Shown here: positions 1 through 64,000 of the stretch, one piece after another
Position numbering within the stretch: position 1 is the stretch's first letter
How the letters are laid out: every line of letters begins with the position of its first letter
Assembly (NCBI GenBank): GCA_963663275.1
Contig: OY760183.1
Location: 2,144,001 to 2,208,000, forward strand
Source of the DNA: Chloroflexota bacterium
GTDB lineage: Bacteria; Chloroflexota; UBA11872; VXOZ01
DNA: 64,000 bases
Direction of reading: 5' to 3'
Made by a program: the position numbers and the translations under genes
Notes under the pieces: model-generated
What the model was told of the DNA's origin: nothing
The model's input: only the letters and a program-made list of their open reading frames with translations
The model's database searches: none

Positions 1-51
1 GCAATGACGGCCGGTCGAGCTTAATCCGTTGGCCGGCGCTGCGGTGAGCCC

Positions 52-125
52 GCGCAGGGTACAAACCTACGCTACCGGATGCTGGCCGACGAGTCTGCGC
101 AGGTTACAAACCTGCGCTACCGGAT
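52..125. repeat. Two GTAG-type REP-like palindromes (GCGCAGGTTACAAACCTGCGCTAC family)
   Basis: Near-identical copies start at 52 and 97; reverse-orientation copy at ~41797-41819; the CTA of the second copy is the stop codon of the 117..737 gene. Confidence 0.75.
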
Positions 126-737
126 CAGGGCCAGCGCCTCGTTGCGCGCTTCGGTGACTTTCTCATAGGCGGGGAGGCGGGCGCGCATCGCCTTCACCTC
201 CGCCGGGTCCTTGATGAAACCCAAGCTTGACCGGATGGTCGCCGCGCTTCCCTGCGCCGCGGCCTCCGCCAGGAGCACTGCCATGATAGCATCAGCCACC
301 AGATTGGGGTTGCCGTGCCGCGCGAGCCACAAGGCATGGCCGCTGGCGTCCACGCACGCGTCGGCGATGGCGAAGAGCACCTCCGTGGCGTCCACCGAGG
401 CGCGCTGGATGTGGGCCGAACGCGCCGCGCGCTCGGCCTCCGTGCCGCGCGGCATGGCGAATCCCGCGCCCACCGCGCCGTAGGCGTCGATGTCCTTTTG
501 AATCAACGCTTCAAGCGTCTGCTGGGTCTGGTTCAATTGCCCGATCCGCTCGTCTACCTCAGCCGCGATGGCGGCGTATTTCTTCCTGCCCCGGGTAAAG
601 TTGGCGACCATCGCCGCCAAACCGGCGGCCAGCGCGCCGACCAGGGCCGCCGCGCTGCCGCCGCCGGGCGTCGGCTCACCGGCGGCCAAGGCTTCCAGGT
701 AGGCATGAAGGCTCTGTTCCGTAATCAACGCGCTCAC
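117..737 (-). CDS. Cyclodeaminase/cyclohydrolase family (FTCD_C, FchA-like methenyl-THF cyclohydrolase)
   Basis: PTPGGGSAAALVGALAAGLAAMVANFT and GNPNLVAD motifs; directly downstream of purN. Confidence 0.85.
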   Translation of the reverse strand: MSALITEQSLHAYLEALAAGEPTPGGGSAAALVGALAAGLAAMVANFTRGRKKYAAIAAEVDERIGQLNQTQQTLEALIQKDIDAYGAVGAGFAMPRGTEAERAARSAHIQRASVDATEVLFAIADACVDASGHALWLARHGNPNLVADAIMAVLLAEAAAQGSAATIRSSLGFIKDPAEVKAMRARLPAYEKVTEARNEALALIR

Positions 738-758
738 ATCCTTTCCGTTCCTGCCGGC

Positions 759-1418
759 CTACGCCTCGGTCCACCAGAGCGCCGGTGTCGCGCCGGCTAT
801 GCGCACTCGATCATGCTCCACGCGCACCCGATCCTCGGCGAACCACTGCACCACCCGGGGCAGCAGGCGGTGTTCCTGCGCCAGGATGCGCTCGGCAAGG
901 GACTCCACGGTATCGTCCATGAGCACCGGCGCCGCGGCCTGGGCGATAATCGGACCGGCGTCTACCTCATCCGTCACAACGTGCACCGTGCAGCCGGCGA
1001 TCTTCACGCCGGCCGCCAGGGCGTCTTGCTGCGGTTTGGGGTTCATCCCTCCGGCAAAGGCCGGCAGCAAAGAGGGATGAATGTTGATGATCCGCCGCGG
1101 GTAGGCGCGCACCCAGTCCGCGGAGAGAATGCGGTCGAAGCCGGCCAGCACGATCAACTCCGCGCCGTGCCGCTGAACGCTTGCCAACATTGCCCGCTGC
1201 TGCGCCTCGCGGGAGGCATAGTCGCGCCGCTCCGCCGCGACCGTAGGGATGCCGGCAGCGCGCGCCCGCTCGATGCCCGGCGCGTCGGCGTGGTTGCTGA
1301 CGACCACGACGATTTCCGCGTCGAGGCGTTTCGCGCCAATCGCGTCGATAAGCGCCTGCAAGTTGCTCCCGCGACCGGAAATCAGCGCCGCGAGTCGTAA
1401 GGAGGTCTTCTTCGTCAC
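759..1418 (-). CDS. purN: Phosphoribosylglycinamide formyltransferase
   Basis: ISGRGSNLQA, NIHPSLLPAF, GCTVHVV..EVDAGPII motifs; start trimmed to GTG at 1418. Confidence 0.95.
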   Translation of the reverse strand: MTKKTSLRLAALISGRGSNLQALIDAIGAKRLDAEIVVVVSNHADAPGIERARAAGIPTVAAERRDYASREAQQRAMLASVQRHGAELIVLAGFDRILSADWVRAYPRRIINIHPSLLPAFAGGMNPKPQQDALAAGVKIAGCTVHVVTDEVDAGPIIAQAAAPVLMDDTVESLAERILAQEHRLLPRVVQWFAEDRVRVEHDRVRIAGATPALWWTEA

Positions 1419-1476
1419 TGATGATTGGCTGCCTCTCCGCTGCCCGCGCGATGAACGCCGGGCTACAACACGCAGG

Positions 1477-2508
1477 TCAACGCTCGATGACGACACGCGG
1501 CTCAGTGTCACAGTCCTCAATTGCGCCTATGCGGCAGATCGCCGGTTCGCGTTCCAGCGCCGTCGCCGCCTCGCGTTCATCGCAGATTATCACGAAGCCG
1601 ACGCCCATGTTGAAGACGCGGCACATTTCAGCGAACTCCACGCGCCCGCGCTCCTGAATGAGATGAAAAACCGGCGGCACGGGCCACGTTCCCCAGCGTA
1701 TGCGCGCCTGCGTTCCCGGCGGCAGGACGCGGGGAATGTTGTCGCGCAGCCCGCCGCCGGTGATGTGCGCCATGCCCTTTACATCCACTGTCTCCAGTAG
1801 CCGGTGCACCGGGCGCAAGTAGCTGGGATGCACGGCCAGCAGGGCGTCGGCCAGGGTAGTCCCCAGGGACGGCACGGGGGTCTCAAGCGAGTCTTCCGCA
1901 AAGACTCGGCGCGCCAGGGTATAGCCGTTCGTCTGCAAGCCGTTGCTCGGCAGGGCCAGCACCGCGTCTCCCGGCGCGATGCGCTCGCCGCTGACGATCC
2001 GCGCCTGCTCCACCACGCCCACGATCATGCCGGCGAGGTCGAAGTCTTCGCCGGCGTAGAGGTCGGGCATCTCCGCCAGTTCGCCGCCCAGCAGCGCGCA
2101 ACCGGCCGCCGCGCACGCCGCCGCCGCCCCGGCCACAACATCGCGCATCGCCTCAGGCGACACGCGGCCCACGCCGATGTAATCGAGAAAGAAGAGCGGC
2201 CGCGCCCCCAGGGTGAGAATGTCGTTGATGCAGTGGTTGACGATGTCCTGGCCGACCGTATCGTAGCGTCCCAGCAGCGCGGCGAGCTTTACCTTGGTGC
2301 CCACGCCGTCGGTGCTCGCCACCAGCACCGGTTCCGTGTAGTGCGCGGGAAAGCGGAAGAGACCGCCAAAACCGCCGATGCCGGTGAGCACCTCCGGCCC
2401 GTGGGTGGCCTCCACGTGGGGCTTGAAGAGGCGTACGGCCTCGGCGCCGGCGTCGATGTCTACACCGGCCTGCCGATACGTCGTAGAAGGGGGCTGAAGG
2501 TCACGCAT
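1477..2508 (-). CDS. purM: AIR synthetase
   Basis: YRQAGVDI, STDGVGTK, HITGGG, FNMGVG motifs. Confidence 0.96.
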   Translation of the reverse strand: MRDLQPPSTTYRQAGVDIDAGAEAVRLFKPHVEATHGPEVLTGIGGFGGLFRFPAHYTEPVLVASTDGVGTKVKLAALLGRYDTVGQDIVNHCINDILTLGARPLFFLDYIGVGRVSPEAMRDVVAGAAAACAAAGCALLGGELAEMPDLYAGEDFDLAGMIVGVVEQARIVSGERIAPGDAVLALPSNGLQTNGYTLARRVFAEDSLETPVPSLGTTLADALLAVHPSYLRPVHRLLETVDVKGMAHITGGGLRDNIPRVLPPGTQARIRWGTWPVPPVFHLIQERGRVEFAEMCRVFNMGVGFVIICDEREAATALEREPAICRIGAIEDCDTEPRVVIER

Positions 2509-2616
2509 GGCCCTGCGACAGCCAATCGAGGAGCGACGCCTTTACATAAGTGGCAGCCATCCGGCGTTTCCAGTCGGCGCGGCAATGCAAGACCCGCGCC
2601 TCATGTGCCAGGGGCC

Positions 2617-4071
2617 TCATGACACCGGCGCTCGCAGTTGCTCTAACGAGAGCTTGTCGAACTCCATCTGCACCGGTACCGGGTAGTCGCCGTTGAAGCA
2701 TGCCAGGCAGAATCGCCGGTAGGGGAGGCCCACGGCCTTCACGATGCCCTCGATGCTCAGATACCCCAGGCTATCCGCCTGGATGGCGTTACCGACGGCG
2801 GTTTCCGCCTCTTCCTGGGACTGAAACGCGGAAGCGATGATCTCGCCGCGCGTCGGCATGTCTACGCCCAGGAAGCAGGGATGGCGAATGGGCGGGGCGG
2901 CAATCCGCACGTGCACCTCGGCCACACCCGCCTGGCGCAGCATCTTGACGATTGGCAGAGTATTCGTGCCGCGCACGATCGAATCGTCAACCACCACCAC
3001 GCGCTGGCCTTCCAGCACTTCCGGCATGGGATTGTACTTCATGAGCGCGCCTTGGCGGCGCAACTGGTCGGTGGGCTGGATGAAGGTGCGGTGGATGTAG
3101 CGGTTGCGCACCAGGCCGTCGCGGAGCGGCAGGCCGCTCTCCTCGGCGTAGCCCTGGGCCGCGGCAATGGCGCACTCCGGCACGCCCATTACCAGGTCGG
3201 CGTCCGGCGCGGGCCGCTCGCGCGCCAGTTGGCGTCCCATCTCGCGCCGGGCATGGTAGAGCAGCCGGTCCTCGATGTACGAATCCGGCCGGGCAAGATA
3301 CATGAACTCGAACATGCAGACCGCCCGCTTCTCTACCGGTTGGATGCGATAGGACCGCAGCCCATCATCGCCGGCTGAAATCAGTTCGCCCGGCTCCAGT
3401 TCGCGCACGAATTCAGCGCCAACGGTGTTCAAAGCGCAACTCTCGGAAGCCACGACCCAGGAGCCGTCCATCGTTCCCAGGCACAGGGGGCGATTGCCCA
3501 ACGGATCACGCGCCGCCAGCAAGCGGTCGGTTGTCGCCATGACAAAACTATAGGAACCCACCAGCCGGGGCAGCGTATGCTGGAGTTTTTCAGTCCACGT
3601 GCCGCCCGGCGCGAGGGCAATCAGCCAGGCCGCAATCTCGCTGTCGGTAGAGGACGTGGGGCGCACGCCAAGGTCATCAAGATCGTCCAACAGCCGGTCC
3701 GCGTTGACCAGGTTGCCATTGTGGGCCAGCGCCAGAGGGCCGAGCGGGCCTTCCACGAATATGGGCTGGGAGTTATCCTCGCTGCTGGAGCCTTTGGTGG
3801 AGTAGCGCGTGTGCCCTACGGCCAGAATGCCCTGCAAGTCTTCCAAGATTTCTTCGGAAAAGACGTGGGAAACCAGCCCCATCCTGCGGTAGACCTGCAT
3901 CTGCTTGCCGTCGGCGCTGGCAATGCCGGCACTCTCTTGCCCGCGGTGCTGGAGCGCGTGCAGGCCGAAGTAGGTGAGTTTGGCTACGTCCAAGTCACGG
4001 CCGTAGATGCCGAAGACCCCGCACGCCTCACGGGGAGAGTCCGAATCGGCTTGCGCTGGTTTACGACCCAT
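2617..4071 (-). CDS. purF: Amidophosphoribosyltransferase
   Basis: Propeptide then CGVFG, LQHRGQESAG, GHTRYST, VVVDDSIVRG, FCLACF. Confidence 0.97.
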   Translation of the reverse strand: MGRKPAQADSDSPREACGVFGIYGRDLDVAKLTYFGLHALQHRGQESAGIASADGKQMQVYRRMGLVSHVFSEEILEDLQGILAVGHTRYSTKGSSSEDNSQPIFVEGPLGPLALAHNGNLVNADRLLDDLDDLGVRPTSSTDSEIAAWLIALAPGGTWTEKLQHTLPRLVGSYSFVMATTDRLLAARDPLGNRPLCLGTMDGSWVVASESCALNTVGAEFVRELEPGELISAGDDGLRSYRIQPVEKRAVCMFEFMYLARPDSYIEDRLLYHARREMGRQLARERPAPDADLVMGVPECAIAAAQGYAEESGLPLRDGLVRNRYIHRTFIQPTDQLRRQGALMKYNPMPEVLEGQRVVVVDDSIVRGTNTLPIVKMLRQAGVAEVHVRIAAPPIRHPCFLGVDMPTRGEIIASAFQSQEEAETAVGNAIQADSLGYLSIEGIVKAVGLPYRRFCLACFNGDYPVPVQMEFDKLSLEQLRAPVS

Positions 4072-4103
4072 AGCGTGCCTTGCCCCTCTCTACCGCAACG
4101 CGC

Positions 4104-6329
4104 TCATCCACCGTCCGCCGCCAGTGCTTCCGGTATTCCATTTTGCCACGCCCGGCGCGCTTGCGCCAGTGGCACGCGCACCGCGTCGCCGAGCGCCAGG
4201 TCGTCACCGCCTACCCGTCCGATGACGACGCAGGGCACACCGCGCGCGGCGGCGGCCGCGTTCACCGCCGCCAGGTTGCGCTCCGGCAGGCTGACGACGA
4301 TGCGCGACTGGCTCTCGCCGAAGAGCAGTCCATCTATCCGCCCGCTGCCCGGCAAGTCCGCCCGCACGCCCAGGCCCCCCGCGATGGCGCTCTCGGCGAG
4401 CGCGACGGCCAGGCCGCCCTGGGAGCAATCGTGGGCGCTGCTCAACTGGCCGTCGCGAATGAGTTGCCGGCAGACGGCCTGCACCCGGGCTTCCACGTCC
4501 AGGTCTATTGGCGGGGCGCGGCCCGCTACCCTGTCATGGATTACAGTGAGGTACTCGCTGCCGCCAAGATCATCGCTCGGCGGGCCCAGCAGCGCGATGA
4601 GGTCGCCTTCTTGTTTTAGGGCCGGCGTCGCGCTCTGTTTCGCGTCGTCCAGCTTGCCCACCATGCCGACCATGGGCGTCGGATAGATCGCTTGGCCGCG
4701 GGTCTCGTTGTAGAGGCTGACGTTGCCGCTGACGACCGGCACGCCCAAAGCCTCGCAGGCCGCGGCCATGCCGCGAATCACGCCCTCCAACTGGTAGTAG
4801 ACGTCGCTCTTCTCCGGATTGCCGAAGTTGAGGCAGTTGCTAAGGGCAAGCGGCTCCGCGCCGACGCAGGCCAGGTTGCGCGCCGCTTCCGCCACGGCGA
4901 TCGCGCCGCCCGCGAACGGCTCCAGATAGCAGTAGCGCCCGTTGCCGTCGATGGTGACGGCCAGTCCCAGCGGCGCACCTTTGACGCGCAGCACGGCGGC
5001 GTCTCCGCCCGGGCCCTGAACCGTATTGACCTGGACGCTATAGTCATACTGCTGATAGACGCTCTCCTTACTGGCGATGTTTGGGCTTGCCAGCAAGGAA
5101 AGCAGAACGTCGTTGTAATCTTGCGGCTCCGGCAGGGAATCCGGCTCGAAGGCGCGGGTCTCCCGCAAGTAGGCGGGCGGCGCGCCCTCCCGCGCGTAGG
5201 TGGGGGCGTCGGCGAGCAGGTGCGCGGGAATCTCCGCCGCCGCCTCCGCGCCGTGCCGCACGCGCACCACGCCGTCGTCCGTGACGGTGCCGATGACGGT
5301 GGAGTGCAATCCCCAGCGGGTGAAGATGGCCTCCACCTGCGCCTCCGCGCCGCGCCGCACGATGGCGAGCATGCGCTCCTGGCTTTCGCTCAGCATGATC
5401 TCGTAGGGAGTCATGCCTTCTTCACGGCAGGGCACACGGCTTACGTCGATGTCCACACCGCTTTCGCCCTTGTGCGCCGCTTCCACCGCCGAACTGGTCA
5501 AGCCGGCCGCGCCGAGGTCTTGCAAACCTACCAGGTAGTCGGTCTCGCCCAACTCCAGGCAGGCCTCGATGAGCAGTTTTTCCATAAAGGGGTCGCCCAC
5601 CTGCACCACGCCCCGGTGCGAAAGCTCCGGGTCGTCCAGAGAGGCGAACGACGCGCCGTGAATGCCGTCGCGTCCGGTCGCCGCGCCGACCAGCATCAAC
5701 GTATTGCCAGCGCCCCGGGCCCGCGCCCGAATGAGCTTCTCGTGGGGAATGAGGCCGACGCACATGGCGTTGACGAGCGGGTTGCCGTTATAGGACGGCG
5801 CGAAATTGACCTCGCCGCCCACGTCCGGGATGCCGACGCAGTTGCCGTAGTGGCTGATGCCGCCGACGACGCCGTTGAAGAGATAGCGGTTGCGCGCCTC
5901 CGCGAGCGGGCCGAAGCGCAGCGAGTTGAGCAGCGCGATGGGACGCGCGCCCATGGTGAAGATGTCCCGCACGATGCCGCCGACGCCGGTGGCCGCGCCC
6001 TGAAACGGCTCGACCGCGCTGGGATGATTGTGGCTCTCCACCTTGAAGACCACCGCCAGGCCGTGGCCGATGTCCACCGCGCCGGCGTTCTCTTCGCCCG
6101 CGCCGATGAGCACGTGCGTACCGGCGGTAGGCAACAGCTTCAAAAGGGGCCGGGAGTTCTTATAGCCGCAATGCTCGCTCCACATCGCGCCGAACATGCC
6201 CAGTTCGACGCGGTTCGGCGGGCGGCCAAGCTGGGCGCAGACGCGGTCGTACTCGCCGCGGGTGAGCGAGACTTCCCGCAGGTCGGCATCGGTTACGGCA
6301 CTTTCCACTTGAGACACGCAAATCCTCAC
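4104..6329 (-). CDS. purL: FGAM synthase subunit PurL
   Basis: MWSEHCGYK, KVESHNHPS, DLGAAGL, LSESQERM, HDCSQGG; exact start uncertain. Confidence 0.96.
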   Translation of the reverse strand: MRICVSQVESAVTDADLREVSLTRGEYDRVCAQLGRPPNRVELGMFGAMWSEHCGYKNSRPLLKLLPTAGTHVLIGAGEENAGAVDIGHGLAVVFKVESHNHPSAVEPFQGAATGVGGIVRDIFTMGARPIALLNSLRFGPLAEARNRYLFNGVVGGISHYGNCVGIPDVGGEVNFAPSYNGNPLVNAMCVGLIPHEKLIRARARGAGNTLMLVGAATGRDGIHGASFASLDDPELSHRGVVQVGDPFMEKLLIEACLELGETDYLVGLQDLGAAGLTSSAVEAAHKGESGVDIDVSRVPCREEGMTPYEIMLSESQERMLAIVRRGAEAQVEAIFTRWGLHSTVIGTVTDDGVVRVRHGAEAAAEIPAHLLADAPTYAREGAPPAYLRETRAFEPDSLPEPQDYNDVLLSLLASPNIASKESVYQQYDYSVQVNTVQGPGGDAAVLRVKGAPLGLAVTIDGNGRYCYLEPFAGGAIAVAEAARNLACVGAEPLALSNCLNFGNPEKSDVYYQLEGVIRGMAAACEALGVPVVSGNVSLYNETRGQAIYPTPMVGMVGKLDDAKQSATPALKQEGDLIALLGPPSDDLGGSEYLTVIHDRVAGRAPPIDLDVEARVQAVCRQLIRDGQLSSAHDCSQGGLAVALAESAIAGGLGVRADLPGSGRIDGLLFGESQSRIVVSLPERNLAAVNAAAAARGVPCVVIGRVGGDDLALGDAVRVPLAQARRAWQNGIPEALAADGG

Positions 6330-6441
6330 GGCGGCAATGGCAGGTCAATCAACGCCGGCGCTCGCGCCGGTGTGTTGGCGCCGCGCCAGACGGCAGCGAT
6401 GGTTCATCTATGCGCCAGGGGCGGCGCGAGCGCGCAGGCGA

Positions 6442-7149
6442 CTATGCCCGCAACGGCGCCGGGGTACGCGCGGCGGCCAGCGCCTGCCAGATGCCCAGCC
6501 CGTCGGCGCTGCCCAGCGCAGCCTCCGCGCAACGCTCCGGATGCGGCATCAAGGCGAACACGTTGCCGGCCTCGTTGCAGACCCCGGCGATGTTGTCCAC
6601 GGAGCCGTTGGGATTTGCCGCCGGCGTGACCGCGCCCGCCGCGTCGCAGTAGCGCAGGACAATCTGGCCGTTGTCCCTCATGCGGCTGAGCGTTTCCGGA
6701 TCGGCCACGTAGTTGCCGTCGCCGTGGGCAATCGGCATGCGCAGCACTTGGCCGGGCCGATAGTTTGCCATGAACGGCGACGCCGCGCTTTCCACGCGCA
6801 CATGCGTCCAGCGGCAGCGGAATTCGAGCGACCGGTTGCGCAGCAAGGCGCCGGGCACGAGTCCGGCCTCCGCCAGTATCTGAAAGCCGTTGCAGATGCC
6901 GAGCACCAGGCCGCCGTCGCGCGCGAACGCGGTTACGGCCTGCATCACCGGAGAGAAGCGCGCAATCGACCCGGAACGCAGGTAGTCCCCGTAGGAGAAG
7001 CCGCCCGGCAGCACCAGCGCGTCGTAGGGAGCGAGGTTTGTTTCCTGGTGCCAGATCAGATTCGCCTCTTGCCGCAGCACGGAGCGGACGACGTGGAGGC
7101 AATCGTAGTCGCAGTTGGAGCCGGGAAACTGGATGACGCCAATGCTCAC
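6442..7149 (-). CDS. purQ: FGAM synthase glutaminase subunit PurQ
   Basis: [31 protein letters not shown]; GTG start overlaps purS stop. Confidence 0.95.
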
Positions 7150-7397
7150 GGGCCTGTCTCCAGGTCGAAGCGGTAGCTTTCGATGACCGGATTGGCCAGG
7201 AGTTGGCGGCACATGGCCTCGACTTCCGCGCGGGCCTGCTCGGCATCGCCCGTGCCCAGTTCCACCTCCAGGTACTTGCCCATCCGCACCGAGGCCACGT
7301 CCTCGAAGCCCAGGTGGTGCAGCGCGGTACGGATGGTGTTGCCCTGCGGGTCGAGCACCGTCGGCTTGTACGTGATGTAGATACGCGCCTTCGTCAC
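7146..7397 (-). CDS. purS: FGAM synthase subunit PurS
   Basis: [22 protein letters not shown]. Confidence 0.96.
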
Positions 7398-7475
7398 CGC
7401 CGTACAAACCCCGTCTCTATTCTATCAAGCAAGAGGTCGCAATCCGCCTGGCGCGCCACCGTGCCCGCGCCCCGC

Positions 7476-10361
7476 CTACTCATCGTCCTCGATGCGCCGT
7501 TGCAACTCTTCCAGGAGTTGCTGGTTCAACTCGAGTTGGTCTTGCATCAGCTCGTTCTGGCGTTGAAGGGCGTCGAGCAATTCCTGAACCGGCGTGCCGC
7601 TCGACGGAGTGGCCGACGGCGGGGGCGTGAGTTGTTGCGCCGGCGGCGTGGCCCCGGCCTGAGGCGTCACCGTTGGCTGGGCCGCCGCGGTCGGCGTCGG
7701 CAAGACAACGGGAGCGGGTGTGGCCGTGGGCGCGGCGGGAGTAGGCGTAGCGGCAGCGCCCGCGCCGCTGCCCGCGCCGCTGCCGCCGGTTGTCGCGGCG
7801 GTTCCAGTGAAAATCTCCTCGACGCCCGCGCCAAACAACTCTTGCAGTCCTTGCAGCACGCTCTCCGCCATCACGACGTTGGAGCCGTTGGCGATAATCA
7901 CGCGCTTGAGTTCCGGCAACTGGCCCTGCTCAGACTGGAGGTAGATCGGCTCCACGTACAAGTTCGACTGGCCGATCGGCACGACCAGCAGGTTACCGCG
8001 AATCACCCGCGAACCGCCCTGTCCCCAGAGCGTAAACTGCTGCGAGATCGTGGTATCCTGGTCGGCCCGCGCTTCGATCTGCATCGGCCCGAAGATCAGC
8101 TTGTCCTTGGGATACTTGAAAGCGAACAGCGAGCCGTAGCCCTCGGGGTCCGACCGGGCGGCCAGCCACGCTACCATATTGTCCTTCTGTATCGGCGTGT
8201 ACGGCATGATCAGAATGAACTCTTCGCGCGGGAACTCGGGTAGCCGCATGATGACGTAGTAAGGCCGCACGGGCACCTGGCCGCCGCCGTAGAGTTCGCG
8301 CGGCCGCGAGAACGCGTCCTCGCGGTTGTAGAAGATGTCCGGTTTCTGCATGTGGTAGAGCGAGTACAACTCCACCTGCACCTGGAACAGGAACGCCGGG
8401 TAGCGAATGTGCTGCAGGAGCGACGGCGGCATTGCGCTCAGCGGTTGGAAGAGGTCCGGGAACGCCTGCGAGTATGCCTGCAAAATCGGTTCGTCTTCCT
8501 CCACCGCATAGAGGCGGACGGAACCGTCATACGCGTTTACGGTCGCCTTCACGCTATTGCGGATGTAGTTGAACGCGCCGGCCAACGGCTGCGAGTACGG
8601 GTAGCGGTTGGTAAACGTATAAGCGTCCACAATCCAGAAGAGTTGGCCGTCGGCAACGACGATGTATGGATCCTGGTCAACGACGAGAAACGGCGCGACC
8701 GTAGCGACGCGCTCGCGCACCTGGCGGCGGTAGAGAAGTTGGCTATCGGGCATAAGCTCATCCGAAAGGAGGATGTTCACGTCCTTGAAGTGCCAGGCGT
8801 AGAGCAACTTGCGCAGATAAGTGCCGACTCCCACACCCGTGCGCGACTGGTAGGTGGAGCGGGCGTTGTCGTCTCCGCGCGGATAGTCGATTTCCTGGAT
8901 GCGCGCGTTGACAATAACATAGTCGAACGTCTTCTCACCGTAGTAGATTTCCGGTCGCTCGATGTCCATGATGCCGGTGGGCGGCACGTCCTTGAGGAAG
9001 AAAGCCGGCAGACCCTCCGGCGAAACCTCGTTGACGGGGCTCATCACCACGCCGTAGCCATGGGTGAACTGCAAGCGGCGGTTGACCCACGTTTGCGCCG
9101 AGCCGGGCAACTTCTCCGGTGAAAGCTCTCGCGCGCCAACCATCACCTGCCGATACTCGCCGTCCACGTAATAGCGGTCCACGTCCGCGTCCAGAATGTC
9201 GTAGTAGAGGCGGATGCTCTGCACCTGGTTATACGTGATCAGCAGCGGTTCGGGGTCCCACAGGCGGAAGTTGCGGACGGTGAGGGGATTGCCCACCAAC
9301 TCTTCCTGCGTCACCGCGGGCTCGCCCGGGTGTTCCATTTCCACAATGCGATTGAGACCGTAAGCCTCACGGGTAAACTCGATATTGTTCTCGATATAGG
9401 GGCGCTCGCGCTCTAATTCGTTCGGTTGCACTTCGAAGCGATGCGCCAAGCCGGGGTAGGCCCATCCGCCCACGACCAGCACCAGCAGCCAAAGTCCCAA
9501 ACCGCCGACCGGCAACCATTGGAGATTGAAAACGGCGCCGAGCACCAGGCCGATTGCGGCTATCACTGCCAATACAATGAGCACCTGCTGCACCGGCTGC
9601 ATGATGTTCGCGTCGATGTAACTCGCGCCGTAGGCCGCGCCGCGGGTGGAAAACTCCAGCGTGTGGAGGCTCAGCCAATGGCTCCACGCCACCAGCAAGA
9701 GCACGAAGAACCCGAGCACGGCAAGGTGAATGCGAATTGGCGCTCCGGCGACGATGCTGCGGGGAATCTCGCGCCGCTCGCCTTCGTCGTCTTCAGGCGA
9801 GATCATGTACGGCAGCACCAGACGGAAGCCGTAGGCAAAGACCGCTACTACCACCACCACGATGAAAGCGCGGATGAGCCAGCCTTGGGCAAATTCCAGC
9901 AGCGGAAGCGTGAAGACGAAGAATGAGAGGTCGCGGTTGAAGAGCGGATCGGTGATGTTGAATGGAATCGAGTTCTGGGCGCGCAGCACCGTATCCCACT
10001 GCCCGGCGGCAACCAGCCCAAAGATAACGGCCGCAATCACGCCTACGAGACCGGAAATGATCCGCGAGGCCTGCTCGGTCCGCCGCGCAGAAGTAGAGAG
10101 GAAATCCTCGCCGGTCGAGTAGGCCTGGCGCGCAACGATCTTCCGCACCAGGGCCATGTTGCCAAAGTACAGCACCCCGAAACCGACTAAACCCGCGGCA
10201 AAGAGGCCGATCTGCAAGGTGATGATGCGGGAAAAGACATCGGTGCGCTCCAGACTCTGGTACCACAGCCAATCGGCGATGATATTCGGCACGACGAGCA
10301 CCAGCGCGATGAACACGACGATGCCAACGAACACGCCGCCGATCACGGTATTGCGCTGCAT
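7476..10361 (-). CDS. UPF0182 family membrane protein with Pro/Thr/Ala-rich C-terminal tail
   Basis: Multiple TM helices, RLWDP, FTHGYG, YIRNSVK, GNLLVVP..YVEPIY motifs. Confidence 0.9.
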   Translation of the reverse strand: MQRNTVIGGVFVGIVVFIALVLVVPNIIADWLWYQSLERTDVFSRIITLQIGLFAAGLVGFGVLYFGNMALVRKIVARQAYSTGEDFLSTSARRTEQASRIISGLVGVIAAVIFGLVAAGQWDTVLRAQNSIPFNITDPLFNRDLSFFVFTLPLLEFAQGWLIRAFIVVVVVAVFAYGFRLVLPYMISPEDDEGERREIPRSIVAGAPIRIHLAVLGFFVLLLVAWSHWLSLHTLEFSTRGAAYGASYIDANIMQPVQQVLIVLAVIAAIGLVLGAVFNLQWLPVGGLGLWLLVLVVGGWAYPGLAHRFEVQPNELERERPYIENNIEFTREAYGLNRIVEMEHPGEPAVTQEELVGNPLTVRNFRLWDPEPLLITYNQVQSIRLYYDILDADVDRYYVDGEYRQVMVGARELSPEKLPGSAQTWVNRRLQFTHGYGVVMSPVNEVSPEGLPAFFLKDVPPTGIMDIERPEIYYGEKTFDYVIVNARIQEIDYPRGDDNARSTYQSRTGVGVGTYLRKLLYAWHFKDVNILLSDELMPDSQLLYRRQVRERVATVAPFLVVDQDPYIVVADGQLFWIVDAYTFTNRYPYSQPLAGAFNYIRNSVKATVNAYDGSVRLYAVEEDEPILQAYSQAFPDLFQPLSAMPPSLLQHIRYPAFLFQVQVELYSLYHMQKPDIFYNREDAFSRPRELYGGGQVPVRPYYVIMRLPEFPREEFILIMPYTPIQKDNMVAWLAARSDPEGYGSLFAFKYPKDKLIFGPMQIEARADQDTTISQQFTLWGQGGSRVIRGNLLVVPIGQSNLYVEPIYLQSEQGQLPELKRVIIANGSNVVMAESVLQGLQELFGAGVEEIFTGTAATTGGSGAGSGAGAAATPTPAAPTATPAPVVLPTPTAAAQPTVTPQAGATPPAQQLTPPPSATPSSGTPVQELLDALQRQNELMQDQLELNQQLLEELQRRIEDDE

Positions 10362-10506
10362 GGACTGTCCTCACTGTCTGCGTCGCGAAGCGGTTGATAC
10401 GGTATGCCGCATACCCGGCGCGGCGAAAAACGGCGCACTATCCTCATGCTCTTCCGGCACGCTGATAGTGCGCCCTAATGAACCGGACGTATAGCGTCTC
10501 TCGGCG

Positions 10507-12327
10507 CTATTGCGAGTTTGAATCTTTCGAGGTTTCCTCGCCGGACTCGGCCTGGCCGTCGGTTGAGCCGGACGGATCGCCGTTCGAGCCGGGCGACTCC
10601 GCCGGTCCGTTCGTCTGCTGGCCCAAGGCCAGGCCTCCGGCGTAGCCGGTGAGCGCGGCAACGCCCACGGGTTCGCGCTGAGGCTGGTGCGCCTCGATAA
10701 TCTCCATGACTTCCTCGCCGTGCAACTCCAATTGCTCCAGGAGACGCTCGGCAATCACGTGCACCTCGTCGGCGTGTTCCGCCAGCAGTTGCTTCACCTC
10801 GCGGTACTGCTCGTCCAACAAGGCCTCGATGCGGCGCTTGGTGTCCGGGTCGATGCCGCCCAGGCCGGCGGGCATCGCCAGATAGGAATAGAAGCTGTTG
10901 CCCATCCCAAAGTAGCCAAAGTACCCCATGGCCAGGCGCGTGGCCTGCTGCAAGTCGGAGGTGACACCGGTGAGGCCGGTCCCCAGGAAGAGTTCCTCGG
11001 CGGCGCGGCTGGCGAGCGCCACCTTGATTTCCGAAAGTATCTCTTCCCGCGTCTGCGTATAGCGCTCTTCCAGCGGCGTGCTCGCGGCCAGACCCAGCGC
11101 GCGGCCGTAGCGGATGATCGTCACCTTGGAGAGCTTGTTCTCCGGCTGGAGCAGCGCCATCGCGATGGCGTGGCCGGTCTCATGGTAGGCCAACCGCCGC
11201 CGTTCCTTTTCACTCATGCTGCGAATTGGCTGGCGCAAGCCCCACTCGTTCGTCTCGCGCGCCTCGCTGAAGTCCTTGTAGGAGATGTAGTCCCGGCCCT
11301 CGAAGTGCGCCACCACGGCCGCCTCGTTGATGAGGTACTTGATGCTGACGGGCGTATAGCTCACCGTATCGGCGGCAATCTTGTCGATGTCGATGTCCGG
11401 GTCGTGCCGCACCTTGTCCAGGTAGTATTGGATAACGTCCTTGCGGCCGTCGAAGTCCGGCGCGTCGATGGTAATTTTCCGGTCGAAGCGACCCGGCCGC
11501 AGCAGGGCTTGGTCCAGCACTTCGGCAATGTTGGTAGCGCCAATCGTGAGCACAACCGGCTGCACGGCCTTTCCCCGGCGCAGACCCAACCGGCGCAGAA
11601 TGCGCGCCTTCATACTCGTATCCACGTTGGGTGGATCCATCTCGAGCAGCAGCGTGTTGAGCATGCCCATGCCGCCGCCGAACATGCCGCCCATCGCGCC
11701 CATGCCGCCGCCCATCTGCGAGGTGCGGGCGGTGCCAACGGCGTCAATCTCATCGATGAAGATGATGGCGGAGCCGTACTTGCGCGCGAGCCGCCGCGCC
11801 TTGCCGTAGAGCATCATGATGCGCAGGTTGCCGACGCCCATGAACATGTTTTGAAAACCGGGCGCGGACGCATACGCGAACGGCACGCCGGCCTCGGTAG
11901 CGATGGCCTGCGCCAGGTAGGTCTTACCCGTGCCGGGCGGGCCAATGAGGAGCAGGCCGCGGGAGACCTCGCCGCCCATGCGCTTGAAGTCGCGCACGCC
12001 GCGCAACAGGGTCACAATGCGCGCGGACACTTCCAGCACCTGCTCGTTGCCGCGATAGTCCTTGAACGATATGCCGGTTTCGCCGCCGGGCATAATCCAA
12101 TAGACGCGGCCTCTTCCCAGGAACCAGAAGAGCGCCACGAACTGTATCAGCACGAAGAGAATCGCAAACGCAAGCTGGAAGAGCGTTGCGAAGATCATGA
12201 ACAGTATGCTCAGGACAGTGGGCGCGCCGAAGGTGGCGAGAGACCACCAGAAACCAAGCGCGACGACTACCCACAGCAGGATGCCGCGCCAATGCCGACC
12301 GATGAACCCCAGCACTCCGCCAATCAT
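10507..12327 (-). CDS. FtsH-like AAA+ ATPase / M41 metalloprotease paralog
   Basis: N-terminal TM segments, Walker A GPPGTGKT, Walker B IFIDEID, ALLRPGRFDR, HETGH zinc motif. Confidence 0.88.
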   Translation of the reverse strand: MIGGVLGFIGRHWRGILLWVVVALGFWWSLATFGAPTVLSILFMIFATLFQLAFAILFVLIQFVALFWFLGRGRVYWIMPGGETGISFKDYRGNEQVLEVSARIVTLLRGVRDFKRMGGEVSRGLLLIGPPGTGKTYLAQAIATEAGVPFAYASAPGFQNMFMGVGNLRIMMLYGKARRLARKYGSAIIFIDEIDAVGTARTSQMGGGMGAMGGMFGGGMGMLNTLLLEMDPPNVDTSMKARILRRLGLRRGKAVQPVVLTIGATNIAEVLDQALLRPGRFDRKITIDAPDFDGRKDVIQYYLDKVRHDPDIDIDKIAADTVSYTPVSIKYLINEAAVVAHFEGRDYISYKDFSEARETNEWGLRQPIRSMSEKERRRLAYHETGHAIAMALLQPENKLSKVTIIRYGRALGLAASTPLEERYTQTREEILSEIKVALASRAAEELFLGTGLTGVTSDLQQATRLAMGYFGYFGMGNSFYSYLAMPAGLGGIDPDTKRRIEALLDEQYREVKQLLAEHADEVHVIAERLLEQLELHGEEVMEIIEAHQPQREPVGVAALTGYAGGLALGQQTNGPAESPGSNGDPSGSTDGQAESGEETSKDSNSQ

Positions 12328-12712
12328 AGTCTCACCGTGCCTTCCATGCGCTACGAGGACAGGTTGCTATCACTGTACCACTTTTGCCGCCTGGCGCGGT
12401 TCTGACACCGCCAGTCCGCGCGTGCGCCCCCAAGCATAACTCTGATTGCCATTATAGCACGCGCAATCAAGGCGATTGCCGCTCGCTTCACAACAACTGT
12501 AAGAATTGCCTAAGAGTCTCGCGTTCATAGCAGGGGAGATCATGCCGCCGCCGGTTGGATCCCGCATAGCGAGCGCAGGCGCGCCCAGCGCGCTTTTCCG
12601 CCTCTCCCCGTGCAAAGGCGTTGCGCGGCGCGGTATAGTGGCACGAGAGTTTCACCCGGCCGGGCACGGCCATGTTCTCGCGCCCCGCCGAGACGATCGC
12701 AGGATTTTCCGC

Positions 12713-13471
12713 ATGACGGTAACCACGTCCGACATCCGCGCGGGACTGGAAGTGCTTGGGGTCGTATCCGGCGACCTGCTGCTCGTCCATAGTTCGCTGC
12801 ACAGCTTTGGCTACGTGGAAGGCGGCGCCGACGCGGTGATCGACGCGCTGCTGGAAGCGGTTGGCGACGGCGGCACCGTGCTCGTCCCCACGCTCACCTT
12901 TTCGATTCTCAAGTCCCGGCCATACCGCTTCTCGGTCAGCGGCACGCCGTCTTCGTCGGGGCGCATTACGGAGACCTTGCGCCAACGCGCGGCGGCCCTG
13001 CGCAGCCGCCATCCCGTCTCGTCGGCCGCCGCCATAGGAGCGCAGGCGGCGTACCTGACCGCCGCGCACGATGACACGCCCTGCGGCCCGGGTTCGCCCT
13101 ACTACCGCCTCTGCGAGCGTGGCGGCAAGGTTGTCTTCTTGGGCGCGTCGCTCGGTTCCAATACGGTCTTCCATTGCGCTGAAGAGATTGCGCGACCCGC
13201 TTACTTGGGCTTCGCGACGATCGAAAACGCCATCGTGGAGGACGCCGACCGCCGCCGGCGCGCGGTGACCGCCCGCCGCTATGACTGCTTCGACCGGGGC
13301 GTTATCCGCCACTTAGGCAACATGGAGCCGGTTTTCCGGGAGCGCGGGCTCCTGCGGCGCGCGGTAATTGGGGAGTGCCGCGCGTACCTCATCGACGCCC
13401 AGCAAAACGTCGGCGTCTCCTGCGAGGTTCTGAAGACGAACCCGGAGTACATTCTCTCGCCTCTGCCCTGA
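12713..13471 (+). CDS. AAC(3)/YokD family N-acetyltransferase
   Basis: LLVHSSL..FGYVEGG, GTVLVPT, RSRHP..S, NTVFHCAEE; ATG at 12713. Confidence 0.85.
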   Translation: MTVTTSDIRAGLEVLGVVSGDLLLVHSSLHSFGYVEGGADAVIDALLEAVGDGGTVLVPTLTFSILKSRPYRFSVSGTPSSSGRITETLRQRAAALRSRHPVSSAAAIGAQAAYLTAAHDDTPCGPGSPYYRLCERGGKVVFLGASLGSNTVFHCAEEIARPAYLGFATIENAIVEDADRRRRAVTARRYDCFDRGVIRHLGNMEPVFRERGLLRRAVIGECRAYLIDAQQNVGVSCEVLKTNPEYILSPLP

Positions 13472-13536
13472 CAAGACCGGTACCTGACCCATTTGGCAGC
13501 GAAGGCAATCCCTCTCCTAACGGAAGTCGAGACGGT

Positions 13537-13565
13537 GTAGGGGCACGACATGTCGTGCCCCTACA
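13537..13565. repeat. GTAG-type REP palindrome (GTAGGGGCACGACATGTCGTGCCCCTAC)
   Basis: Perfect intergenic palindrome; related copy GTAGGGGCGGTTCGCGAACCGCCCCTAC at ~27676-27703. Confidence 0.8.
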
Positions 13566-13715
13566 CCGGTGTGCGCGTTGTTCAAGGAACTTAATGGGGC
13601 GTCGCCGTCACCGTTCGTGGCCCGGCGAATTCTGCGACAACGATGGGGCTTAGGGCTAACCCTGCACTCCGCCCTGCTATCGCCGGCGCGCCACCCTCAC
13701 GCGAATGTCCGCCTA

Positions 13716-13769
13716 AAACACCATCCTGTGCCGTCCGTGCTTTATGGAAACAACATAGTGTGCTATAGT
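13716..13769 (+). promoter_or_regulatory. Tandem NrdR-box-like sites plus extended -10 (TGcTATAGT) upstream of nrdR
   Basis: AAACACCATCCTGTGC (13716-13731) and AAACAACATAGTGTGC (13748-13763), 13/16 identical, 32 bp offset; resemble the NrdR consensus acaCwAtATaTwGtgt. Confidence 0.6.
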
Positions 13770-13859
13770 ATGACTGTCTCCCGGTGGGCGCGCATTGCCG
13801 CTGGGCAGGCGGTTTCCGCCGGATTGGACGGATTGAAAGAAGCCTACGGAGGCACAAGC

Positions 13860-14501
13860 ATGCGCTGTCCTCGGTGCGCCAAGCAAGATACCCGCGTGGT
13901 TGACAGCCGTCCGGAAGAGTTGAGTATCCGCCGCCGCCGCGAGTGCGGCAATTGCGGCCACCGCTACACGACGTACGAGCGCCTGGAAGTGCTGGCGTGT
14001 CCGCACTGCGAATCAAACGAGTCCCGCGTCTCGTCGTACCATCTGCTGCGGGCGGGCGCGCGGCGCTTTCGTGAGTGCCTGCGCTGCGGGCGCGACTTTA
14101 CCACCACCGAGCGGGTGGATCCGGTGCCGCTGACGGTGGTGAAGCGGGACGGACGCCGGGAGGAGTTCAACCGGGGAAAACTGCGCGAAAAGATCAGCAC
14201 GGCCTGTTGGAAGCGCCCGGTCGGCTCGAAGCAGATTGGCGAAATCGTAGAGGGCATCGAGGGGGACTTGCTCGCAATCGGTGAACCCGAGGTGGAGTCT
14301 ACGGTGATTGGCGATAGAGTAATGCAGCGGCTGCGCGTGCTCGATGAGGTGGCCTACGTGCGCTTTGCCTCGGTCTACCGCCGCTTCGAAGACATCGACA
14401 GCATCGCGGAAGAGATTGCCGAATTCCAGCAGTGGAAACGCAGCCGCGCGCAGCCCGACCAGATTGCGCTGCTGCCTGAAGAATCTTCTCTCTCCCAGTA
14501 A
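13860..14501 (+). CDS. nrdR: Transcriptional repressor NrdR with tandem duplicated zinc ribbon
   Basis: CPRC..VVDSR..RRRRECGNCGHRYTTYER, second CPHC..RRFRECLRCGRDFTTTER, ATP cone VVKRDGRREEF, VAYVRFASVYR. Confidence 0.9.
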   Translation: MRCPRCAKQDTRVVDSRPEELSIRRRRECGNCGHRYTTYERLEVLACPHCESNESRVSSYHLLRAGARRFRECLRCGRDFTTTERVDPVPLTVVKRDGRREEFNRGKLREKISTACWKRPVGSKQIGEIVEGIEGDLLAIGEPEVESTVIGDRVMQRLRVLDEVAYVRFASVYRRFEDIDSIAEEIAEFQQWKRSRAQPDQIALLPEESSLSQ

Positions 14502-14611
14502 TCCGACACTGTGCGGAGGACGCAATCCGTCCACGCCGCCGCCAGCGGCCATGCCCAACGTAATCCGCCGGCCCGACGCGCGCGGCCGGCGCACCCGGAA
14601 CCCACGCTCAA

Positions 14612-15019
14612 ATGCGCAATTTTCTCGTCTACTGGCTGCCGCCGCTGCTCTGGATGGCGTTGATCTTCTACGGCTCGTCGCAGTCCACGCTGCCGTCGCC
14701 TTCCAGCACACTGCTCAACGTGCTGCTCAAGGCGGGCGGACACGTGGTGGAGTACGCCGTGCTGGCCGTGCTCCTGCACCGGGCAATTGACGCGCGTTTT
14801 CAGCACCCCGCCATTCAGCCGCTGGCGCTCGTCATGGTCGCCCTCTACGCGGCGAGCGATGAACTGCACCAGTCGTTTGTGCCCGGCAGGGTGGCATCCT
14901 GGAGCGACTTTGCCCTTGACATAATGGGCGGCGCGGGCGGACTGCTGCTGTGGAACATGGCGCAGCGGTGGCGCGAGCGCGGCCTGCCGCTGCCGGGGCG
15001 CAACCAACGCGAGCCGTGA
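14612..15019 (+). CDS. VanZ-like family membrane protein
   Basis: WMALIF..SS, K..H..EY, YAASDELHQSFVPGR..D. Confidence 0.85.
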   Translation: MRNFLVYWLPPLLWMALIFYGSSQSTLPSPSSTLLNVLLKAGGHVVEYAVLAVLLHRAIDARFQHPAIQPLALVMVALYAASDELHQSFVPGRVASWSDFALDIMGGAGGLLLWNMAQRWRERGLPLPGRNQREP

Positions 15020-15033
15020 TCCGGCGCCTGCGC

Positions 15034-16449
15034 CTACTTGCCAATGCAGAACTCGCCGAAGATGCGGTCCAGCAGGTCTTCCGTCGCGCTTTCGCCGGTG
15101 AGTTCGCCAAGCGTGTACAGGGCGGCGCGCAGCCCAATACAGACGAAGTCCTCCGGCAGACCCTCGGCCGCGGCTTGCCGGGCTTCCACCAGCGCGGTGC
15201 GCGCTTCCGCAAGGGCGGCGTGGTGGCGGAGCGAGGCGACCACGGCGCTTTCGGGCACCAGCTTCTCTCGCAAGAGCGTCTTCCCAATTGAGTCGCGCAG
15301 GGCGCGCAATCCGTTTTCGGCGAGGGCCGAGGTCAGCGCCACCGGGCAGCCGTCCAGCATATCTGCTACGTCTCGCGGGCGCAGCGCGGGGGGCTTGTCG
15401 GCCTTGTTCAGCGCGATAATGGCGCGTTGGTCCCGGTCTGCCTCCAGCGCGCGCTTCACTTCCGCAATCACGGCGCGGTCCGCGGGCTGGAGCGTCATGC
15501 TGCCGTCCAAGACCACGATAATCAGGCGGGCCGCCGCCAGCGACGCCCGGCTGCGTTCCACGCCAATCCGCTCCACCGGGTCCTCGGTCTCCGCGATACC
15601 GGCGGTATCCGACAGTATGAGCGGTATGCCTTCGACGTCAACCGTCTCTTCCAGCACGTCGCGGGTGGTGCCGGGAACGTCGGTCACGATTGCCCGGTCG
15701 GCGCTGAGAAAGGCATTGAGCAGGCTCGACTTGCCCACGTTGGGGCGTCCCACCAGCACGGCGCGCACGCCGTCGCGCAGGATAGCGCCGCTCCGCGCGG
15801 TGGCGAGCAATCGCTCCAAGCCGGTGAGCGCGGCATCCAGCGCCGCCAATACCTCTTGCGCCGGTACCGGGGGCACGTCATCGTCGCTGAAGTCGATGTT
15901 GGCTTCCAGGCGCGCCAGGAGGTTGAGCGCCTGCCGGCGAATGCGCCGCACCTGCCGCGACAAGCGGCCGTCGAGTTGGCCGAGCGCGAGCGCAAGGCCG
16001 CTGCCGGTGCGCGCCCGCACCACGTCCATTACGGCCTCGGCCTGCGCCAGGTCCAGCTTGCCGTTGAGGAAGGCGCGCAGTGTGAACTCGCCGGGCTGCG
16101 CCAGGCGCGCGCCTTGGCCGAGCAGCAATGCGAGCGCGCGCCGCAGCGCCAGCGGGCTGCCGTGGCACGAAAACTCGACTACGTCTTCGCCGGTATACGA
16201 GCGCGGCGCCCGCATGAAGGTGCAGAGCGCCTGGTCCACGGGCGCGCCGCGCTCCGGATCCACCAGCAGACCCACGTACACGCGGTGACTCCGCCAACTG
16301 CCGGGTCTCTCCCGCCGGAAGCAGCGCCTGGCGATTTTCAGCGCCGCGCCGCCGCTCATGCGGACGATGCCGATTGCGCCCTCGCCCGGCGGCGTCGCTA
16401 TCGCCGCTATCGTATCCTCGACGTTCACGCCGCCATTGCCCGCTGCCAT
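15034..16449 (-). CDS. mnmE: tRNA modification GTPase MnmE
   Basis: DTIAAIATP, SYTGED, GEFTLRAFLNGK, GRPNVGKSS, GTTRD, C-terminal FCIGK. Confidence 0.97.
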   Translation of the reverse strand: MAAGNGGVNVEDTIAAIATPPGEGAIGIVRMSGGAALKIARRCFRRERPGSWRSHRVYVGLLVDPERGAPVDQALCTFMRAPRSYTGEDVVEFSCHGSPLALRRALALLLGQGARLAQPGEFTLRAFLNGKLDLAQAEAVMDVVRARTGSGLALALGQLDGRLSRQVRRIRRQALNLLARLEANIDFSDDDVPPVPAQEVLAALDAALTGLERLLATARSGAILRDGVRAVLVGRPNVGKSSLLNAFLSADRAIVTDVPGTTRDVLEETVDVEGIPLILSDTAGIAETEDPVERIGVERSRASLAAARLIIVVLDGSMTLQPADRAVIAEVKRALEADRDQRAIIALNKADKPPALRPRDVADMLDGCPVALTSALAENGLRALRDSIGKTLLREKLVPESAVVASLRHHAALAEARTALVEARQAAAEGLPEDFVCIGLRAALYTLGELTGESATEDLLDRIFGEFCIGK

Positions 16450-16496
16450 GGAAAGTTAAGGCCCGTTTCCTCCGGCGCTGCCGCGTTGCAGGGCGC

Positions 16497-17060
16497 CTAG
16501 CCCTCGCGCCCGGCGGGATTCACGCCCAAGTCCTCGATGGTGAAGATAGCCCGATAGGGGAAGCCGGCCGCGGCAATGGCGTCGGCGCCGCCCTGGAGGC
16601 GGTCCACCAGCGTCCAGATACCCGTAACCACGCCGCCGGCCGCTTGCACCGCTTCTGCGGCGCGCAGCACTGAGCCGCCGGTGGTCACCGTATCCTCCAC
16701 AATCGCCACCCTCATGCCCGGCGCCAATGGGCCTTCCACCTGTTTGCCAGTGCCGTGCCGCTTGGCGCTGCTGCGCACGATCAGCGCCTGGACCGGCGAC
16801 CCCGCGTCAAAGCTGGCGATGGCGATGGCCGTGACCACCGGGTCGGCGGCTACCGACATACCGGCTACCGCGTCCGGCAGCGCCGCGCCCAGCGCCCGCA
16901 GCATCACGCGCCCGGTCAGGAACGCGCCTTCCGCCGACAGCGTCACCAGGCGGCAATCGATGTAATAGTGCGCCCGCTGGCCGGAACTGAGGATGAAGTC
17001 CCCTTCCTCGATGGCTTCGGTCCGCAGCAGCGCGCGCAGCCGTTCTTGCTCCGCGTCCAC
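16497..17060 (-). CDS. pyrE: Orotate phosphoribosyltransferase
   Basis: GDFILSSG..YYID, K.HG, IVEDTVTTGGS. Confidence 0.93.
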   Translation of the reverse strand: MDAEQERLRALLRTEAIEEGDFILSSGQRAHYYIDCRLVTLSAEGAFLTGRVMLRALGAALPDAVAGMSVAADPVVTAIAIASFDAGSPVQALIVRSSAKRHGTGKQVEGPLAPGMRVAIVEDTVTTGGSVLRAAEAVQAAGGVVTGIWTLVDRLQGGADAIAAAGFPYRAIFTIEDLGVNPAGREG

Positions 17061-17206
17061 AGCCGATTCCTCTCAGATTTTATTGAGTGACAAACCAGAG
17101 ACGATTCTACTGAACCGTTGGCGCTCCGACCAGGGGAATCCAAGCGGGTGAACGCGGCAGAAGGGTCGAATGCGCCGGCCTGGCGGCAGTAGACTCGACA
17201 CGTGGG

Positions 17207-18385
17207 CTACGGAGTGAACTCGCGGGCGATCTGGGCGTAGACCCCGGCGCTGCGGACCACCTCGGTCAGGTCGATGCGTTCGTGGTCGGTGTGGGCGTAG
17301 CCGATGTCGCCGGGGCCATAGACGATGCAGGGCACGCCGGCCTTCACCTGGAGTTTGCTCGCGTCCGTGCCGTAGGTGACGCCTTGCGGTTCGGGCGGTA
17401 GATCGTGCGCCCGGAGCGCGCGCATGGCGGCTTGCACGATTTCCTCATCCTCCGAGGTATCCAGCGGCCAGTCGCCCAGGTCGCGGGAGGCGACACTGGG
17501 ATGAACGTCGGGATTGGCATCGGCTATCTGCCCCATGGCGTCTTCGAACTCCTGGATAGCGCCTTCCGTAGTCTCACCCGGAATGATGCGGCGGTCAACC
17601 ACCACCTGGCAGGTTTCCGGTATGACGTTGGCGGCGTGGCCGCCGTGGATGATGCCGATGGCCCACGTGGGATACCCCACCAGCGGATGCGAACGCGCCG
17701 CAAAGCGGGGATCCAGCGTCTCGCGCAGGTGGCGGATGATGTCGACCATCTGGTAGATGGCGTTGTTGCCCTTGTGGGGCTGGCTGCTGTGGGCCGGTCT
17801 GCCCTTGGTTTGCAAGGTGAAGCGCACCGCGCCCTTGGTGGCGGTGACCAAACCGAGTTGGGTCGGTTCGCCAATCACCGCGGCCGTGACGTCGATTCCC
17901 TGATCGAGAAAGCCGAGGATGCCGCGAAACTTATACTCCTCGTCCACCACGCCCAGCAGCCCGATGTCCACGGCGAGTTCGTCCGGGTGTTGCGCCAGTT
18001 CCCGCAGCGCCAGCAGCATACCGGCCAGGCAGCCCTTGGCGTCGCAGGAGCCGCGCCCGTGGAGGGTGGTTCCCTCCTGGCGGGGTTCGAGGGCCTCCGG
18101 CCCCCAGGTGTCGATGCCGACCGTGTCCATGTGGCACTCGAAGAGCAGGAGTCCCCGCGAATTGGGCACGCGCAGGCGGCCAAAGACGTTCGGGCGGCCG
18201 GGCAGCGGCTCGTGTTGGGCGGTTTCCATGCCGAGGGCCGCCAGTTGCGACTCCACGAAGCCGGCCATCGCGCTTTCGCCGCCGGAGCCGTCGGCCATGA
18301 AGGCCGGATTCATGCTGGGAATGCGCACCAGTTCGGAGAGTAACTCCGCGGTCTCTTGAATACGGGACTCAGCAACGGCGCTCAT
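17207..18385 (-). CDS. M20 family metallopeptidase/deacetylase (ArgE/DapE-like)
   Basis: HMDTV, GRGSCDAKG, DEE, GEPT, GTDA, AHT motifs. Confidence 0.88.
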   Translation of the reverse strand: MSAVAESRIQETAELLSELVRIPSMNPAFMADGSGGESAMAGFVESQLAALGMETAQHEPLPGRPNVFGRLRVPNSRGLLLFECHMDTVGIDTWGPEALEPRQEGTTLHGRGSCDAKGCLAGMLLALRELAQHPDELAVDIGLLGVVDEEYKFRGILGFLDQGIDVTAAVIGEPTQLGLVTATKGAVRFTLQTKGRPAHSSQPHKGNNAIYQMVDIIRHLRETLDPRFAARSHPLVGYPTWAIGIIHGGHAANVIPETCQVVVDRRIIPGETTEGAIQEFEDAMGQIADANPDVHPSVASRDLGDWPLDTSEDEEIVQAAMRALRAHDLPPEPQGVTYGTDASKLQVKAGVPCIVYGPGDIGYAHTDHERIDLTEVVRSAGVYAQIAREFTP

Positions 18386-18525
18386 AGAAGGTTGTTTCCT
18401 GTGGGTTCATGCTCGGTTTACCGCCACGTCTCGCTCCATAGTAGCAGATTCGCTGATGGCGGGAGCGGGCATGAGACTCCGCTAAGCGCGTTGCCTCAGA
18501 CGGTGTCTACGTTTCGCGCTAAGAG

Positions 18526-18550
18526 GCGGGGGACAAGCCCCCGCGCTACG
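18526..18550. repeat. REP-like hairpin (GCGGGGGACAAGCCCCCGCGCTACG)
   Basis: Same unit occurs at 41865-41889 and in reverse in the 41588 array. Confidence 0.75.
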
Positions 18551-18659
18551 TGCGGTCGGCCAAGAGGTGGGGGAGAAGCCCCGTTGGAGAAGATGGGCGT
18601 CGTCGTGTTTGCGTGGATGGCTCGCGCCTGCGCGCGCGGCGCTGGCGTGATGCCGGCCG

Positions 18660-20282
18660 TCAGTGCTCGCCCCGGGCCTCCAGGGTGATGAGATCGAGCA
18701 CGTCCTGGTTGGTTAACGCGCCCAGGAATTTCTCGGTTTCCCGTTCCATCACCGGCAGGATCGTCAACGAGTTTTCCATCATGCGTTGGAGCACGTCTTC
18801 CACCGGCTCGTCGGGCCGGGCCTGCGGCGTCTTGCGGCGCACCACGTTCTCCAGGGGCGTGTCCGACCAGGATTCCTTGGGTAGGTAACGCAGCATGCTC
18901 AGCGAGACGATGCCCGTGAGGTCGCCCTTGTCCACGATCACGTAGTCGTGTTGGTGGGGGAGAATCCACTGGTCGACGAAATTGCGCACGGACAGGCCCG
19001 GTTTGGGATAGGTACGCGTCCGGTCGAGGATGTCGTCGACCGTGATGTCGTCCAGCGCAAAGCGGGCCAGGGAAGCCGGCAGGGGAATGGGCATCGCCAC
19101 TTCCTCCGCCGGCTTGGCGCGGTTGATGGCGAAATTGATTATCGGCGGTCCAAAGAGGATATAGGCGAACATGATCAACACGAGCAAGGAGAAAACGTCG
19201 GTACCGAGTATGCCGGTTTCCAGCATTACCAGCAGTAGGGCGACTTCCGCGACGCCCTTGGCCATCAGGCCGGTGGCCAGCGGGAGGGGCCTCTCCAGAC
19301 GGGAGACGAACGCGCCAATCAGGGAACCGGCGAACTTGCCCACGAGAGGCACCACCACCAACGCCGCGATCGTCAACGGGGGCAGCGTGGTGAACGACAT
19401 GCTCAGGTGCAGCCCGGCCGAGGCGAAGAAGAGCGGCACGAAGAGACCTTCGGCGGCGCTTCTCATGCCGGGCCCGATGTCCCGGCGCAGTTGGTGGGGC
19501 AATCCTGAGAGGGCAGCGCCAAAGAGCAGTGCCCCCAGGGTGCCGTGAATGCCCGCCACTTCAGACGCTCCCACTACAATGAACAGACCGCCGATGATCA
19601 ACCCAAAGGAAAGCTGCGGCGCTTGCAGCGTGCGCTGCAGGATTACGATGAGCCGCGGAATGACGTATCGGGAAAGCAGCCAGGTGGCAACGGAAAAGCC
19701 GACGATCTTCGCGAGCAGCGCGAGCACGCTCGGTCCATTGAATTCCGTCACGTGCTCGCCAATCATGAAACCGACGAGCAACAAGGCCAGTAACTCGGCG
19801 ATGAACACCGTGACGAAAATCTGAATGCCAATCGGCTTGCGCAAGTGGCCTTCGTCCACCAGGACCTTGCTGACGAGGCCGAGACTGGAAAGAGACAGGA
19901 TTCCCGATAGCGCCAGCGCCTCCGTAAAATCGAGGCCGAGCCCAAAGTCGTAGAAGACGTCCGTGGTGACGGTCAGGGAAAGGAGCAGGGTTATGACGAC
20001 GGAGAGGCTGGCGGCGACGAAGAATCTTCCGCGGATGGTGGCAATGAAGCCTTTGATGTCGATCTCGTCCAACCCGATGAGGAAGAAGAAGAGGAAGATG
20101 CCGACGCCCAGCAGAATTCTCAGTTCGGTGGTGGGTTCGATGAGGCCCGCCACGGGACCCAGCGCCAGACCGGCCGCCGTGTAGGCCACGATGGAATTGA
20201 AGCGGAAGCGGCGGAAGACACCTTCCGCCAGCTTGGCGACGATTATGAGCAATCCAATGGAGAGCAAAGCTTCGTGGAACAT
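18660..20282 (-). CDS. Cation:proton antiporter (CPA2-like) with C-terminal CBS pair
   Basis: About 12 hydrophobic segments, FVPLFFASAGL, GKFAG, KGVAE; CBS-like C-terminus. Confidence 0.85.
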   Translation of the reverse strand: MFHEALLSIGLLIIVAKLAEGVFRRFRFNSIVAYTAAGLALGPVAGLIEPTTELRILLGVGIFLFFFLIGLDEIDIKGFIATIRGRFFVAASLSVVITLLLSLTVTTDVFYDFGLGLDFTEALALSGILSLSSLGLVSKVLVDEGHLRKPIGIQIFVTVFIAELLALLLVGFMIGEHVTEFNGPSVLALLAKIVGFSVATWLLSRYVIPRLIVILQRTLQAPQLSFGLIIGGLFIVVGASEVAGIHGTLGALLFGAALSGLPHQLRRDIGPGMRSAAEGLFVPLFFASAGLHLSMSFTTLPPLTIAALVVVPLVGKFAGSLIGAFVSRLERPLPLATGLMAKGVAEVALLLVMLETGILGTDVFSLLVLIMFAYILFGPPIINFAINRAKPAEEVAMPIPLPASLARFALDDITVDDILDRTRTYPKPGLSVRNFVDQWILPHQHDYVIVDKGDLTGIVSLSMLRYLPKESWSDTPLENVVRRKTPQARPDEPVEDVLQRMMENSLTILPVMERETEKFLGALTNQDVLDLITLEARGEH

Positions 20283-20523
20283 ACCTACTCGTGCCGGAAG
20301 CCATCGCTTGATTCGTTCAAGCCAATATCTTACATGAACTGGCAGACATTGTGTAGGTCAGCGAATCTTTGGGCATTCCGCGCGGGGGCCTGCGAGCCGT
20401 GCCATGGGCGCGGCGCGTGGCGCGCAGCCGAGTGCGCTACAAATGCGCTACAATTGAGAAACGCCACGCGCCGCCGGGACTTGCCGCGCGGCAGCGCAGC
20501 GATTGGCGAAAGGGGCTGATTAC

Positions 20524-21567
20524 ATGGCGGCGGATCTGCCGGAATTGCAGGTGGGAGTCGTCGGGCTGGGCGTCGGCAGAAGATTCGTCGAGGCGTTTGC
20601 CGCGCATCACCACACGAGCGTCACGGCCATTTGCGGTAAAGAGCCGGATGTTCTCGCCCCAGTTGGCAAAGAACACGCCGTGCCAAGAGTCTATACGGAA
20701 TTCGCGGACGTCGCCGCCGACCCGGACGTGGATCTTGTGGTGATTGCCACTCCCCACGCGCTCCACGCCGCCATGGCGGTGGAGGCCTTGCGCGCGGGCA
20801 AGCACGTGATCGTGGAAAAGCCGATGTGCGTTTCGCTCCAGCAGTGCGAAGCCATGATTCAGGCGGTCGAGGAATCCGGCAAGCTTTTGGCGGTCGATCA
20901 GGTGCTGCGCTTCTATCCCTATTACCAGTCCATCAAGGAACACGTGGCGAGCGGCGGCCTGGGCGAGGTCTACTACGCCGAGGCCGACTATCTGCATAAC
21001 ACGGCGCACCTCATTCGCGAGCGCACGGTATGGCGTGGTTCGGTCGAACACTCCCACTACCCCATTCTCGGCGGCGGATCGCATTCGCTGGACATGCTGC
21101 GCTGGCTGGTGGGCGAGGTCGACCGGGTGCATTGCGAGGCGGCGGGCCGCGCCCTGCCGGACTTCCCGTTCCCGGACTGCATGGTGGCGACCCTGCGCTT
21201 CGCGAACGGGGCGGTAGGGAAGTGCACGACCTCGTACGGCCTGGCGCGGGACACGATGCACAACCTGGTGCTGTTCGGCACCGAGGGCACGCTCGAGCGG
21301 GCGCGGGGCCGGCATGATCGGGACAAGCAGTTTCGGGCCGCGGCAGGGCACGCGTTCGCAGAAGAACAGTGGCCCGTGCCGTTTCAACCGCCGGGCGGCA
21401 AGCCGATCGCCGCCGTCGTCGATCACGTGTACCAATGCGTCGTGAATGGCGAAACCCCCCTCACCAACGTCTGGGAAGGCGCGAACACGGTGGCCGTCGC
21501 GCTGGCGGCGATTAAGTCCTGGCAGACCGGCAAGCCGGTGCGGCCCGCGCGTTTCACGCCGGCATGA
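20524..21567 (+). CDS. Gfo/Idh/MocA oxidoreductase
   Basis: VGVVGLGVG, ATPHALH, GKHVIVEKP, GSHSLD. Confidence 0.9.
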   Translation: MAADLPELQVGVVGLGVGRRFVEAFAAHHHTSVTAICGKEPDVLAPVGKEHAVPRVYTEFADVAADPDVDLVVIATPHALHAAMAVEALRAGKHVIVEKPMCVSLQQCEAMIQAVEESGKLLAVDQVLRFYPYYQSIKEHVASGGLGEVYYAEADYLHNTAHLIRERTVWRGSVEHSHYPILGGGSHSLDMLRWLVGEVDRVHCEAAGRALPDFPFPDCMVATLRFANGAVGKCTTSYGLARDTMHNLVLFGTEGTLERARGRHDRDKQFRAAAGHAFAEEQWPVPFQPPGGKPIAAVVDHVYQCVVNGETPLTNVWEGANTVAVALAAIKSWQTGKPVRPARFTPA

Positions 21568-22439
21568 TCTACGTCGCCGGTCAGGTCATCGGCAACTTCG
21601 TGTTTGCCATGTCTCTGCGCCAGGCGCGGAGCAGCGGCTACAACTACCTTGCCGTAGGCACGATCAACTACGCGATAGCGGCCGTGATTGCCGTAGTCTG
21701 GGCGGCATGGAGCGGCATCCCGGGTTTCAGCCTGCCCGTGGTGGTCCTGGGCGCAATCAACGGGCTTCAGTACCAGGTCAGCTTGGTCGTGCTCTTCTGG
21801 GTGGTGAAGCTGGTCGGCATTGGCATCACCTTCGGCATCGTGCGCCTCTCGATTGCCTTGCCGACGCTGGCTTCGATCTTCCTGTGGGGCGAGCAGCCGA
21901 CCGCGCTCCAGGTCGTAGGCATGTTGCTGGCGTTCGCCGCGCTGCCGCTTCTGGGCGCGGACGCCCATCAGGCGGCGCGCGACCGGCCCGGACGCTCGCT
22001 GCGCACCTGGGGCGTGCTGGTGGCGGTGCTTATTCTCTCCGGGGCCGGATTTACGGCGGCCAAGGCGTTTTCCGTGTGGAGCACGCCGGACTACCAGCCG
22101 CTCTACAACGCCTCCGTATTCGTGGCGGCTACTCTGTGCGCCGCCGTCATCTGGCCGCTGCGCACGCGCATTCGCCTGCCCGATTGGGGCGGCGTTTCGC
22201 TGCGGCGCAACATCGGCCTGGGCGTGGTGATGGGCGCGACCAACCTCTTTCAAATTGCCATGCTGTTGCGCGCGCTGGAGGTCTTGCCGGGCACGATCGT
22301 CTTTCCCTTGACGGCAACGGTAGGATTGGCGACGACGCTGCTGGGCGGCATGGTGCTCTTTGGCGAACGGTTCGGACGCATAACCGCAATCGGCATCGTC
22401 CTGGCGCTGTTCGCTATTGTGTTCATAAACATTCAATGA
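21564..22439 (+). CDS. DMT/EamA family transporter
   Basis: Ten predicted TM segments in two repeats, LWGE/LFGE motifs; ATGA overlap with upstream gene. Confidence 0.82.
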   Translation: MIYVAGQVIGNFVFAMSLRQARSSGYNYLAVGTINYAIAAVIAVVWAAWSGIPGFSLPVVVLGAINGLQYQVSLVVLFWVVKLVGIGITFGIVRLSIALPTLASIFLWGEQPTALQVVGMLLAFAALPLLGADAHQAARDRPGRSLRTWGVLVAVLILSGAGFTAAKAFSVWSTPDYQPLYNASVFVAATLCAAVIWPLRTRIRLPDWGGVSLRRNIGLGVVMGATNLFQIAMLLRALEVLPGTIVFPLTATVGLATTLLGGMVLFGERFGRITAIGIVLALFAIVFINIQ

Positions 22440-22455
22440 GAGTAAGGAGCGCGGC

Positions 22456-23229
22456 GTGCTTGGCGCGATTGCGGGCGACGTAATCGGCTCGGTTCACGAA
22501 TTCGTTGGGACGAAGACGAAGGACTTCCCGCTCCTTGACCCAAAGTGCTTCGTTACCGACGACTCGATTCTCACCCTGGCGCTGGCTGACGCGCTGCTGC
22601 ACGAGCTTGACTATGCGGTCACGCTCAAACGCTACTACCGGCGCTATCCCCACGCCAGTTACGGCGGTTCGTTCCACCAATGGGCGCAGTCGGAATCGTG
22701 GGCGCCGTACAATAGTTGGGGCAATGGCGCCGCCATGCGGGTGAGCCCGGCGGCGCACGCGGCGCAGAGCTTGGACGAGGCGCTGACGCTGGCCGAGCGC
22801 AGCGCCGCCGTTACCCACAATCATCCGGAAGGCATTCGCGGCGCGCAGGCCACCGCCGCCGCCATCTTCCTGGCCCGCGCCGGCCATGAGAAAGGCGAAA
22901 TCAAGCGGTTCGTGGAATCCTCGTTTGGGTACGACTTGCAAAGAACGCTCGACGAAATCCGCCCGACGTACTTCTTCGACGAGTCCTGCCAGGGCACGGT
23001 GCCGCAGGCGATTACGGCCTTCCTGGAGGCGGCGGACTTCGAAGACGCAATTCGCAACGCGATTTCGCTCGGCGGCGACGCCGACACCCTGGCCTGCATC
23101 ACGGGGTCTATCGCGGAACCCTACTTTGGCGGCGTGCCGCCGGACGTGCGCGAATTCGCTCTCCGGCGGTTGGATGAAGAACTGCTGACCGTCTTCACGG
23201 CGTTCGAGCGGCGCTTCATGAACCGCTGA
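22456..23229 (+). CDS. ADP-ribosylglycohydrolase (DraG/ARH family)
   Basis: GAIAGDVIGS, TDDS, SWGNGAAMRVSP, THNH, GGDADT. Confidence 0.92.
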   Translation: MLGAIAGDVIGSVHEFVGTKTKDFPLLDPKCFVTDDSILTLALADALLHELDYAVTLKRYYRRYPHASYGGSFHQWAQSESWAPYNSWGNGAAMRVSPAAHAAQSLDEALTLAERSAAVTHNHPEGIRGAQATAAAIFLARAGHEKGEIKRFVESSFGYDLQRTLDEIRPTYFFDESCQGTVPQAITAFLEAADFEDAIRNAISLGGDADTLACITGSIAEPYFGGVPPDVREFALRRLDEELLTVFTAFERRFMNR

Positions 23230-23346
23230 CGGCGCCGCGAGCCGTGCGCGGCGAGTGGGACGCAACGTTCCAGGCGAGCCGGAAGTGGCGTTCGTAGTGA
23301 GCCGGTCGAACCGCGCGTGGTGGGCCGGACAAGACAAAAACGGCGA

Positions 23347-24906
23347 CTACTGGAGTCCTTCTTGCGCGACGTCCGATGGTTCGGGGGTCTCCTCGGTCAA
23401 TGTGGGACCCACCAGCCAAAGCTCGCGCCAGGGGACGAACTTGCTCCAGAAAGCGTCGACGTGGGTCTCATCGCCAAACGCGACGCTTCTGCGGATTACC
23501 GTCTCGATGCCTGCCGCCGCCCACTCGATTTGCAGGCGCTCGCCGGCGGGCAGTGATGGATCGACCTTGTCCGGCAGGGGCGGTCCGGGCGCGACCGGGT
23601 TCTTCTCCACGACCGGCAGCATCTCCACGGCGCGATTGAGTTCTTTGCCGCGCAGCGTAAACGAGAGTTCCATTGCTTTCGTGTCAACGTGGGCCTGCAA
23701 CAGGATGGGATGCGCTGAATCGTTGACGAAGCGCAGATCAAGCCCCGGATTGTAAATGGTGGCGTCGAAGCCCGGCGGGCTGCCGTCCGACTCGTAGTAG
23801 CTTACCCGGTACAAGTGCTGGTGACGCTCCGTTATCGGCAATCCGGCCCAGAACGCGGCGCGGAATACGGTGGTAGAAACCTGGCACACGCCGCCGCCGA
23901 CGCCGCTGACGGTGCGATCAGCCCAGATGATGAGACTTTCCTCGTAGCCGGCTTCTTTCGTAATCGGGCCGAGCGCCTCCAGGAAGGAGAAGGTCGCGCC
24001 CGGTTCGATCACGTAACCGTGGAGTTTCGACGCCGCCAGGGCGATGTTGTGCACACGTTCGTCGGGCGAGCCGCTGAACACGGAAGCGCCTTCGGCAAAG
24101 AGATAGCCGAAGCGCAGCGACTCTTCATTCGAATCGGCATCGACCGGAGCGGGGCGTTCATTGCTCAGGTGCGGCAGTCGCGCCGCGGCCGGCACTAGGT
24201 CGAACTCCTTCAACAGGTCGCCGCCCAGGACGGACGTCACGTCGCCTCTCGCGGCAATCCCGGGCACGTCTTCCACCCAGTATTGAAGCGCCACGCGCTG
24301 GAAGCGCTGGCTGATGAACGCGCCAAACGCCTGCGGCTTCGACATGGGCAGGCCGTAGAGTTCGATGGCCGCGTCCTCGCCGCCCGCGCTGAGAAAGCGT
24401 CGTTTGATGGCGTCGTGCGTGAGCCAACCGAGGCGCGTTGCCTTGGCTTTGGCAAAGTCGCCCGCGGAGCCGTCGTCGGTGATCGGCTCGGGGATGCCGC
24501 GCGCCAGGAGCAGGTCGTCCAGACCGGCCTTTTCAAGTATCTCGAAGGTGTTGGCGAGGACTACTTTCCCAAGGACGGGATGATACTGGAGCAGCGCGCC
24601 CTGCGTAACCAGGTTGATGAGACCGGCCTGCTCGTAGCGGCGCGAGGCCGGATAGCCCAGCGTCCGCACGCCGCCCAGCCGGAGAAACGCGCTGTAGAAG
24701 GCTGTCCCCTCCGGCCCATTCCAAATTGAGAAGCCCAGGTTGCCCCGTCCGCCAAACCCGTTGGCCTGCTTGTAGAAGTGACCGCCGCTGATCGCTCGAT
24801 CGTGCGTATGGGTTGCGCTGAGTGGGAGAGCGGCAAACAGCAGATTGAGGACGAGGACCAGTGCCAGAGTAGCAGTTAGTCTGCCGAGGCGAAGACGCAC
24901 GGGCAT
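23347..24906 (-). CDS. Secreted VanW-domain protein with N-terminal surface domain
   Basis: Signal-like N-terminus, R.HNI.LAA, FSFLEALG, GGGVCQVSTT, DATIY; start uncertain (24906 or 24969). Confidence 0.85.
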   Translation of the reverse strand: MPVRLRLGRLTATLALVLVLNLLFAALPLSATHTHDRAISGGHFYKQANGFGGRGNLGFSIWNGPEGTAFYSAFLRLGGVRTLGYPASRRYEQAGLINLVTQGALLQYHPVLGKVVLANTFEILEKAGLDDLLLARGIPEPITDDGSAGDFAKAKATRLGWLTHDAIKRRFLSAGGEDAAIELYGLPMSKPQAFGAFISQRFQRVALQYWVEDVPGIAARGDVTSVLGGDLLKEFDLVPAAARLPHLSNERPAPVDADSNEESLRFGYLFAEGASVFSGSPDERVHNIALAASKLHGYVIEPGATFSFLEALGPITKEAGYEESLIIWADRTVSGVGGGVCQVSTTVFRAAFWAGLPITERHQHLYRVSYYESDGSPPGFDATIYNPGLDLRFVNDSAHPILLQAHVDTKAMELSFTLRGKELNRAVEMLPVVEKNPVAPGPPLPDKVDPSLPAGERLQIEWAAAGIETVIRRSVAFGDETHVDAFWSKFVPWRELWLVGPTLTEETPEPSDVAQEGLQ

Positions 24907-25127
24907 TTTCGTTAGTCCCGCTGGGATGGTCTTGGCAAGATAGCGCGGTGAACCGTTGCACTTAATCATACACTGTTACGGTGCGCTTGCAAAGTCAAGA
25001 CACGGGAAGGGAAGCCCGGCGCGCGAGAGGGTTCAAGTATGCGACGTGGAGAGAGTCGTCCTCGCCGGAACCCCTGTACGGCGCTACGATGAGAGGCCGA
25101 GCACTAGGTGAAGAACCTACTCCCAAG

Positions 25128-25445
25128 GGAGACCTTTGCATAACTCTGTCATTCCGGCGAAAGCCGGAATCCAGAGTGCTTTTGCAACTAAAGATAGCAT
25201 GAAGTCAATTCATTCCCCCCCCCCCCCCATCCCTACCTTCCCCCTCAATGGGCTGACACGGGTGTGTATTCTATGATCGACTTCACGTGTCATTCCGAAC
25301 GGAGCGCAGCGGAGTGAGGAATCTAATGCGCAGCCCCGCAAGTCAGCGTCTTAGATTCCGCGAACCCTGTTCGACGCTGCGCTCGGAATGACATTTACAT
25401 ACCCCTTTCAGCCCTCGATGGGGAAGGGGTTTTGCAAGGGTCTCC
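25128..25445. mobile_element. MITE with IS5/IS1106-like ends, carrying a nested element
   Basis: GGAGACCTTTGCATAAC ... GTTTTGCAAGGGTCTCC ends, flanking 3-bp duplication AAG/AAG; empty 142-bp relative at 56607-56748. Confidence 0.8.
25250..25414. mobile_element. Nested MITE (family unassigned)
   Basis: TIRs GGGCTGACACGGGTGTGTA / TACATACCCCTTTCAGCCC (16/19), near-duplication TCAAT/TCGAT; absent from the 56607 copy. Confidence 0.72.
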
Positions 25446-25489
25446 AAGGAAACGGGCGCCGCCGCCCGTGCAGCCCGACTCGGAGGCAG

Positions 25490-26323
25490 TTAGGCAAACC
25501 GCCAGAGTCGGAGCGCCGTCTTGCCGAGCACCCACTCGAGGTCCGCTTGGCTGAAGAACGGCATCTCGTCGCGGACGGCGGTGAGGCGCGGCAGGTAGCC
25601 GGCTTTGTCGAGCAGCATCGGCCAGTCCGTTCCCCACATGAGTCGCTGCGGGCCCCAGGCGTCCTTGGCCATGCGGAAGAAGGGATGCGTGTCGGCGTAG
25701 GGGTACGGCTCTTGGCTGTAGTGCAACATGCCGGAAACTTTGGCATAGGTGCGGGGGTGGTCCGCGAGCGTGAGCAAGCGGCTGAACGCGGGATACGGCG
25801 GCTGTTCGGCAACGTCGATGCGCCCCATGTGGTCGATCACCACGTCCACGTTGGGGAAGCGCCGCGCCATCTCATCGACCATGGGCGCGTGAGCCAGATC
25901 CATGAGGATGCAGACGGGAATGCCCAGGTCGGCGGCTCTCTGCCAGATGCGCTCGGTCAGCGGCGCTGTAAACCACTCCGCGCTGTCCGGACGCGCCGCG
26001 TGGAGCCGCACGCCGTGGAAGCCGCGCTCCTTAATCCAATAGGAAAGCTGCTCCGGCGCTTGCTCATCGAGCGGGTTCACCAGGCAGACGCCGGCAAGCC
26101 GCTCCGGATGGCGCGCGATGCAGTCAGCCAGGTAGCGGTTGTCCCATCCGTACGTGCTGGGCTGCACCAAGACTACGTGATCGACGCCGGCCGGCGTCGT
26201 TTCCGCCAGCAGCATCTCGGCGGTGGCGTCGGTGGTTGGCGCCGGCACGTCGGGCAGCGTGGGCGTAAACGGATATGCCGTGTCTTGCGTCCAGACGTGG
26301 ACGTGCGATTCGACAATTGGCAT
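25490..26323 (-). CDS. Amidohydrolase_2 family (sugar lactonase-like)
   Basis: SHVHVW, VLVQPS.YGWDN, IDHMG, WGTDWP. Confidence 0.88.
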   Translation of the reverse strand: MPIVESHVHVWTQDTAYPFTPTLPDVPAPTTDATAEMLLAETTPAGVDHVVLVQPSTYGWDNRYLADCIARHPERLAGVCLVNPLDEQAPEQLSYWIKERGFHGVRLHAARPDSAEWFTAPLTERIWQRAADLGIPVCILMDLAHAPMVDEMARRFPNVDVVIDHMGRIDVAEQPPYPAFSRLLTLADHPRTYAKVSGMLHYSQEPYPYADTHPFFRMAKDAWGPQRLMWGTDWPMLLDKAGYLPRLTAVRDEMPFFSQADLEWVLGKTALRLWRFA

Positions 26324-26377
26324 GGTCGTGCCCTTTAGCCCTGTTGTCCTCGCAACAACGCCTTGCTCTACCGCCTT

Positions 26378-26487
26378 ACCCTCACCCTAGCCCTCTCCCA
26401 CAGGAGAGGGGACAAGAGCGGACGAGAGAGTGCTTTTCTCTCCGGAAAACTCCCTCTCCCCAGGGAGAGGGCCGGGGTGAGGGGGTG
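26378..26487. repeat. Inverted pair of CCCTCACCC...CCCTCTCCC/GGGAGAGGG hairpin repeats
   Basis: Same family at ~34058-34185, ~50457-50487, ~55218/56500 and ~56582-56760. Confidence 0.75.
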
Positions 26488-26498
26488 CCTTTGCCGGT

Positions 26499-27527
26499 TC
26501 AGCCCATCAGCGGCAGCGCCACGGTGCGGCCCTCCGCGGCGGAGATGTCGGCGGCGAAACACGCTTCGTGCGTGTTGATGGAATCGAAGATGTCGGCGTA
26601 GGAGTCTTCATCGTTCAGGATGCAATCGACGATGTGGTCGATCTCGCCCTGGAACGGATGGTGCGCCACGTCGCCGGAATCCGGCGGCACCGTGGGAATG
26701 TCCATGAAGCCGGTCAAACCGGGAAAAGCCGTTGAGTAGATCTGGTTGTTGCGGGCCGTGCCGGCGTCGCCTTGCAGCGACATGTGGAAGACGTACGGCA
26801 TGTGGGCTTCCATAGTGGCCGTTACGCGGCCCACGACGCCGTCTTCCATCTGCAACACCGCCGCGCACGTGAGCGGAAAGTCGAAGCCCTTCTCTTCCAG
26901 GCGCACCGGTGTGGCATAGGCGGACACCGATTCAACGTTCTTGCCGGTGAGCCAGCGGATGCAGTCCATGGCGTGGCTGCCGCCGGAGAGCATGGCGCTG
27001 CCGACGTTCTTCTGGTAGCGCCCCCAGTGGCCCGGCGGACGCAGGTAGCCCACTTCGTGCATGTAGTCGGCTTCGGCATAGACGATGCGGCCAAAATCGC
27101 CGGCCTCGCGCCGGTGGTGGAGCGTCTGCACCAAGGGATTCCAGCGCAGGACGAAACTCACCACGCTCTTCACGCCGGCCTTCTTGACGGCGGTTACGAG
27201 CCGCTCTAACTGTTCAACGGAGATTGCGATCGGCTTCTCGATGACGAGATGCTTGTTCGCCTCGGCGGCCAACGCGCCCTGCTCGGCATGGGCGAAGTTG
27301 GGCGTGCAGATGGAGACGATGTCCACGTCGGGATCGGCGAGCATCCGCTCGTAGTCGGTATAGGGCTTGGCGTCCAGCTCGAACTCGTCGATCGCGCCCT
27401 GCGCGCGGGCCAGGTCGCGGCTGCAAACGGCGACCATGCGCGTGTGCGGATTGTTGTTGAAGGCGCGTATGTGCTCGCTGGCTACCCAGCCGGGTCCGAT
27501 CAAGCCAACACCCATCACGTCTGCCAT
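26499..27527 (-). CDS. Gfo/Idh/MocA oxidoreductase
   Basis: GLIGPG, ICTPNFAH, KHLVIEKP, GGSHAMD; GGAGG RBS before 27527. Confidence 0.9.
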   Translation of the reverse strand: MADVMGVGLIGPGWVASEHIRAFNNNPHTRMVAVCSRDLARAQGAIDEFELDAKPYTDYERMLADPDVDIVSICTPNFAHAEQGALAAEANKHLVIEKPIAISVEQLERLVTAVKKAGVKSVVSFVLRWNPLVQTLHHRREAGDFGRIVYAEADYMHEVGYLRPPGHWGRYQKNVGSAMLSGGSHAMDCIRWLTGKNVESVSAYATPVRLEEKGFDFPLTCAAVLQMEDGVVGRVTATMEAHMPYVFHMSLQGDAGTARNNQIYSTAFPGLTGFMDIPTVPPDSGDVAHHPFQGEIDHIVDCILNDEDSYADIFDSINTHEACFAADISAAEGRTVALPLMG

Positions 27528-27840
27528 GCCGTTACCTCCTCCGGACATGCGCGCGTCTCGCGTGACGCTCGGTTTGTTTCAATAAGATTCCTAACAGTTC
27601 CCGCATTGCCGACACTTGGGTTTGAGCCAACACTGCCTGCTCCTGGAAGCTGCCGGATACCCTTTCCCTTCGCCGGTAGGGGCGGTTCGCGAACCGCCCC
27701 TACGCCGCAATTGCCCTTGCCCGTTTGAAAAACGATAATGCCGATCACCCCATGCCTGCCGTTTCCGCGGCAGCGCTTGGCGCTAGAGTACGCTACACTA
27801 CGGCGCATTGCAAATGGGGCGGCGTTGCGGTGCGCAGCCG

Positions 27841-28956
27841 TTAGGAGTCTCGTTCCAAGACGAAGTCGGCCAGCGCGCGCAGCAGGCGGCGGTAGCCGCT
27901 CTCAGGAACGGCGTCCAGGTGAGCGTGCGCCTGGCCGATGTACGACTGCGCCAGCGAACGCGCGTAGGCGATGCCTCCCAGGTCTTGCAGCAGTTGCGTG
28001 GCGTCCGCCACCTGCGCGCCGGTTGCCGTGCGGTTGCCGAGCACGCTCAGGAGGCGGCGCCGCTGGTCTGGCGCGGCGCCGCGCAAGGCCGCCCAGACGA
28101 TGAGCGTGCGCTTGCCCTCGCGAATGTCCGCGCCCACCGGCTTGCCGGTGACCGCCGCGTCGCCGACCACGCCGAGCACGTCATCCTGTAGTTGGAAGGC
28201 AATGCCGCAGTTGCGGGCGAATGCAGCCAATGCCGCAACTTCCGGTTGCTCCGGCTGCCAGGCGTCGAGGCCGATGCACGCTCCGGCGGCGGCGGCAAAG
28301 GCGTAGAGGACGCCGGTCTTCTTCTCCATCATGTCGAGAATGTCGGCCTCGGCAAGCGCGCTCATCTCATGCGGATTCTTCACGGCAGCCAGGCTGAACT
28401 CCACGTCGAGGGCCTCACCGTCAACCAGTTGCGATTCCACGCTGCCAAAGAGTTCCGCGATGAGATGCAGCGCCAACGCGGGGTCGGCGCCCCGCCGCGT
28501 AGCCGTCTCCGTCAGCAGCGCCGCCGACCACCCTTGCTGCACGTCACCGGCCAACAGGGCTTGAGTCAGCCCATAGTGGGCGGCCGCTTCACCGGAAAGC
28601 CCCAGTTCGAGGCGCGCGCGCTCGCTGAAGGCCGCGTGCACGGTAGGCCGGCCCCGGCGCACGTCGTCCCGGTCGATGATGTCGTCGTGCACCAGCGTCC
28701 ACACGTGATAGAGTTCGACCGCGGCCGCGGCGGGAACGGCGCGCTCTTCATCGCCGCCGGTTGCGCCGCAGCAGAAAAGCAGGATGCTGGAGCGCAGGCC
28801 CTTGCCCGGGTGTTGGACGTAATTGGCAATCGCCTCGCCCAGGTGGAGCGAGCGGAGGGCATGGCGGCGCATGGCCGCTTGCAGGTAGTCGTAGACCCGT
28901 TCGCGGCGCGAGGCAAGCGCCGCAAGCAACGGAGCGCGCGCGTTCTCGGGGTTCAC
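27841..28956 (-). CDS. Polyprenyl diphosphate synthase (probably short-chain, GGPP-type)
   Basis: GKGLR, LVHDDIID..RRG with Trp at -5, KTG, FQLQDD. Confidence 0.9.
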   Translation of the reverse strand: MNPENARAPLLAALASRRERVYDYLQAAMRRHALRSLHLGEAIANYVQHPGKGLRSSILLFCCGATGGDEERAVPAAAAVELYHVWTLVHDDIIDRDDVRRGRPTVHAAFSERARLELGLSGEAAAHYGLTQALLAGDVQQGWSAALLTETATRRGADPALALHLIAELFGSVESQLVDGEALDVEFSLAAVKNPHEMSALAEADILDMMEKKTGVLYAFAAAAGACIGLDAWQPEQPEVAALAAFARNCGIAFQLQDDVLGVVGDAAVTGKPVGADIREGKRTLIVWAALRGAAPDQRRRLLSVLGNRTATGAQVADATQLLQDLGGIAYARSLAQSYIGQAHAHLDAVPESGYRRLLRALADFVLERDS

Positions 28957-29837
28957 GTCGCGGCATCCGTTTGGTCGAGATCGAGGCTGCGAAGGTAGTC
29001 CAGCAGCCCGGGACGCAGGTCCGGCCGCTTGAGCGCAAGGTCGATGGAGGCGCTCAGGTAGCCCACCTTATCGCCCATGTCGTAGCGCCTGCCGGTGAAC
29101 TCGCAGGAGTAGACCTGGCCTTCTTGCGCCAAAGCGTTGATGGCGTCGGTGATTTGGACTTCACCGCCCGCGCCGGCCGGCGTGCGGTCGATGTAGTCGA
29201 AGATTGCCGGTGTGAAAACGTAGCGCCCCACGATGGCGAGATTCGACGGCGCTGCGCTGGCGGGCGGCTTCTCGATGAGGCGGCTGAGCCGCCGCACGCC
29301 CGCCGCCACCGGCTCGCCTTCCACGATGCCGTAGCGATCCACGTGGGCGCGCGGCACGGGCATGACGGCCACGACCTCGCCGCCGTGGGTGTGATGCGCG
29401 TCGATAAGCTGGCGAATGGCCGGCGGGTCGCCGCCGATGACGTCGTCCGGTAGAAAGACGGCGAACGGCTCGTCGCCGACGACGCTGCGCGCCGCGCGCA
29501 CGGCGTCGCCGGTGCCCAGCGGCGCATGCTGGCGCACGCCGATGACGGCGCCCATCTCTTTGAGCGCCTGCAACTCAGCAAGTTCGGCGTGCTTGCCCCG
29601 GGCGGCCAGACTCTCTTCGAGACGATACGCCGTGTCGAAATAGTCTTCGATGGCCTGGTTGCCCGCGGACGTGACAAGGATGACCTGCTCGATGCCGGCG
29701 GCGACCGCCTCTTCCACCACGTAGTGGATTGCCGGTTTGTCGGCAAGCGGCAGCATCACTTTGGGAATCGACTTCGCGGCCGGCAGGGTGCGGGTACCCA
29801 ATCCGGCAACCAGAAAGACCCCTTTGCGGACGTTCAT
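28953..29837 (-). CDS. galU: UTP-glucose-1-phosphate uridylyltransferase
   Basis: AGLGTR.LPA.K..PK, PLGTGDAV, IEKP, GEVQITDAI; start trimmed to ATG at 29837. Confidence 0.9.
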   Translation of the reverse strand: MNVRKGVFLVAGLGTRTLPAAKSIPKVMLPLADKPAIHYVVEEAVAAGIEQVILVTSAGNQAIEDYFDTAYRLEESLAARGKHAELAELQALKEMGAVIGVRQHAPLGTGDAVRAARSVVGDEPFAVFLPDDVIGGDPPAIRQLIDAHHTHGGEVVAVMPVPRAHVDRYGIVEGEPVAAGVRRLSRLIEKPPASAAPSNLAIVGRYVFTPAIFDYIDRTPAGAGGEVQITDAINALAQEGQVYSCEFTGRRYDMGDKVGYLSASIDLALKRPDLRPGLLDYLRSLDLDQTDAAT

Positions 29838-30134
29838 ATCTCGTGCCTCGCGCGGAACGATGAATCGGTGATGAGCCTGTTGGCAACGGCCCTGCTCACC
29901 GGAAACTGCGCTCTGGCCGCGCGCCCGGCGGTGGCGCCTCTTTTTGCGGCGGGGACTGGCGTAACCCGGCCCGCGGCGAACGCCCGCGCCGCTACCAGTG
30001 GACGGCTCAATTTCACAGCGATTATACTTTTCCCAGGGAGCGCGTGACAAGAGAGACCCGCTGCCTACTTGTGCGGACAACGCACAAGGCCGCGGTTGTG
30101 GGTTGGTTTGTGCATTGAGGATTTTCACGCAGGC

Positions 30135-30719
30135 GTGGTGGAAACGGAACGTCTCTTTCTCGCAATCGAGCTGTCCGAGAGCGCCCGGAACGGCTTGACA
30201 GAGCGCGTGCGCGTGATGAGCGCCCGCGCCGCAAAGGTGCGCTGGACGCCGGTGGACAACATACACGTCACGCTCAAGTTCCTTGGCGAAACGCCGCCGG
30301 AACGAAAAGCGGCGGTCGTGGAAGCGATGGCGCGCGCGGCGGCCAACGCGCGTCCGTTCGAAGTTTCTATCGCCGGCGTGCGCATCATACGCAGGCGCGG
30401 TGCGCCGCGCATGGTCTGGGCAAACATAACGGACGCTCAGGATCAACTCCGGCAGTTGCACGACAGGACGGAACAATTGTTGGAGTGCAGCGGCTTTCCT
30501 CGCGAGGGGCGGTCGTTCTCGCCTCACGTCACCCTGGCGCGGGTGCGCGACGGCATCGCGCCGTGGGAGCGGCGCTTGCTGGACGAGTGGGCAAGCGCGC
30601 AGCGGAGTCTCGCGCCGATCGCCCTGGCGGTGGAGGACGTCGTCCTCATGAAGAGCGAACTGAAGCCGGGCGGCGCGCAGTATACGGTCTGCAACCGCTT
30701 TGCGCTGCAAGGGACGTGA
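30135..30719 (+). CDS. thpR: RNA 2',3'-cyclic phosphodiesterase (2H family)
   Basis: RLFLAI, two HVTL motifs. Confidence 0.9.
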   Translation: MVETERLFLAIELSESARNGLTERVRVMSARAAKVRWTPVDNIHVTLKFLGETPPERKAAVVEAMARAAANARPFEVSIAGVRIIRRRGAPRMVWANITDAQDQLRQLHDRTEQLLECSGFPREGRSFSPHVTLARVRDGIAPWERRLLDEWASAQRSLAPIALAVEDVVLMKSELKPGGAQYTVCNRFALQGT

Positions 30720-30822
30720 ACGCGGCAGGGCAGTACCGACTCTCTTCTCACATGTTGGATGATGGCGGCGGGTGACAGTCCGCCTGAGAACAAGAGAACG
30801 TAAGCGGTAGGGGAGCACGAAA

Positions 30823-31344
30823 GTGGCGGTTGTCTATCTCGGTCTGGGCAGCAATGCGGGCGATCGACTCGCGAATCTGCGGCGCGCGGCGGAACGGCTG
30901 CACGCCCAGATTATGCTCACGCGGGTGTCGTCGGTCTACGAAACCGAACCGGTGGGGTACGCCCGGCAGCCGTGGTTCCTGAACGCCGTGCTGGAGGGTT
31001 ACACCGAGTTGGAACCGGTGGAACTCTTGCGGTTTGCTTTGGACATCGAGAGCGCGCTGGGCCGGACGCGGCCTTTTCCCAACGCGCCGCGCACGATTGA
31101 CATCGACATTCTGCTCTACGGCGAGCGCAAAATCGCAACCCCGTCGCTCACCGTGCCGCATCCGCGACTGACCGAACGCGGCTTTGCGCTCTGCCCTCTA
31201 ACGGAGATTGCCCCGCACGTGGCGCATCCGGTGACGGGGGAGACGATGGAAAGCACCCTGGCGGCGGCAACCGGCCTGGAAGAGACCCGCCACTTTGCCG
31301 ACCAGAATTGGTACGCGGGGGACGCGCCGGAGGTTCTCACCTGA
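30823..31344 (+). CDS. folK: 6-hydroxymethyl-7,8-dihydropterin pyrophosphokinase
   Basis: YLGLGSN.GDR, SSVYETEP, FLNAV, PRTIDIDILL, PHPR. Confidence 0.95.
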   Translation: MAVVYLGLGSNAGDRLANLRRAAERLHAQIMLTRVSSVYETEPVGYARQPWFLNAVLEGYTELEPVELLRFALDIESALGRTRPFPNAPRTIDIDILLYGERKIATPSLTVPHPRLTERGFALCPLTEIAPHVAHPVTGETMESTLAAATGLEETRHFADQNWYAGDAPEVLT

Positions 31345-31401
31345 AACGCGCGCCGCGTGTTCGCCAGGGTTGCCCGGAGACTTCCGGCGCCGACGGAAGC
31401 C

Positions 31402-31788
31402 CTAACCGTCTTTCCGCTCCAGCAGTTCGATTTCGTAGCCGTCGGGGTCGTCGATGAAGGCCATCTTCCTGCCGTCGGCAAATATCTCGCGCCAGCCGTC
31501 GGGCCAGATTTCGATGCCATTCGCTTCCAGTTCGGCGCAGCACGCGATGAGATCGGGCACGCCAATGGCAATGTGCATCAGGTCCTCGGGCACGTTGAGG
31601 TCATAGTCGTCGGAGTAGGTGAGTTCCAACGTATGCGCGTTGCCGGGCAGTTCCAGGTGTGCGATCTGGTTGCCGTCGGGCGAGCGTGCGCTGCGGCTGA
31701 GCACTTTGAAGCCCAAATGCTCGCAGTAGAAGTTGATCGAGTTGTCCAGGTCGCTCACGCGCACCCGCGTGTGCAAGAAAACCGCCAT
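31402..31788 (-). CDS. VOC family protein (lactoylglutathione lyase-like)
   Basis: FLHTRVRV.DL..SI.FY, LELTY, HIAI, FIDDPDGYEIEL. Confidence 0.88.
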   Translation of the reverse strand: MAVFLHTRVRVSDLDNSINFYCEHLGFKVLSRSARSPDGNQIAHLELPGNAHTLELTYSDDYDLNVPEDLMHIAIGVPDLIACCAELEANGIEIWPDGWREIFADGRKMAFIDDPDGYEIELLERKDG

Positions 31789-31965
31789 GATTAGCTCCCT
31801 TTCGCTGTTGCTGCCGCACGTTTCGGCTTGCGCATCCGGCCTGCGCGCACGCTGCGCCCCGTGGCGCGCCGCGCTTGGATTGCGCCTCTCTTCAGGCAAT
31901 AGTAGCAACCTCAGAGAGTTGAAACAAACCGCTGCTCTGAACTGGGGTCGCGTTTACGGGAACGG

Positions 31966-33162
31966 TCAGCGGGAACCGGCGGGAGCGACGCTTAGACCCG
32001 CTTCCAGAGCCGTGATGAGGCGGACGCAGACCTCGTTCGCCAGGAAGCAGCCGTCCGCAGTGAGGCGTATGGCGGAATCGTCCACCGCTACCAGGTCGGC
32101 GCGGGTCAGTTCGGCCAACTCTGCGCCAAGCGGAATCACAGGATCAACGCCAAAGCGCGCCGCGAACTCCTGGCGCGCGATACCTCTCTTGAGCAAGCGC
32201 AGGTTGAGGAAGATGCTCTCTTCCATGGCCATGGACGGCGTGACGGTCTCCGCGCGCTGGATTGTCGATTCTCCCTGGAGGCCCCGCTCGATGTACTCAC
32301 GAGGCGCGCGAATCTCCTGCGTGCGCGCGCCGTGCAGAAAGCCATGCGCGCCTGCGCCCAGGCCCAGGTATGGCTCGTAGCGCCAGTAGACTTGATTGTG
32401 CCGTCCCTCGTTGCCCGGCAGCGCCCAGTTAGAGATTTCGTAGTGTTCATAGCCGGCCCCGGCCAAGCGATGCTGGGCGTAGGCGTACATGTCGGCCGCA
32501 ACGTCATCGGCGGGCAGCCGCACGCGCCCGTTCGCTACCCAGCGCGCATAGGGCGTGGTGGGTTCCACGGTCAGGCAGTAGAGCGAGAGGTGTTCCGGCG
32601 CGAGGGCGAGGGCGGCGGCCACGTCATGACGCCAGTCGGCCAGCGACTGGTCGGGCACGGCGTACATGAGGTCGAGGCTGAGGTTGCGGAATCCGGCTTG
32701 CCGGGCCAGGCGCAGGGCGCGCTTGGCCTGCGCGGCATTGTGGTCGCGCCCCAGAGTCTTGAGGAAGCGGTCCGAGAAACTCTGCACGCCGAACGAGAGG
32801 CGGTTGACCCCGGCGGCGCGAAATCCGCTGAAGCGCGCGGCGTCGGCGGTAACCGGATTGGCCTCCAGCGTAATCTCGCAGTCCGCCGTGAGCGGCAGGA
32901 CGGCGTTCACCGCTGCGATAATTTGGGCAACGTGTTTGGGTTCCAGCAATGATGGCGTGCCGCCGCCGAAGTAAATCGTGCGTGCCGCCTGATAGCCGCT
33001 CTCCGCGCCCCGCCGTGCTATGACGCGGCATAATGCTTCAACGTAGGCCGGGATGAGCGACTGGAGGCCGGCGTACGTGTTAAAATCGCAGTACGGACAC
33101 CGCACGCGGCAGAAGGGAATGTGCACATAGACGGCGAGCGCGTTCTTGACTTCCACACCCAT
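31966..33162 (-). CDS. hemW: Radical SAM heme chaperone HemW (HemN-like)
   Basis: YVHIPFC..RCPYCDF, YFGGGTPS, EITLEANP, YEISNW, HN..YW. Confidence 0.92.
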   Translation of the reverse strand: MGVEVKNALAVYVHIPFCRVRCPYCDFNTYAGLQSLIPAYVEALCRVIARRGAESGYQAARTIYFGGGTPSLLEPKHVAQIIAAVNAVLPLTADCEITLEANPVTADAARFSGFRAAGVNRLSFGVQSFSDRFLKTLGRDHNAAQAKRALRLARQAGFRNLSLDLMYAVPDQSLADWRHDVAAALALAPEHLSLYCLTVEPTTPYARWVANGRVRLPADDVAADMYAYAQHRLAGAGYEHYEISNWALPGNEGRHNQVYWRYEPYLGLGAGAHGFLHGARTQEIRAPREYIERGLQGESTIQRAETVTPSMAMEESIFLNLRLLKRGIARQEFAARFGVDPVIPLGAELAELTRADLVAVDDSAIRLTADGCFLANEVCVRLITALEAGLSVAPAGSR

Positions 33163-33987
33163 GTCTTTCCCGCAGAAATCGTGCAGGCGCGTGAGCGGTA
33201 TTTCGCCAACGAGCCCTGGTTCGAGACGCTCTACGCCGCGCCGCGCAGCCGCTTGGCGACCGCCGCCGACCTGGCGCGGGCTATGGAACGTGACAGTATT
33301 TCCGCGGCGGTGGCGCTGAATTTCGGCTGGCGCGACCCGGGACTCTGCCGCGCGACGAACGACTCTATTCTAGATGCTCTGCGGCCGCATCGCCAGATTG
33401 CGCCGTTCTGCGCGGTCGCGCCGGGGGATGCGGGCGCGGCGCACGAGATCGGGCGCTGCGCGGCGCTAGGCTTTCGCGGCGTGGGCGAACTCAACGCCGA
33501 CGGCCAGGGCTTCGACGTGACCGACGAGCGCACGATGCGGCCCGTCATCGAGGCGTGCCGCGCCCACGGCATGGTTTTGCTCCTCCATGCCAGCGAGCCG
33601 TTGGGACATACGTACCCCGGCAAAGGGACTACGACGCCGGAGAAGTTGGTCCGCCTGCTGGCAATGGCGGAGGACGTGCCGCTGGTGTTGGCCCACTGGG
33701 GCGGCGGTCTGCTGTTCCACGAACTCATGCCTGAAATCGAAGAGTTGACGCGCACGACTTTCTACGATTCCGCGGCCACGCCGTATCTCTATACGCCGGA
33801 GATCTATGAGATTGGCGCGCGGCTTGGCGGTTCACGGCTGCTCTTTGGCAGCGACTACCCGCTCATGCCGCCGCGCCGCGCGCTTGCGCACGTGGACAAG
33901 GCGCAATTAGGCGTTGAAGACCGCCGCGCGTTGCTCTGGGACAACGGCGCGCGCTTGCTGGGACTGACGCCGCGTGCGCAGCCATGA
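33121..33987 (+). CDS. Amidohydrolase_2 family protein
   Basis: LDFHTH, GVGEL, LAHWGGG, LFGSDYP; overlaps the hemW 5' end. Confidence 0.88.
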   Translation: MHIDGERVLDFHTHVFPAEIVQARERYFANEPWFETLYAAPRSRLATAADLARAMERDSISAAVALNFGWRDPGLCRATNDSILDALRPHRQIAPFCAVAPGDAGAAHEIGRCAALGFRGVGELNADGQGFDVTDERTMRPVIEACRAHGMVLLLHASEPLGHTYPGKGTTTPEKLVRLLAMAEDVPLVLAHWGGGLLFHELMPEIEELTRTTFYDSAATPYLYTPEIYEIGARLGGSRLLFGSDYPLMPPRRALAHVDKAQLGVEDRRALLWDNGARLLGLTPRAQP

Positions 33988-34241
33988 CGGTGCGATGCTT
34001 GCAGGGCGTGCTCACCCGGATGAAACCTCTAGGAAACCCCGCAGAGAGGCGTCCAGTCCCCTCTCCACGGGGGAGAGGGTTAGGGTGAGGGGGGATTGTG
34101 CGAGGACATGCGCCCAAGTCTTGCGTAATCGGGAGGAAACAGAGAGGATTCCCCTCACCCCGGCCCTCTCCCCAGGGAGAGGGGGTCTATAGGCCGGTCT
34201 GGGTTGCTCACAGCGTGGCCCGTACGGGATGCGGAGATCTC

Positions 34242-35573
34242 CTAATGGACCTCGGCCAAGGCGCCGCTCAGTTTGCCGGCGTGGGCGGCGATTTTGGCGA
34301 ACGCGGCGGCGTATTGGGCGATCAATTCATCCGCCGGACGGGTGAAACTGGGAATCCGGATCGTATCGTAGGGGATTTCCGGGTCTTCCGTAACGGGCAG
34401 CCTGACGTTCGCGTAGTCTACCCGCGTGGCGTTCGGTCCCAGCACTTCCCAGAGGACGTCCCCGGTGCCGTGTTCGTTGCCCTGAAAGACCGGATGCTTG
34501 TGGAGCATGTGAGTGAGACCGTTGGCGTGGGGCGTGAGCGTGTCCTTCTGCGCGGGAGAAGAAACCTGCGCGCCTTCGGCCTGGAGCGCCTCCAGCAGCC
34601 GCCTGCGGGTGATGCCGCCAAGCGCGCCGGGATCGAACGTGATGCGGCCGCTGGAATACGGCGAAGGAAAGTAATCGGGAAAGCCGGGCGCGGAAAAACC
34701 GTCGATTGCAGCTATGGCCGCTCCCAGCTTGTCGGTGTTTGCATGCCGCACGGCGAGGCGTTCTGGCCAGTATTTCATCTGCACCACGCCAATGGCCGCC
34801 GATAGGGTCGCCATGCGGTATTTTTCACCGAAGCTGAAGCCGGTCATGGCGCGCCACTTGGGATTGGGCAATTCGCGCAGGCGTTCGTAGTGTCCCAGGC
34901 ATGCGGCGCGTTGGTAAACTTCTGTGTCATTGGTCATAAAGACGCCGCCCTCGCCGGCCGACGTGCTCTTGCCGTGCTGGAAACTGATGGCGGCGGCGTC
35001 GCCAATCGAACCCGCCATGCGCCCGCGATGGGTCGCGCCCTGGGAGATGCAGTTGTCTTCCACAACGCGCAACGAGTGGCGCGCCGCGATGTCCATGATG
35101 GCGTCCATGTCCGCCGGACAGCCGGGCCAGTGGACGACCATGATGGCTCTGGTGCGCGGCGTGATCTTGCGTTCTACGTCGGCCGGGTCGAGGGTGAGCG
35201 TGAGAGGATCGATGTCGGCGAAAACCGGCACGGCGCCGCTGCCGACAATCGGCAGACAGTTGAAGGGATGGATGGCCGACTGGCAAATCACCTCGTCCCC
35301 AGACAGAACGCCAACGCCAAAGAGCGCCGCCCGCAGCGAGGCCGTGCCCGACGAATGCGCCAGCGCGTGCTTGACGCCCCACGTTTCCGCCACCATCCGC
35401 TCCAAGTCCGTGATCGGCCCCGGCCCGCCAAACTGGCTGGCAAGGGCGTGGTTGCGAATGAGGTTCGAAACGACTTCTACTTCTTCCTCGGTGTAGATCG
35501 GCCACTGGGTGTAGTAATTGTGGTCGATGGTCACGGCGGGTTCGCCGCCCAGAATCGCGGGTAGTGGTGTCAT
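34242..35573 (-). CDS. DegT/DnrJ/EryC1/StrS PLP aminotransferase
   Basis: SSGTASL, PVFADID, VVEDNC, SFQHGKS..AGEGG. Confidence 0.9.
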   Translation of the reverse strand: MTPLPAILGGEPAVTIDHNYYTQWPIYTEEEVEVVSNLIRNHALASQFGGPGPITDLERMVAETWGVKHALAHSSGTASLRAALFGVGVLSGDEVICQSAIHPFNCLPIVGSGAVPVFADIDPLTLTLDPADVERKITPRTRAIMVVHWPGCPADMDAIMDIAARHSLRVVEDNCISQGATHRGRMAGSIGDAAAISFQHGKSTSAGEGGVFMTNDTEVYQRAACLGHYERLRELPNPKWRAMTGFSFGEKYRMATLSAAIGVVQMKYWPERLAVRHANTDKLGAAIAAIDGFSAPGFPDYFPSPYSSGRITFDPGALGGITRRRLLEALQAEGAQVSSPAQKDTLTPHANGLTHMLHKHPVFQGNEHGTGDVLWEVLGPNATRVDYANVRLPVTEDPEIPYDTIRIPSFTRPADELIAQYAAAFAKIAAHAGKLSGALAEVH

Positions 35574-35657
35574 GCTCCTGCCTCGCTGGTAGACTGACCT
35601 TCTCTTGCCGTACGGCCTTCTCATGCTACGTTTGCAAGCGCCGCGCGCACGGACGGG

Positions 35658-36518
35658 CTATGCGCCGTGGGGAATGCCCAGTTCCGCGCAGATGCCCTTT
35701 ACATAAGAGAAGTCGGCCTTGGTCTGCTCGATCAATTCGTCGTGTGAGAGGCTCTTCCACGAGGCGCCGCCTTGGTATTCGCTGTGGAACGAGGCGTAGC
35801 CGTCGTAGCCAATCTGCCTGAGGTAGCCGAACGCTTCCGGATACGGCGTAAAACCGCGTTCGACGGGCACCAGCCTCCGATGCCACTTGTGCGCGCCGGT
35901 CTTGGGGTCTTCTTCCCAGAACTGGCCCATGTTCTTCAGCGCGAGCATGACCAACCGGTCCGACACTAAGTCCAGACCCTGAATCCAGCCGCCGTAGCTG
36001 CCCTCCACGCCCATGTGTCCAAAATCGCCGTAGACGCCGATGGCCTGCGGGTCGAAGTCCTCGATGAGCGGAAGTACGATAGTCGCTACTGCGGACATAA
36101 AGGGTCCGGAGTGGATGTGCATGCCGCCTTGGACGTCATACTTGTGGCAGAGGCGTTCGATGCTGCGCACCGCTTCCCGCGTCTCGGCAAGCTGGCGCCT
36201 GAGATTGCCGAAACCGTCGTACTTGTGGTAGCCCAGCTTGAACTGGGTAATGCCCAGGTCGCTGGCGGTTGCCAGGATGTCCGCGGCGTGGGGGGCGTCG
36301 GCGCTGAAGATGTTCGTGGTAATCCAGCCGATTTCCAAGCCCCGGTCGCGGATGGCTTTAGCGGCCTTGGGCAGATCGGTTTTGACGTTTTCGGGCAGCA
36401 CGTGGCCGGGGCTGCGCACGGTCAGGTCGACGCCGTCCAAACCGATGCCGGCAATCGTATCCGCAAGTTCCGCGTAGCTGAGGTGCTCGAGATGCTTGGA
36501 GAACATGATGAACTTCAT
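35658..36518 (-). CDS. Sugar phosphate isomerase/epimerase (xylose isomerase-like TIM barrel)
   Basis: GLDGVDLTVR, DFGH..VEG, SFHSEY. Confidence 0.82.
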   Translation of the reverse strand: MKFIMFSKHLEHLSYAELADTIAGIGLDGVDLTVRSPGHVLPENVKTDLPKAAKAIRDRGLEIGWITTNIFSADAPHAADILATASDLGITQFKLGYHKYDGFGNLRRQLAETREAVRSIERLCHKYDVQGGMHIHSGPFMSAVATIVLPLIEDFDPQAIGVYGDFGHMGVEGSYGGWIQGLDLVSDRLVMLALKNMGQFWEEDPKTGAHKWHRRLVPVERGFTPYPEAFGYLRQIGYDGYASFHSEYQGGASWKSLSHDELIEQTKADFSYVKGICAELGIPHGA

Positions 36519-36882
36519 GCGGTGAAGACTCCTTGCCTAGGCGGGAAATAATTGACTGCTGCGCGCTAGTGTAGCGGTTTCAGTGGGCGCTGTCTATCGG
36601 GATACGGCGGTTGGAGCGGCCGCGGGCCGCTTGCAGAGCGGCTTGCGCGAGGCGCTGCGTTCCCTTAGCGGTCAGAACGCAATGCCGTTGCGCAAGACCC
36701 GATAGGGTAGTTCAGCCCGCTGGAACGTTGCGCTTCGGTAGGCTCAGCGCAGGCGTGTCGAAGCGTGAACCGGCAGGGCAAAGCGCCGCATCCAATTTGC
36801 CCGGTCACTCGTCAACAGGCTCGAGGCGAACGATGTGAACACAGACTGTCCAGAAGAGTGACGGGATGGCCGCTCGCTCGCC

Positions 36883-37473
36883 TCAACGCAACTGGCTCCG
36901 GACGTGGAGCACGCGCTGCACCGTGGTAAGCAGCGTCAGGATGGCCAACAGCCAGATGACGATTTTGAGCACGATCAGCAGGTTGGCGGGGAAGAGCAAC
37001 GCCAGGCCGAGCGCGATCACGCGCTCCGGACGTTGAAACCAACCGACGCTGCACTCAAGGCCCAACCCTTCCGCCCGGGCGCGGGTGTAGCTCACCATCT
37101 GCGAGCCAACCAACATCAGCGCCGCGCCCAGCACGGTCAGATCGTCCTGCAAGCTGAGGAAATACCCAATCAAGCCCAGGCAGATGGCGGCCTCCGCCAG
37201 CCGGTCCAAGGTGGAATCGAAGAAGGCGCCGAAGGTCGTGCGCCGGTCGCTGACCCGCGCCAGCGCGCCGTCCAGCATGTCGAAGGCGCTAGCCACCAGC
37301 ACAAGCACGGCCGCCCACGGCCACAGCCCTTGCCATACCGCCGCGGCCGCCACGAAGCTGAGCGCCAAGCCAACGGTCGTGACCGTGTTCGGTTGTACGC
37401 CCAGGCGCGCCAGCGGGCGCACCACCGCCTCCATAGCCGTTTGCGCCCAGGCGCGCACACCGGGATGAATCAT
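36883..37473 (-). CDS. pgsA: CDP-alcohol phosphatidyltransferase (PIP synthase-like)
   Basis: PNTVT, DMLDGALAR...GAFFDSTLDR, SYTRARAE, RPER. Confidence 0.88.
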   Translation of the reverse strand: MIHPGVRAWAQTAMEAVVRPLARLGVQPNTVTTVGLALSFVAAAAVWQGLWPWAAVLVLVASAFDMLDGALARVSDRRTTFGAFFDSTLDRLAEAAICLGLIGYFLSLQDDLTVLGAALMLVGSQMVSYTRARAEGLGLECSVGWFQRPERVIALGLALLFPANLLIVLKIVIWLLAILTLLTTVQRVLHVRSQLR

Positions 37474-37537
37474 GACGTAGCCATCTCCATTGAATTGCCG
37501 TCGAGTGCGGCGCGCGCTCGCGGCGAGCGGCCGTACC

Positions 37538-38740
37538 TCACGAAACTTTATCCTTCTTCCACCGCCGTATGCGCGCCCAATTGTAGCGGGGGCCGCGCGG
37601 CGCGGCGTTGGCGATGCTTTCCTCATAGAAACCGATGATCTGCGCCGCGACCTTTTCCCACGAGTAGCCTTGCGCCGCCTGCGCTCCCTTGGCGCCGGCC
37701 TCCGCGCGCAGCGATTCGCTATCGAGAAAGCGCAGCAGGGCCTGCGCCAGTGCCGCGTCGTCTTCCGGCGGCACGAGCGCGCCGGCGCCGGTGCCCGCCA
37801 ACACGCCCCGGTAGCCTTCGATGCCGGACGCCACCACCGGTTTGCCGGCTGCCATGGCCTCCAGTAACACGATGCCCTGGCTCTCCCCGCCCGTAGAGGG
37901 CGCGCAGAAGACGTGGCACGACTTGTAGTAGCGCACCTTCTCTTCCCGGCTCACGAAACCCACGAACATCACGTTGGCCAGGCCCAGTTCCACCACAATC
38001 TTCTCGTAGTCGGCGCGCTGTTCCTCCGTGAACGCCCCTACCACAATCAGGCGCACGTCTTGCGCGCTGCGCTCCTGCACCGTCCGCAAGGCCTCCAAGA
38101 GGTACGCCAGGCCTTTGCGCTTCTCCAGCCGCCCCACGAACAGGACGTTCATCATGCCGTCGTCCAGTTCGGGGAAGGGCGGCAGGGCGCTTTGGAAGAG
38201 CCGCATGTCGATGCCGTTGGGGATGATGTGGTACTGGGACGGAAAGTACCGTTCGATCAACTCCCGGGCCGCCGCCGATACCGCGATGCGCCCCTGCAAG
38301 CGGTTGAAGTACCGCTTCAGCAACGGCTTGCCGTAGAGATAGGCAAAGTGCGAGCGCCGGTAGGTGTGGAAGGTGCCTACGTTTACCGTGCGAGAGTGGC
38401 GCAGCACCGTAATCGGCAGTGCCGGCGCCAGCGGCTCGTGCAGGTGCACCACGTCGAACCGCTCGCCGCTGAGAATCTCCTTCACCTGGCGCGAAAGCGT
38501 GAGCGAGAGCGAAATGCGCGCCACCGAGGCGTTCGTCGGCACCCTGACAATCGTCTTGCCCACCCGGTATAGGTTGTCGTAGGGCAACTCCTCTTCCGGC
38601 TGGGATGAAGGCGCGAGAATGCGCACCTCGTGACCCATGCGCCGAAACTGCGCGTTGAGATGGCTGATGTGTTCGGTCACACCGCCTGGGTAGGCGTAGT
38701 CGTAGGGCGAAACCAGGGCAATCTTCACGCGCCGCCTCAC
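37538..38740 (-). CDS. pimA: GT4 phosphatidylinositol mannosyltransferase-like
   Basis: ALVSPY...PGGV..HI, DVVHLHEP, VGRLEKRKG, ESQGIVLLEAMAAG. Confidence 0.8.
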   Translation of the reverse strand: MRRRVKIALVSPYDYAYPGGVTEHISHLNAQFRRMGHEVRILAPSSQPEEELPYDNLYRVGKTIVRVPTNASVARISLSLTLSRQVKEILSGERFDVVHLHEPLAPALPITVLRHSRTVNVGTFHTYRRSHFAYLYGKPLLKRYFNRLQGRIAVSAAARELIERYFPSQYHIIPNGIDMRLFQSALPPFPELDDGMMNVLFVGRLEKRKGLAYLLEALRTVQERSAQDVRLIVVGAFTEEQRADYEKIVVELGLANVMFVGFVSREEKVRYYKSCHVFCAPSTGGESQGIVLLEAMAAGKPVVASGIEGYRGVLAGTGAGALVPPEDDAALAQALLRFLDSESLRAEAGAKGAQAAQGYSWEKVAAQIIGFYEESIANAAPRGPRYNWARIRRWKKDKVS

Positions 38741-39474
38741 TTCCCAAGGACCAGCGTTTCTCCCAGCCAGTCCGCATACCGCCGCATCTTGCGCCGGAAG
38801 TAGAGCATCGACTCTTCCAGATCGAAGTAGCCGCCGCCGGCCAGCGTCGTCTTCTGCGCGATTGCCAGCCGCACGTCATCGGCCGTCTTGCCGGGAAAGA
38901 GGGTGTGCGCCTTGCCAATGCCCTCCAGGATGTGGGCGTCGCTGCCGCCAACCTGGGGAAGACTGAGCTTCCGCTGGAGTTCCAGCGCCTTCTCGTAGCT
39001 CATCTTGCCGGCCGGACTGGCGTTCATCACCTCGATCGCGTCGAAGCGGTAGCCCTTCCGTTCCAGGCGTTTCAGGGTGTGGGGCATGAAGCTAAGCGTC
39101 AACCAGGACATGGGATGCGGCACCACGACCAGTCCGCCTTGTTCGCGGATGGCGTCGATCGTCCATTCGGCGCTGCGCAGCACGGGAAACGCCGTTTCTA
39201 CCCAAAGACCGATGAGGTGGCCGTCGAACGTGGATACCTCGATACCGGGAATCACTTCCACGCCGGGGAACTGGTCGGCGAGCGCCGCGGCCTCCAGCGC
39301 GCCGTCGATCTCATCGTGATCCGTGACGGCCAGCACCGCGATGTCAGTCTTGGCGCTTACGTAGTCCAACATCTCGTAGGGCGTGAACGTGCCGTCGCTC
39401 GCCTTCGTGTGAATGTGCAGGTCCGCTATGCTCAAGGACGCCGGAGTTGGCAATTCTGCCGGGGACGGTTGCAC
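38737..39474 (-). CDS. PHP domain phosphoesterase
   Basis: DLHIHT..SDG, VTDHD, GIEVST, PHP, GGSDAH; GGAGG RBS before GTG at 39474. Confidence 0.88.
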   Translation of the reverse strand: MQPSPAELPTPASLSIADLHIHTKASDGTFTPYEMLDYVSAKTDIAVLAVTDHDEIDGALEAAALADQFPGVEVIPGIEVSTFDGHLIGLWVETAFPVLRSAEWTIDAIREQGGLVVVPHPMSWLTLSFMPHTLKRLERKGYRFDAIEVMNASPAGKMSYEKALELQRKLSLPQVGGSDAHILEGIGKAHTLFPGKTADDVRLAIAQKTTLAGGGYFDLEESMLYFRRKMRRYADWLGETLVLGK

Positions 39475-39491
39475 GTGCGCGACCCTCCTAT

Positions 39492-40412
39492 TCAAGCGCG
39501 GCCCGCGGTGGAAGCGTCGCCGGTCAACGGCTGGGGCCACATGCGGCGAAACATGTACCACTGCTCCGGGCAACCCCGCACGATCTCTTCGAACATGCTC
39601 GCCAGTTGCTGCATGACCGCCTGGATGTCCTGTTTCTCATCGTCGCTCCGCGCGGTGTAGAGCGGCGGGTAGACGGTGACGGCCAGGCCGTCGCCGTCGC
39701 TGCGCCGGCAGTCGCACATCACCAGCGGAGCGCCGGTGCGCAGCGCCAGCGCCGCCGGCCCGGCGGGCAAGTACACCCGCGTGCCAAAGAACGTTACGGG
39801 CACGCCCTGCGCATTCATCGGCCGGTCGAAGAGCAGCCCGACGACGCGGTTGGCGTGGAGTTGCCGCAGCATGGCGCGCAAGCCCCGTTCCACCGGCACG
39901 GTATCGAAACCCAATCGCTCCCGCACCCGGCGCACGACCCAATCCAACGTTCCGCTCTGCAGGCGGTCTACCGGAATCAGCACCGGAAACCGCTGGGCGA
40001 GCATCGCGCCGCCCAGGTCCCACAGGCCAAAGTGCCCGGAAACGAAGATCACCCCTTTGCCGGCTTGCAGGGCTTCCGCTATGTACTCTTCGCCGTGAAA
40101 CTCCCGTACCCGCTTCTGCAAACGCTCCGGCGTCATCCGCAGCCAACTGAGGAAGTCTGCCAGATACCAGCCGTAGTTCTCCATGGACTTCCTGGCCAGC
40201 CGTTGCGTCTCCGGGTCCCGCTCCGGTTTGCCCAACACGTGGGACATGTTGGCAATGACGTTCTCGCGTCCCGCGCTCCAGACGGTGAAGATCAGGCGGG
40301 CCAGCAGGCTGGCGGCGCGATACTTGACCGCTTGCGGCAGGACGCCGTCCAACGCGGCGCCCGTCACCAACAAGAGCCGTCCCATTACCCCGCCGAACGT
40401 CATGTCGCGCAC
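39492..40412 (-). CDS. Lysophospholipid acyltransferase (PatA/HtrB family)
   Basis: GHFGLWD (HxxxxD), LFDR..GVPVTFFG, P.GPA.LA, PEQWYMF. Confidence 0.88.
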   Translation of the reverse strand: MRDMTFGGVMGRLLLVTGAALDGVLPQAVKYRAASLLARLIFTVWSAGRENVIANMSHVLGKPERDPETQRLARKSMENYGWYLADFLSWLRMTPERLQKRVREFHGEEYIAEALQAGKGVIFVSGHFGLWDLGGAMLAQRFPVLIPVDRLQSGTLDWVVRRVRERLGFDTVPVERGLRAMLRQLHANRVVGLLFDRPMNAQGVPVTFFGTRVYLPAGPAALALRTGAPLVMCDCRRSDGDGLAVTVYPPLYTARSDDEKQDIQAVMQQLASMFEEIVRGCPEQWYMFRRMWPQPLTGDASTAGRA

Positions 40413-40418
40413 ATCTCC

Positions 40419-41534
40419 TTACGCGGGGTCGTCGCCTTGGAGAACGTGTCCCGCGTCATCGCCGGTTCCGGCGATGAACGCTTCCAGCATTTCCCGCGCC
40501 CGCTCGTCGGCAATCTGTTGCGGCGGCGACTTCATCAGATACGCCGAGGCCGCCACCAGCGTGCCGCTCAGATTTCGGTCCAGCCCGATTTTGGCCAAGC
40601 GGACGGCATCCAGCACCACTCCCGCGGAATTCGGTGAATCCCATACTTCCAGCTTGAGTTCGGCGCGCAGCGGCACGTCGCCAAAGGACCGGCCGTTCAT
40701 ATAGATGTAGGCCCACTTGCGGTCTTGCAGGAACGGCACGTGGTCGCTGGGCCCGATGTAGACGTTATCCGCGCCGGGATCGTAATCCAACTGCGAGGTG
40801 ACCGCGTTCGTCTTGGATTCCTTCTTGGAATTGAGGCGCGAGCGTTCCAGCATGTTGAGGAAGTCGGTATTGCCCCCCACGTTGAGCTGGCTGGTTTCCT
40901 CCAGGCGCACGCCGCGCTCCCGGAAGAGCCGCGCCAGCGCGCGATGGACGATCGTGGCGCCCACCTGCGACTTGATGTCGTCGCCTACGATGGGCACGCC
41001 CGCTTCGTGAAAGCGCCGCTGCCAATACGGCTCGCGGCCGATGAAAACCGGAATGCAGTTGACGAAGGCGCAACCGGCCTGCAAGACCTGCTCCACGTAC
41101 CACTTCGTCGCCTCTTCGCTGCCGACCGGCAAGTAGCTGACGACCACGTCGGTGCCGGTCTCTTTCAGGATATTGACGATGTCGTCGGTAGCGCCGGGCG
41201 CTTTATTCACCACGCCGCTGAGATACTGGCCGATGCCGTCGTGGGTCATGCCTCGATGCACGGTCACGCCCAGCGGTTCCACCTCAGAGAACTTGATCGT
41301 GTTGTTCGGCGATTCCCACATCGCCTCGCTGAGGTCCTTGCCAACCTTGTTTTCGTCCACGTCGAACGCGGCTGAGAACTCCACGTCGCTGACGTGGTAA
41401 TCGCCCAGGCGCACGTGCATGAGACCCGGCACGAAATCCGAATCCGCCGCGTTCCGGTAATAGCTCACACCCTGAATTAGAGACGACGCGCAGTTGCCCA
41501 CGCCAACAATCGCCACCCGTACCGTACTACTCAC
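40419..41534 (-). CDS. ino1: myo-inositol-1-phosphate synthase
   Basis: [42 protein letters not shown]. Confidence 0.96.
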
Positions 41535-41587
41535 CGATTCAACTCTCCCTAGCGCTGCTGCAATACTTCTCGCTAACCTGCCTTGCC

Positions 41588-41989
41588 CGTAGCGCGGGGG
41601 CTTGTCCCCCGCCGTCCTTCACTGTCTTGGGGGCTTGCGCCCCGCCTTCCCTCACCGTAGCGCGGGGGCTCTTCCCCCGCTGACCTTGACTGTCTTGGGG
41701 GCTTGCCCCCCGCTTCTCCTCACCGTAGCGCGGGGGCTCATCCCCAATGCTGTCGCATTAAACACAATGAGAGTGAAAACAACGCTCGTTTCTCCGGTAG
41801 CGCAGGTTTGTAACCTGCGTCTTCCGTAAGGTCAATCCATTCCGTTCTCATTTTTCTTGTTCCGGCGGGGGACAAGCCCCCGCGCTACGTTAATGCGACA
41901 GTATTGGGGCTCATCCCCCGCTGACCTTGACTGTTCCCGGGGCTTGCCCCCCGCTGTCCCTCACCGCTGCGCGGGGGCTTCTCTCCCGC
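41588..41989. repeat. Tandem array of 68-bp double-hairpin REP units, interrupted by a MITE
   Basis: Units start at 41588, 41656, 41724 and 41965 (= 41724+68+173). Confidence 0.85.
41745..41906. mobile_element. 162-bp MITE with IS4-like ends
   Basis: TIRs CAATGCTGTCGCATTAA / TTAATGCGACAGTATTG (16/17), 11-bp duplication GGGCTCATCCC. Confidence 0.82.
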
Positions 41990-42053
41990 GCCAACCGCCG
42001 CGCCTGCCCATGCCTTCAACGTCCATGCCGCGCGTGCGGTTTCCGCGCTCACC

Positions 42054-42392
42054 TTACGACGAACCCGCCGCCTGTTCCGCCAAGGCCGCCTCCTCTTCCT
42101 GTTCCACCGCCAGCAAGTCCTCCAGGCCTTGGGCGACCTGCCGGAAGCCGGCGCGATTGATCGTGTAATGCACTTGCCGCCCGTCTTTGGCCGCGTCCAC
42201 CAGGCCGGCGCGGCGCAAGATGCTCAGGTGCCACGAGAGCAACGGCTGGCTGATGCGCACGTGCTCCCGCAGTTCCGTCACCGTCATCGTCTCTTCAGCC
42301 GCCAGCACCCGCAGAATCTCCAAGCGGGAACGACTGGCCAACGCCCGCAACTGCCTGCTTAGCTCACGCACCGATCTCTCCTGCAAAGGCAT
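42054..42392 (-). CDS. ArsR/SmtB family transcriptional regulator
   Basis: LRALASRSRLEIL, SQPLLSWHLSILRRAGLV..GRQVHY; no Cys. Confidence 0.9.
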   Translation of the reverse strand: MPLQERSVRELSRQLRALASRSRLEILRVLAAEETMTVTELREHVRISQPLLSWHLSILRRAGLVDAAKDGRQVHYTINRAGFRQVAQGLEDLLAVEQEEEAALAEQAAGSS

Positions 42393-42430
42393 CGCTGCTC
42401 CTAACCAACCTGCCGCCTGACCAACAATAT

Positions 42431-42488
42431 ATCAAATATCGTTGAAGTGATTTTTCTTTATATTATCCTGTTCTGTAGCTTAAGTCAA
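42431..42488 (-). promoter_or_regulatory. Putative sigma70 promoter and ArsR-type operator
   Basis: Minus-strand TTGACT (42483-88), 17 bp, TAATAT (42460-65); ATCAA-N6-TTGAA near-palindrome at 42431-42446. Confidence 0.5.
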
Positions 42489-42500
42489 CAGATCCTGGCG

Positions 42501-42530
42501 TTGACGGTGGGCTGCCTGCGTTGATAGACT
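42501..42530 (+). promoter_or_regulatory. Putative sigma70 promoter of the island operon
   Basis: TTGACG, 18 bp, TAGACT with TG at the extended -10 position. Confidence 0.5.
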
Positions 42531-42594
42531 AGGATTGCACAGAATCTGGGATAGTTCAATCAGTCTGTTTGCCCAAGTGAGTAGAAGGTAGTCA

Positions 42595-43788
42595 TTGCGG
42601 AGAGCCATCTATCTGGACTATGCAGCAACTACGCCCGTCGATCCCCATGTAGCAAGAGCTATGATGAGGTTCTTGGGAACTGACGGGACGTTTGGCAATC
42701 CAGCATCACGTACACACCGCTTCGGTTGGCAAGCCGAGAAAGCGGTTGAAAACTCCCGGCAGGAAGTGGCGGAACTGATCAAAGCGGAACCGGATGAAAT
42801 CATTTGGACTTCGGGAGCCACGGAGTCGGACAACCTAGCAATCAAGGGCGTTGCCAATGCCTACGCCGACTGTGGCAAGCACATAGTCACTTCGGCAATT
42901 GAGCACAAGGCCGTGCTGGACTCATGTCGATACTTGGAAGGTCAAGGGTATGAGGTTACGTACATTGAGCCGAGTGCTGAGGGGATTGTTTGCCCTGAGG
43001 AAGTAGAGTCGGCCTTGCGTTCTGATACAATCTTGGTATCTTTGATGCACGTCAACAATGAGATTGGAACCATTACTGATGTCAAGGCCATTGCTGCGAT
43101 CACTCGCGAACGCAACATTCCTTTCCACGTTGACGCTGCACAGAGTGCCGCACGCCTGAAGTTAGATGTGCAGAGTATGCAGGCCGACCTCTTGTCTCTA
43201 AGTGGGCATAAGATGTACGGTCCCAAGGGAATCGGGGCGTTGTATGTTAGGCGAAATCCACGGATACGACTAGAGGCCCAGATGCATGGTGGGGGACACG
43301 AACTTGGCATGCGTTCAGGAACTCTACCCACTCACCAAATTGCAGGAATGGGCGAGGCTGCCCGTCTCATTGAAGAGCGACGTGAGTCTGACGGCGCCAA
43401 GATTGACTTTTTGTCGAAGCGCCTTCTGAGCCGCTTAGAGAAGATTGAGCAGTTATCAATCAATGGAAAGCGTACAAGTTGCGTGTCGGGCATCATAAAT
43501 GTGACCATTCCATCTGTCGAAAGTGAATCGCTAATCATGATGCTTAGAGGCAATATAGCCATATCTACTGGGTCTGCGTGTACTTCGGCAAGCGTGGAGC
43601 CCTCTCACGTCCTGAGAGCGCTTGGAATGGATGTAGAAGCCGCACACAGTTCTCTCCGGCTGAGTTTGGGTAGGTTTACGACTGCTGAAGAGATAGACTA
43701 TGCTACTGAACAGATCAGCGGCGCCGTAGACGAATTGCGCAGCATTTCTCCCAATTGGTTGGAGCATCGCAAGAGGATTGAAGCATGA
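42595..43788 (+). CDS. dndA: Cysteine desulfurase, DndA/IscS-like
   Basis: [44 protein letters not shown]; symbol based on context with dndC. Confidence 0.85.
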
Positions 43789-44951
43789 GTACTTCCTACG
43801 CGGACAGCTGCGGGCAAGCTACCCAAAGTATCGCCGCCCACCTCGCCTCCGTGTCTGAAGTAATGAAGGCTGAGTATCGCAAGAATCACTCCGATCCCTG
43901 GATTGTTGCCTATTCCGGGGGCAAAGATTCGACGTTGCTGATGCAGTTGGTTTGGGAGATGCTCTTGTCGCTTGATCCGGAAGAGCGCCGCCGCATGGTT
44001 TACGTCGTAGCTAACGACACGCTGGTCGAATCTCCCCTTGTCATTGAGCATTTGAAGCAGAGCATTGATGTCATTCGCCAAACGGCGGACGAGATGGGAT
44101 TGCCAATTACCACTCAGATTACCAAGCCCTATGTAGACCAGACATTTTGGGTCAATGTCATAGGACGCGGTTATATTCCACCGACACGCAACTTCCGTTG
44201 GTGTACAGACAGGATGAAAATCCAACCGACGAATCGCTTGATAGAGGAACTCGTCGCCCGACATAGACGCGCAATACTGCTTGTGGGTACGCGCCGCAGC
44301 GAATCTCAGAGCCGCCGCCGCAATATGCAGAAGCATCGCGTGAGAGCCGACAAGATGAATCCGCACAGTTCTATAAAGGGCTGCCGGATGTTCGCGCCGC
44401 TTGCGGACTTGCAGGACGATGATGTGTGGATGATTCTCATGCAGAGAAAGCCGCCGTGGGGCGGCTCGCATCGTAACCTGATAACGCTCTATCGCAATGC
44501 GGGTGGGGGCGAGTGCCCGCTGGTACTAACCAAAGAAGATGCCCCGTCATGCGGCACAACTTCACCACGGTTCGGCTGCTGGACGTGCACCGTCGTCACG
44601 AAGGACCGCAGTATGCGCGGGACGATTGATTCCGGACATGCCCAGCAGGTGAAGTTGGAGGCACTATTCAGTTTTCGTGAGTGGCTAATTGAACTCCGTG
44701 AGGACAACGATAACCGTTTGCCGGTACGCCGTGATGGACGTACCAAGACTCGTGTGGATGGCTCTCGTGTTTTTGGCCCATTTAAGCTTGAAGTACGCAA
44801 GCAAATCCTGATTAGGTTGCGTAAGATGGAGGAGCAAATCGAAGAGCGGCTTGTTTCGCAATCTGAGATCATGGTCATTGAGGACATTTGGTGGCGTGAT
44901 AAGATTCGCGAGCAGGGCCGTCTTTCCTTGCTTGAAAAGTTGAATGTGTAG
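43785..44951 (+). CDS. dndC: DNA phosphorothioation sulfurtransferase DndC-like (PAPS reductase fold)
   Basis: [51 protein letters not shown]...[17 protein letters not shown]. Confidence 0.9.
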
Positions 44952-44956
44952 ATTCT

Positions 44957-46744
44957 ATGGTGCTTAGCTACGATCCGACAACGGTTGTAGAAGCAAGGGC
45001 TTCTACCTTATCCTCACTACTCTATAAAGGTGAGTTCGAGGTTCCGTGGCATCAACGAAACTACGACTGGACGAAAGAGGATGTCGAAGAGTTCTTGCAG
45101 GACTTAGACGAGGCATTTAGAGAGGAAAGGTCATCCTATTTCCTGGGAGCTATCGTATTGGTCAAGAAGCTGGAAGGCAAGTGGGAAATAAACGATGGGC
45201 AGCAACGTATGGTGACCTTCTCGCTGGTTTGCGCTCGGCTCGTTCGTAAATTCGCAGATGGTGTCGATTCCCGGTGCGAAGCACTAGCACTACGCGTAAT
45301 TTTCAATTTGAGTGAGAATCACATACGTGAGCTCTCGGAAGCTGAAGATCTCAGACCACGAATAACCCCACCTCAGCACGACAAGATGAATTTTGATTCG
45401 CTAGTACGTGGGCAGAACATCGGCACAAATGGCAAGCTCAAGACTGCTTGGGACGAGATTGACAGACATTTCACAACCATGAGTGCTGATGAGGCAAAAG
45501 GTTTCTTGGAATTCATACTCACAAGGCTAGAAGTGGCCTGTCTATTTGTTCCAAGTGAAATCGACCCCAGTGCCGTATTTGAAACGCTGAATGCGCGCGG
45601 AAAGCCTTTAGATGACTTAGACCTGATAAGGAATCATCTCTATTCGTTCTTTAGCGGAGACTCCATGAAGACCAAAAGGGAGACTGCACACGAGAACCTG
45701 GAGAGATTTCGTGCCCAGCTTCGGAGGCAAGAGGAGCCGGCAGAGTACCTGCGTTGCTTCTTACAGTGCAGATTTGGTTACTTGAGGAAAGATCGCTTTT
45801 ACCGAGACGTCAAGAGCAGAATAAAGACCGCCTGCGGAGGATTGCTCTCGCCAGATTCACCCGAGTATGTTTTTGGCCTGATAAGCGAGTTTTCCGCACT
45901 AGACAAGGTCGAACTCTTCCGCTCCATTGTCTCACCTAGTGAGGATGCGGACTTAGTCAAGAGTTTCTTGCGATATTCAGGACAAGCTAATTCTCCTAGG
46001 AATCTATTTGCGTTCTTGAAGGAACTCAGGAGCTACAAGATTACAAGACCCATCGTATTCGGGCTACTTTACCACTATGTTCGAGAAGCGGATGGCAGAG
46101 AGAAAAGGCGAGTAGCAAAGCTCGCACACCAACAATTGGACCTGCTATCGTCCTTTGTAATGCGGACAGCCACGATCACGTCAAGATTTGTGCCTTCTCA
46201 ATTCGAGAGTGAGTTCTCGAACCTAGCAAGTACGATCATGCACGCTAATTCTCTTGATAACGTCAATATCGTGAATGCCTTACGCGCAAGAGATGATGCC
46301 GGCGTTTTTGAGGACTCAGTTTTTGTTGAGAGGATGGCACAAGTGCAAATTCGCAACAACACAAAAGCCAGACGAATTTTGCTAGCCCTAGCTTATTTTC
46401 ATCAATTTGACGACCTTGTCATGAATGAAGAGCGGTACACAGTGGAGCACATTTTGCCCGATTCAGACAAGCACCTAATCGGCTGGAAGAGATTCAATGA
46501 GCGAGCACATACGGAGTATGTTTCTCGCCTCGGAAACCTTACCTTGCTCAGCAACGTGGACAATCGCCCTGGAACAGCCGACAACCAAAGTTTCACTAGG
46601 AAAAGAGAGATATTTGAAAGTAGTGCAATTCGACTTTCCCGGGCGATTGCTGGATGCTCAGACTGGTCGCCCGAGGAAATCCAGAAACGGCAGTGTCGAT
46701 TAGCTAAGTTAGCCTCTCAAGTGTGGCGTTTACCTGATGTATAA
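44957..46744 (+). CDS. DUF262 + DUF1524/HNH protein (SspE/GmrSD-like nuclease)
   Basis: VPWHQRNYDW, YFLGAIV, DGQQR, FETLNARGKPL..DLIRN; C-terminal VEHILP..RLGNLTLL...N. Confidence 0.9.
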   Translation: MVLSYDPTTVVEARASTLSSLLYKGEFEVPWHQRNYDWTKEDVEEFLQDLDEAFREERSSYFLGAIVLVKKLEGKWEINDGQQRMVTFSLVCARLVRKFADGVDSRCEALALRVIFNLSENHIRELSEAEDLRPRITPPQHDKMNFDSLVRGQNIGTNGKLKTAWDEIDRHFTTMSADEAKGFLEFILTRLEVACLFVPSEIDPSAVFETLNARGKPLDDLDLIRNHLYSFFSGDSMKTKRETAHENLERFRAQLRRQEEPAEYLRCFLQCRFGYLRKDRFYRDVKSRIKTACGGLLSPDSPEYVFGLISEFSALDKVELFRSIVSPSEDADLVKSFLRYSGQANSPRNLFAFLKELRSYKITRPIVFGLLYHYVREADGREKRRVAKLAHQQLDLLSSFVMRTATITSRFVPSQFESEFSNLASTIMHANSLDNVNIVNALRARDDAGVFEDSVFVERMAQVQIRNNTKARRILLALAYFHQFDDLVMNEERYTVEHILPDSDKHLIGWKRFNERAHTEYVSRLGNLTLLSNVDNRPGTADNQSFTRKREIFESSAIRLSRAIAGCSDWSPEEIQKRQCRLAKLASQVWRLPDV

Positions 46745-47073
46745 TGGAGAAGCATACAAGATCATTATCGCCGTGGTCATATCCTACCCTTTCACGTGTT
46801 CCAGATGAGATTACCGGTGTCTATGCGTTCTGGTGCAGGGACAACGGAAAGTGTATCTATGTCGGCCAAGCGAAAGAGCGGTCGATTAGGGAGCGCCTAA
46901 GAGACCATTGGCACGGCTCGCACAATGAGATCTTGGGGTTGTGGATAAAAGTTTACGGTGAGACGCTGGACGTGTGCTACCTGTCTGTTGAGAGAGACAG
47001 GATCGACACACTTGAGAGACGCCTAATAAAGGTGTGGAAACCTGAAGCGAACAAGCAGCACAGCCAACGGTAA
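46744..47073 (+). CDS. Stand-alone GIY-YIG nuclease
   Basis: GVY..IYVG, IRERLRDH, E..LI...KP..N; TAATG overlap with upstream stop. Confidence 0.85.
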   Translation: MEKHTRSLSPWSYPTLSRVPDEITGVYAFWCRDNGKCIYVGQAKERSIRERLRDHWHGSHNEILGLWIKVYGETLDVCYLSVERDRIDTLERRLIKVWKPEANKQHSQR

Positions 47074-47084
47074 AGGAAGCAGCG

Positions 47085-48365
47085 ATGCCGACAACTCTAC
47101 CAGCCATGAAAGCCCGGTTGGGCAATACTGACTACTATATCCTTTCAATGAAAGCTCAGGAACTGTCTGACAGAGTCAAGATCCCGCGGGAATTGGAAGG
47201 TTGGGAAGACATGTCGGTCGAGGAGCGCTATCAGCGCGACCTCAACTATAGCCGTGTGAAAAATCAGATTGCCCCATACTTCGCTAACGACGAGTCACGG
47301 TTCTTCGGGGCAGTCATCGTCGCAGCGATGAACTTCGACGACCAAGATCAATTTGAGCCTCTCTCCGACATGCTGACGAGGGGAGTACCCAATTTGTACA
47401 AGACGGCAGCAACTTCGATAGGGTTTCTCACATTTAAGGGAGGAGAGGTCCTAGTTCCTCTTGACGGGCAACACCGCATCAAGGCGATTGAATTTGCGGT
47501 TAGTGGACTTGATGAACGAGGTCGTGAGATTACGAGCATAGAAACGCCTTGCACGGGACTCGCTCAGGAAGATGTCACTGTTATCCTTGTCCCCTACGAG
47601 TCTAGAAGTGCGCGTAGGATTTTCACACGAGTAAATCGTTACGCCAAGCCCACGACAACCGGACAGAACATCGTAACTGATGACGATGACATCATTGCGG
47701 TCATAACCCGTGAAATCTCCAACGACCTAATAGGTGCAAGGCTAGTTAAATTCAGCACCAACACTTTGAATAGAAGTGATCGGCACTTTACGACTCTTGC
47801 GATAATTTACAATTGCAACGCGGCAATTATCGCAGACAATTTCCCAAAGGGGAAAGTTGACAAGACCCGTTTGCCTAGCTCAGAGAATGTAATCCTCTTT
47901 CGCAAGAAGGTGTACGAGGTTTGGGAGCAGTTGCTTGAAAGTGTAGAAGTGTTTAAGGACGCTCTGGCTGATACCGAGAGCGGAAGCGATGAAAAGCGGC
48001 GCAATATTCGAGAGTCCAATTTGCTTGGCAAGCCGGTTGCTCAAGAGTGTCTGGTGCGCGCCTTTGTGCGCCTGGTAAGTCCGCCGACCAACCTCTCAAT
48101 GGATGATGCCTGCGACAACCTAAATCGCTTGCCTTGGGCAATCACAGAGGAGAACCTCCAGGTTTGGGACCGAGTGCTTTGGACCGGCGGTGTGGATGGA
48201 AGGATAATCACTAAGAACCGGAACCTAGCAACCAAGTTGATTTCCTATCTCGCAGGCGAAAAGCTTGGTGATGATGTGATATCAGAGTTGCTTCAAGACT
48301 ACCGAGCGCAATTCCCGGAAAGCGATCGGATTAACAAGCAACTGCCAGATGTGCCCAAAGTTTGA
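47085..48365 (+). CDS. DGQHR domain protein (DndB-like)
   Basis: YQRDLN.SR, RFFGAVIV, LDGQHR, IFTRVNRYAK..DDDD. Confidence 0.88.
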   Translation: MPTTLPAMKARLGNTDYYILSMKAQELSDRVKIPRELEGWEDMSVEERYQRDLNYSRVKNQIAPYFANDESRFFGAVIVAAMNFDDQDQFEPLSDMLTRGVPNLYKTAATSIGFLTFKGGEVLVPLDGQHRIKAIEFAVSGLDERGREITSIETPCTGLAQEDVTVILVPYESRSARRIFTRVNRYAKPTTTGQNIVTDDDDIIAVITREISNDLIGARLVKFSTNTLNRSDRHFTTLAIIYNCNAAIIADNFPKGKVDKTRLPSSENVILFRKKVYEVWEQLLESVEVFKDALADTESGSDEKRRNIRESNLLGKPVAQECLVRAFVRLVSPPTNLSMDDACDNLNRLPWAITEENLQVWDRVLWTGGVDGRIITKNRNLATKLISYLAGEKLGDDVISELLQDYRAQFPESDRINKQLPDVPKV

Positions 48366-48443
48366 GCCGCAAATAGCTAAAGATCTTTGACACTCAACTC
48401 AGTGTGTCTTCCTGCGCGTGGCACTTGCTAGCATAGTACCAAC

Positions 48444-49574
48444 ATGCGAGTGGCACTGGCGCACGATTACTTCTATGCCCTGGGAGGCGCGGAGCGGACC
48501 GTGGCGGTTATGCGCGGGCTGTGGCCGGCGGCGCCCGTGTACACAGCTTTCGTTGACTATGGGACGTTTCCGCGCCTGCGGGGCAGTGCGCTGGACGTGG
48601 CGGCGTGGGACGTGCGCGCGTCGTTCCTGCAGCGGGTTCCGCACCCGGCCCGCTACCAGAAGTATCTCACGCCGCTCTACCCGCTGGCGTTTCGCGGCAT
48701 CGACGTGGGAGCCTACGACGTGGTCGTTTCCTCGGCCAGTTTCGCGGCGAAGGGCATTCCACGCCATCCGTACACCCTGCACGTGTGCTACTGTTACACG
48801 CCGCCGCGCTTCCTGTGGGGCCTGACGCCGGCCACGGACCGCGGGCGCATGTCCTGGCCGCTGCGCGGGCTCGACGCGCTGTTGCGGCCGCCGCTGCGCC
48901 GGTGGGACCGCTGGGCCGCCGCCCAGCCGCACCATCTCGTGGCCATCTCCCAGACCGTGGCGGCGCGCATCCGCAGAGTCTATGGCAGAGAATCGACCGT
49001 TATCTATCCGCCCGTCGCCACGCGCCGCTTCCAGTCGCAGCCCTGCCGCGATGAGGGGTATTATGTATTCGTGGGGCGGCTGGAGGCGCACAAGCAGGTT
49101 GACGTGGCGATCGCGGCGGCGCAAGCCGCCGGCGTTCCCCTGCGTGTCATCGGCGACGGCCCGCTCCGCGAGAGCCTGGTACGCACAGTGCCTTCCAACG
49201 TGACTATCCTCGGCTGGCTGCCCGAGCAGGAGTTGAGCGCACAACTCGCCGGCTGCCGCGCGCTTCTCTTTCCCGGTGAAGAGGATTTCGGCATCGTCAT
49301 GGTCGAAGCCCTGAGCGCGGGCAAGCCGGTGATCGCTTACGGCGCCGGCGGCGCGACCGAGATCGTGCAGCCGGAGGTGAACGGCGTGCTGGTGCCCGAG
49401 CAGTCGGCAGACGCTTTCGCTCAGGTACTGCGGTCATTCGACCCCAACCGTTTCTCACCGGCGACGTGCCGGGAGACGGCAACGCGCTTCGATGAATCAG
49501 TCTTTGCCGGTCAATTCAAGGCGTTCGTGGAAGAAAAGTGGACGACATTCGTGCAGACAAGACCGACCGGCTAG
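48444..49574 (+). CDS. GT4 glycosyltransferase
   Basis: VALAHDY...GGAER, HVCYCYTPPR, VIYPPV, EDFGIVMVEA. Confidence 0.9.
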   Translation: MRVALAHDYFYALGGAERTVAVMRGLWPAAPVYTAFVDYGTFPRLRGSALDVAAWDVRASFLQRVPHPARYQKYLTPLYPLAFRGIDVGAYDVVVSSASFAAKGIPRHPYTLHVCYCYTPPRFLWGLTPATDRGRMSWPLRGLDALLRPPLRRWDRWAAAQPHHLVAISQTVAARIRRVYGRESTVIYPPVATRRFQSQPCRDEGYYVFVGRLEAHKQVDVAIAAAQAAGVPLRVIGDGPLRESLVRTVPSNVTILGWLPEQELSAQLAGCRALLFPGEEDFGIVMVEALSAGKPVIAYGAGGATEIVQPEVNGVLVPEQSADAFAQVLRSFDPNRFSPATCRETATRFDESVFAGQFKAFVEEKWTTFVQTRPTG

Positions 49575-50323
49575 CCAACGGCAGCGCCCACGTGCCCGCT
49601 AGCGCGGATGCGCTGGGCGTGCGTGTGGACTGCGTCTCCATGTGCCAGGCGGTTGACCGTTGCGCGCAATTGCTCGACACGGCCGGCCACCACCAGGTGG
49701 TGACGCTCAACCCGGAGTTCGTGATGCACGCCCAGCGCGACGCGCCTTTCCGCGCGCTGGTGCGGGAGGCCGCCCTGGTGGTGCCGGACGGCGCGGGCAT
49801 CGTCTGGGCTTTGCGCCGCCAAGGCGTTGCCACCGTCGAGCGCGTGACGGGCATCGACTTGATGCGGGAGCTTTGCGCCCTTGCCGCGCAACAGAGGATG
49901 CCCGTCTTTCTGCTCGGCGCGGCGCCGGGGGTGGCGGCGCAAGCGGCGGATGCGTTGCGGCGGGAGTTTCCCGGCCTCACGGTCGCGGGCACGGCCGTCG
50001 GCGCGCCGGATCCGGCACAAGCGCCCGCGCTGTGCGCGCAGATCCGCGAATCGGGCGCGGCAGTCCTCTTCGTCGCCTTTGGCTGTCCCGCGCAGGATTC
50101 TTGGATTCAGCGGCACCAGCAAGAGTCCGGCGCGCGCCTGGCCATGGGCGTCGGCGGCAGTTTCGACTACATCTCCGGCAAGGTCGCGCGCGCCCCACTT
50201 TGGCTGCGCCGCGTGAATCTCGAGTGGCTCTTTCGTCTCGCGCGCCAGCCGTGGCGGTGGCGGCGGCAGCGCGTGCTCGTTGTGTACCTGTGGCGCGTGC
50301 TGCGCCAGCAAACGCCGCGTTAA
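49538..50323 (+). CDS. WecB/TagA/CpsF glycosyltransferase
   Basis: VTLNPE, VPDGAG, RVTGIDL, GVGGSFD, RAP..LEWLFRL; start uncertain. Confidence 0.9.
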   Translation: MDDIRADKTDRLANGSAHVPASADALGVRVDCVSMCQAVDRCAQLLDTAGHHQVVTLNPEFVMHAQRDAPFRALVREAALVVPDGAGIVWALRRQGVATVERVTGIDLMRELCALAAQQRMPVFLLGAAPGVAAQAADALRREFPGLTVAGTAVGAPDPAQAPALCAQIRESGAAVLFVAFGCPAQDSWIQRHQQESGARLAMGVGGSFDYISGKVARAPLWLRRVNLEWLFRLARQPWRWRRQRVLVVYLWRVLRQQTPR

Positions 50324-50487
50324 ACCCCATGAATTGACCCAATGAGTTGACCCAATGAACTCACCCAATGAACGGGGACAATTCTGCCGCACGACTCTCT
50401 CCCTCTCCCTGGGGAGCACGTCTCGTTCCCTCTTCCTGGGGAGCGCGTCTCGTTACCTCTCCCTGAGGAGAGGGTTAGGGTGAGGGG
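50324..50487. repeat. 4 x 13-bp tandem repeat followed by ~3 x 27-bp hairpin-derived repeats
   Basis: ACCC(A/C)ATGA.... at 50324, 50337, 50350, 50363; CCCTCTCCCTGGGGAG..GTCTCGTT units from 50401. Confidence 0.8.
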
Positions 50488-50606
50488 TAAATCTTCCCAA
50501 CGCTCCCCTCTTTGGAGATACAGTCGGCACGAAAGCCGGTTGCCGCTCAGGATGGGCGCAGGTTGCAAACCTTCCCTACTGAGGAGGTACGAACAAGAGG
50601 CGCATA

Positions 50607-51632
50607 GTGGCTGACACGAATGACAGCACCCGGATGAACGACCCGGCCGCTGACGGCGCGCGGCGCTATGACGTGCTGGTCGTCGGCAGCGTCAACACAG
50701 ACCTAGTGGTTTCCGTGCCGACGCTGCCGCAAGCCGGCGAAACCGTGCTGGGCGGCGACTTGCGGCGCATTGGCGGCGGCAAGGGCGCGAACCAAGCCGT
50801 AGCCGCCGCGCGGCTGAGAGCGCGCACGGTCATGATCGGCCGCGTTGGCGCCGACGCATTCGGCAAGGAACGCGTTAAGGAACTGAAGTCATACGGCGTG
50901 GCGGCCGGCGCAATCGTAGCGGACGACGCTCGGCCGACCGGCGCGGCGCTCATTCTTGTGGACGAAGAGGGCGAGAACGTCATTGCCGTCTCACCCGGCG
51001 CCAATGCGGCGCTCGCGCCGTCTCACGTGACGGACGCTTCTGCGCTCTTCGCGCAGGCGAGCGTGCTGGTTTGCCAACTTGAAGTACCCCTTAGAACCGT
51101 AGAAACCGCCTTGGCGCAGGCCCGTGCGCATGACGTGACAACCATCCTCAACGCCGCTCCCGGCAACCCGGAGGCGGCGCACCTGCTCGCGTCAACCGAT
51201 GTGTTGATCGTAAACCGGATCGAGGCCGCCAGCCTGACGGCGCATCCGGTAGAGTCAATAGCCGCCGCGCGCGCCGCCGCAGCAGCGCTTAGCGAGGAAG
51301 TCCGGCGCGCGGCAATCCTCACGCTGGGCGCGGAGGGCAGCATTGTCGCTGCGCACGGCAGTGTAGCTCACGTGCCGGCGTGGCGTGTAGACCCGGTTGA
51401 CGCTACCGCAGCCGGCGACGCCTTCGTCGGCGCACTGGCAGCGGCGCTCTCCGGTGGGGAGAAGCTAGCGGACGCCGCGCGCTTTGCCACCGCGGCCGCG
51501 GCGATCGCGGTGGGCCGGTTTGGCGCGCAACCCTCGTTGCCTACCCGCGCGGAAGTCGATTCCTCTCTCCAAGACCCTCCTGTTGCCGCGCACGCCACAA
51601 CCTGCCACGATGGGGAAGGCAACGACCCGTGA
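50607..51632 (+). CDS. rbsK: Ribokinase (PfkB family)
   Basis: VGSVNTD, GGKGANQA, CQLE, LNAAP, DATAAGDAF. Confidence 0.85.
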   Translation: MADTNDSTRMNDPAADGARRYDVLVVGSVNTDLVVSVPTLPQAGETVLGGDLRRIGGGKGANQAVAAARLRARTVMIGRVGADAFGKERVKELKSYGVAAGAIVADDARPTGAALILVDEEGENVIAVSPGANAALAPSHVTDASALFAQASVLVCQLEVPLRTVETALAQARAHDVTTILNAAPGNPEAAHLLASTDVLIVNRIEAASLTAHPVESIAAARAAAAALSEEVRRAAILTLGAEGSIVAAHGSVAHVPAWRVDPVDATAAGDAFVGALAAALSGGEKLADAARFATAAAAIAVGRFGAQPSLPTRAEVDSSLQDPPVAAHATTCHDGEGNDP

Positions 51633-52696
51633 GCCGCAACACCGGAGGCGCAGCGATGCGCACACGTTCCTGGCACGACGCGCTGGCGCGCTTTACCGCC
51701 CAGCGCATCCTCGTCATCGGCGACATGGTGGCCGACGAGCACATCTTCACCCGCGCCAGCGGCATGTCGCGTGAAGCGCCGCTGCCGGTCTTGCACTATG
51801 TTGACCGCAAACTGGTGCCCGGCGGCGCCACCAACGTCGCCCGCAACGCCCGGGCGCTCGGCGCGGAGGTCTGGGTCACGGGCGTTATCGGGGACGACGG
51901 CATCGGCCATGACCTGCGCCGCATGCTTGAAGACGACGGCGTTCACTGTGATGACCTCCTTGCCGCCAACGACCGCGCGACCTCGACCAAGACCCGCATC
52001 TGGGCCGGCGGCGACCAGCAGCCCGTGCAGCAGCAGGTCTGCCGCTTGGATCGCGTCGAGCGCGTACCCGTTTCGCCGGAGCTCTGCCAGCAGGTCATAG
52101 CCGGGCTTACCCGCCGCATTCCCCAGGTAGACGCCGTCATCGTCGCCGACTACGAGATCAGCATGATCGACGATGCCGTCATTGAGACCGTCCTGCGCCG
52201 CGCCCGCGCCGAACACAAACCGGTCACGGTAGACTCCCACGGCAACCTGACGCGCTTTCCGGGGGCCGACACGTTCACGCCGAACCAGCCGGAAGTGGAG
52301 TTCACGCTGGGGCGCGCGTTGCAATCGCAAGAAGCGTTAGAATCGGCCGGCGCGGAGTTGCTCAAGCGGCTTGAAACCACGGCGCTGCTCATCACGCGCG
52401 GCAGCGAGGGCATGTCGCTCTTTTCCGCCGGCGCCGCGCCCTACCACATACCGGCGTTGGGCGACGACCGCGTGATCGACCCCACCGGAGCCGGCGATAC
52501 CGTTTCAGCCGTGCTCACGCTGGCGCTGCTCGCTGGTCTGCCGCCCCCCCGCGCTGCTATGATGGCAGCGGCAGCGGCGAGCATCGTCGTGCGCAAACTC
52601 GGCGCGGACGTTGCTACTCCCGCCGAGATCCTGGCCGTGTTGGCATCCACAGAAAGCCAAGAGCAAGAGCGTGACCGCACGGAAAGTCCTGACTGA
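51629..52696 (+). CDS. Heptose-7-phosphate kinase-like (HldA / RfaE domain I)
   Basis: LVIGDMVADE, SREAP.PV, PGGATNVARN, TKTR, TPNQPE, DPTGAGDTV; start may be 51656. Confidence 0.85.
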   Translation: MSRNTGGAAMRTRSWHDALARFTAQRILVIGDMVADEHIFTRASGMSREAPLPVLHYVDRKLVPGGATNVARNARALGAEVWVTGVIGDDGIGHDLRRMLEDDGVHCDDLLAANDRATSTKTRIWAGGDQQPVQQQVCRLDRVERVPVSPELCQQVIAGLTRRIPQVDAVIVADYEISMIDDAVIETVLRRARAEHKPVTVDSHGNLTRFPGADTFTPNQPEVEFTLGRALQSQEALESAGAELLKRLETTALLITRGSEGMSLFSAGAAPYHIPALGDDRVIDPTGAGDTVSAVLTLALLAGLPPPRAAMMAAAAASIVVRKLGADVATPAEILAVLASTESQEQERDRTESPD

Positions 52697-53156
52697 AAAG
52701 GCGCTCCGCGACCGCTGCAGCGCCTCAAAACGGCGCGGCCAGACGATCGTCTTCACCAACGGCTGCTTCGACGTGCTGCATCCCGGACACGTCGTCTATC
52801 TCGAGGCGGCGCGGGCGCTGGGTGACGTGCTGATGGTCGCCGTGAACAGCGATCGCTCCGTGCGGTCTTTGAAAGGGCCGGCGCGGCCCATCACGCCGGC
52901 GTGGGACCGGGCGCGCGTGCTGGCGGCGCTGGCCTGCGTGGATTGCGTTACGGTGTTCGACGACAGCACGGCCAAGAGACTTCTGGGAACGGTGCAGCCG
53001 GACATCTACGTCAAAGGCGGCGACTACCTGGAATCCGAGCCGGTGGAAGCCGCCGTCGTCAGAGCCTATGGCGGCAGCGTACGCATTCTGCCGTTCACCC
53101 CCGGCTACAGCACGACGGCCCTGGTGCGGCGTATCGTTGCCGGCGAGCAATCCTAG
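52671..53156 (+). CDS. Heptose-1-phosphate nucleotidyltransferase-like (HldC / RfaE domain II)
   Basis: FTNGCFDVLHPGH, NSDRSVRSLKGP.RP, YVKGGDY, GYSTT. Confidence 0.88.
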   Translation: MTARKVLTEKALRDRCSASKRRGQTIVFTNGCFDVLHPGHVVYLEAARALGDVLMVAVNSDRSVRSLKGPARPITPAWDRARVLAALACVDCVTVFDDSTAKRLLGTVQPDIYVKGGDYLESEPVEAAVVRAYGGSVRILPFTPGYSTTALVRRIVAGEQS

Positions 53157-53198
53157 CGGCTCCATTTCCGTCATACCATTCAAGGAGGAGAACACACC

Positions 53199-53657
53199 GT
53201 GGCGCAACGCACCCTCATCATCGTCAAGCCCGACGGCGTGCAACGCGGACTGGTCGGCGAAATCCTGGGCCGCTGCGAACGGCGCGGCCTCAAGATTGTC
53301 GGCCTCAAGCTCATGGCGATCGACCGGGCTCTCGCCGAGACGCATTACGCTGTGCACAAAGACAAGCCGTTCTTCAGCGACTTGATCGAATTCATCACCG
53401 CCAGCCCGGTCGTCTGCTCCGTGGTGGAGGGGCCGGAAGCGATCGGCCTCGTCAGGATGCTGGTGGGCGCCACCAGGTTCACCGAGGCCGCGCCCGGCTC
53501 GATCCGGGGTGACTTCGCCCTGGACCTCACAATGAATCTCATCCACGCTTCCGACGCGCCTGAAACGGCGGAGAAAGAGGTCGAACTCTTCTTTCAGCCA
53601 GGTGAACTCGTAGACTACGCGCGGGAGGGCGATCGCTGGATAACGAGTGAGGAGTAA
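53199..53657 (+). CDS. ndk: Nucleoside diphosphate kinase
   Basis: RTLIIVKPDGVQR, PGSIRGDF, NLIHASD. Confidence 0.97.
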   Translation: MAQRTLIIVKPDGVQRGLVGEILGRCERRGLKIVGLKLMAIDRALAETHYAVHKDKPFFSDLIEFITASPVVCSVVEGPEAIGLVRMLVGATRFTEAAPGSIRGDFALDLTMNLIHASDAPETAEKEVELFFQPGELVDYAREGDRWITSEE

Positions 53658-53661
53658 GACC

Positions 53662-55074
53662 ATGAAAGATCAGCGACCGAACATCATACTCTACACCACC
53701 GACCAGCATCGGGGCGGCCATCTCGGCATCGCCGGACACCCGGTGATCGAAACGCCCAACGTGGACGCATTCGTCGAGCACGGGGCCTACTTCCCCAACG
53801 CCTACACGGAGATTCCCTCCACCACCGGCGCGCGGCGCTGCCTCCACGGCGGCCAGCGCAGCTATGACTGCGGCCTGGTCGGCTATTCGGCCGCCGAGTG
53901 GCACGAGCCGAACACGCTGGCGGCGGTGCTTGCCGACGCCGGGTATCACTGCATCAACGTGGGCTGGCGCAACATGCACCCGCGCCGCAAGCTCTACGGC
54001 TTTCACACCGTAATCCCCCACGATCTGCGCCAGGGAGATGACGATTACTGGGAATGGCTGTGCGAGGAGCTTGGCCCCTTTGCCCACGAGCGCATCGCCG
54101 GCTCCGACGCCAACGGCTGGCTGGGACGGCCCTGGGCCTACGAGGAGCGCTACCACGCCACCAATTGGACGGTGGATGTCACCATAGAACAGATCAAGAA
54201 GCGCGATCCCACCCGTCCCGTCTTCGTTTGGTGTTCGCACCTCCGGCCGCACTCGCCCTACGACCCGCCGCAGTTCTTCTGGGACATGTACATCAATCGG
54301 CAATTGCCGGAGGTTCCCGTGGGTGATTGGGCCGAGCGGTACAACGTGCCCCAGCCCAGCCTGCCCCGCCAAGCGTGGCACGGTCGTCTGACCGACGAAC
54401 AACTGCAGCGCATGCGCGCGGCCTACATGGGCTGCATCAGCCATATAGACTATCAACTCGGCTATCTGTTGGAATTGGTCCAAGGAGAACTGGATCGCAA
54501 TTTGATGATGGTCTTCACGGCTGACCACGGCGACATGATGGGCGACCACAACCTGCTGCGCAAGACGTATGCCTACGAGGGTTCGGCGCGCATTCCGTTC
54601 GTTGTCAAGTATCCGCGCAGCCTCGATGCGCCGTCGGGCACGTTCGACCATCCGGTCGGTTTGCAGGACGTGATGCCGACGATTCTCGAGGCGACCGGCA
54701 CGCCCATTCCCGACTCCGTCACCGGCACGAGCGTCCTGAAGGCGGCGCGCGGCGAACCGTGGCGCGAATACGTTCACGGCGAGCACTCGCCCTGCTACAG
54801 CGCCGATAACGCGGTGCAGTACCTCACCGACGGCAAGGAAAAGTACCTCTGGTATCCGGTGCGCGGCGAGGAGCAGTTCTTCGATTTGGCGCACGACCGC
54901 CAGGAACTTTACGATAGATCCGGCGATCCGGCTTATGCCGACCGCGTAGCCCTGTGGCGCAACCGCCTGATCGCCCTACTGGGTGAACGCGGCGACGGCT
55001 TCTCCGACGGCGAAACGCTGCTCGTGCGTCCCGAGGGTTACGGCCCGCAGGCAGTGCGGCCTGAGGCGGTCTGA
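53662..55074 (+). CDS. Sulfatase-like hydrolase with non-canonical nucleophile motif
   Basis: RPNIILYTTDQH, TPNVD, RPHSPYD, FTADHGD, K..AYEGS.RIP; TTGAR instead of (C/S)xPxR. Confidence 0.85.
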   Translation: MKDQRPNIILYTTDQHRGGHLGIAGHPVIETPNVDAFVEHGAYFPNAYTEIPSTTGARRCLHGGQRSYDCGLVGYSAAEWHEPNTLAAVLADAGYHCINVGWRNMHPRRKLYGFHTVIPHDLRQGDDDYWEWLCEELGPFAHERIAGSDANGWLGRPWAYEERYHATNWTVDVTIEQIKKRDPTRPVFVWCSHLRPHSPYDPPQFFWDMYINRQLPEVPVGDWAERYNVPQPSLPRQAWHGRLTDEQLQRMRAAYMGCISHIDYQLGYLLELVQGELDRNLMMVFTADHGDMMGDHNLLRKTYAYEGSARIPFVVKYPRSLDAPSGTFDHPVGLQDVMPTILEATGTPIPDSVTGTSVLKAARGEPWREYVHGEHSPCYSADNAVQYLTDGKEKYLWYPVRGEEQFFDLAHDRQELYDRSGDPAYADRVALWRNRLIALLGERGDGFSDGETLLVRPEGYGPQAVRPEAV

Positions 55075-55233
55075 GCGCAGTATCCAAAAGACCGATTGTG
55101 GAAACCAAACTGCCAGGTGAAAAACTTCCTCTCCCTGGGGAGAACCGGTAGGCGAGAAGACTCCCTTTCTCTGGGAAGCGGGCCGGGCTTTGGGTGGCAC
55201 TTTTCCGCATTAGAACTCCCTCTCCCTGGGGAG

Positions 55234-56499
55234 TGTACAGTCCGGGGACATGGGTAACAGTTATTCAGGGAGATAGGTTACACATTTTGTTCACTGAGGT
55301 CTACCGTTCTTATCGGATTGACAGCGAAGTATACGTTCCAGACGCCGTCGGTTTGCGTGGGTCGCAGGGCGACGCGGGTGTGGGCGAAAGCTCGCCCCAC
55401 GCGGAGGGTCTTGCCCTGGAACGAGATGCGGCCGCTGACGTCGACGGCGCGCACCTGGTCGTCGGGAGCGTAGGTGATGGGGGGCAGCGTTTCGGGAAAG
55501 GGCTGTGGACTGGGCGTGTACCGGCTGACGGGCGTGTTGAGCGTGAGGGCGTGGTGCGGGCGTTCCCGGTTGTAGAAGTGCCGCCAAGCGTCGAAGGCGC
55601 GCTGGCAGTGCTCCAGGTTGGTGAAGGTGCGACCGGCCAGGACTTCGCTTTTCAGGGAGCGGTGGAAGCGTTCCAGCTTGCCGAGGGTCTGGGGATGGTA
55701 GGGACGGCTGTGAAGCACCTTGATGCCCAGGCGCATGAGCCAGACGGTGAGCGGCGTGAAGGGATGGGCGCTGTCGTTGCCCCAGGGGGCGCCGTTGTCC
55801 ATGAGCATGGCCGCAGGCAGGCCGTAGCGCCGAAAGACGCGGGTGAGGCGCTCCTGGACGGTCTGACCCCGCTCGTCGGCGCAGGCCTCCACAGCCAGGT
55901 TGTAGCGGGAATGGTCGTCGAGCACGGTGAGCGGATGGCAGCGGTCGCGAGACATGGCGAAATGCCCCTTGAAGTCCATCTGCCAGAGTTCGTTGGGCAG
56001 CGGGCGCTCAAAGCGAATGAAGGGCATGCGCTTGGCGCTCTCGGCCGGGTCGATCAACCCGTGGCGCTTGAGAATGGCGTTGATGGTGCTCCTGGCGGGC
56101 ACGTCGGCGTAGCCGCGGTTCCGCAGCATCCGGCCCAGCGCGTCCGCGCCCTTCCCCGGATGTGCCAGGCGCAAGGCGATGATGTGCCGCTCCATCTCTG
56201 GACGCGTGCGCTGTGGGCTGGTGTGCGGACGCCGCGACCGGTCCCCCAGGTTCTCCATCCCGCCCTGCCTGTAGCGCGTGCGCCACTTGTAGCCGGTCTT
56301 GCGGCTGATGCCCATACGCTTGCACAGTGCGCTCATGCTCACCTCACCCGTCAGCATCACGGCTATAAACTCTTCCCGCTCAGACATAGGTGTACTCACT
56401 TTCCACGACATGGTCGTCCTCCTCTAGTGACGAATTCCCATGCCTTATGGTGTAACCTATGTCCCTGAAAATGTGTTACCTATGTCCCCGGGCTCTACA
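55234..56499 (-). mobile_element. IS481 family insertion sequence
   Basis: TGT...ACA ends, 26-bp TIRs with 3 mismatches, 5-bp duplication GGGAG. Confidence 0.92.
55278..56411 (-). CDS. IS481 family transposase
   Basis: HTH GISRKTGYKW, WQMDFKG, DDHSR, DNG.PW, HPQT.GK.ERFH. Confidence 0.93.
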   Translation of the reverse strand: MSWKVSTPMSEREEFIAVMLTGEVSMSALCKRMGISRKTGYKWRTRYRQGGMENLGDRSRRPHTSPQRTRPEMERHIIALRLAHPGKGADALGRMLRNRGYADVPARSTINAILKRHGLIDPAESAKRMPFIRFERPLPNELWQMDFKGHFAMSRDRCHPLTVLDDHSRYNLAVEACADERGQTVQERLTRVFRRYGLPAAMLMDNGAPWGNDSAHPFTPLTVWLMRLGIKVLHSRPYHPQTLGKLERFHRSLKSEVLAGRTFTNLEHCQRAFDAWRHFYNRERPHHALTLNTPVSRYTPSPQPFPETLPPITYAPDDQVRAVDVSGRISFQGKTLRVGRAFAHTRVALRPTQTDGVWNVYFAVNPIRTVDLSEQNV

Positions 56500-56606
56500 G
56501 GGAGAGGGCCGGGGTGAGGGGAGAATGAACGCCGATTCAGCCCCTTGCCGCAAGACTTGGGCTATGATTCGCTGCAAATCCCCCCTCACCCTAACCCTCT
56601 CCCCCA

Positions 56607-56748
56607 GGAGACCTTTGCATAACTCTGTCATTCCGGCGAAAGCCGGAATCCAGACCGCATTTACAACTAAAAATAGCCTGTTTTCAATCCTTTGCACCCC
56701 CATCCCAACCTTCCCCCTCGATGGGGAAGGGGTTATGCAAAGGTCTCC
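56607..56748. mobile_element. 142-bp MITE with IS5/IS1106-like ends
   Basis: Perfect TIRs GGAGACCTTTGCATAAC / GTTATGCAAAGGTCTCC, duplication CCA/CCA in the loop of a CCCTCTCCC/GGGAGAGGG hairpin. Confidence 0.85.
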
Positions 56749-56919
56749 CCAGGGAGAGGGAACAAATCGCCTTTTAGCGAGGTTTCACCAAGGTCTTCCC
56801 CCTGGGAGGCGGCCGGCCTGGCAGTGAAGACACAGCAAGACCGCGCTATACTGGGTGTGCGCAATGCAACCGGACGCGAGCGCAACCGCATTCGGGCCGA
56901 TACACGGAGGTTCCGCCAG

Positions 56920-58695
56920 ATGGCCGCCACAGCCGCATTCGACCCCATCACCTTCGAAGTCGTGCGCCACGCGCTGACCGAGGCTACCGAGGAGATGGCG
57001 GTCGCCCTCCGCCGCAGCGCCTATTCGACCAACATCAAGACCCGCGCCGACTTCTCCTGCGCGTTCTTCGACCGCGATCTGAACGTGGTGGCGCAGGCGT
57101 TCTGCCAGGCGGTGCATCTTGGATCGCTGGTGCACCTGGCGCCGATTGCCGTGCGCGCCTACGGCCCGGAGAACCTCGGCCCGGGCGACGCCATTCTCTG
57201 CAACGACCCCTATCTCGGCGGCGTGCACCTCAACGACATCAGCCTCATTTCGCCGGTCTACTGCGACGGCGACCTCTTTGGCTACGTGGCGAACATGGCG
57301 CACCACGTGGACGTAGGCGGCGGCGCGCCGGCCAGTGTGGGCGCGTTCCGCGAGGTCTACCAGGAAGGCGTCATCATCCCGCCGGTAAAGTTGGTGGCAG
57401 GCGGTGAGATCGTGGAGGACGTGTTCCGCCTCATCCTGGGGCAAATCCGCTCCAAACGCGAGACCGCCGGTGACTTTCGCGCCCAGATGGCCGCCAACGC
57501 CACCGGCGCGCGCCGCCTCGCCGAGCTTACGCGGCAGACCGGCATCGAAACCGTCAATCGCTACATCGAGGAATTGACGGCCTATGCCGAGCGGCGCACC
57601 CGCGCCGAAATCGCCAAACTGCCGCAAGGCGAATTCACCGCCGAGGGCTACGTGGACACCGACGGCTATACCGACCAGCCGGTGCGCCTGGCCGCCAGAA
57701 TTCGCATCGACGATGACGGCGTGCTCTTCGACCTCGACGGCTGCGACCCGCAGCGGCGCGCGCCGGTGAACTCCACCTTTGCCCAGACGTATTCCGCCTG
57801 CGCCTACAATCTGAAGTGCCTTATCGATCCCGACATTCCGCCGAACCAGGGTTTCTATCGCTTCGTGCGCATTGACGCGCCGGAGGGCACGGTGGTCAAC
57901 TGCCGGCCGCCCGCGCCGGTGGTGGGCGGCTGGGAAACCCACGCGCGCCTTAACGACGTTATCTTCAAGGCGCTGGCGTCTGCGCTGCCGGAGCGCGTGC
58001 CCGCGGGCGGCAAGGCGATGCAGTGCCATGCCGGGTTCGGCGGCATCGACCCGCGCAACGGCGAGTACTACTGCTTCCTGGAGACCCTGGCCGGCGGCTA
58101 CGGCGGACGCGCCCGCAGCGACGGCCCGGACGCGGTGCAAACTCACGGCCAGAACACCGAGAACGCGCCCATTGAAGAGACGGAACGCTACTATCCGGTG
58201 CGCATCCTGCGCTACGAGTTGGTGGACGACTCGGAAGGGCCGGGCACGTACCGCGGCGGACTGGGCCTGCGCCGCGATTACGTCTTTCCCGATCACGAGG
58301 TCACCTTCACCGTGCTCGCCGACAGAGATAAGGAGGGCCCGTGGGGCCTCTTTGGCGGTGAAGCCGGCCGTCCGGCCTTCTACCTGCATACGCGCGACGG
58401 CGAGACGGAATACTTGAGTTCCAAGACAACGCTGGACGTGCTTCCCGGGGAGGTGATTCGCTACGAGACCTGCGGCGGCGGAGGCTTCGGCCCGCCTGAG
58501 TTGCGCGATCCGCAACTGGTGCTGCGCGACGCGCGCCAAGGCAAAGTCAGCGTGGAGCGCGCGCGTACGGTCTATGGCGTGGCCGTGGACCCGGAGAAGT
58601 GGGAAGTAGACAGCGCCGCTACCCAGGCATTGCGAGAAACGACGCGCGCCAACGAAAGCGGTTCAGAAGGAAACGGAACGGGGAGCGGGCTGTGA
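56920..58695 (+). CDS. Hydantoinase B/oxoprolinase family
   Basis: DPITFEV, EEM, DFSCA, NDPY.GGVHLND, HHVDVGG, GTYRGG. Confidence 0.9.
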   Translation: MAATAAFDPITFEVVRHALTEATEEMAVALRRSAYSTNIKTRADFSCAFFDRDLNVVAQAFCQAVHLGSLVHLAPIAVRAYGPENLGPGDAILCNDPYLGGVHLNDISLISPVYCDGDLFGYVANMAHHVDVGGGAPASVGAFREVYQEGVIIPPVKLVAGGEIVEDVFRLILGQIRSKRETAGDFRAQMAANATGARRLAELTRQTGIETVNRYIEELTAYAERRTRAEIAKLPQGEFTAEGYVDTDGYTDQPVRLAARIRIDDDGVLFDLDGCDPQRRAPVNSTFAQTYSACAYNLKCLIDPDIPPNQGFYRFVRIDAPEGTVVNCRPPAPVVGGWETHARLNDVIFKALASALPERVPAGGKAMQCHAGFGGIDPRNGEYYCFLETLAGGYGGRARSDGPDAVQTHGQNTENAPIEETERYYPVRILRYELVDDSEGPGTYRGGLGLRRDYVFPDHEVTFTVLADRDKEGPWGLFGGEAGRPAFYLHTRDGETEYLSSKTTLDVLPGEVIRYETCGGGGFGPPELRDPQLVLRDARQGKVSVERARTVYGVAVDPEKWEVDSAATQALRETTRANESGSEGNGTGSGL

Positions 58696-60812
58696 GTGAG
58701 GCGAGATTCCGGCTCGGCGTAGACATTGGCGGCACCTTCACCGACGCCACGTTGGTGGACGAAAGCAGCGGCAGCCTCTGGAACGCCAAAGTCTCTTCCA
58801 CGCCGGACGACCCGGCGCGGGGCTTTCTCACCGTCACGCGCCAAATCCTCGACCACGCCGATCTCGCCCCGGAGGCATTGCGCTACGTGGTTCACGCCAC
58901 CACCGTGGCCACGAACGCCATCATCGAAGGCAAAGTCGCGCCCACCGCGCTCATCACCACCGAGGGCTTTCGCGACATCCTGGAAATCGCCCGGCAGATT
59001 CGTCCCTCGCTCTACGACACCCAATTCGAGAAACCAAAGCCCCTCGTGCCGCGCGACCGCTGCTTTGGCGTGCGCGAACGGCTGGACGCCGCCGGCGCGG
59101 TCTTGACCCCATTGGACGAAGCCGCCCTGCCGCGCATCGCGTCCATCATCCAGGAGGCGGGCATTGAGTCCGTTGCCGTCTGCTTCTTGCACTCGTACCT
59201 GAATCCGGAGCACGAGCAAGCGGCAGGAGCGATTTTGCGGGCGCACGCGCCGGATGTCGCCATTTCGCTCTCCTCGGACGTAGCGCCGGAGATTCGCGAG
59301 TATTTTCGCGCCAGCACCACCGTCATCAACGCCGCGCTTCGCCCCATCGTCTCGCGCTATCTCGAAAACATTGAGAGTCGTCTGCGCGCGCAAGGCATTG
59401 CTTCGGAACTCCTGGTGATGCAGAGCAGCGGCGGCCTCATGACGTTCGGCGACGCGCGCCGCCGGCCCGTTTTCATGGTGGAATCCGGCCCGGCCGCGGG
59501 CGTGATCACGGCGGCGCACCTGGGCGAAGCGTTGGGCCACGAAAACGTCATCTCCTTCGACATGGGCGGCACCACCGCCAAAGTCGGCCTGGTGCAGGAT
59601 GGCGCGCCGCGCATCACGAAAGACTATGAGGTCGGCTCCGTGGCCCAGCCCGGCAGCGGCGGCTTTCGCGCCGGCGGCTATCCTATCCGCACACCGGTGA
59701 TCGATCTGGTGGAGATCGGCGCCGGCGGCGGTTCCATCGCCTGGATCGACCCCGGCGGAATCTTGCGGGTCGGACCCCAGAGCGCCGGGGCCGACCCCGG
59801 CCCGGCCTGCTACGGCCAAGGCGGCACAGAACCGACGGTCACCGACGCCAACCTGGTGCTTGGCCGCCTCAATCCCGGCTACCTGCTCGGTGGAGATCTG
59901 AAGCTGGACAGCGCCTTGGCGCACCAGGCAATCGAGGAGCGTATTGCCAAGCCGCTGGGATTGGACGTGGTGCGCGCCGCCCACAGCATCGTCGAGATTG
60001 CCAACGTGGCCATGATTAACGCGCTGCGTCTCGTCTCGGTGCAGCGCGGCCACGACCCCCGCGACTTTGCGCTCACCGCCTTTGGCGGGGCCGGGCCGCT
60101 GCACGCCAACCGCCTGGCGCACGAGATGAACATCCCCGTTACCGTCATTCCCACCAGCCCGGGCACGGCCTCGGCGCTGGGCCTCCTTGTCACCGACATT
60201 ACCTACGACTACGCCACCACGCTGATCGAGCGAGTCGACCGCTTAGCGCCGGGAGAAGTGGCGGACGTGTTCGCGGACCTGCGGCGGCAGGGCGCGGCGG
60301 CGCTCGGCTCGGCAGGCGTCGCGCCGGACGACATGGCGTTCGCGCAGCACGTTGACGTGCGCTACGTTGGGCAGAGTTACGAACTCTCGCTGCCGTGTGC
60401 GGATGGCGCGGCCGGCGGTCTGGTCGTGGACGACCTTCTGGATCAATTTCATAGGGAACACCACCGGGTCTACGGCCACAGCGTGCCCGGCGAACCGGTG
60501 GAGACGGTGAACCTCCGGCTTACGGCTCTGGGCACGATCGTCAAGCCGCCGCTGCTTGAAAAAGACGCCGGGAAGCGCGATGCGCACGCGGCGCAACAGA
60601 GCACTCGTCCGGTCTTCTTTGGCGAAACGGACACGTTCGTGGATTGCCCCGTCTATGATCGATACCTGCTCGGGGCGGGCGCAAGCGTGGCGGGGCCCGC
60701 GATTGTGGAAGAATACGATTCCACGACCGTAATTCACCCCGGCTACTACGCAGCGGTGGACCATTACGGTACACTATTGATAACTCGCGCCGGCGCAGAA
60801 GAGCCGGCGTAG
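58692..60812 (+). CDS. Hydantoinase A/oxoprolinase family
   Basis: GVDIGGTFTD, HATTVATNA, ESGPAAG, DMGGTT, GAGGGS, PGPACY. Confidence 0.92.
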   Translation: MSEARFRLGVDIGGTFTDATLVDESSGSLWNAKVSSTPDDPARGFLTVTRQILDHADLAPEALRYVVHATTVATNAIIEGKVAPTALITTEGFRDILEIARQIRPSLYDTQFEKPKPLVPRDRCFGVRERLDAAGAVLTPLDEAALPRIASIIQEAGIESVAVCFLHSYLNPEHEQAAGAILRAHAPDVAISLSSDVAPEIREYFRASTTVINAALRPIVSRYLENIESRLRAQGIASELLVMQSSGGLMTFGDARRRPVFMVESGPAAGVITAAHLGEALGHENVISFDMGGTTAKVGLVQDGAPRITKDYEVGSVAQPGSGGFRAGGYPIRTPVIDLVEIGAGGGSIAWIDPGGILRVGPQSAGADPGPACYGQGGTEPTVTDANLVLGRLNPGYLLGGDLKLDSALAHQAIEERIAKPLGLDVVRAAHSIVEIANVAMINALRLVSVQRGHDPRDFALTAFGGAGPLHANRLAHEMNIPVTVIPTSPGTASALGLLVTDITYDYATTLIERVDRLAPGEVADVFADLRRQGAAALGSAGVAPDDMAFAQHVDVRYVGQSYELSLPCADGAAGGLVVDDLLDQFHREHHRVYGHSVPGEPVETVNLRLTALGTIVKPPLLEKDAGKRDAHAAQQSTRPVFFGETDTFVDCPVYDRYLLGAGASVAGPAIVEEYDSTTVIHPGYYAAVDHYGTLLITRAGAEEPA

Positions 60813-60852
60813 CAAGCAGACACGAGAGAGACCCGGCACGTATAGAATTCCG

Positions 60853-62049
60853 ATGAAAGCGAGGAGCCACGTGGGCGAGACGGCGGACGTTGTCGTTGTA
60901 GGCGGCGGCAGTACCGGTACCAGCATTGCCTGGCGCCTGGCGCAGATGGGCGCGGGCCGGGTCGTGTTGCTGGAACGGCGGGGTCTCGCGGCGCAGGCCA
61001 CGGGCGTGACCGCCGGCATCGTGCGCACCCACTATACCCACGAGACCTTGGCGCGCATGGCCCTGCGCGCGCGCCGGTTCTTCGAGAACTTCGGCGATGA
61101 GACCGGCGGCGACGCCGGATTCCGGCGGGCCGGTTTCCTGGCCTTGCTGGGCCCGGACGACGTGGAAACCGTAGCGGCCAACGTTGCCATGCACCGCGAT
61201 CTCGGTATCAACGCCTTCATCCTCTCGCCCGACGAAATACGGGAAATCGAACCGCGCCTGGCCTTGTTCGGCATTGGCGCGGCCGCGTGGGAGCCGGAGT
61301 CCGGCTATGCCGACCCGGTGCGCGCGACCCTGAGTTTTGCCGACGCCGCCCGGCGGTGCGGCGCGGAACTCCGCGTAGGCGTGGGAGCGGACAGCATCGA
61401 TACGGATGGAAGTAGCGTTACCGGCGTGGCGACGAACGCGGGCTACATCTCCACCCCGGCGGTCGTGGTCGCCAACGGCTTCTCCTCCCGCGCCCTGGTA
61501 GCGCCGCTGGGCATCGACCTTCCCCTTACGCCGATACGACACGCCGTGGCGCTCATGCAACGCGCCGCGCACTTCGGCAAGCCGCATCCCATCATCTCCG
61601 ACCGCGTGCAGGGCAGTTACTACCGCCCCCGGGATGACGGCCAGACCATGGTCGGCAAGACCGCGCCCTACGACGGTGATGAAGATCCGGACGCCGACGC
61701 CTGGCCCGCCCCACAACCGGCTATACTGCAAACCCTGGCCGCGCGGTACCGGCGGCGGTTCCCCAACCAGGGCGCGCCCGCCGTGAACAGCGCCACCTCC
61801 GGCCTCTACGATTGCGCGCCGGACCTCCAGCCGCTGCTCGGACCGGCCCCGGACGTGGCGGGCCTGCATCTCGCCGTCGGTCTGAGCGGCCACGGTTTCA
61901 AGTTGAGTCCCATATTCAGCCAAATGCTGGCGGAGCAGATGCTCACCGGCCGTAGTTCGCAGTTTGACATTACCCTGTTCAGTCCGGCACGCTTTATCCA
62001 GGAACGCCGTATCGTGCCCCAGCACGCCTACTCGGTATCGACTCTGTAG
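60853..62049 (+). CDS. FAD-dependent oxidoreductase, DAO/sarcosine oxidase beta-like
   Basis: VVVGGGSTG, GYADP, GLYD..PD..P, GLSGHGFKLSP. Confidence 0.88.
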   Translation: MKARSHVGETADVVVVGGGSTGTSIAWRLAQMGAGRVVLLERRGLAAQATGVTAGIVRTHYTHETLARMALRARRFFENFGDETGGDAGFRRAGFLALLGPDDVETVAANVAMHRDLGINAFILSPDEIREIEPRLALFGIGAAAWEPESGYADPVRATLSFADAARRCGAELRVGVGADSIDTDGSSVTGVATNAGYISTPAVVVANGFSSRALVAPLGIDLPLTPIRHAVALMQRAAHFGKPHPIISDRVQGSYYRPRDDGQTMVGKTAPYDGDEDPDADAWPAPQPAILQTLAARYRRRFPNQGAPAVNSATSGLYDCAPDLQPLLGPAPDVAGLHLAVGLSGHGFKLSPIFSQMLAEQMLTGRSSQFDITLFSPARFIQERRIVPQHAYSVSTL

Positions 62050-62246
62050 GCAAGTGTGAGAGAATAGCCGCGCAAGAACCATTCAACGTACATCCTCTAC
62101 CGGAGCAGCGAGCGGGCAAGAGGGAGAGAAAGGAGGGCCATCGAGAGAAGACGCAAGCGCCCGCGCAAGACCAAATGTGATGCAATCTGAGTGTGCCGAG
62201 CAGCATTCTTGGCGCACCTGCAGGAGACCACGGGAGGTCAAGAGCA

Positions 62247-63626
62247 ATGGCAACGGGCAACGGATTTACGACACGACGCCGGTTCCTGGGCGGATTTGCC
62301 GCCCTGTCCGGCGCGGCGCTGGCCGCGGCGTGCGGCGCGATGCCGGCCGCGCAGACCGGCGAGATGGCGGAAGAGAAGGAAGCGGAAGCCCCCAAGGAAG
62401 CCGAAGCGCCCCAGGCGGAGGTCATCGAGGTGGTGTGGGCCTGCTACGACCTGCAGGAGCATCGCAACAAGACCCTGCGAGAAATGGCGGAGGTCTGCAA
62501 CAACGCCCTGGACAATCGCGTTACCAGACTCGAAATCGTCACCGAGAACTTCCTGGAGAAGATCCGCACCGAGTTTGTTGCCGGCACCACCACCTACGAC
62601 ATCGTCGTGAACCAGATCAACTGGGTGCAGGCCGGCGCGCGCACGGGCATGTTCCTGCCTATCAGCGACTACATGAAGCGCGACGGCGTATCCCGCGACG
62701 ACTACCTTGACTCCTCTTCCTGGGACGTCAATGGTATTATGTACGGCCTGGCCTTCCTCGGCGGCGGCGACGCCATCTACTACAACAAGGAAATCTTCGA
62801 CAACGAGGGCGTGCCGTATCCGGAAATGGGCACCACGCTGGAGCAGTTGCTCGACGGCGCGACCAAGATGACGAAGCGCACCGGCGACCAGACCACCCAG
62901 TGGGGCTATAACTTCGGCTACGCCTCCCTGGAGGTCAACCTGGGCAGCTTCGTGCTGGACCATGGCGGCCAGGTGCTGAATGAGGAGCGCGACAAGGCGC
63001 TCTACGGCGAGGACCAGAACGCCATCGCGGGCGCACAGATGTACGTGGACATGATCCTCAAGCATCGTGTGGTGCCCTGGGGCGAGGAACGCTCTGAGTT
63101 GCGCAAGGAAGGCGGCGGCGGGCGCCACATCGGCACCGGCAAGTTCGCCATGTCGCAGATCACCTTGATCCCGCTCAAGGGCGCGTATGAGGTGCTCGGC
63201 GACCGGCTCGGCATCGCGCCGATCGGCACCGGCCCGGCGGGCACTCGCAGCCCGGCCACCGGCAGCAACGCCTGGAGCATCATGTCGCTCACCGAGGTGC
63301 CCGACGCGGCCTGGGACGTGTTCCACGTCCTGTGCCAGAAAGAGGCGCAAGACCTCTACGCCGTGCACGCATTTCCCGGACTCTTTGCCTCGGCCAACGT
63401 GTTCCTGGACAACTACCCGGGCATGGACTGGGACATCGTCCTGGACCACTGGCGGGACGACGGCCGCGACTTCTTCCTGACGCCGGAAACCGGCGAATTC
63501 TGGACGACCGCGAACCAGAACCTCCAACCGATGTACACCGGCGAGAGTACCGTGCAGGAAGCGATGAAGACGTCCGCCGACGCGGTGAACGCCCTCTTCG
63601 CGGAACGCCCGGACGACTGGAACTAG
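62247..63626 (+). CDS. Extracellular solute-binding lipoprotein (sugar-binding family 1-like) with Tat signal
   Basis: TRRRFL Tat motif, LAAAC lipobox, YYNKEIFD..GV.YP, PDAAW. Confidence 0.85.
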   Translation: MATGNGFTTRRRFLGGFAALSGAALAAACGAMPAAQTGEMAEEKEAEAPKEAEAPQAEVIEVVWACYDLQEHRNKTLREMAEVCNNALDNRVTRLEIVTENFLEKIRTEFVAGTTTYDIVVNQINWVQAGARTGMFLPISDYMKRDGVSRDDYLDSSSWDVNGIMYGLAFLGGGDAIYYNKEIFDNEGVPYPEMGTTLEQLLDGATKMTKRTGDQTTQWGYNFGYASLEVNLGSFVLDHGGQVLNEERDKALYGEDQNAIAGAQMYVDMILKHRVVPWGEERSELRKEGGGGRHIGTGKFAMSQITLIPLKGAYEVLGDRLGIAPIGTGPAGTRSPATGSNAWSIMSLTEVPDAAWDVFHVLCQKEAQDLYAVHAFPGLFASANVFLDNYPGMDWDIVLDHWRDDGRDFFLTPETGEFWTTANQNLQPMYTGESTVQEAMKTSADAVNALFAERPDDWN

Positions 63627-63780
63627 CCTGGTTGGCAGCGGGGTGCGCTATGGCGCGCCCCGCTATTCCTTGCCGACATTTGCATTGCTGATGAGTCCCT
63701 GTTCGGATCAAACAAGATAGGGACAGGTGGTACCAAAAAGCGAGTCCTCTCGCAAAGTCACGCATGGTCTCGCCTAACCT

Positions 63781-63916
63781 GTGATTCCCGCGTAGGCGGG
63801 AACCGGGGGGACCGCTCGTCATTTGTATGTTGTAGATACGTGTCATTCTGAGGAGCGTAGCGACGAAGAATCTATTGCGCGCGAATTCTAGATTCCTCGC
63901 TGCGCTCGGAATGACA
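63781..63916. repeat. GTCATT-type palindromic repeats
   Basis: GTGATTCCCGCGTAGGCGGGAACC and TGTCATTCTGAG...GAATCT / AGATTCC...GCTCGGAATGACA; same family as the cargo of the 25128, 25250 and 56607 elements. Confidence 0.75.
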
Positions 63917-64000
63917 TGACATCCAGCAATGACATGATCTCCTGCAATGACAAGAGTCCATTTGAGCAAGAGAACGTGGCTGATTCCACTTAATCCTTTC

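Follow-up and report, generated by a model that had tools for sequence, protein, structure and literature searches.

Several described systems that mark DNA with phosphorothioate (PT), or that cut DNA so marked, resemble the locus analyzed here. One is IscS-DndBCDE with DndI from Salmonella enterica Cerro 87, reported as an experimentally shown PT-sensing defense (PMC11662687; structure 9JFL) in which PT stimulates the ATPase and nickase activities of DndI. It contains a cysteine desulfurase, DndC, a DndB-family protein and a ~596-aa protein in which DUF262 and DUF1524 carry DGQQR and His-Me motifs. SspABCD-SspE likewise contains a cysteine desulfurase, a PAPS-reductase-family enzyme and a PT-sensing DUF262-DUF1524 nickase effector. 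In a third system, TdpABC, PT is reported to be made by tdpC alone (as cited in PMC12914056). As described there, TdpABC is a compact PT system whose DndC-like enzyme needs no DndD/E-type partner for modification; its own partners are an ATPase and a nuclease according to the sequence-only reading that first pointed to the locus. Canonical DndABCDE clusters, and loci that join DndC to a CxC/PbeC-like ABC ATPase and a DndE-HerA protein (together termed group 2 loci), always encode a DndD-type ABC ATPase together with a DndE domain. Finally, GmrSD and BrxU, type IV restriction enzymes with the DUF262+DUF1524 architecture, target modified phage DNA without partners. In current accounts, a P-loop ATPase with a DNA-binding partner (DndD/DndE, SspC/SspB or BrxC) is obligatory for PT installation. 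DndDE has been named the functional core (Rakesh et al. 2024), and a P-loop NTPase neighbor was required in a search for new PT systems as described by Yuan et al. 2026.

The locus lies in a window of 64,000 nt, the whole stretch analyzed, on contig OY760183.1 (GCA_963663275.1) of a Chloroflexota bacterium. The host genome is one contig and is 99.57% complete. The locus is probably a self-contained, horizontally mobile PT-type DNA modification-restriction system that is independent of DndD and DndE. It shares with IscS-DndBCDE-DndI all four components listed above. However, it lacks DndD and DndE, its DndI-like gene is fixed directly after dndC with a product predicted to bind DndC, its DndB-like gene comes last in the operon and falls far under the DndB equivalog cut-off, and a GIY-YIG nuclease is added.

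Gene content of the low-GC island

Five tightly packed ORFs on the + strand span 42595-48365 (Table 1). Genes 1 and 2 overlap at ATGA, 5 bp separate genes 2 and 3, genes 3 and 4 overlap at TAATG, and the 11-bp gap between genes 4 and 5 contains AGGAAG. These junctions, read directly in the sequence, agree with the sequence-only reading, which had also described the operon as less GC-rich than its flanks. GC content ranges from 0.456 to 0.530 across all 500-bp bins between 42500 and 48499, and from 0.606 to 0.706 in the adjoining bins. The flanks encode inositol-1-phosphate synthase, an ArsR regulator, glycosyltransferases and PfkB kinases. Island and flanks are syntenic with those of a sister genome (L002) at 72-78% nucleotide identity (~76%, i.e. 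~24% divergence). The five-gene operon is horizontally acquired. A promoter scan gave no enrichment for the region (8 sites, shuffle mean 5.7); one of the sites, a weak consensus match, precedes dndA.

Table 1. Features of the locus, in window positions
Feature	Position	Strand	Basis or remarks
Promoter-like site upstream of dndA	42501..42530	+	TTGACG-18-TAGACT with TG, 9/12 consensus matches; weak
Low-GC island, ~6 kb	42400..48400	.	Flanked by housekeeping genes
Gene 1: dndA, IscS-subfamily cysteine desulfurase, 397 aa, TTG start	42595..43788	+	Profile matches and motifs
Gene 2: dndC, PP-loop / [4Fe-4S]-type sulfurtransferase, 388 aa	43785..44951	+	TIGR03183, motifs
Gene 3: dndI-like, N-terminal DUF262 (ParB/Srx NTPase, DGQQR) and C-terminal DUF1524 (His-Me nuclease), 595 aa	44957..46744	+	Pfam, PADLOC, fold
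Gene 4: stand-alone GIY-YIG nuclease, 109 aa	46744..47073	+	Pfam GIY_YIG_2, GIY-YIG
Gene 5: DGQHR-domain, DndB-like ParB/Srx-superfamily protein, 426 aa	47085..48365	+	TIGR03187, Pfam DndB

Gene 1 supplies the cysteine desulfurase (DndA or IscS) of canonical Dnd systems. Its product scores 286.7 bits on Aminotran_5, 580.4 on IscS NF010611 (cut-off 548) and ~540-550 on the PADLOC SspA/DndA models (DndA 538.8), and it falls below the cut-off of the DndA equivalog TIGR03235 (436.5 vs 480). Other class-V enzymes are present in the genome, so dndA is an extra, island-borne copy. The island DndC is the only one in the genome, with 345.1 bits on TIGR03183 (cut-off 290.4) and 388 on PADLOC DndC, against 34.6 on the SspD model. 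SGGKDS and C140, C244, C256, C265 and C268 are invariant among 32 sequences. The HK motif with the PLP lysine and the STGSAC cysteine loop of DndA are likewise intact, and the key motifs of all five products are retained, as the sequence-only reading had noted. That reading also found no Walker-type ATPase; none of the five proteins matches a P-loop/Walker family in Pfam.

The DndI-like protein, encoded by gene 3, matches PF03235 (GmrSD_N; 97.7 bits, cut-off 33.2) and PF07510 (GmrSD_C; 78.2 bits, cut-off 23). These matches denote superfamily membership only and do not support stand-alone action: whereas GmrSD and BrxU work alone, this subfamily has DndC upstream in all 80 loci anchored on it. 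Sequence and predicted fold both place the putative effector nearer DndI than SspE. PADLOC scores it at 259 bits for HEC-06, 194 for Orf5, which is DndI, and 60 for SspE, and the Orf5 model aligns with it end to end (positions 4-543 of 543). The top PDB sequence match is DndI 9JFL, also the top match of the predicted fold over its full length (E 3.8e-16, TM 0.65 in both normalisations, ~17% identity in the fold alignment), with SspE and BrxU (E 1.3e-4) behind. SspE chains are also longer (~770 aa versus 595). The DndI architecture is present, namely DUF262 with DGQQR plus a His-Me DUF1524 in ~600 aa, and both DGQQR and the His-Me elements EH..P / GN..L / N are conserved. Tyr25 of DndI, the reported PT sensor within a hydrophobic patch, aligns with His32 instead; W31 and H32 hardly vary within the subfamily, and P30 and Q33 (P23 and Q26 of DndI) do not vary at all.

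In the GIY-YIG nuclease, Y27, Y39, G41, R51, E91 and N103 are conserved among 13 sequences. Gene 5 matches DGQHR TIGR03187 (95.7 bits, cut-off 58.85) and Pfam DndB (93 bits), scores 54.5 bits against a cut-off of 328 on the DndB equivalog TIGR03233, and is 23-25% identical to DndB-like genes of DndD-linked loci. Its DGQHR motif is invariant in 26 sequences. In a structure model with pLDDT 87.7, the structures nearest to its N-domain are ParB-like proteins and sulfiredoxin, at middling Z scores of 5.5-6.6. The locus had been read as a Dnd/Ssp hybrid with an SspE-like effector. Since gene 3 matches DndI best and gene 5 is DndB-like, the parts all appear to be of Dnd type, and the hybrid label is dropped.

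Recurrence of the triad and absence of DndD and DndE

Across the whole host genome, the best match to DndD, an ABC/SMC-like ATPase, reaches 18.8 bits against a cut-off of 245.85, and for DndE, a double RHH DNA-binding protein, no match to TIGR03184 or PF08870 occurs; the same searches ring in a dndDE-bearing control genome (G001). This answers a check proposed in the sequence-only reading, that dndD or dndE might lie elsewhere in the genome. For SspB (DUF4007) and SspC (DUF499-type ATPase), the genome holds no match to PF13182, PDLC02761 or PDLC02775, models for which no control genome rang. Among genomes carrying the DndA-DndC-DndI-like triad, DndE is missing from 40 of 45 (the host, 4/4 and 35/40 further ones) and is found somewhere in the genome in 5/40. 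DndD stays below its cut-off in 4/4 further triad genomes, and the five of five genomes checked for both genes have neither. There is no DndD within 8 kb in homologous loci of the clade of the host DndC.

Recurrence was counted over 80 loci anchored on the DndI-like subfamily of the window. DndC lies directly upstream of the DndI-like gene in 80/80 loci, so that within this set the subfamily is never seen without it, and DndA is present too in 62/80. No DndD/E-like gene occurs within 5 kb in 77/80. In the other three (L105, L113 and L154) a DndD-like ABC ATPase and DndE-HerA stand beside the triad; with DndDE-type proteins in some triad loci and genomes, cooperation with the triad is possible there. 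The arrangement of the locus recurs mostly without dndDE nearby, and its conserved core is three genes, DndA-DndC-DndI-like. At least three accessory modules can replace one another; the GIY-YIG+DGQHR pair is among them as a minority form (21/80 loci, against 52/80 for SNF2+ParB). One substitute module consists of an SNF2 helicase, ParB, HTH-ParB and a metallo-beta-lactamase-type nuclease, another of an ABC ATPase and DndE-HerA pair. Other neighbors are seen at single loci: NsnA-like genes adjoin L003 and L004, cas genes surround L010, QueC/QueE lie beside L025 and a dnd-associated methyltransferase beside L024.

In a DndC tree of 85 rows from a quick tree search, a 38-row clade (SH-aLRT 99) that includes the window DndC holds every DndC of the high-identity set from a DndD-less locus, and a 46-row clade (SH-aLRT 99) contains all 43 DndD-linked rows. 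By this tree, DndDE-less DndCs form their own clade, sister to the DndD-linked ones. GmrSD and/or DGQHR genes stand alongside in 36/38 rows of the former, with neither in L014 and L033. A few members lack a DndI-like neighbor: L033, where an HNH protein is found instead; L088, which has DGQHR alone; and L014, which has none of these. Group 2 DndCs are of equal length (~380 aa) and have the same PP-loop and cysteines, with 46-49% identity to the window protein, and some of their loci place DndA upstream and a DndB-like gene downstream. They differ in belonging to the sister clade and in lacking the C-terminal tail motif described below.

These data support a recurrent, selected unit rather than a decayed dnd cluster. 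Pairwise DndC distances track those of the DndI-like protein (r 0.87, 61 loci) as closely as those of DndA (also 0.87). Against L002, dN/dS is 0.07-0.13 for four of the five genes (dndA 0.128, dndC 0.080, GIY-YIG 0.121, gene 5 0.067). The DndI-like gene evolves fast (dN 0.31; neighbors 0.07-0.15); its mean p-distance is 0.53, that of DndC 0.34. A decayed or split canonical cluster, or a chance meeting of orphan dndAC with an unrelated type IV (GmrSD) gene in a defense island, could draw on the stand-alone candidate HEC-06 as top PADLOC model for gene 3 and on the clustering of defense genes, as with the NsnA-like and cas neighbors. This explanation is largely refuted and now very improbable, given the unbroken adjacency, the co-divergence, the separate DndC clade, the purifying selection and intact motifs after ~24% divergence from a syntenic sister, and the five genomes free of both dndD and dndE.

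Almost every carrier is a metagenome-assembled genome, and sponge-associated lineages figure in many of the record titles. The sample could thus reflect a single habitat with much gene exchange.

A predicted DndC/DndI-like complex

A model of DndC with the DndI-like protein scores 0.80 in three runs, while the best of 3 controls scores 0.00; contact agreement is at least 86% and partner pLDDT at least 82. The score expresses model confidence and derives from our own shallow alignments. For the same reason the counts behind the score mark, which 58/80 solved complexes and 2/110 mismatched pairs reach, are only rough. A sequence search of the PDB returns no DndC structure, which makes mere recall of a solved one by the predictor unlikely. 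In the model, the C-terminal tail of DndC (~370-388) is the predicted docking site. Its residues R371, D372, I374, R375, E376, R379 and L382 are conserved at 0.62-1.00 in the DndDE-less clade and at no more than 0.44 in DndD-linked DndCs, save D372 (0.89). The predicted interface is less conserved than the protein average (DndI-like 0.37 vs 0.56; DndC 0.55 vs 0.73). The complex model supports binding of the DndI-like protein by DndC.

By homology, DndA would take sulfur from cysteine as a persulfide, and DndC, a PP-loop ATP pyrophosphatase with cluster-binding cysteines, would activate the DNA backbone and insert the sulfur. Conserved adjacency, co-divergence and the complex model suggest that DndC acts while physically bound to the DndI-like protein, whose ParB/Srx-type NTPase and His-Me nickase domains may take over the DNA handling provided elsewhere by DndD/DndE or SspB/SspC. 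Precedents are the PT-sensing defense reported for DndI with IscS-DndBCDE, the PT synthesis reported for tdpC alone, and DpdB, a ParB-like ATPase reported to be needed for another DNA modification (PMC10164549). By analogy with DndI and SspE, the DndI-like protein would sense PT on self DNA and nick unmarked invaders. The exchangeable GIY-YIG nuclease and DGQHR (DndB-like) NTPase may form a second restriction arm or a regulator.

The chemistry itself could be different. PP-loop enzymes also thiolate RNA together with cysteine desulfurases; ThiI, MnmA, Ncs6 and TtcA are named in PMC12914056. DndA and DndC might then make another sulfur mark, such as a thiolated base or other adenylation-dependent adduct on DNA or RNA, which the nucleases read. 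The missing DNA-handling partners, QueC/QueE at L025 and the methyltransferase at L024 would fit. It is nevertheless improbable: DndC passes its curated equivalog cut-off and keeps the PP-loop and every invariant cysteine of DndD-linked DndCs, and its partners (DndI-like, GIY-YIG, DndB-like, SNF2, ParB) all belong to DNA-directed families.

If the mark is PT, the division of labor is less certain. Tentatively, the DndI-like protein would fill two roles, that of the restriction nuclease and, in place of DndD and DndE, that of a subunit which targets and nicks DNA and which DndC requires to install PT. One DndC/DndI-like complex would then modify and restrict, like type III or IIG R-M enzymes, with the fast-evolving DndI-like sequence setting specificity and the downstream modules serving as swappable second-line effectors. 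A less likely arrangement is that DndA and DndC alone make PT, that the DndI-like protein is purely a PT-sensing restriction nuclease whose predicted contact is regulatory or spurious, and that nothing replaces DndD/E. The report on tdpC (as cited in PMC12914056) favors it, as do the fold of the DndI-like protein and its two catalytic motifs, which are those of proven effectors, its fast divergence, as in effectors under phage pressure, and the few clade DndCs without a DndI-like neighbor (L033, L088, L014). It sits less well with DndC upstream of every anchored DndI-like gene, with the DndI-like gene in the place of dndD in dndACDE operons, with the clade-specific tail predicted to dock when controls are not, and with canonical DndI, which is reported to work with the full DndBCDE machinery (PMC11662687).

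Implications for PT-based immunity

The same arrangement is found in many unrelated bacteria, and the locus therefore looks like an undescribed variant of the PT DNA-marking immune system. No characterization of the DndA-DndC-DndI-like triad was found in the literature. The claim that the locus matches no known system was nevertheless too strong, given the single-gene PT synthesis reported for TdpC (as cited in PMC12914056) and the passing mention in 2019 of a dndA/dndC/DUF262-DUF1524 triad in sponge Thaumarchaeota (PMC6790972). Unlike Tdp, the fixed partner here is a DndI-like ParB/Srx-NTPase-HNH protein. Searches demanding a P-loop NTPase neighbor would miss such a DndDE-less system.

Symbiont communities are rich in PT genes (Moeller 2019, PMC6790972), as was reportedly also noted by Horn in 2016, and the present finding bears on why. 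If the triad acts as proposed, sulfur-insertion chemistry can couple to a different DNA-handling engine, a three-gene PT system becomes available for reconstitution, and whether DndI/SspE-type PT "readers" can also help "writers" can be tested directly. Should modification and restriction indeed reside in one DndC/DndI-like complex, it would represent a fifth, mechanistically distinct route to PT, driven by a ParB/Srx-type NTPase and not by a P-loop ATPase.

The operon and its genomic setting

An earlier sequence-only reading had described five co-oriented genes as a candidate Dnd/Ssp hybrid phosphorothioate (PT) operon without DndD and DndE. Its account of the operon is borne out: the open reading frames, the gene families, the lower GC content of the block (0.46-0.53 vs 0.61-0.71 on either side), the intact catalytic motifs of all five products and the lack of a P-loop family match in any of the five proteins (family search) were recovered. 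So were the gene junctions: genes 1 and 2 overlap by ATGA and genes 3 and 4 by TAATG, and 5 bp separate genes 2 and 3 and 11 bp genes 4 and 5. The flanks are of a housekeeping character, encoding inositol-1-phosphate synthase, an ArsR-family regulator, glycosyltransferases and PfkB kinases; no tRNA was found in the window and no integrase was seen adjoining the block. The ArsR-family gene is conserved in L002, the syntenic sister locus. Just upstream of the island lies a cluster of hairpin repeats that is rich in GC, has units of about 81 nt and the core GCGGGGGCT-NNN-CCCCCGC, and is missing from L002. Genome-wide, the 25-nt core pattern has 525 occurrences, 284 forward and 241 reverse, against 0 for a reversed-pattern control, and the repeat is therefore a genome-wide REP-like element outside the operon's system.

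Features of the window and of homologous loci (L-numbers); dN/dS is for window vs L002
Sequence	Feature	Coordinates	Strand	Basis or remark	dN/dS
Window	Gene 1, IscS-subfamily cysteine desulfurase (DndA)	42595-43788	+	PADLOC DndA and SspA models both ~540-550 bits	0.128
Window	Gene 2, DndC	43785-44951	+	Score above curated equivalog cut-off	0.080
Window	Gene 3, GmrSD_N+GmrSD_C (DUF262+DUF1524) protein, DndI-like	44957-46744	+	Domain matches	
Window	Gene 4, GIY-YIG nuclease, 109 aa	46744-47073	+	Domain match	0.121
Window	Gene 5, DGQHR-domain protein, DndB-like	47085-48365	+	Domain match	0.067
Window	ArsR-family regulator	42054-42392	-	Divergent to operon; host-like GC	
Window	Hairpin repeat cluster	41570-42000			
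L002	DndI-like gene	9173-10984			
L003	NsnA-like GmrSD_N gene	4969-6156			
L004	NsnA-like GmrSD_N gene	14995-16125			
L004	Four-gene module	10979-14921			
L025	Four-gene module	10952-14910			
L025	QueE and QueC	5746-7325			
L010	cas2 and cas3	5639-5923, 12524-14203			
L024	Putative methyltransferase and second DndB-like gene	11033-12970, 13737-15050			
L033	HNH_4 protein	9128-10261			
L087	HNH_4 protein	5829-6983			
L043	ABC ATPase and DndE-HerA/FtsK-type fusion	9327-12946			
L092	Fused ORF, 589 aa	6314-8083			

A single 3.53-Mb contig represents the genome, whose completeness is 99.57%. Across it, DndD (TIGR03185) gave at best a P-loop match of 18.8 bits, where the cut-off is 245.85, and DndE gave no match with TIGR03184 or PF08870. 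Since DndE gave no signal in the control genomes, both families were run on the genome of L039, which has dndACDE, and DndD and DndE were both detected there; the possibility that either gene lies elsewhere in the window's genome, raised earlier, is thereby answered in the negative. Models of SspB and SspC had no match in the genome, a result for which no control gave a signal in any genome. DndC is present in a single copy. At least 16 class-V aminotransferase genes are found elsewhere, so that the island desulfurase is an extra copy.

The 'Ssp hybrid' label had to be given up, as the gene 3 nuclease is nearer to DndI than to SspE. In a PDB sequence search its top match is DndI (9JFL, 596 aa), with SspE behind, and its AlphaFold model (pLDDT 88.7) aligns with 9JFL along its whole length (E 3.8e-16, TM 0.65/0.65), followed by SspE (1.7e-12) and BrxU (1.3e-4). 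PADLOC models of 'Orf5', the old name of DndI (PMC4198939), also match it end to end. Published work shows that DndI has ATPase and nickase activities stimulated by PT and protects against phage jointly with IscS-DndBCDE (PMC11662687). The DGQQR and His-Me elements, to which Arg84 and His498 of the gene 3 protein belong, vary little or not at all in the window's nuclease subfamily. The position equivalent to the PT-sensing Tyr25 of DndI holds His, just after a nearly invariant Trp. The DGQHR protein model (pLDDT 87.7) has a ParB/Srx-type N-domain, whose best structural matches in the VIA wide search are PadC, pNOB8 ParB, KorB and sulfiredoxin, with middling Z scores of 5.5-6.6; Foldseek gave no match to the PDB at E <= 0.001, and a PDB sequence search gave one match at chance level.

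Recurrence of the DndA-DndC-DndI-like triad

An alignment of the DUF262-DUF1524 subfamily retrieved 108 relatives, and the best 80 were taken further. DndC lies immediately upstream of the nuclease in all 80 of these loci, an obligate linkage, and DndA is also present in 62. What adjoins the triad varies among the same best 80: SNF2+ParB in 52 loci, ParB with no SNF2 detected in 2, GIY-YIG+DGQHR in 21, no recognised accessory in 2, and a DndD-like ABC ATPase with DndE-HerA in 3 (upstream in L105, downstream in L113 and L154). The five-gene form described earlier is only one variant of a three-gene core, its GIY-YIG+DGQHR pair recurring in 21 of these 80 loci. Adjacent dndD/dndE in all homologous loci would have spoken against the earlier reading; within 5 kb, such a module is missing from 77 of the 80 and present in the other three. 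The module of L113 and L154 is of the same kind as that following dndACDE in L039; the triad therefore holds the place of a complete modification module beside an exchangeable second module. Whole-genome searches of 40 further triad genomes found no DndE in 35, and in the other five it was adjacent in one and distant in four; among all triad genomes searched together, none was found in 40 of 45.

Carriers, nearly all of them metagenome-assembled genomes, belong by record titles to at least 10 phylum-level lineages, including many candidate taxa with sponge-related names. The nuclease was found in 3 of 16 other species of the window's own genus; all 24 genomes searched from other genera in its class lacked it. 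No relatives of the subfamily were found on viral contigs, and plasmids held nothing beyond remote DUF262 proteins (identity <=25%). Among sequencing runs, none of RNA was listed.

A DndC scan with one genome per species found 597 relatives, the best 80 of which were kept. The five window proteins, used as tblastn queries, place a GmrSD-type gene directly after DndC in 30 of the 31 closest of these 80 (L002-L032), and 17 of those 30 loci also have GIY-YIG and DGQHR; 12 loci carry four other genes instead, encoding an SNF2 helicase core, ParB_N, HTH_ParB and a metallo-beta-lactamase/beta-CASP-type nuclease. More distant DndCs (~46-52% identity) are equal in length to those of the window's clade; downstream of them come a DndD/PbeC-type ABC ATPase and a DndE domain, the latter often fused to a HerA-type ATPase, or else they lie within dndACDE operons. 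A 'short' DndC was rejected as a hallmark of the system, because DndD-linked relatives likewise have ~376-400 aa; the longer DndC profiles take in a C-terminal region present in other DndCs.

In a DndC tree of 85 rows (quick IQ-TREE search), a separate DndDE-less clade of 38 rows (SH-aLRT 99) gathers all DndCs of the high-identity set whose locus is without DndD. GmrSD and/or DGQHR stand alongside in 36 of the 38, with neither in L014 and L033. The two accessory modules are interleaved in this clade and have therefore been exchanged repeatedly. Its sister clade of 46 rows (SH-aLRT 99) contains all 43 DndD-linked rows, and the divergent DndC+GmrSD locus L059 sits on a long branch at the base of the DndD side. 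In L043 and most of L035-L081, within the sister clade, a PbeC/DndD-type ABC ATPase precedes a DndE-HerA/FtsK-type ATPase fusion (~510 aa), and a DndB-like gene frequently comes next. Within the DndDE-less clade, L033 and L087 have an HNH_4 protein (~380 aa) after DndC in place of the DndI-like protein, L087 together with DGQHR, and in L088 DGQHR directly follows DndC.

Several further arrangements were observed. The four-gene set, found after the triad in L004, L025 and 50 further loci, is the commonest accessory module; its SNF2 helicase core (~460 aa) is DpdE/ZorD-like, and PADLOC has no models for the other three members. A Dpd-like reading of this module was rejected, as its 342-aa member is the metallo-beta-lactamase/beta-CASP-type nuclease and not DpdA, and QueC/QueE (7-deazaguanine precursor synthesis) occur beside L025 only, immediately upstream of DndC. 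An IbrA/IbrB-like reading (DndC-like plus ParB) is at most a loose theme: PRK06850 scored 398 bits against a cut-off of 536, and a literature search gave no useful result. The triad is often found in defence islands. NsnA-like GmrSD_N genes adjoin L003 and L004, and cas2 and cas3 flank the triad of L010 on both sides. Next to the triad of L024 are genes for a 'DNA phosphorothioation-associated putative methyltransferase' (469 bits with TIGR04096) and for a distant, second DndB-like protein. In L092, a single ORF joins residues 9-217, the N-terminal third of the DndI-like protein, to DGQHR-protein residues 67-423, which suggests deletion or recombination between the two ParB/Srx-type domains, or an assembly artefact.

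Selection and a predicted DndC/DndI-like complex

Synteny with L002, on another Chloroflexota chromosome, extends over the island and both flanks at 72-78% nucleotide identity, and the island is therefore older than the split between the two. Four of the genes are under purifying selection (dN/dS in the table). Divergence is much greater in the DUF262-DUF1524 gene, with a nucleotide identity of 0.62, a dN of 0.31 and a saturated dS; its protein identity is 59-60% vs 74-87% for neighbouring genes, DndC being at 87%, a sign of diversifying selection or of allele replacement. Across 61 loci, DndC and the nuclease show correlated pairwise distances (r 0.87), with the same value for DndC and DndA, and the nuclease changes at ~1.6x the p-distance rate of DndC. 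Reading the operon as a decayed cluster, or as genes that are neighbours by chance, can be all but ruled out.

Structure prediction supports a putative binding of DndC to the DndI-like protein. The complex scored 0.80 in three runs against 0.00 for the best of three controls, with >=86% of contacts agreeing between runs and a partner pLDDT of >=82; of 80 solved complexes 58 attain the score mark, as do 2 of 110 mismatched pairs, counts that apply only roughly here, where own alignments of both families were used. A PDB sequence search with DndC returned no match, which makes it unlikely that the model reproduces a solved complex. The predicted interface sets the last ~20 DndC residues, ~370-388, against a helical region between the partner's two domains (~250-254, 314-336, 375-383). 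Tail residues R371, D372, I374, R375, E376, R379 and L382 are conserved in the DndDE-less clade and, D372 excepted, not in DndD-linked DndCs; as a whole, the predicted interface shows lower conservation than the remainder of either protein. The main rival reading is that DndC acts alone, as TdpC reportedly does, with the DndI-like protein as an effector only.

A proposed Dnd-type system without DndDE

The survey by Rakesh, Aravind and Krishnan is anchored on DndD/CxC-DndE, states that a modification component without these would be non-functional, and has no mention of GmrSD or DUF262 in its main text (PMC10853773). Yuan et al. required a P-loop NTPase beside dndC in their search and name, as a candidate only, a small dndC cluster that includes a DUF262 gene (PMC12914056), and the dndA/dndC/DUF262-DUF1524 triad is noted in passing by Moeller et al. 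in sponge Thaumarchaeota (PMC6790972). A literature search, with supplementary neighbourhood tables outside its scope, found no paper that defines, describes or tests a DndA-DndC-DndI-type system without DndDE; those tables in PMC12914056 and PMC10853773 might contain such loci.

The operon is a real feature, probably a Dnd-type PT system without DndDE that has a DndI-like protein as its fixed partner. Judging from the enzyme families, the product of DndA and DndC would be phosphorothioate. The locus fits a PT-type modification-restriction system in which DndC would have swapped DndD/DndE for a DndI-like partner. This protein may aid modification besides restriction, and the downstream modules may serve as alternative effectors or regulators.
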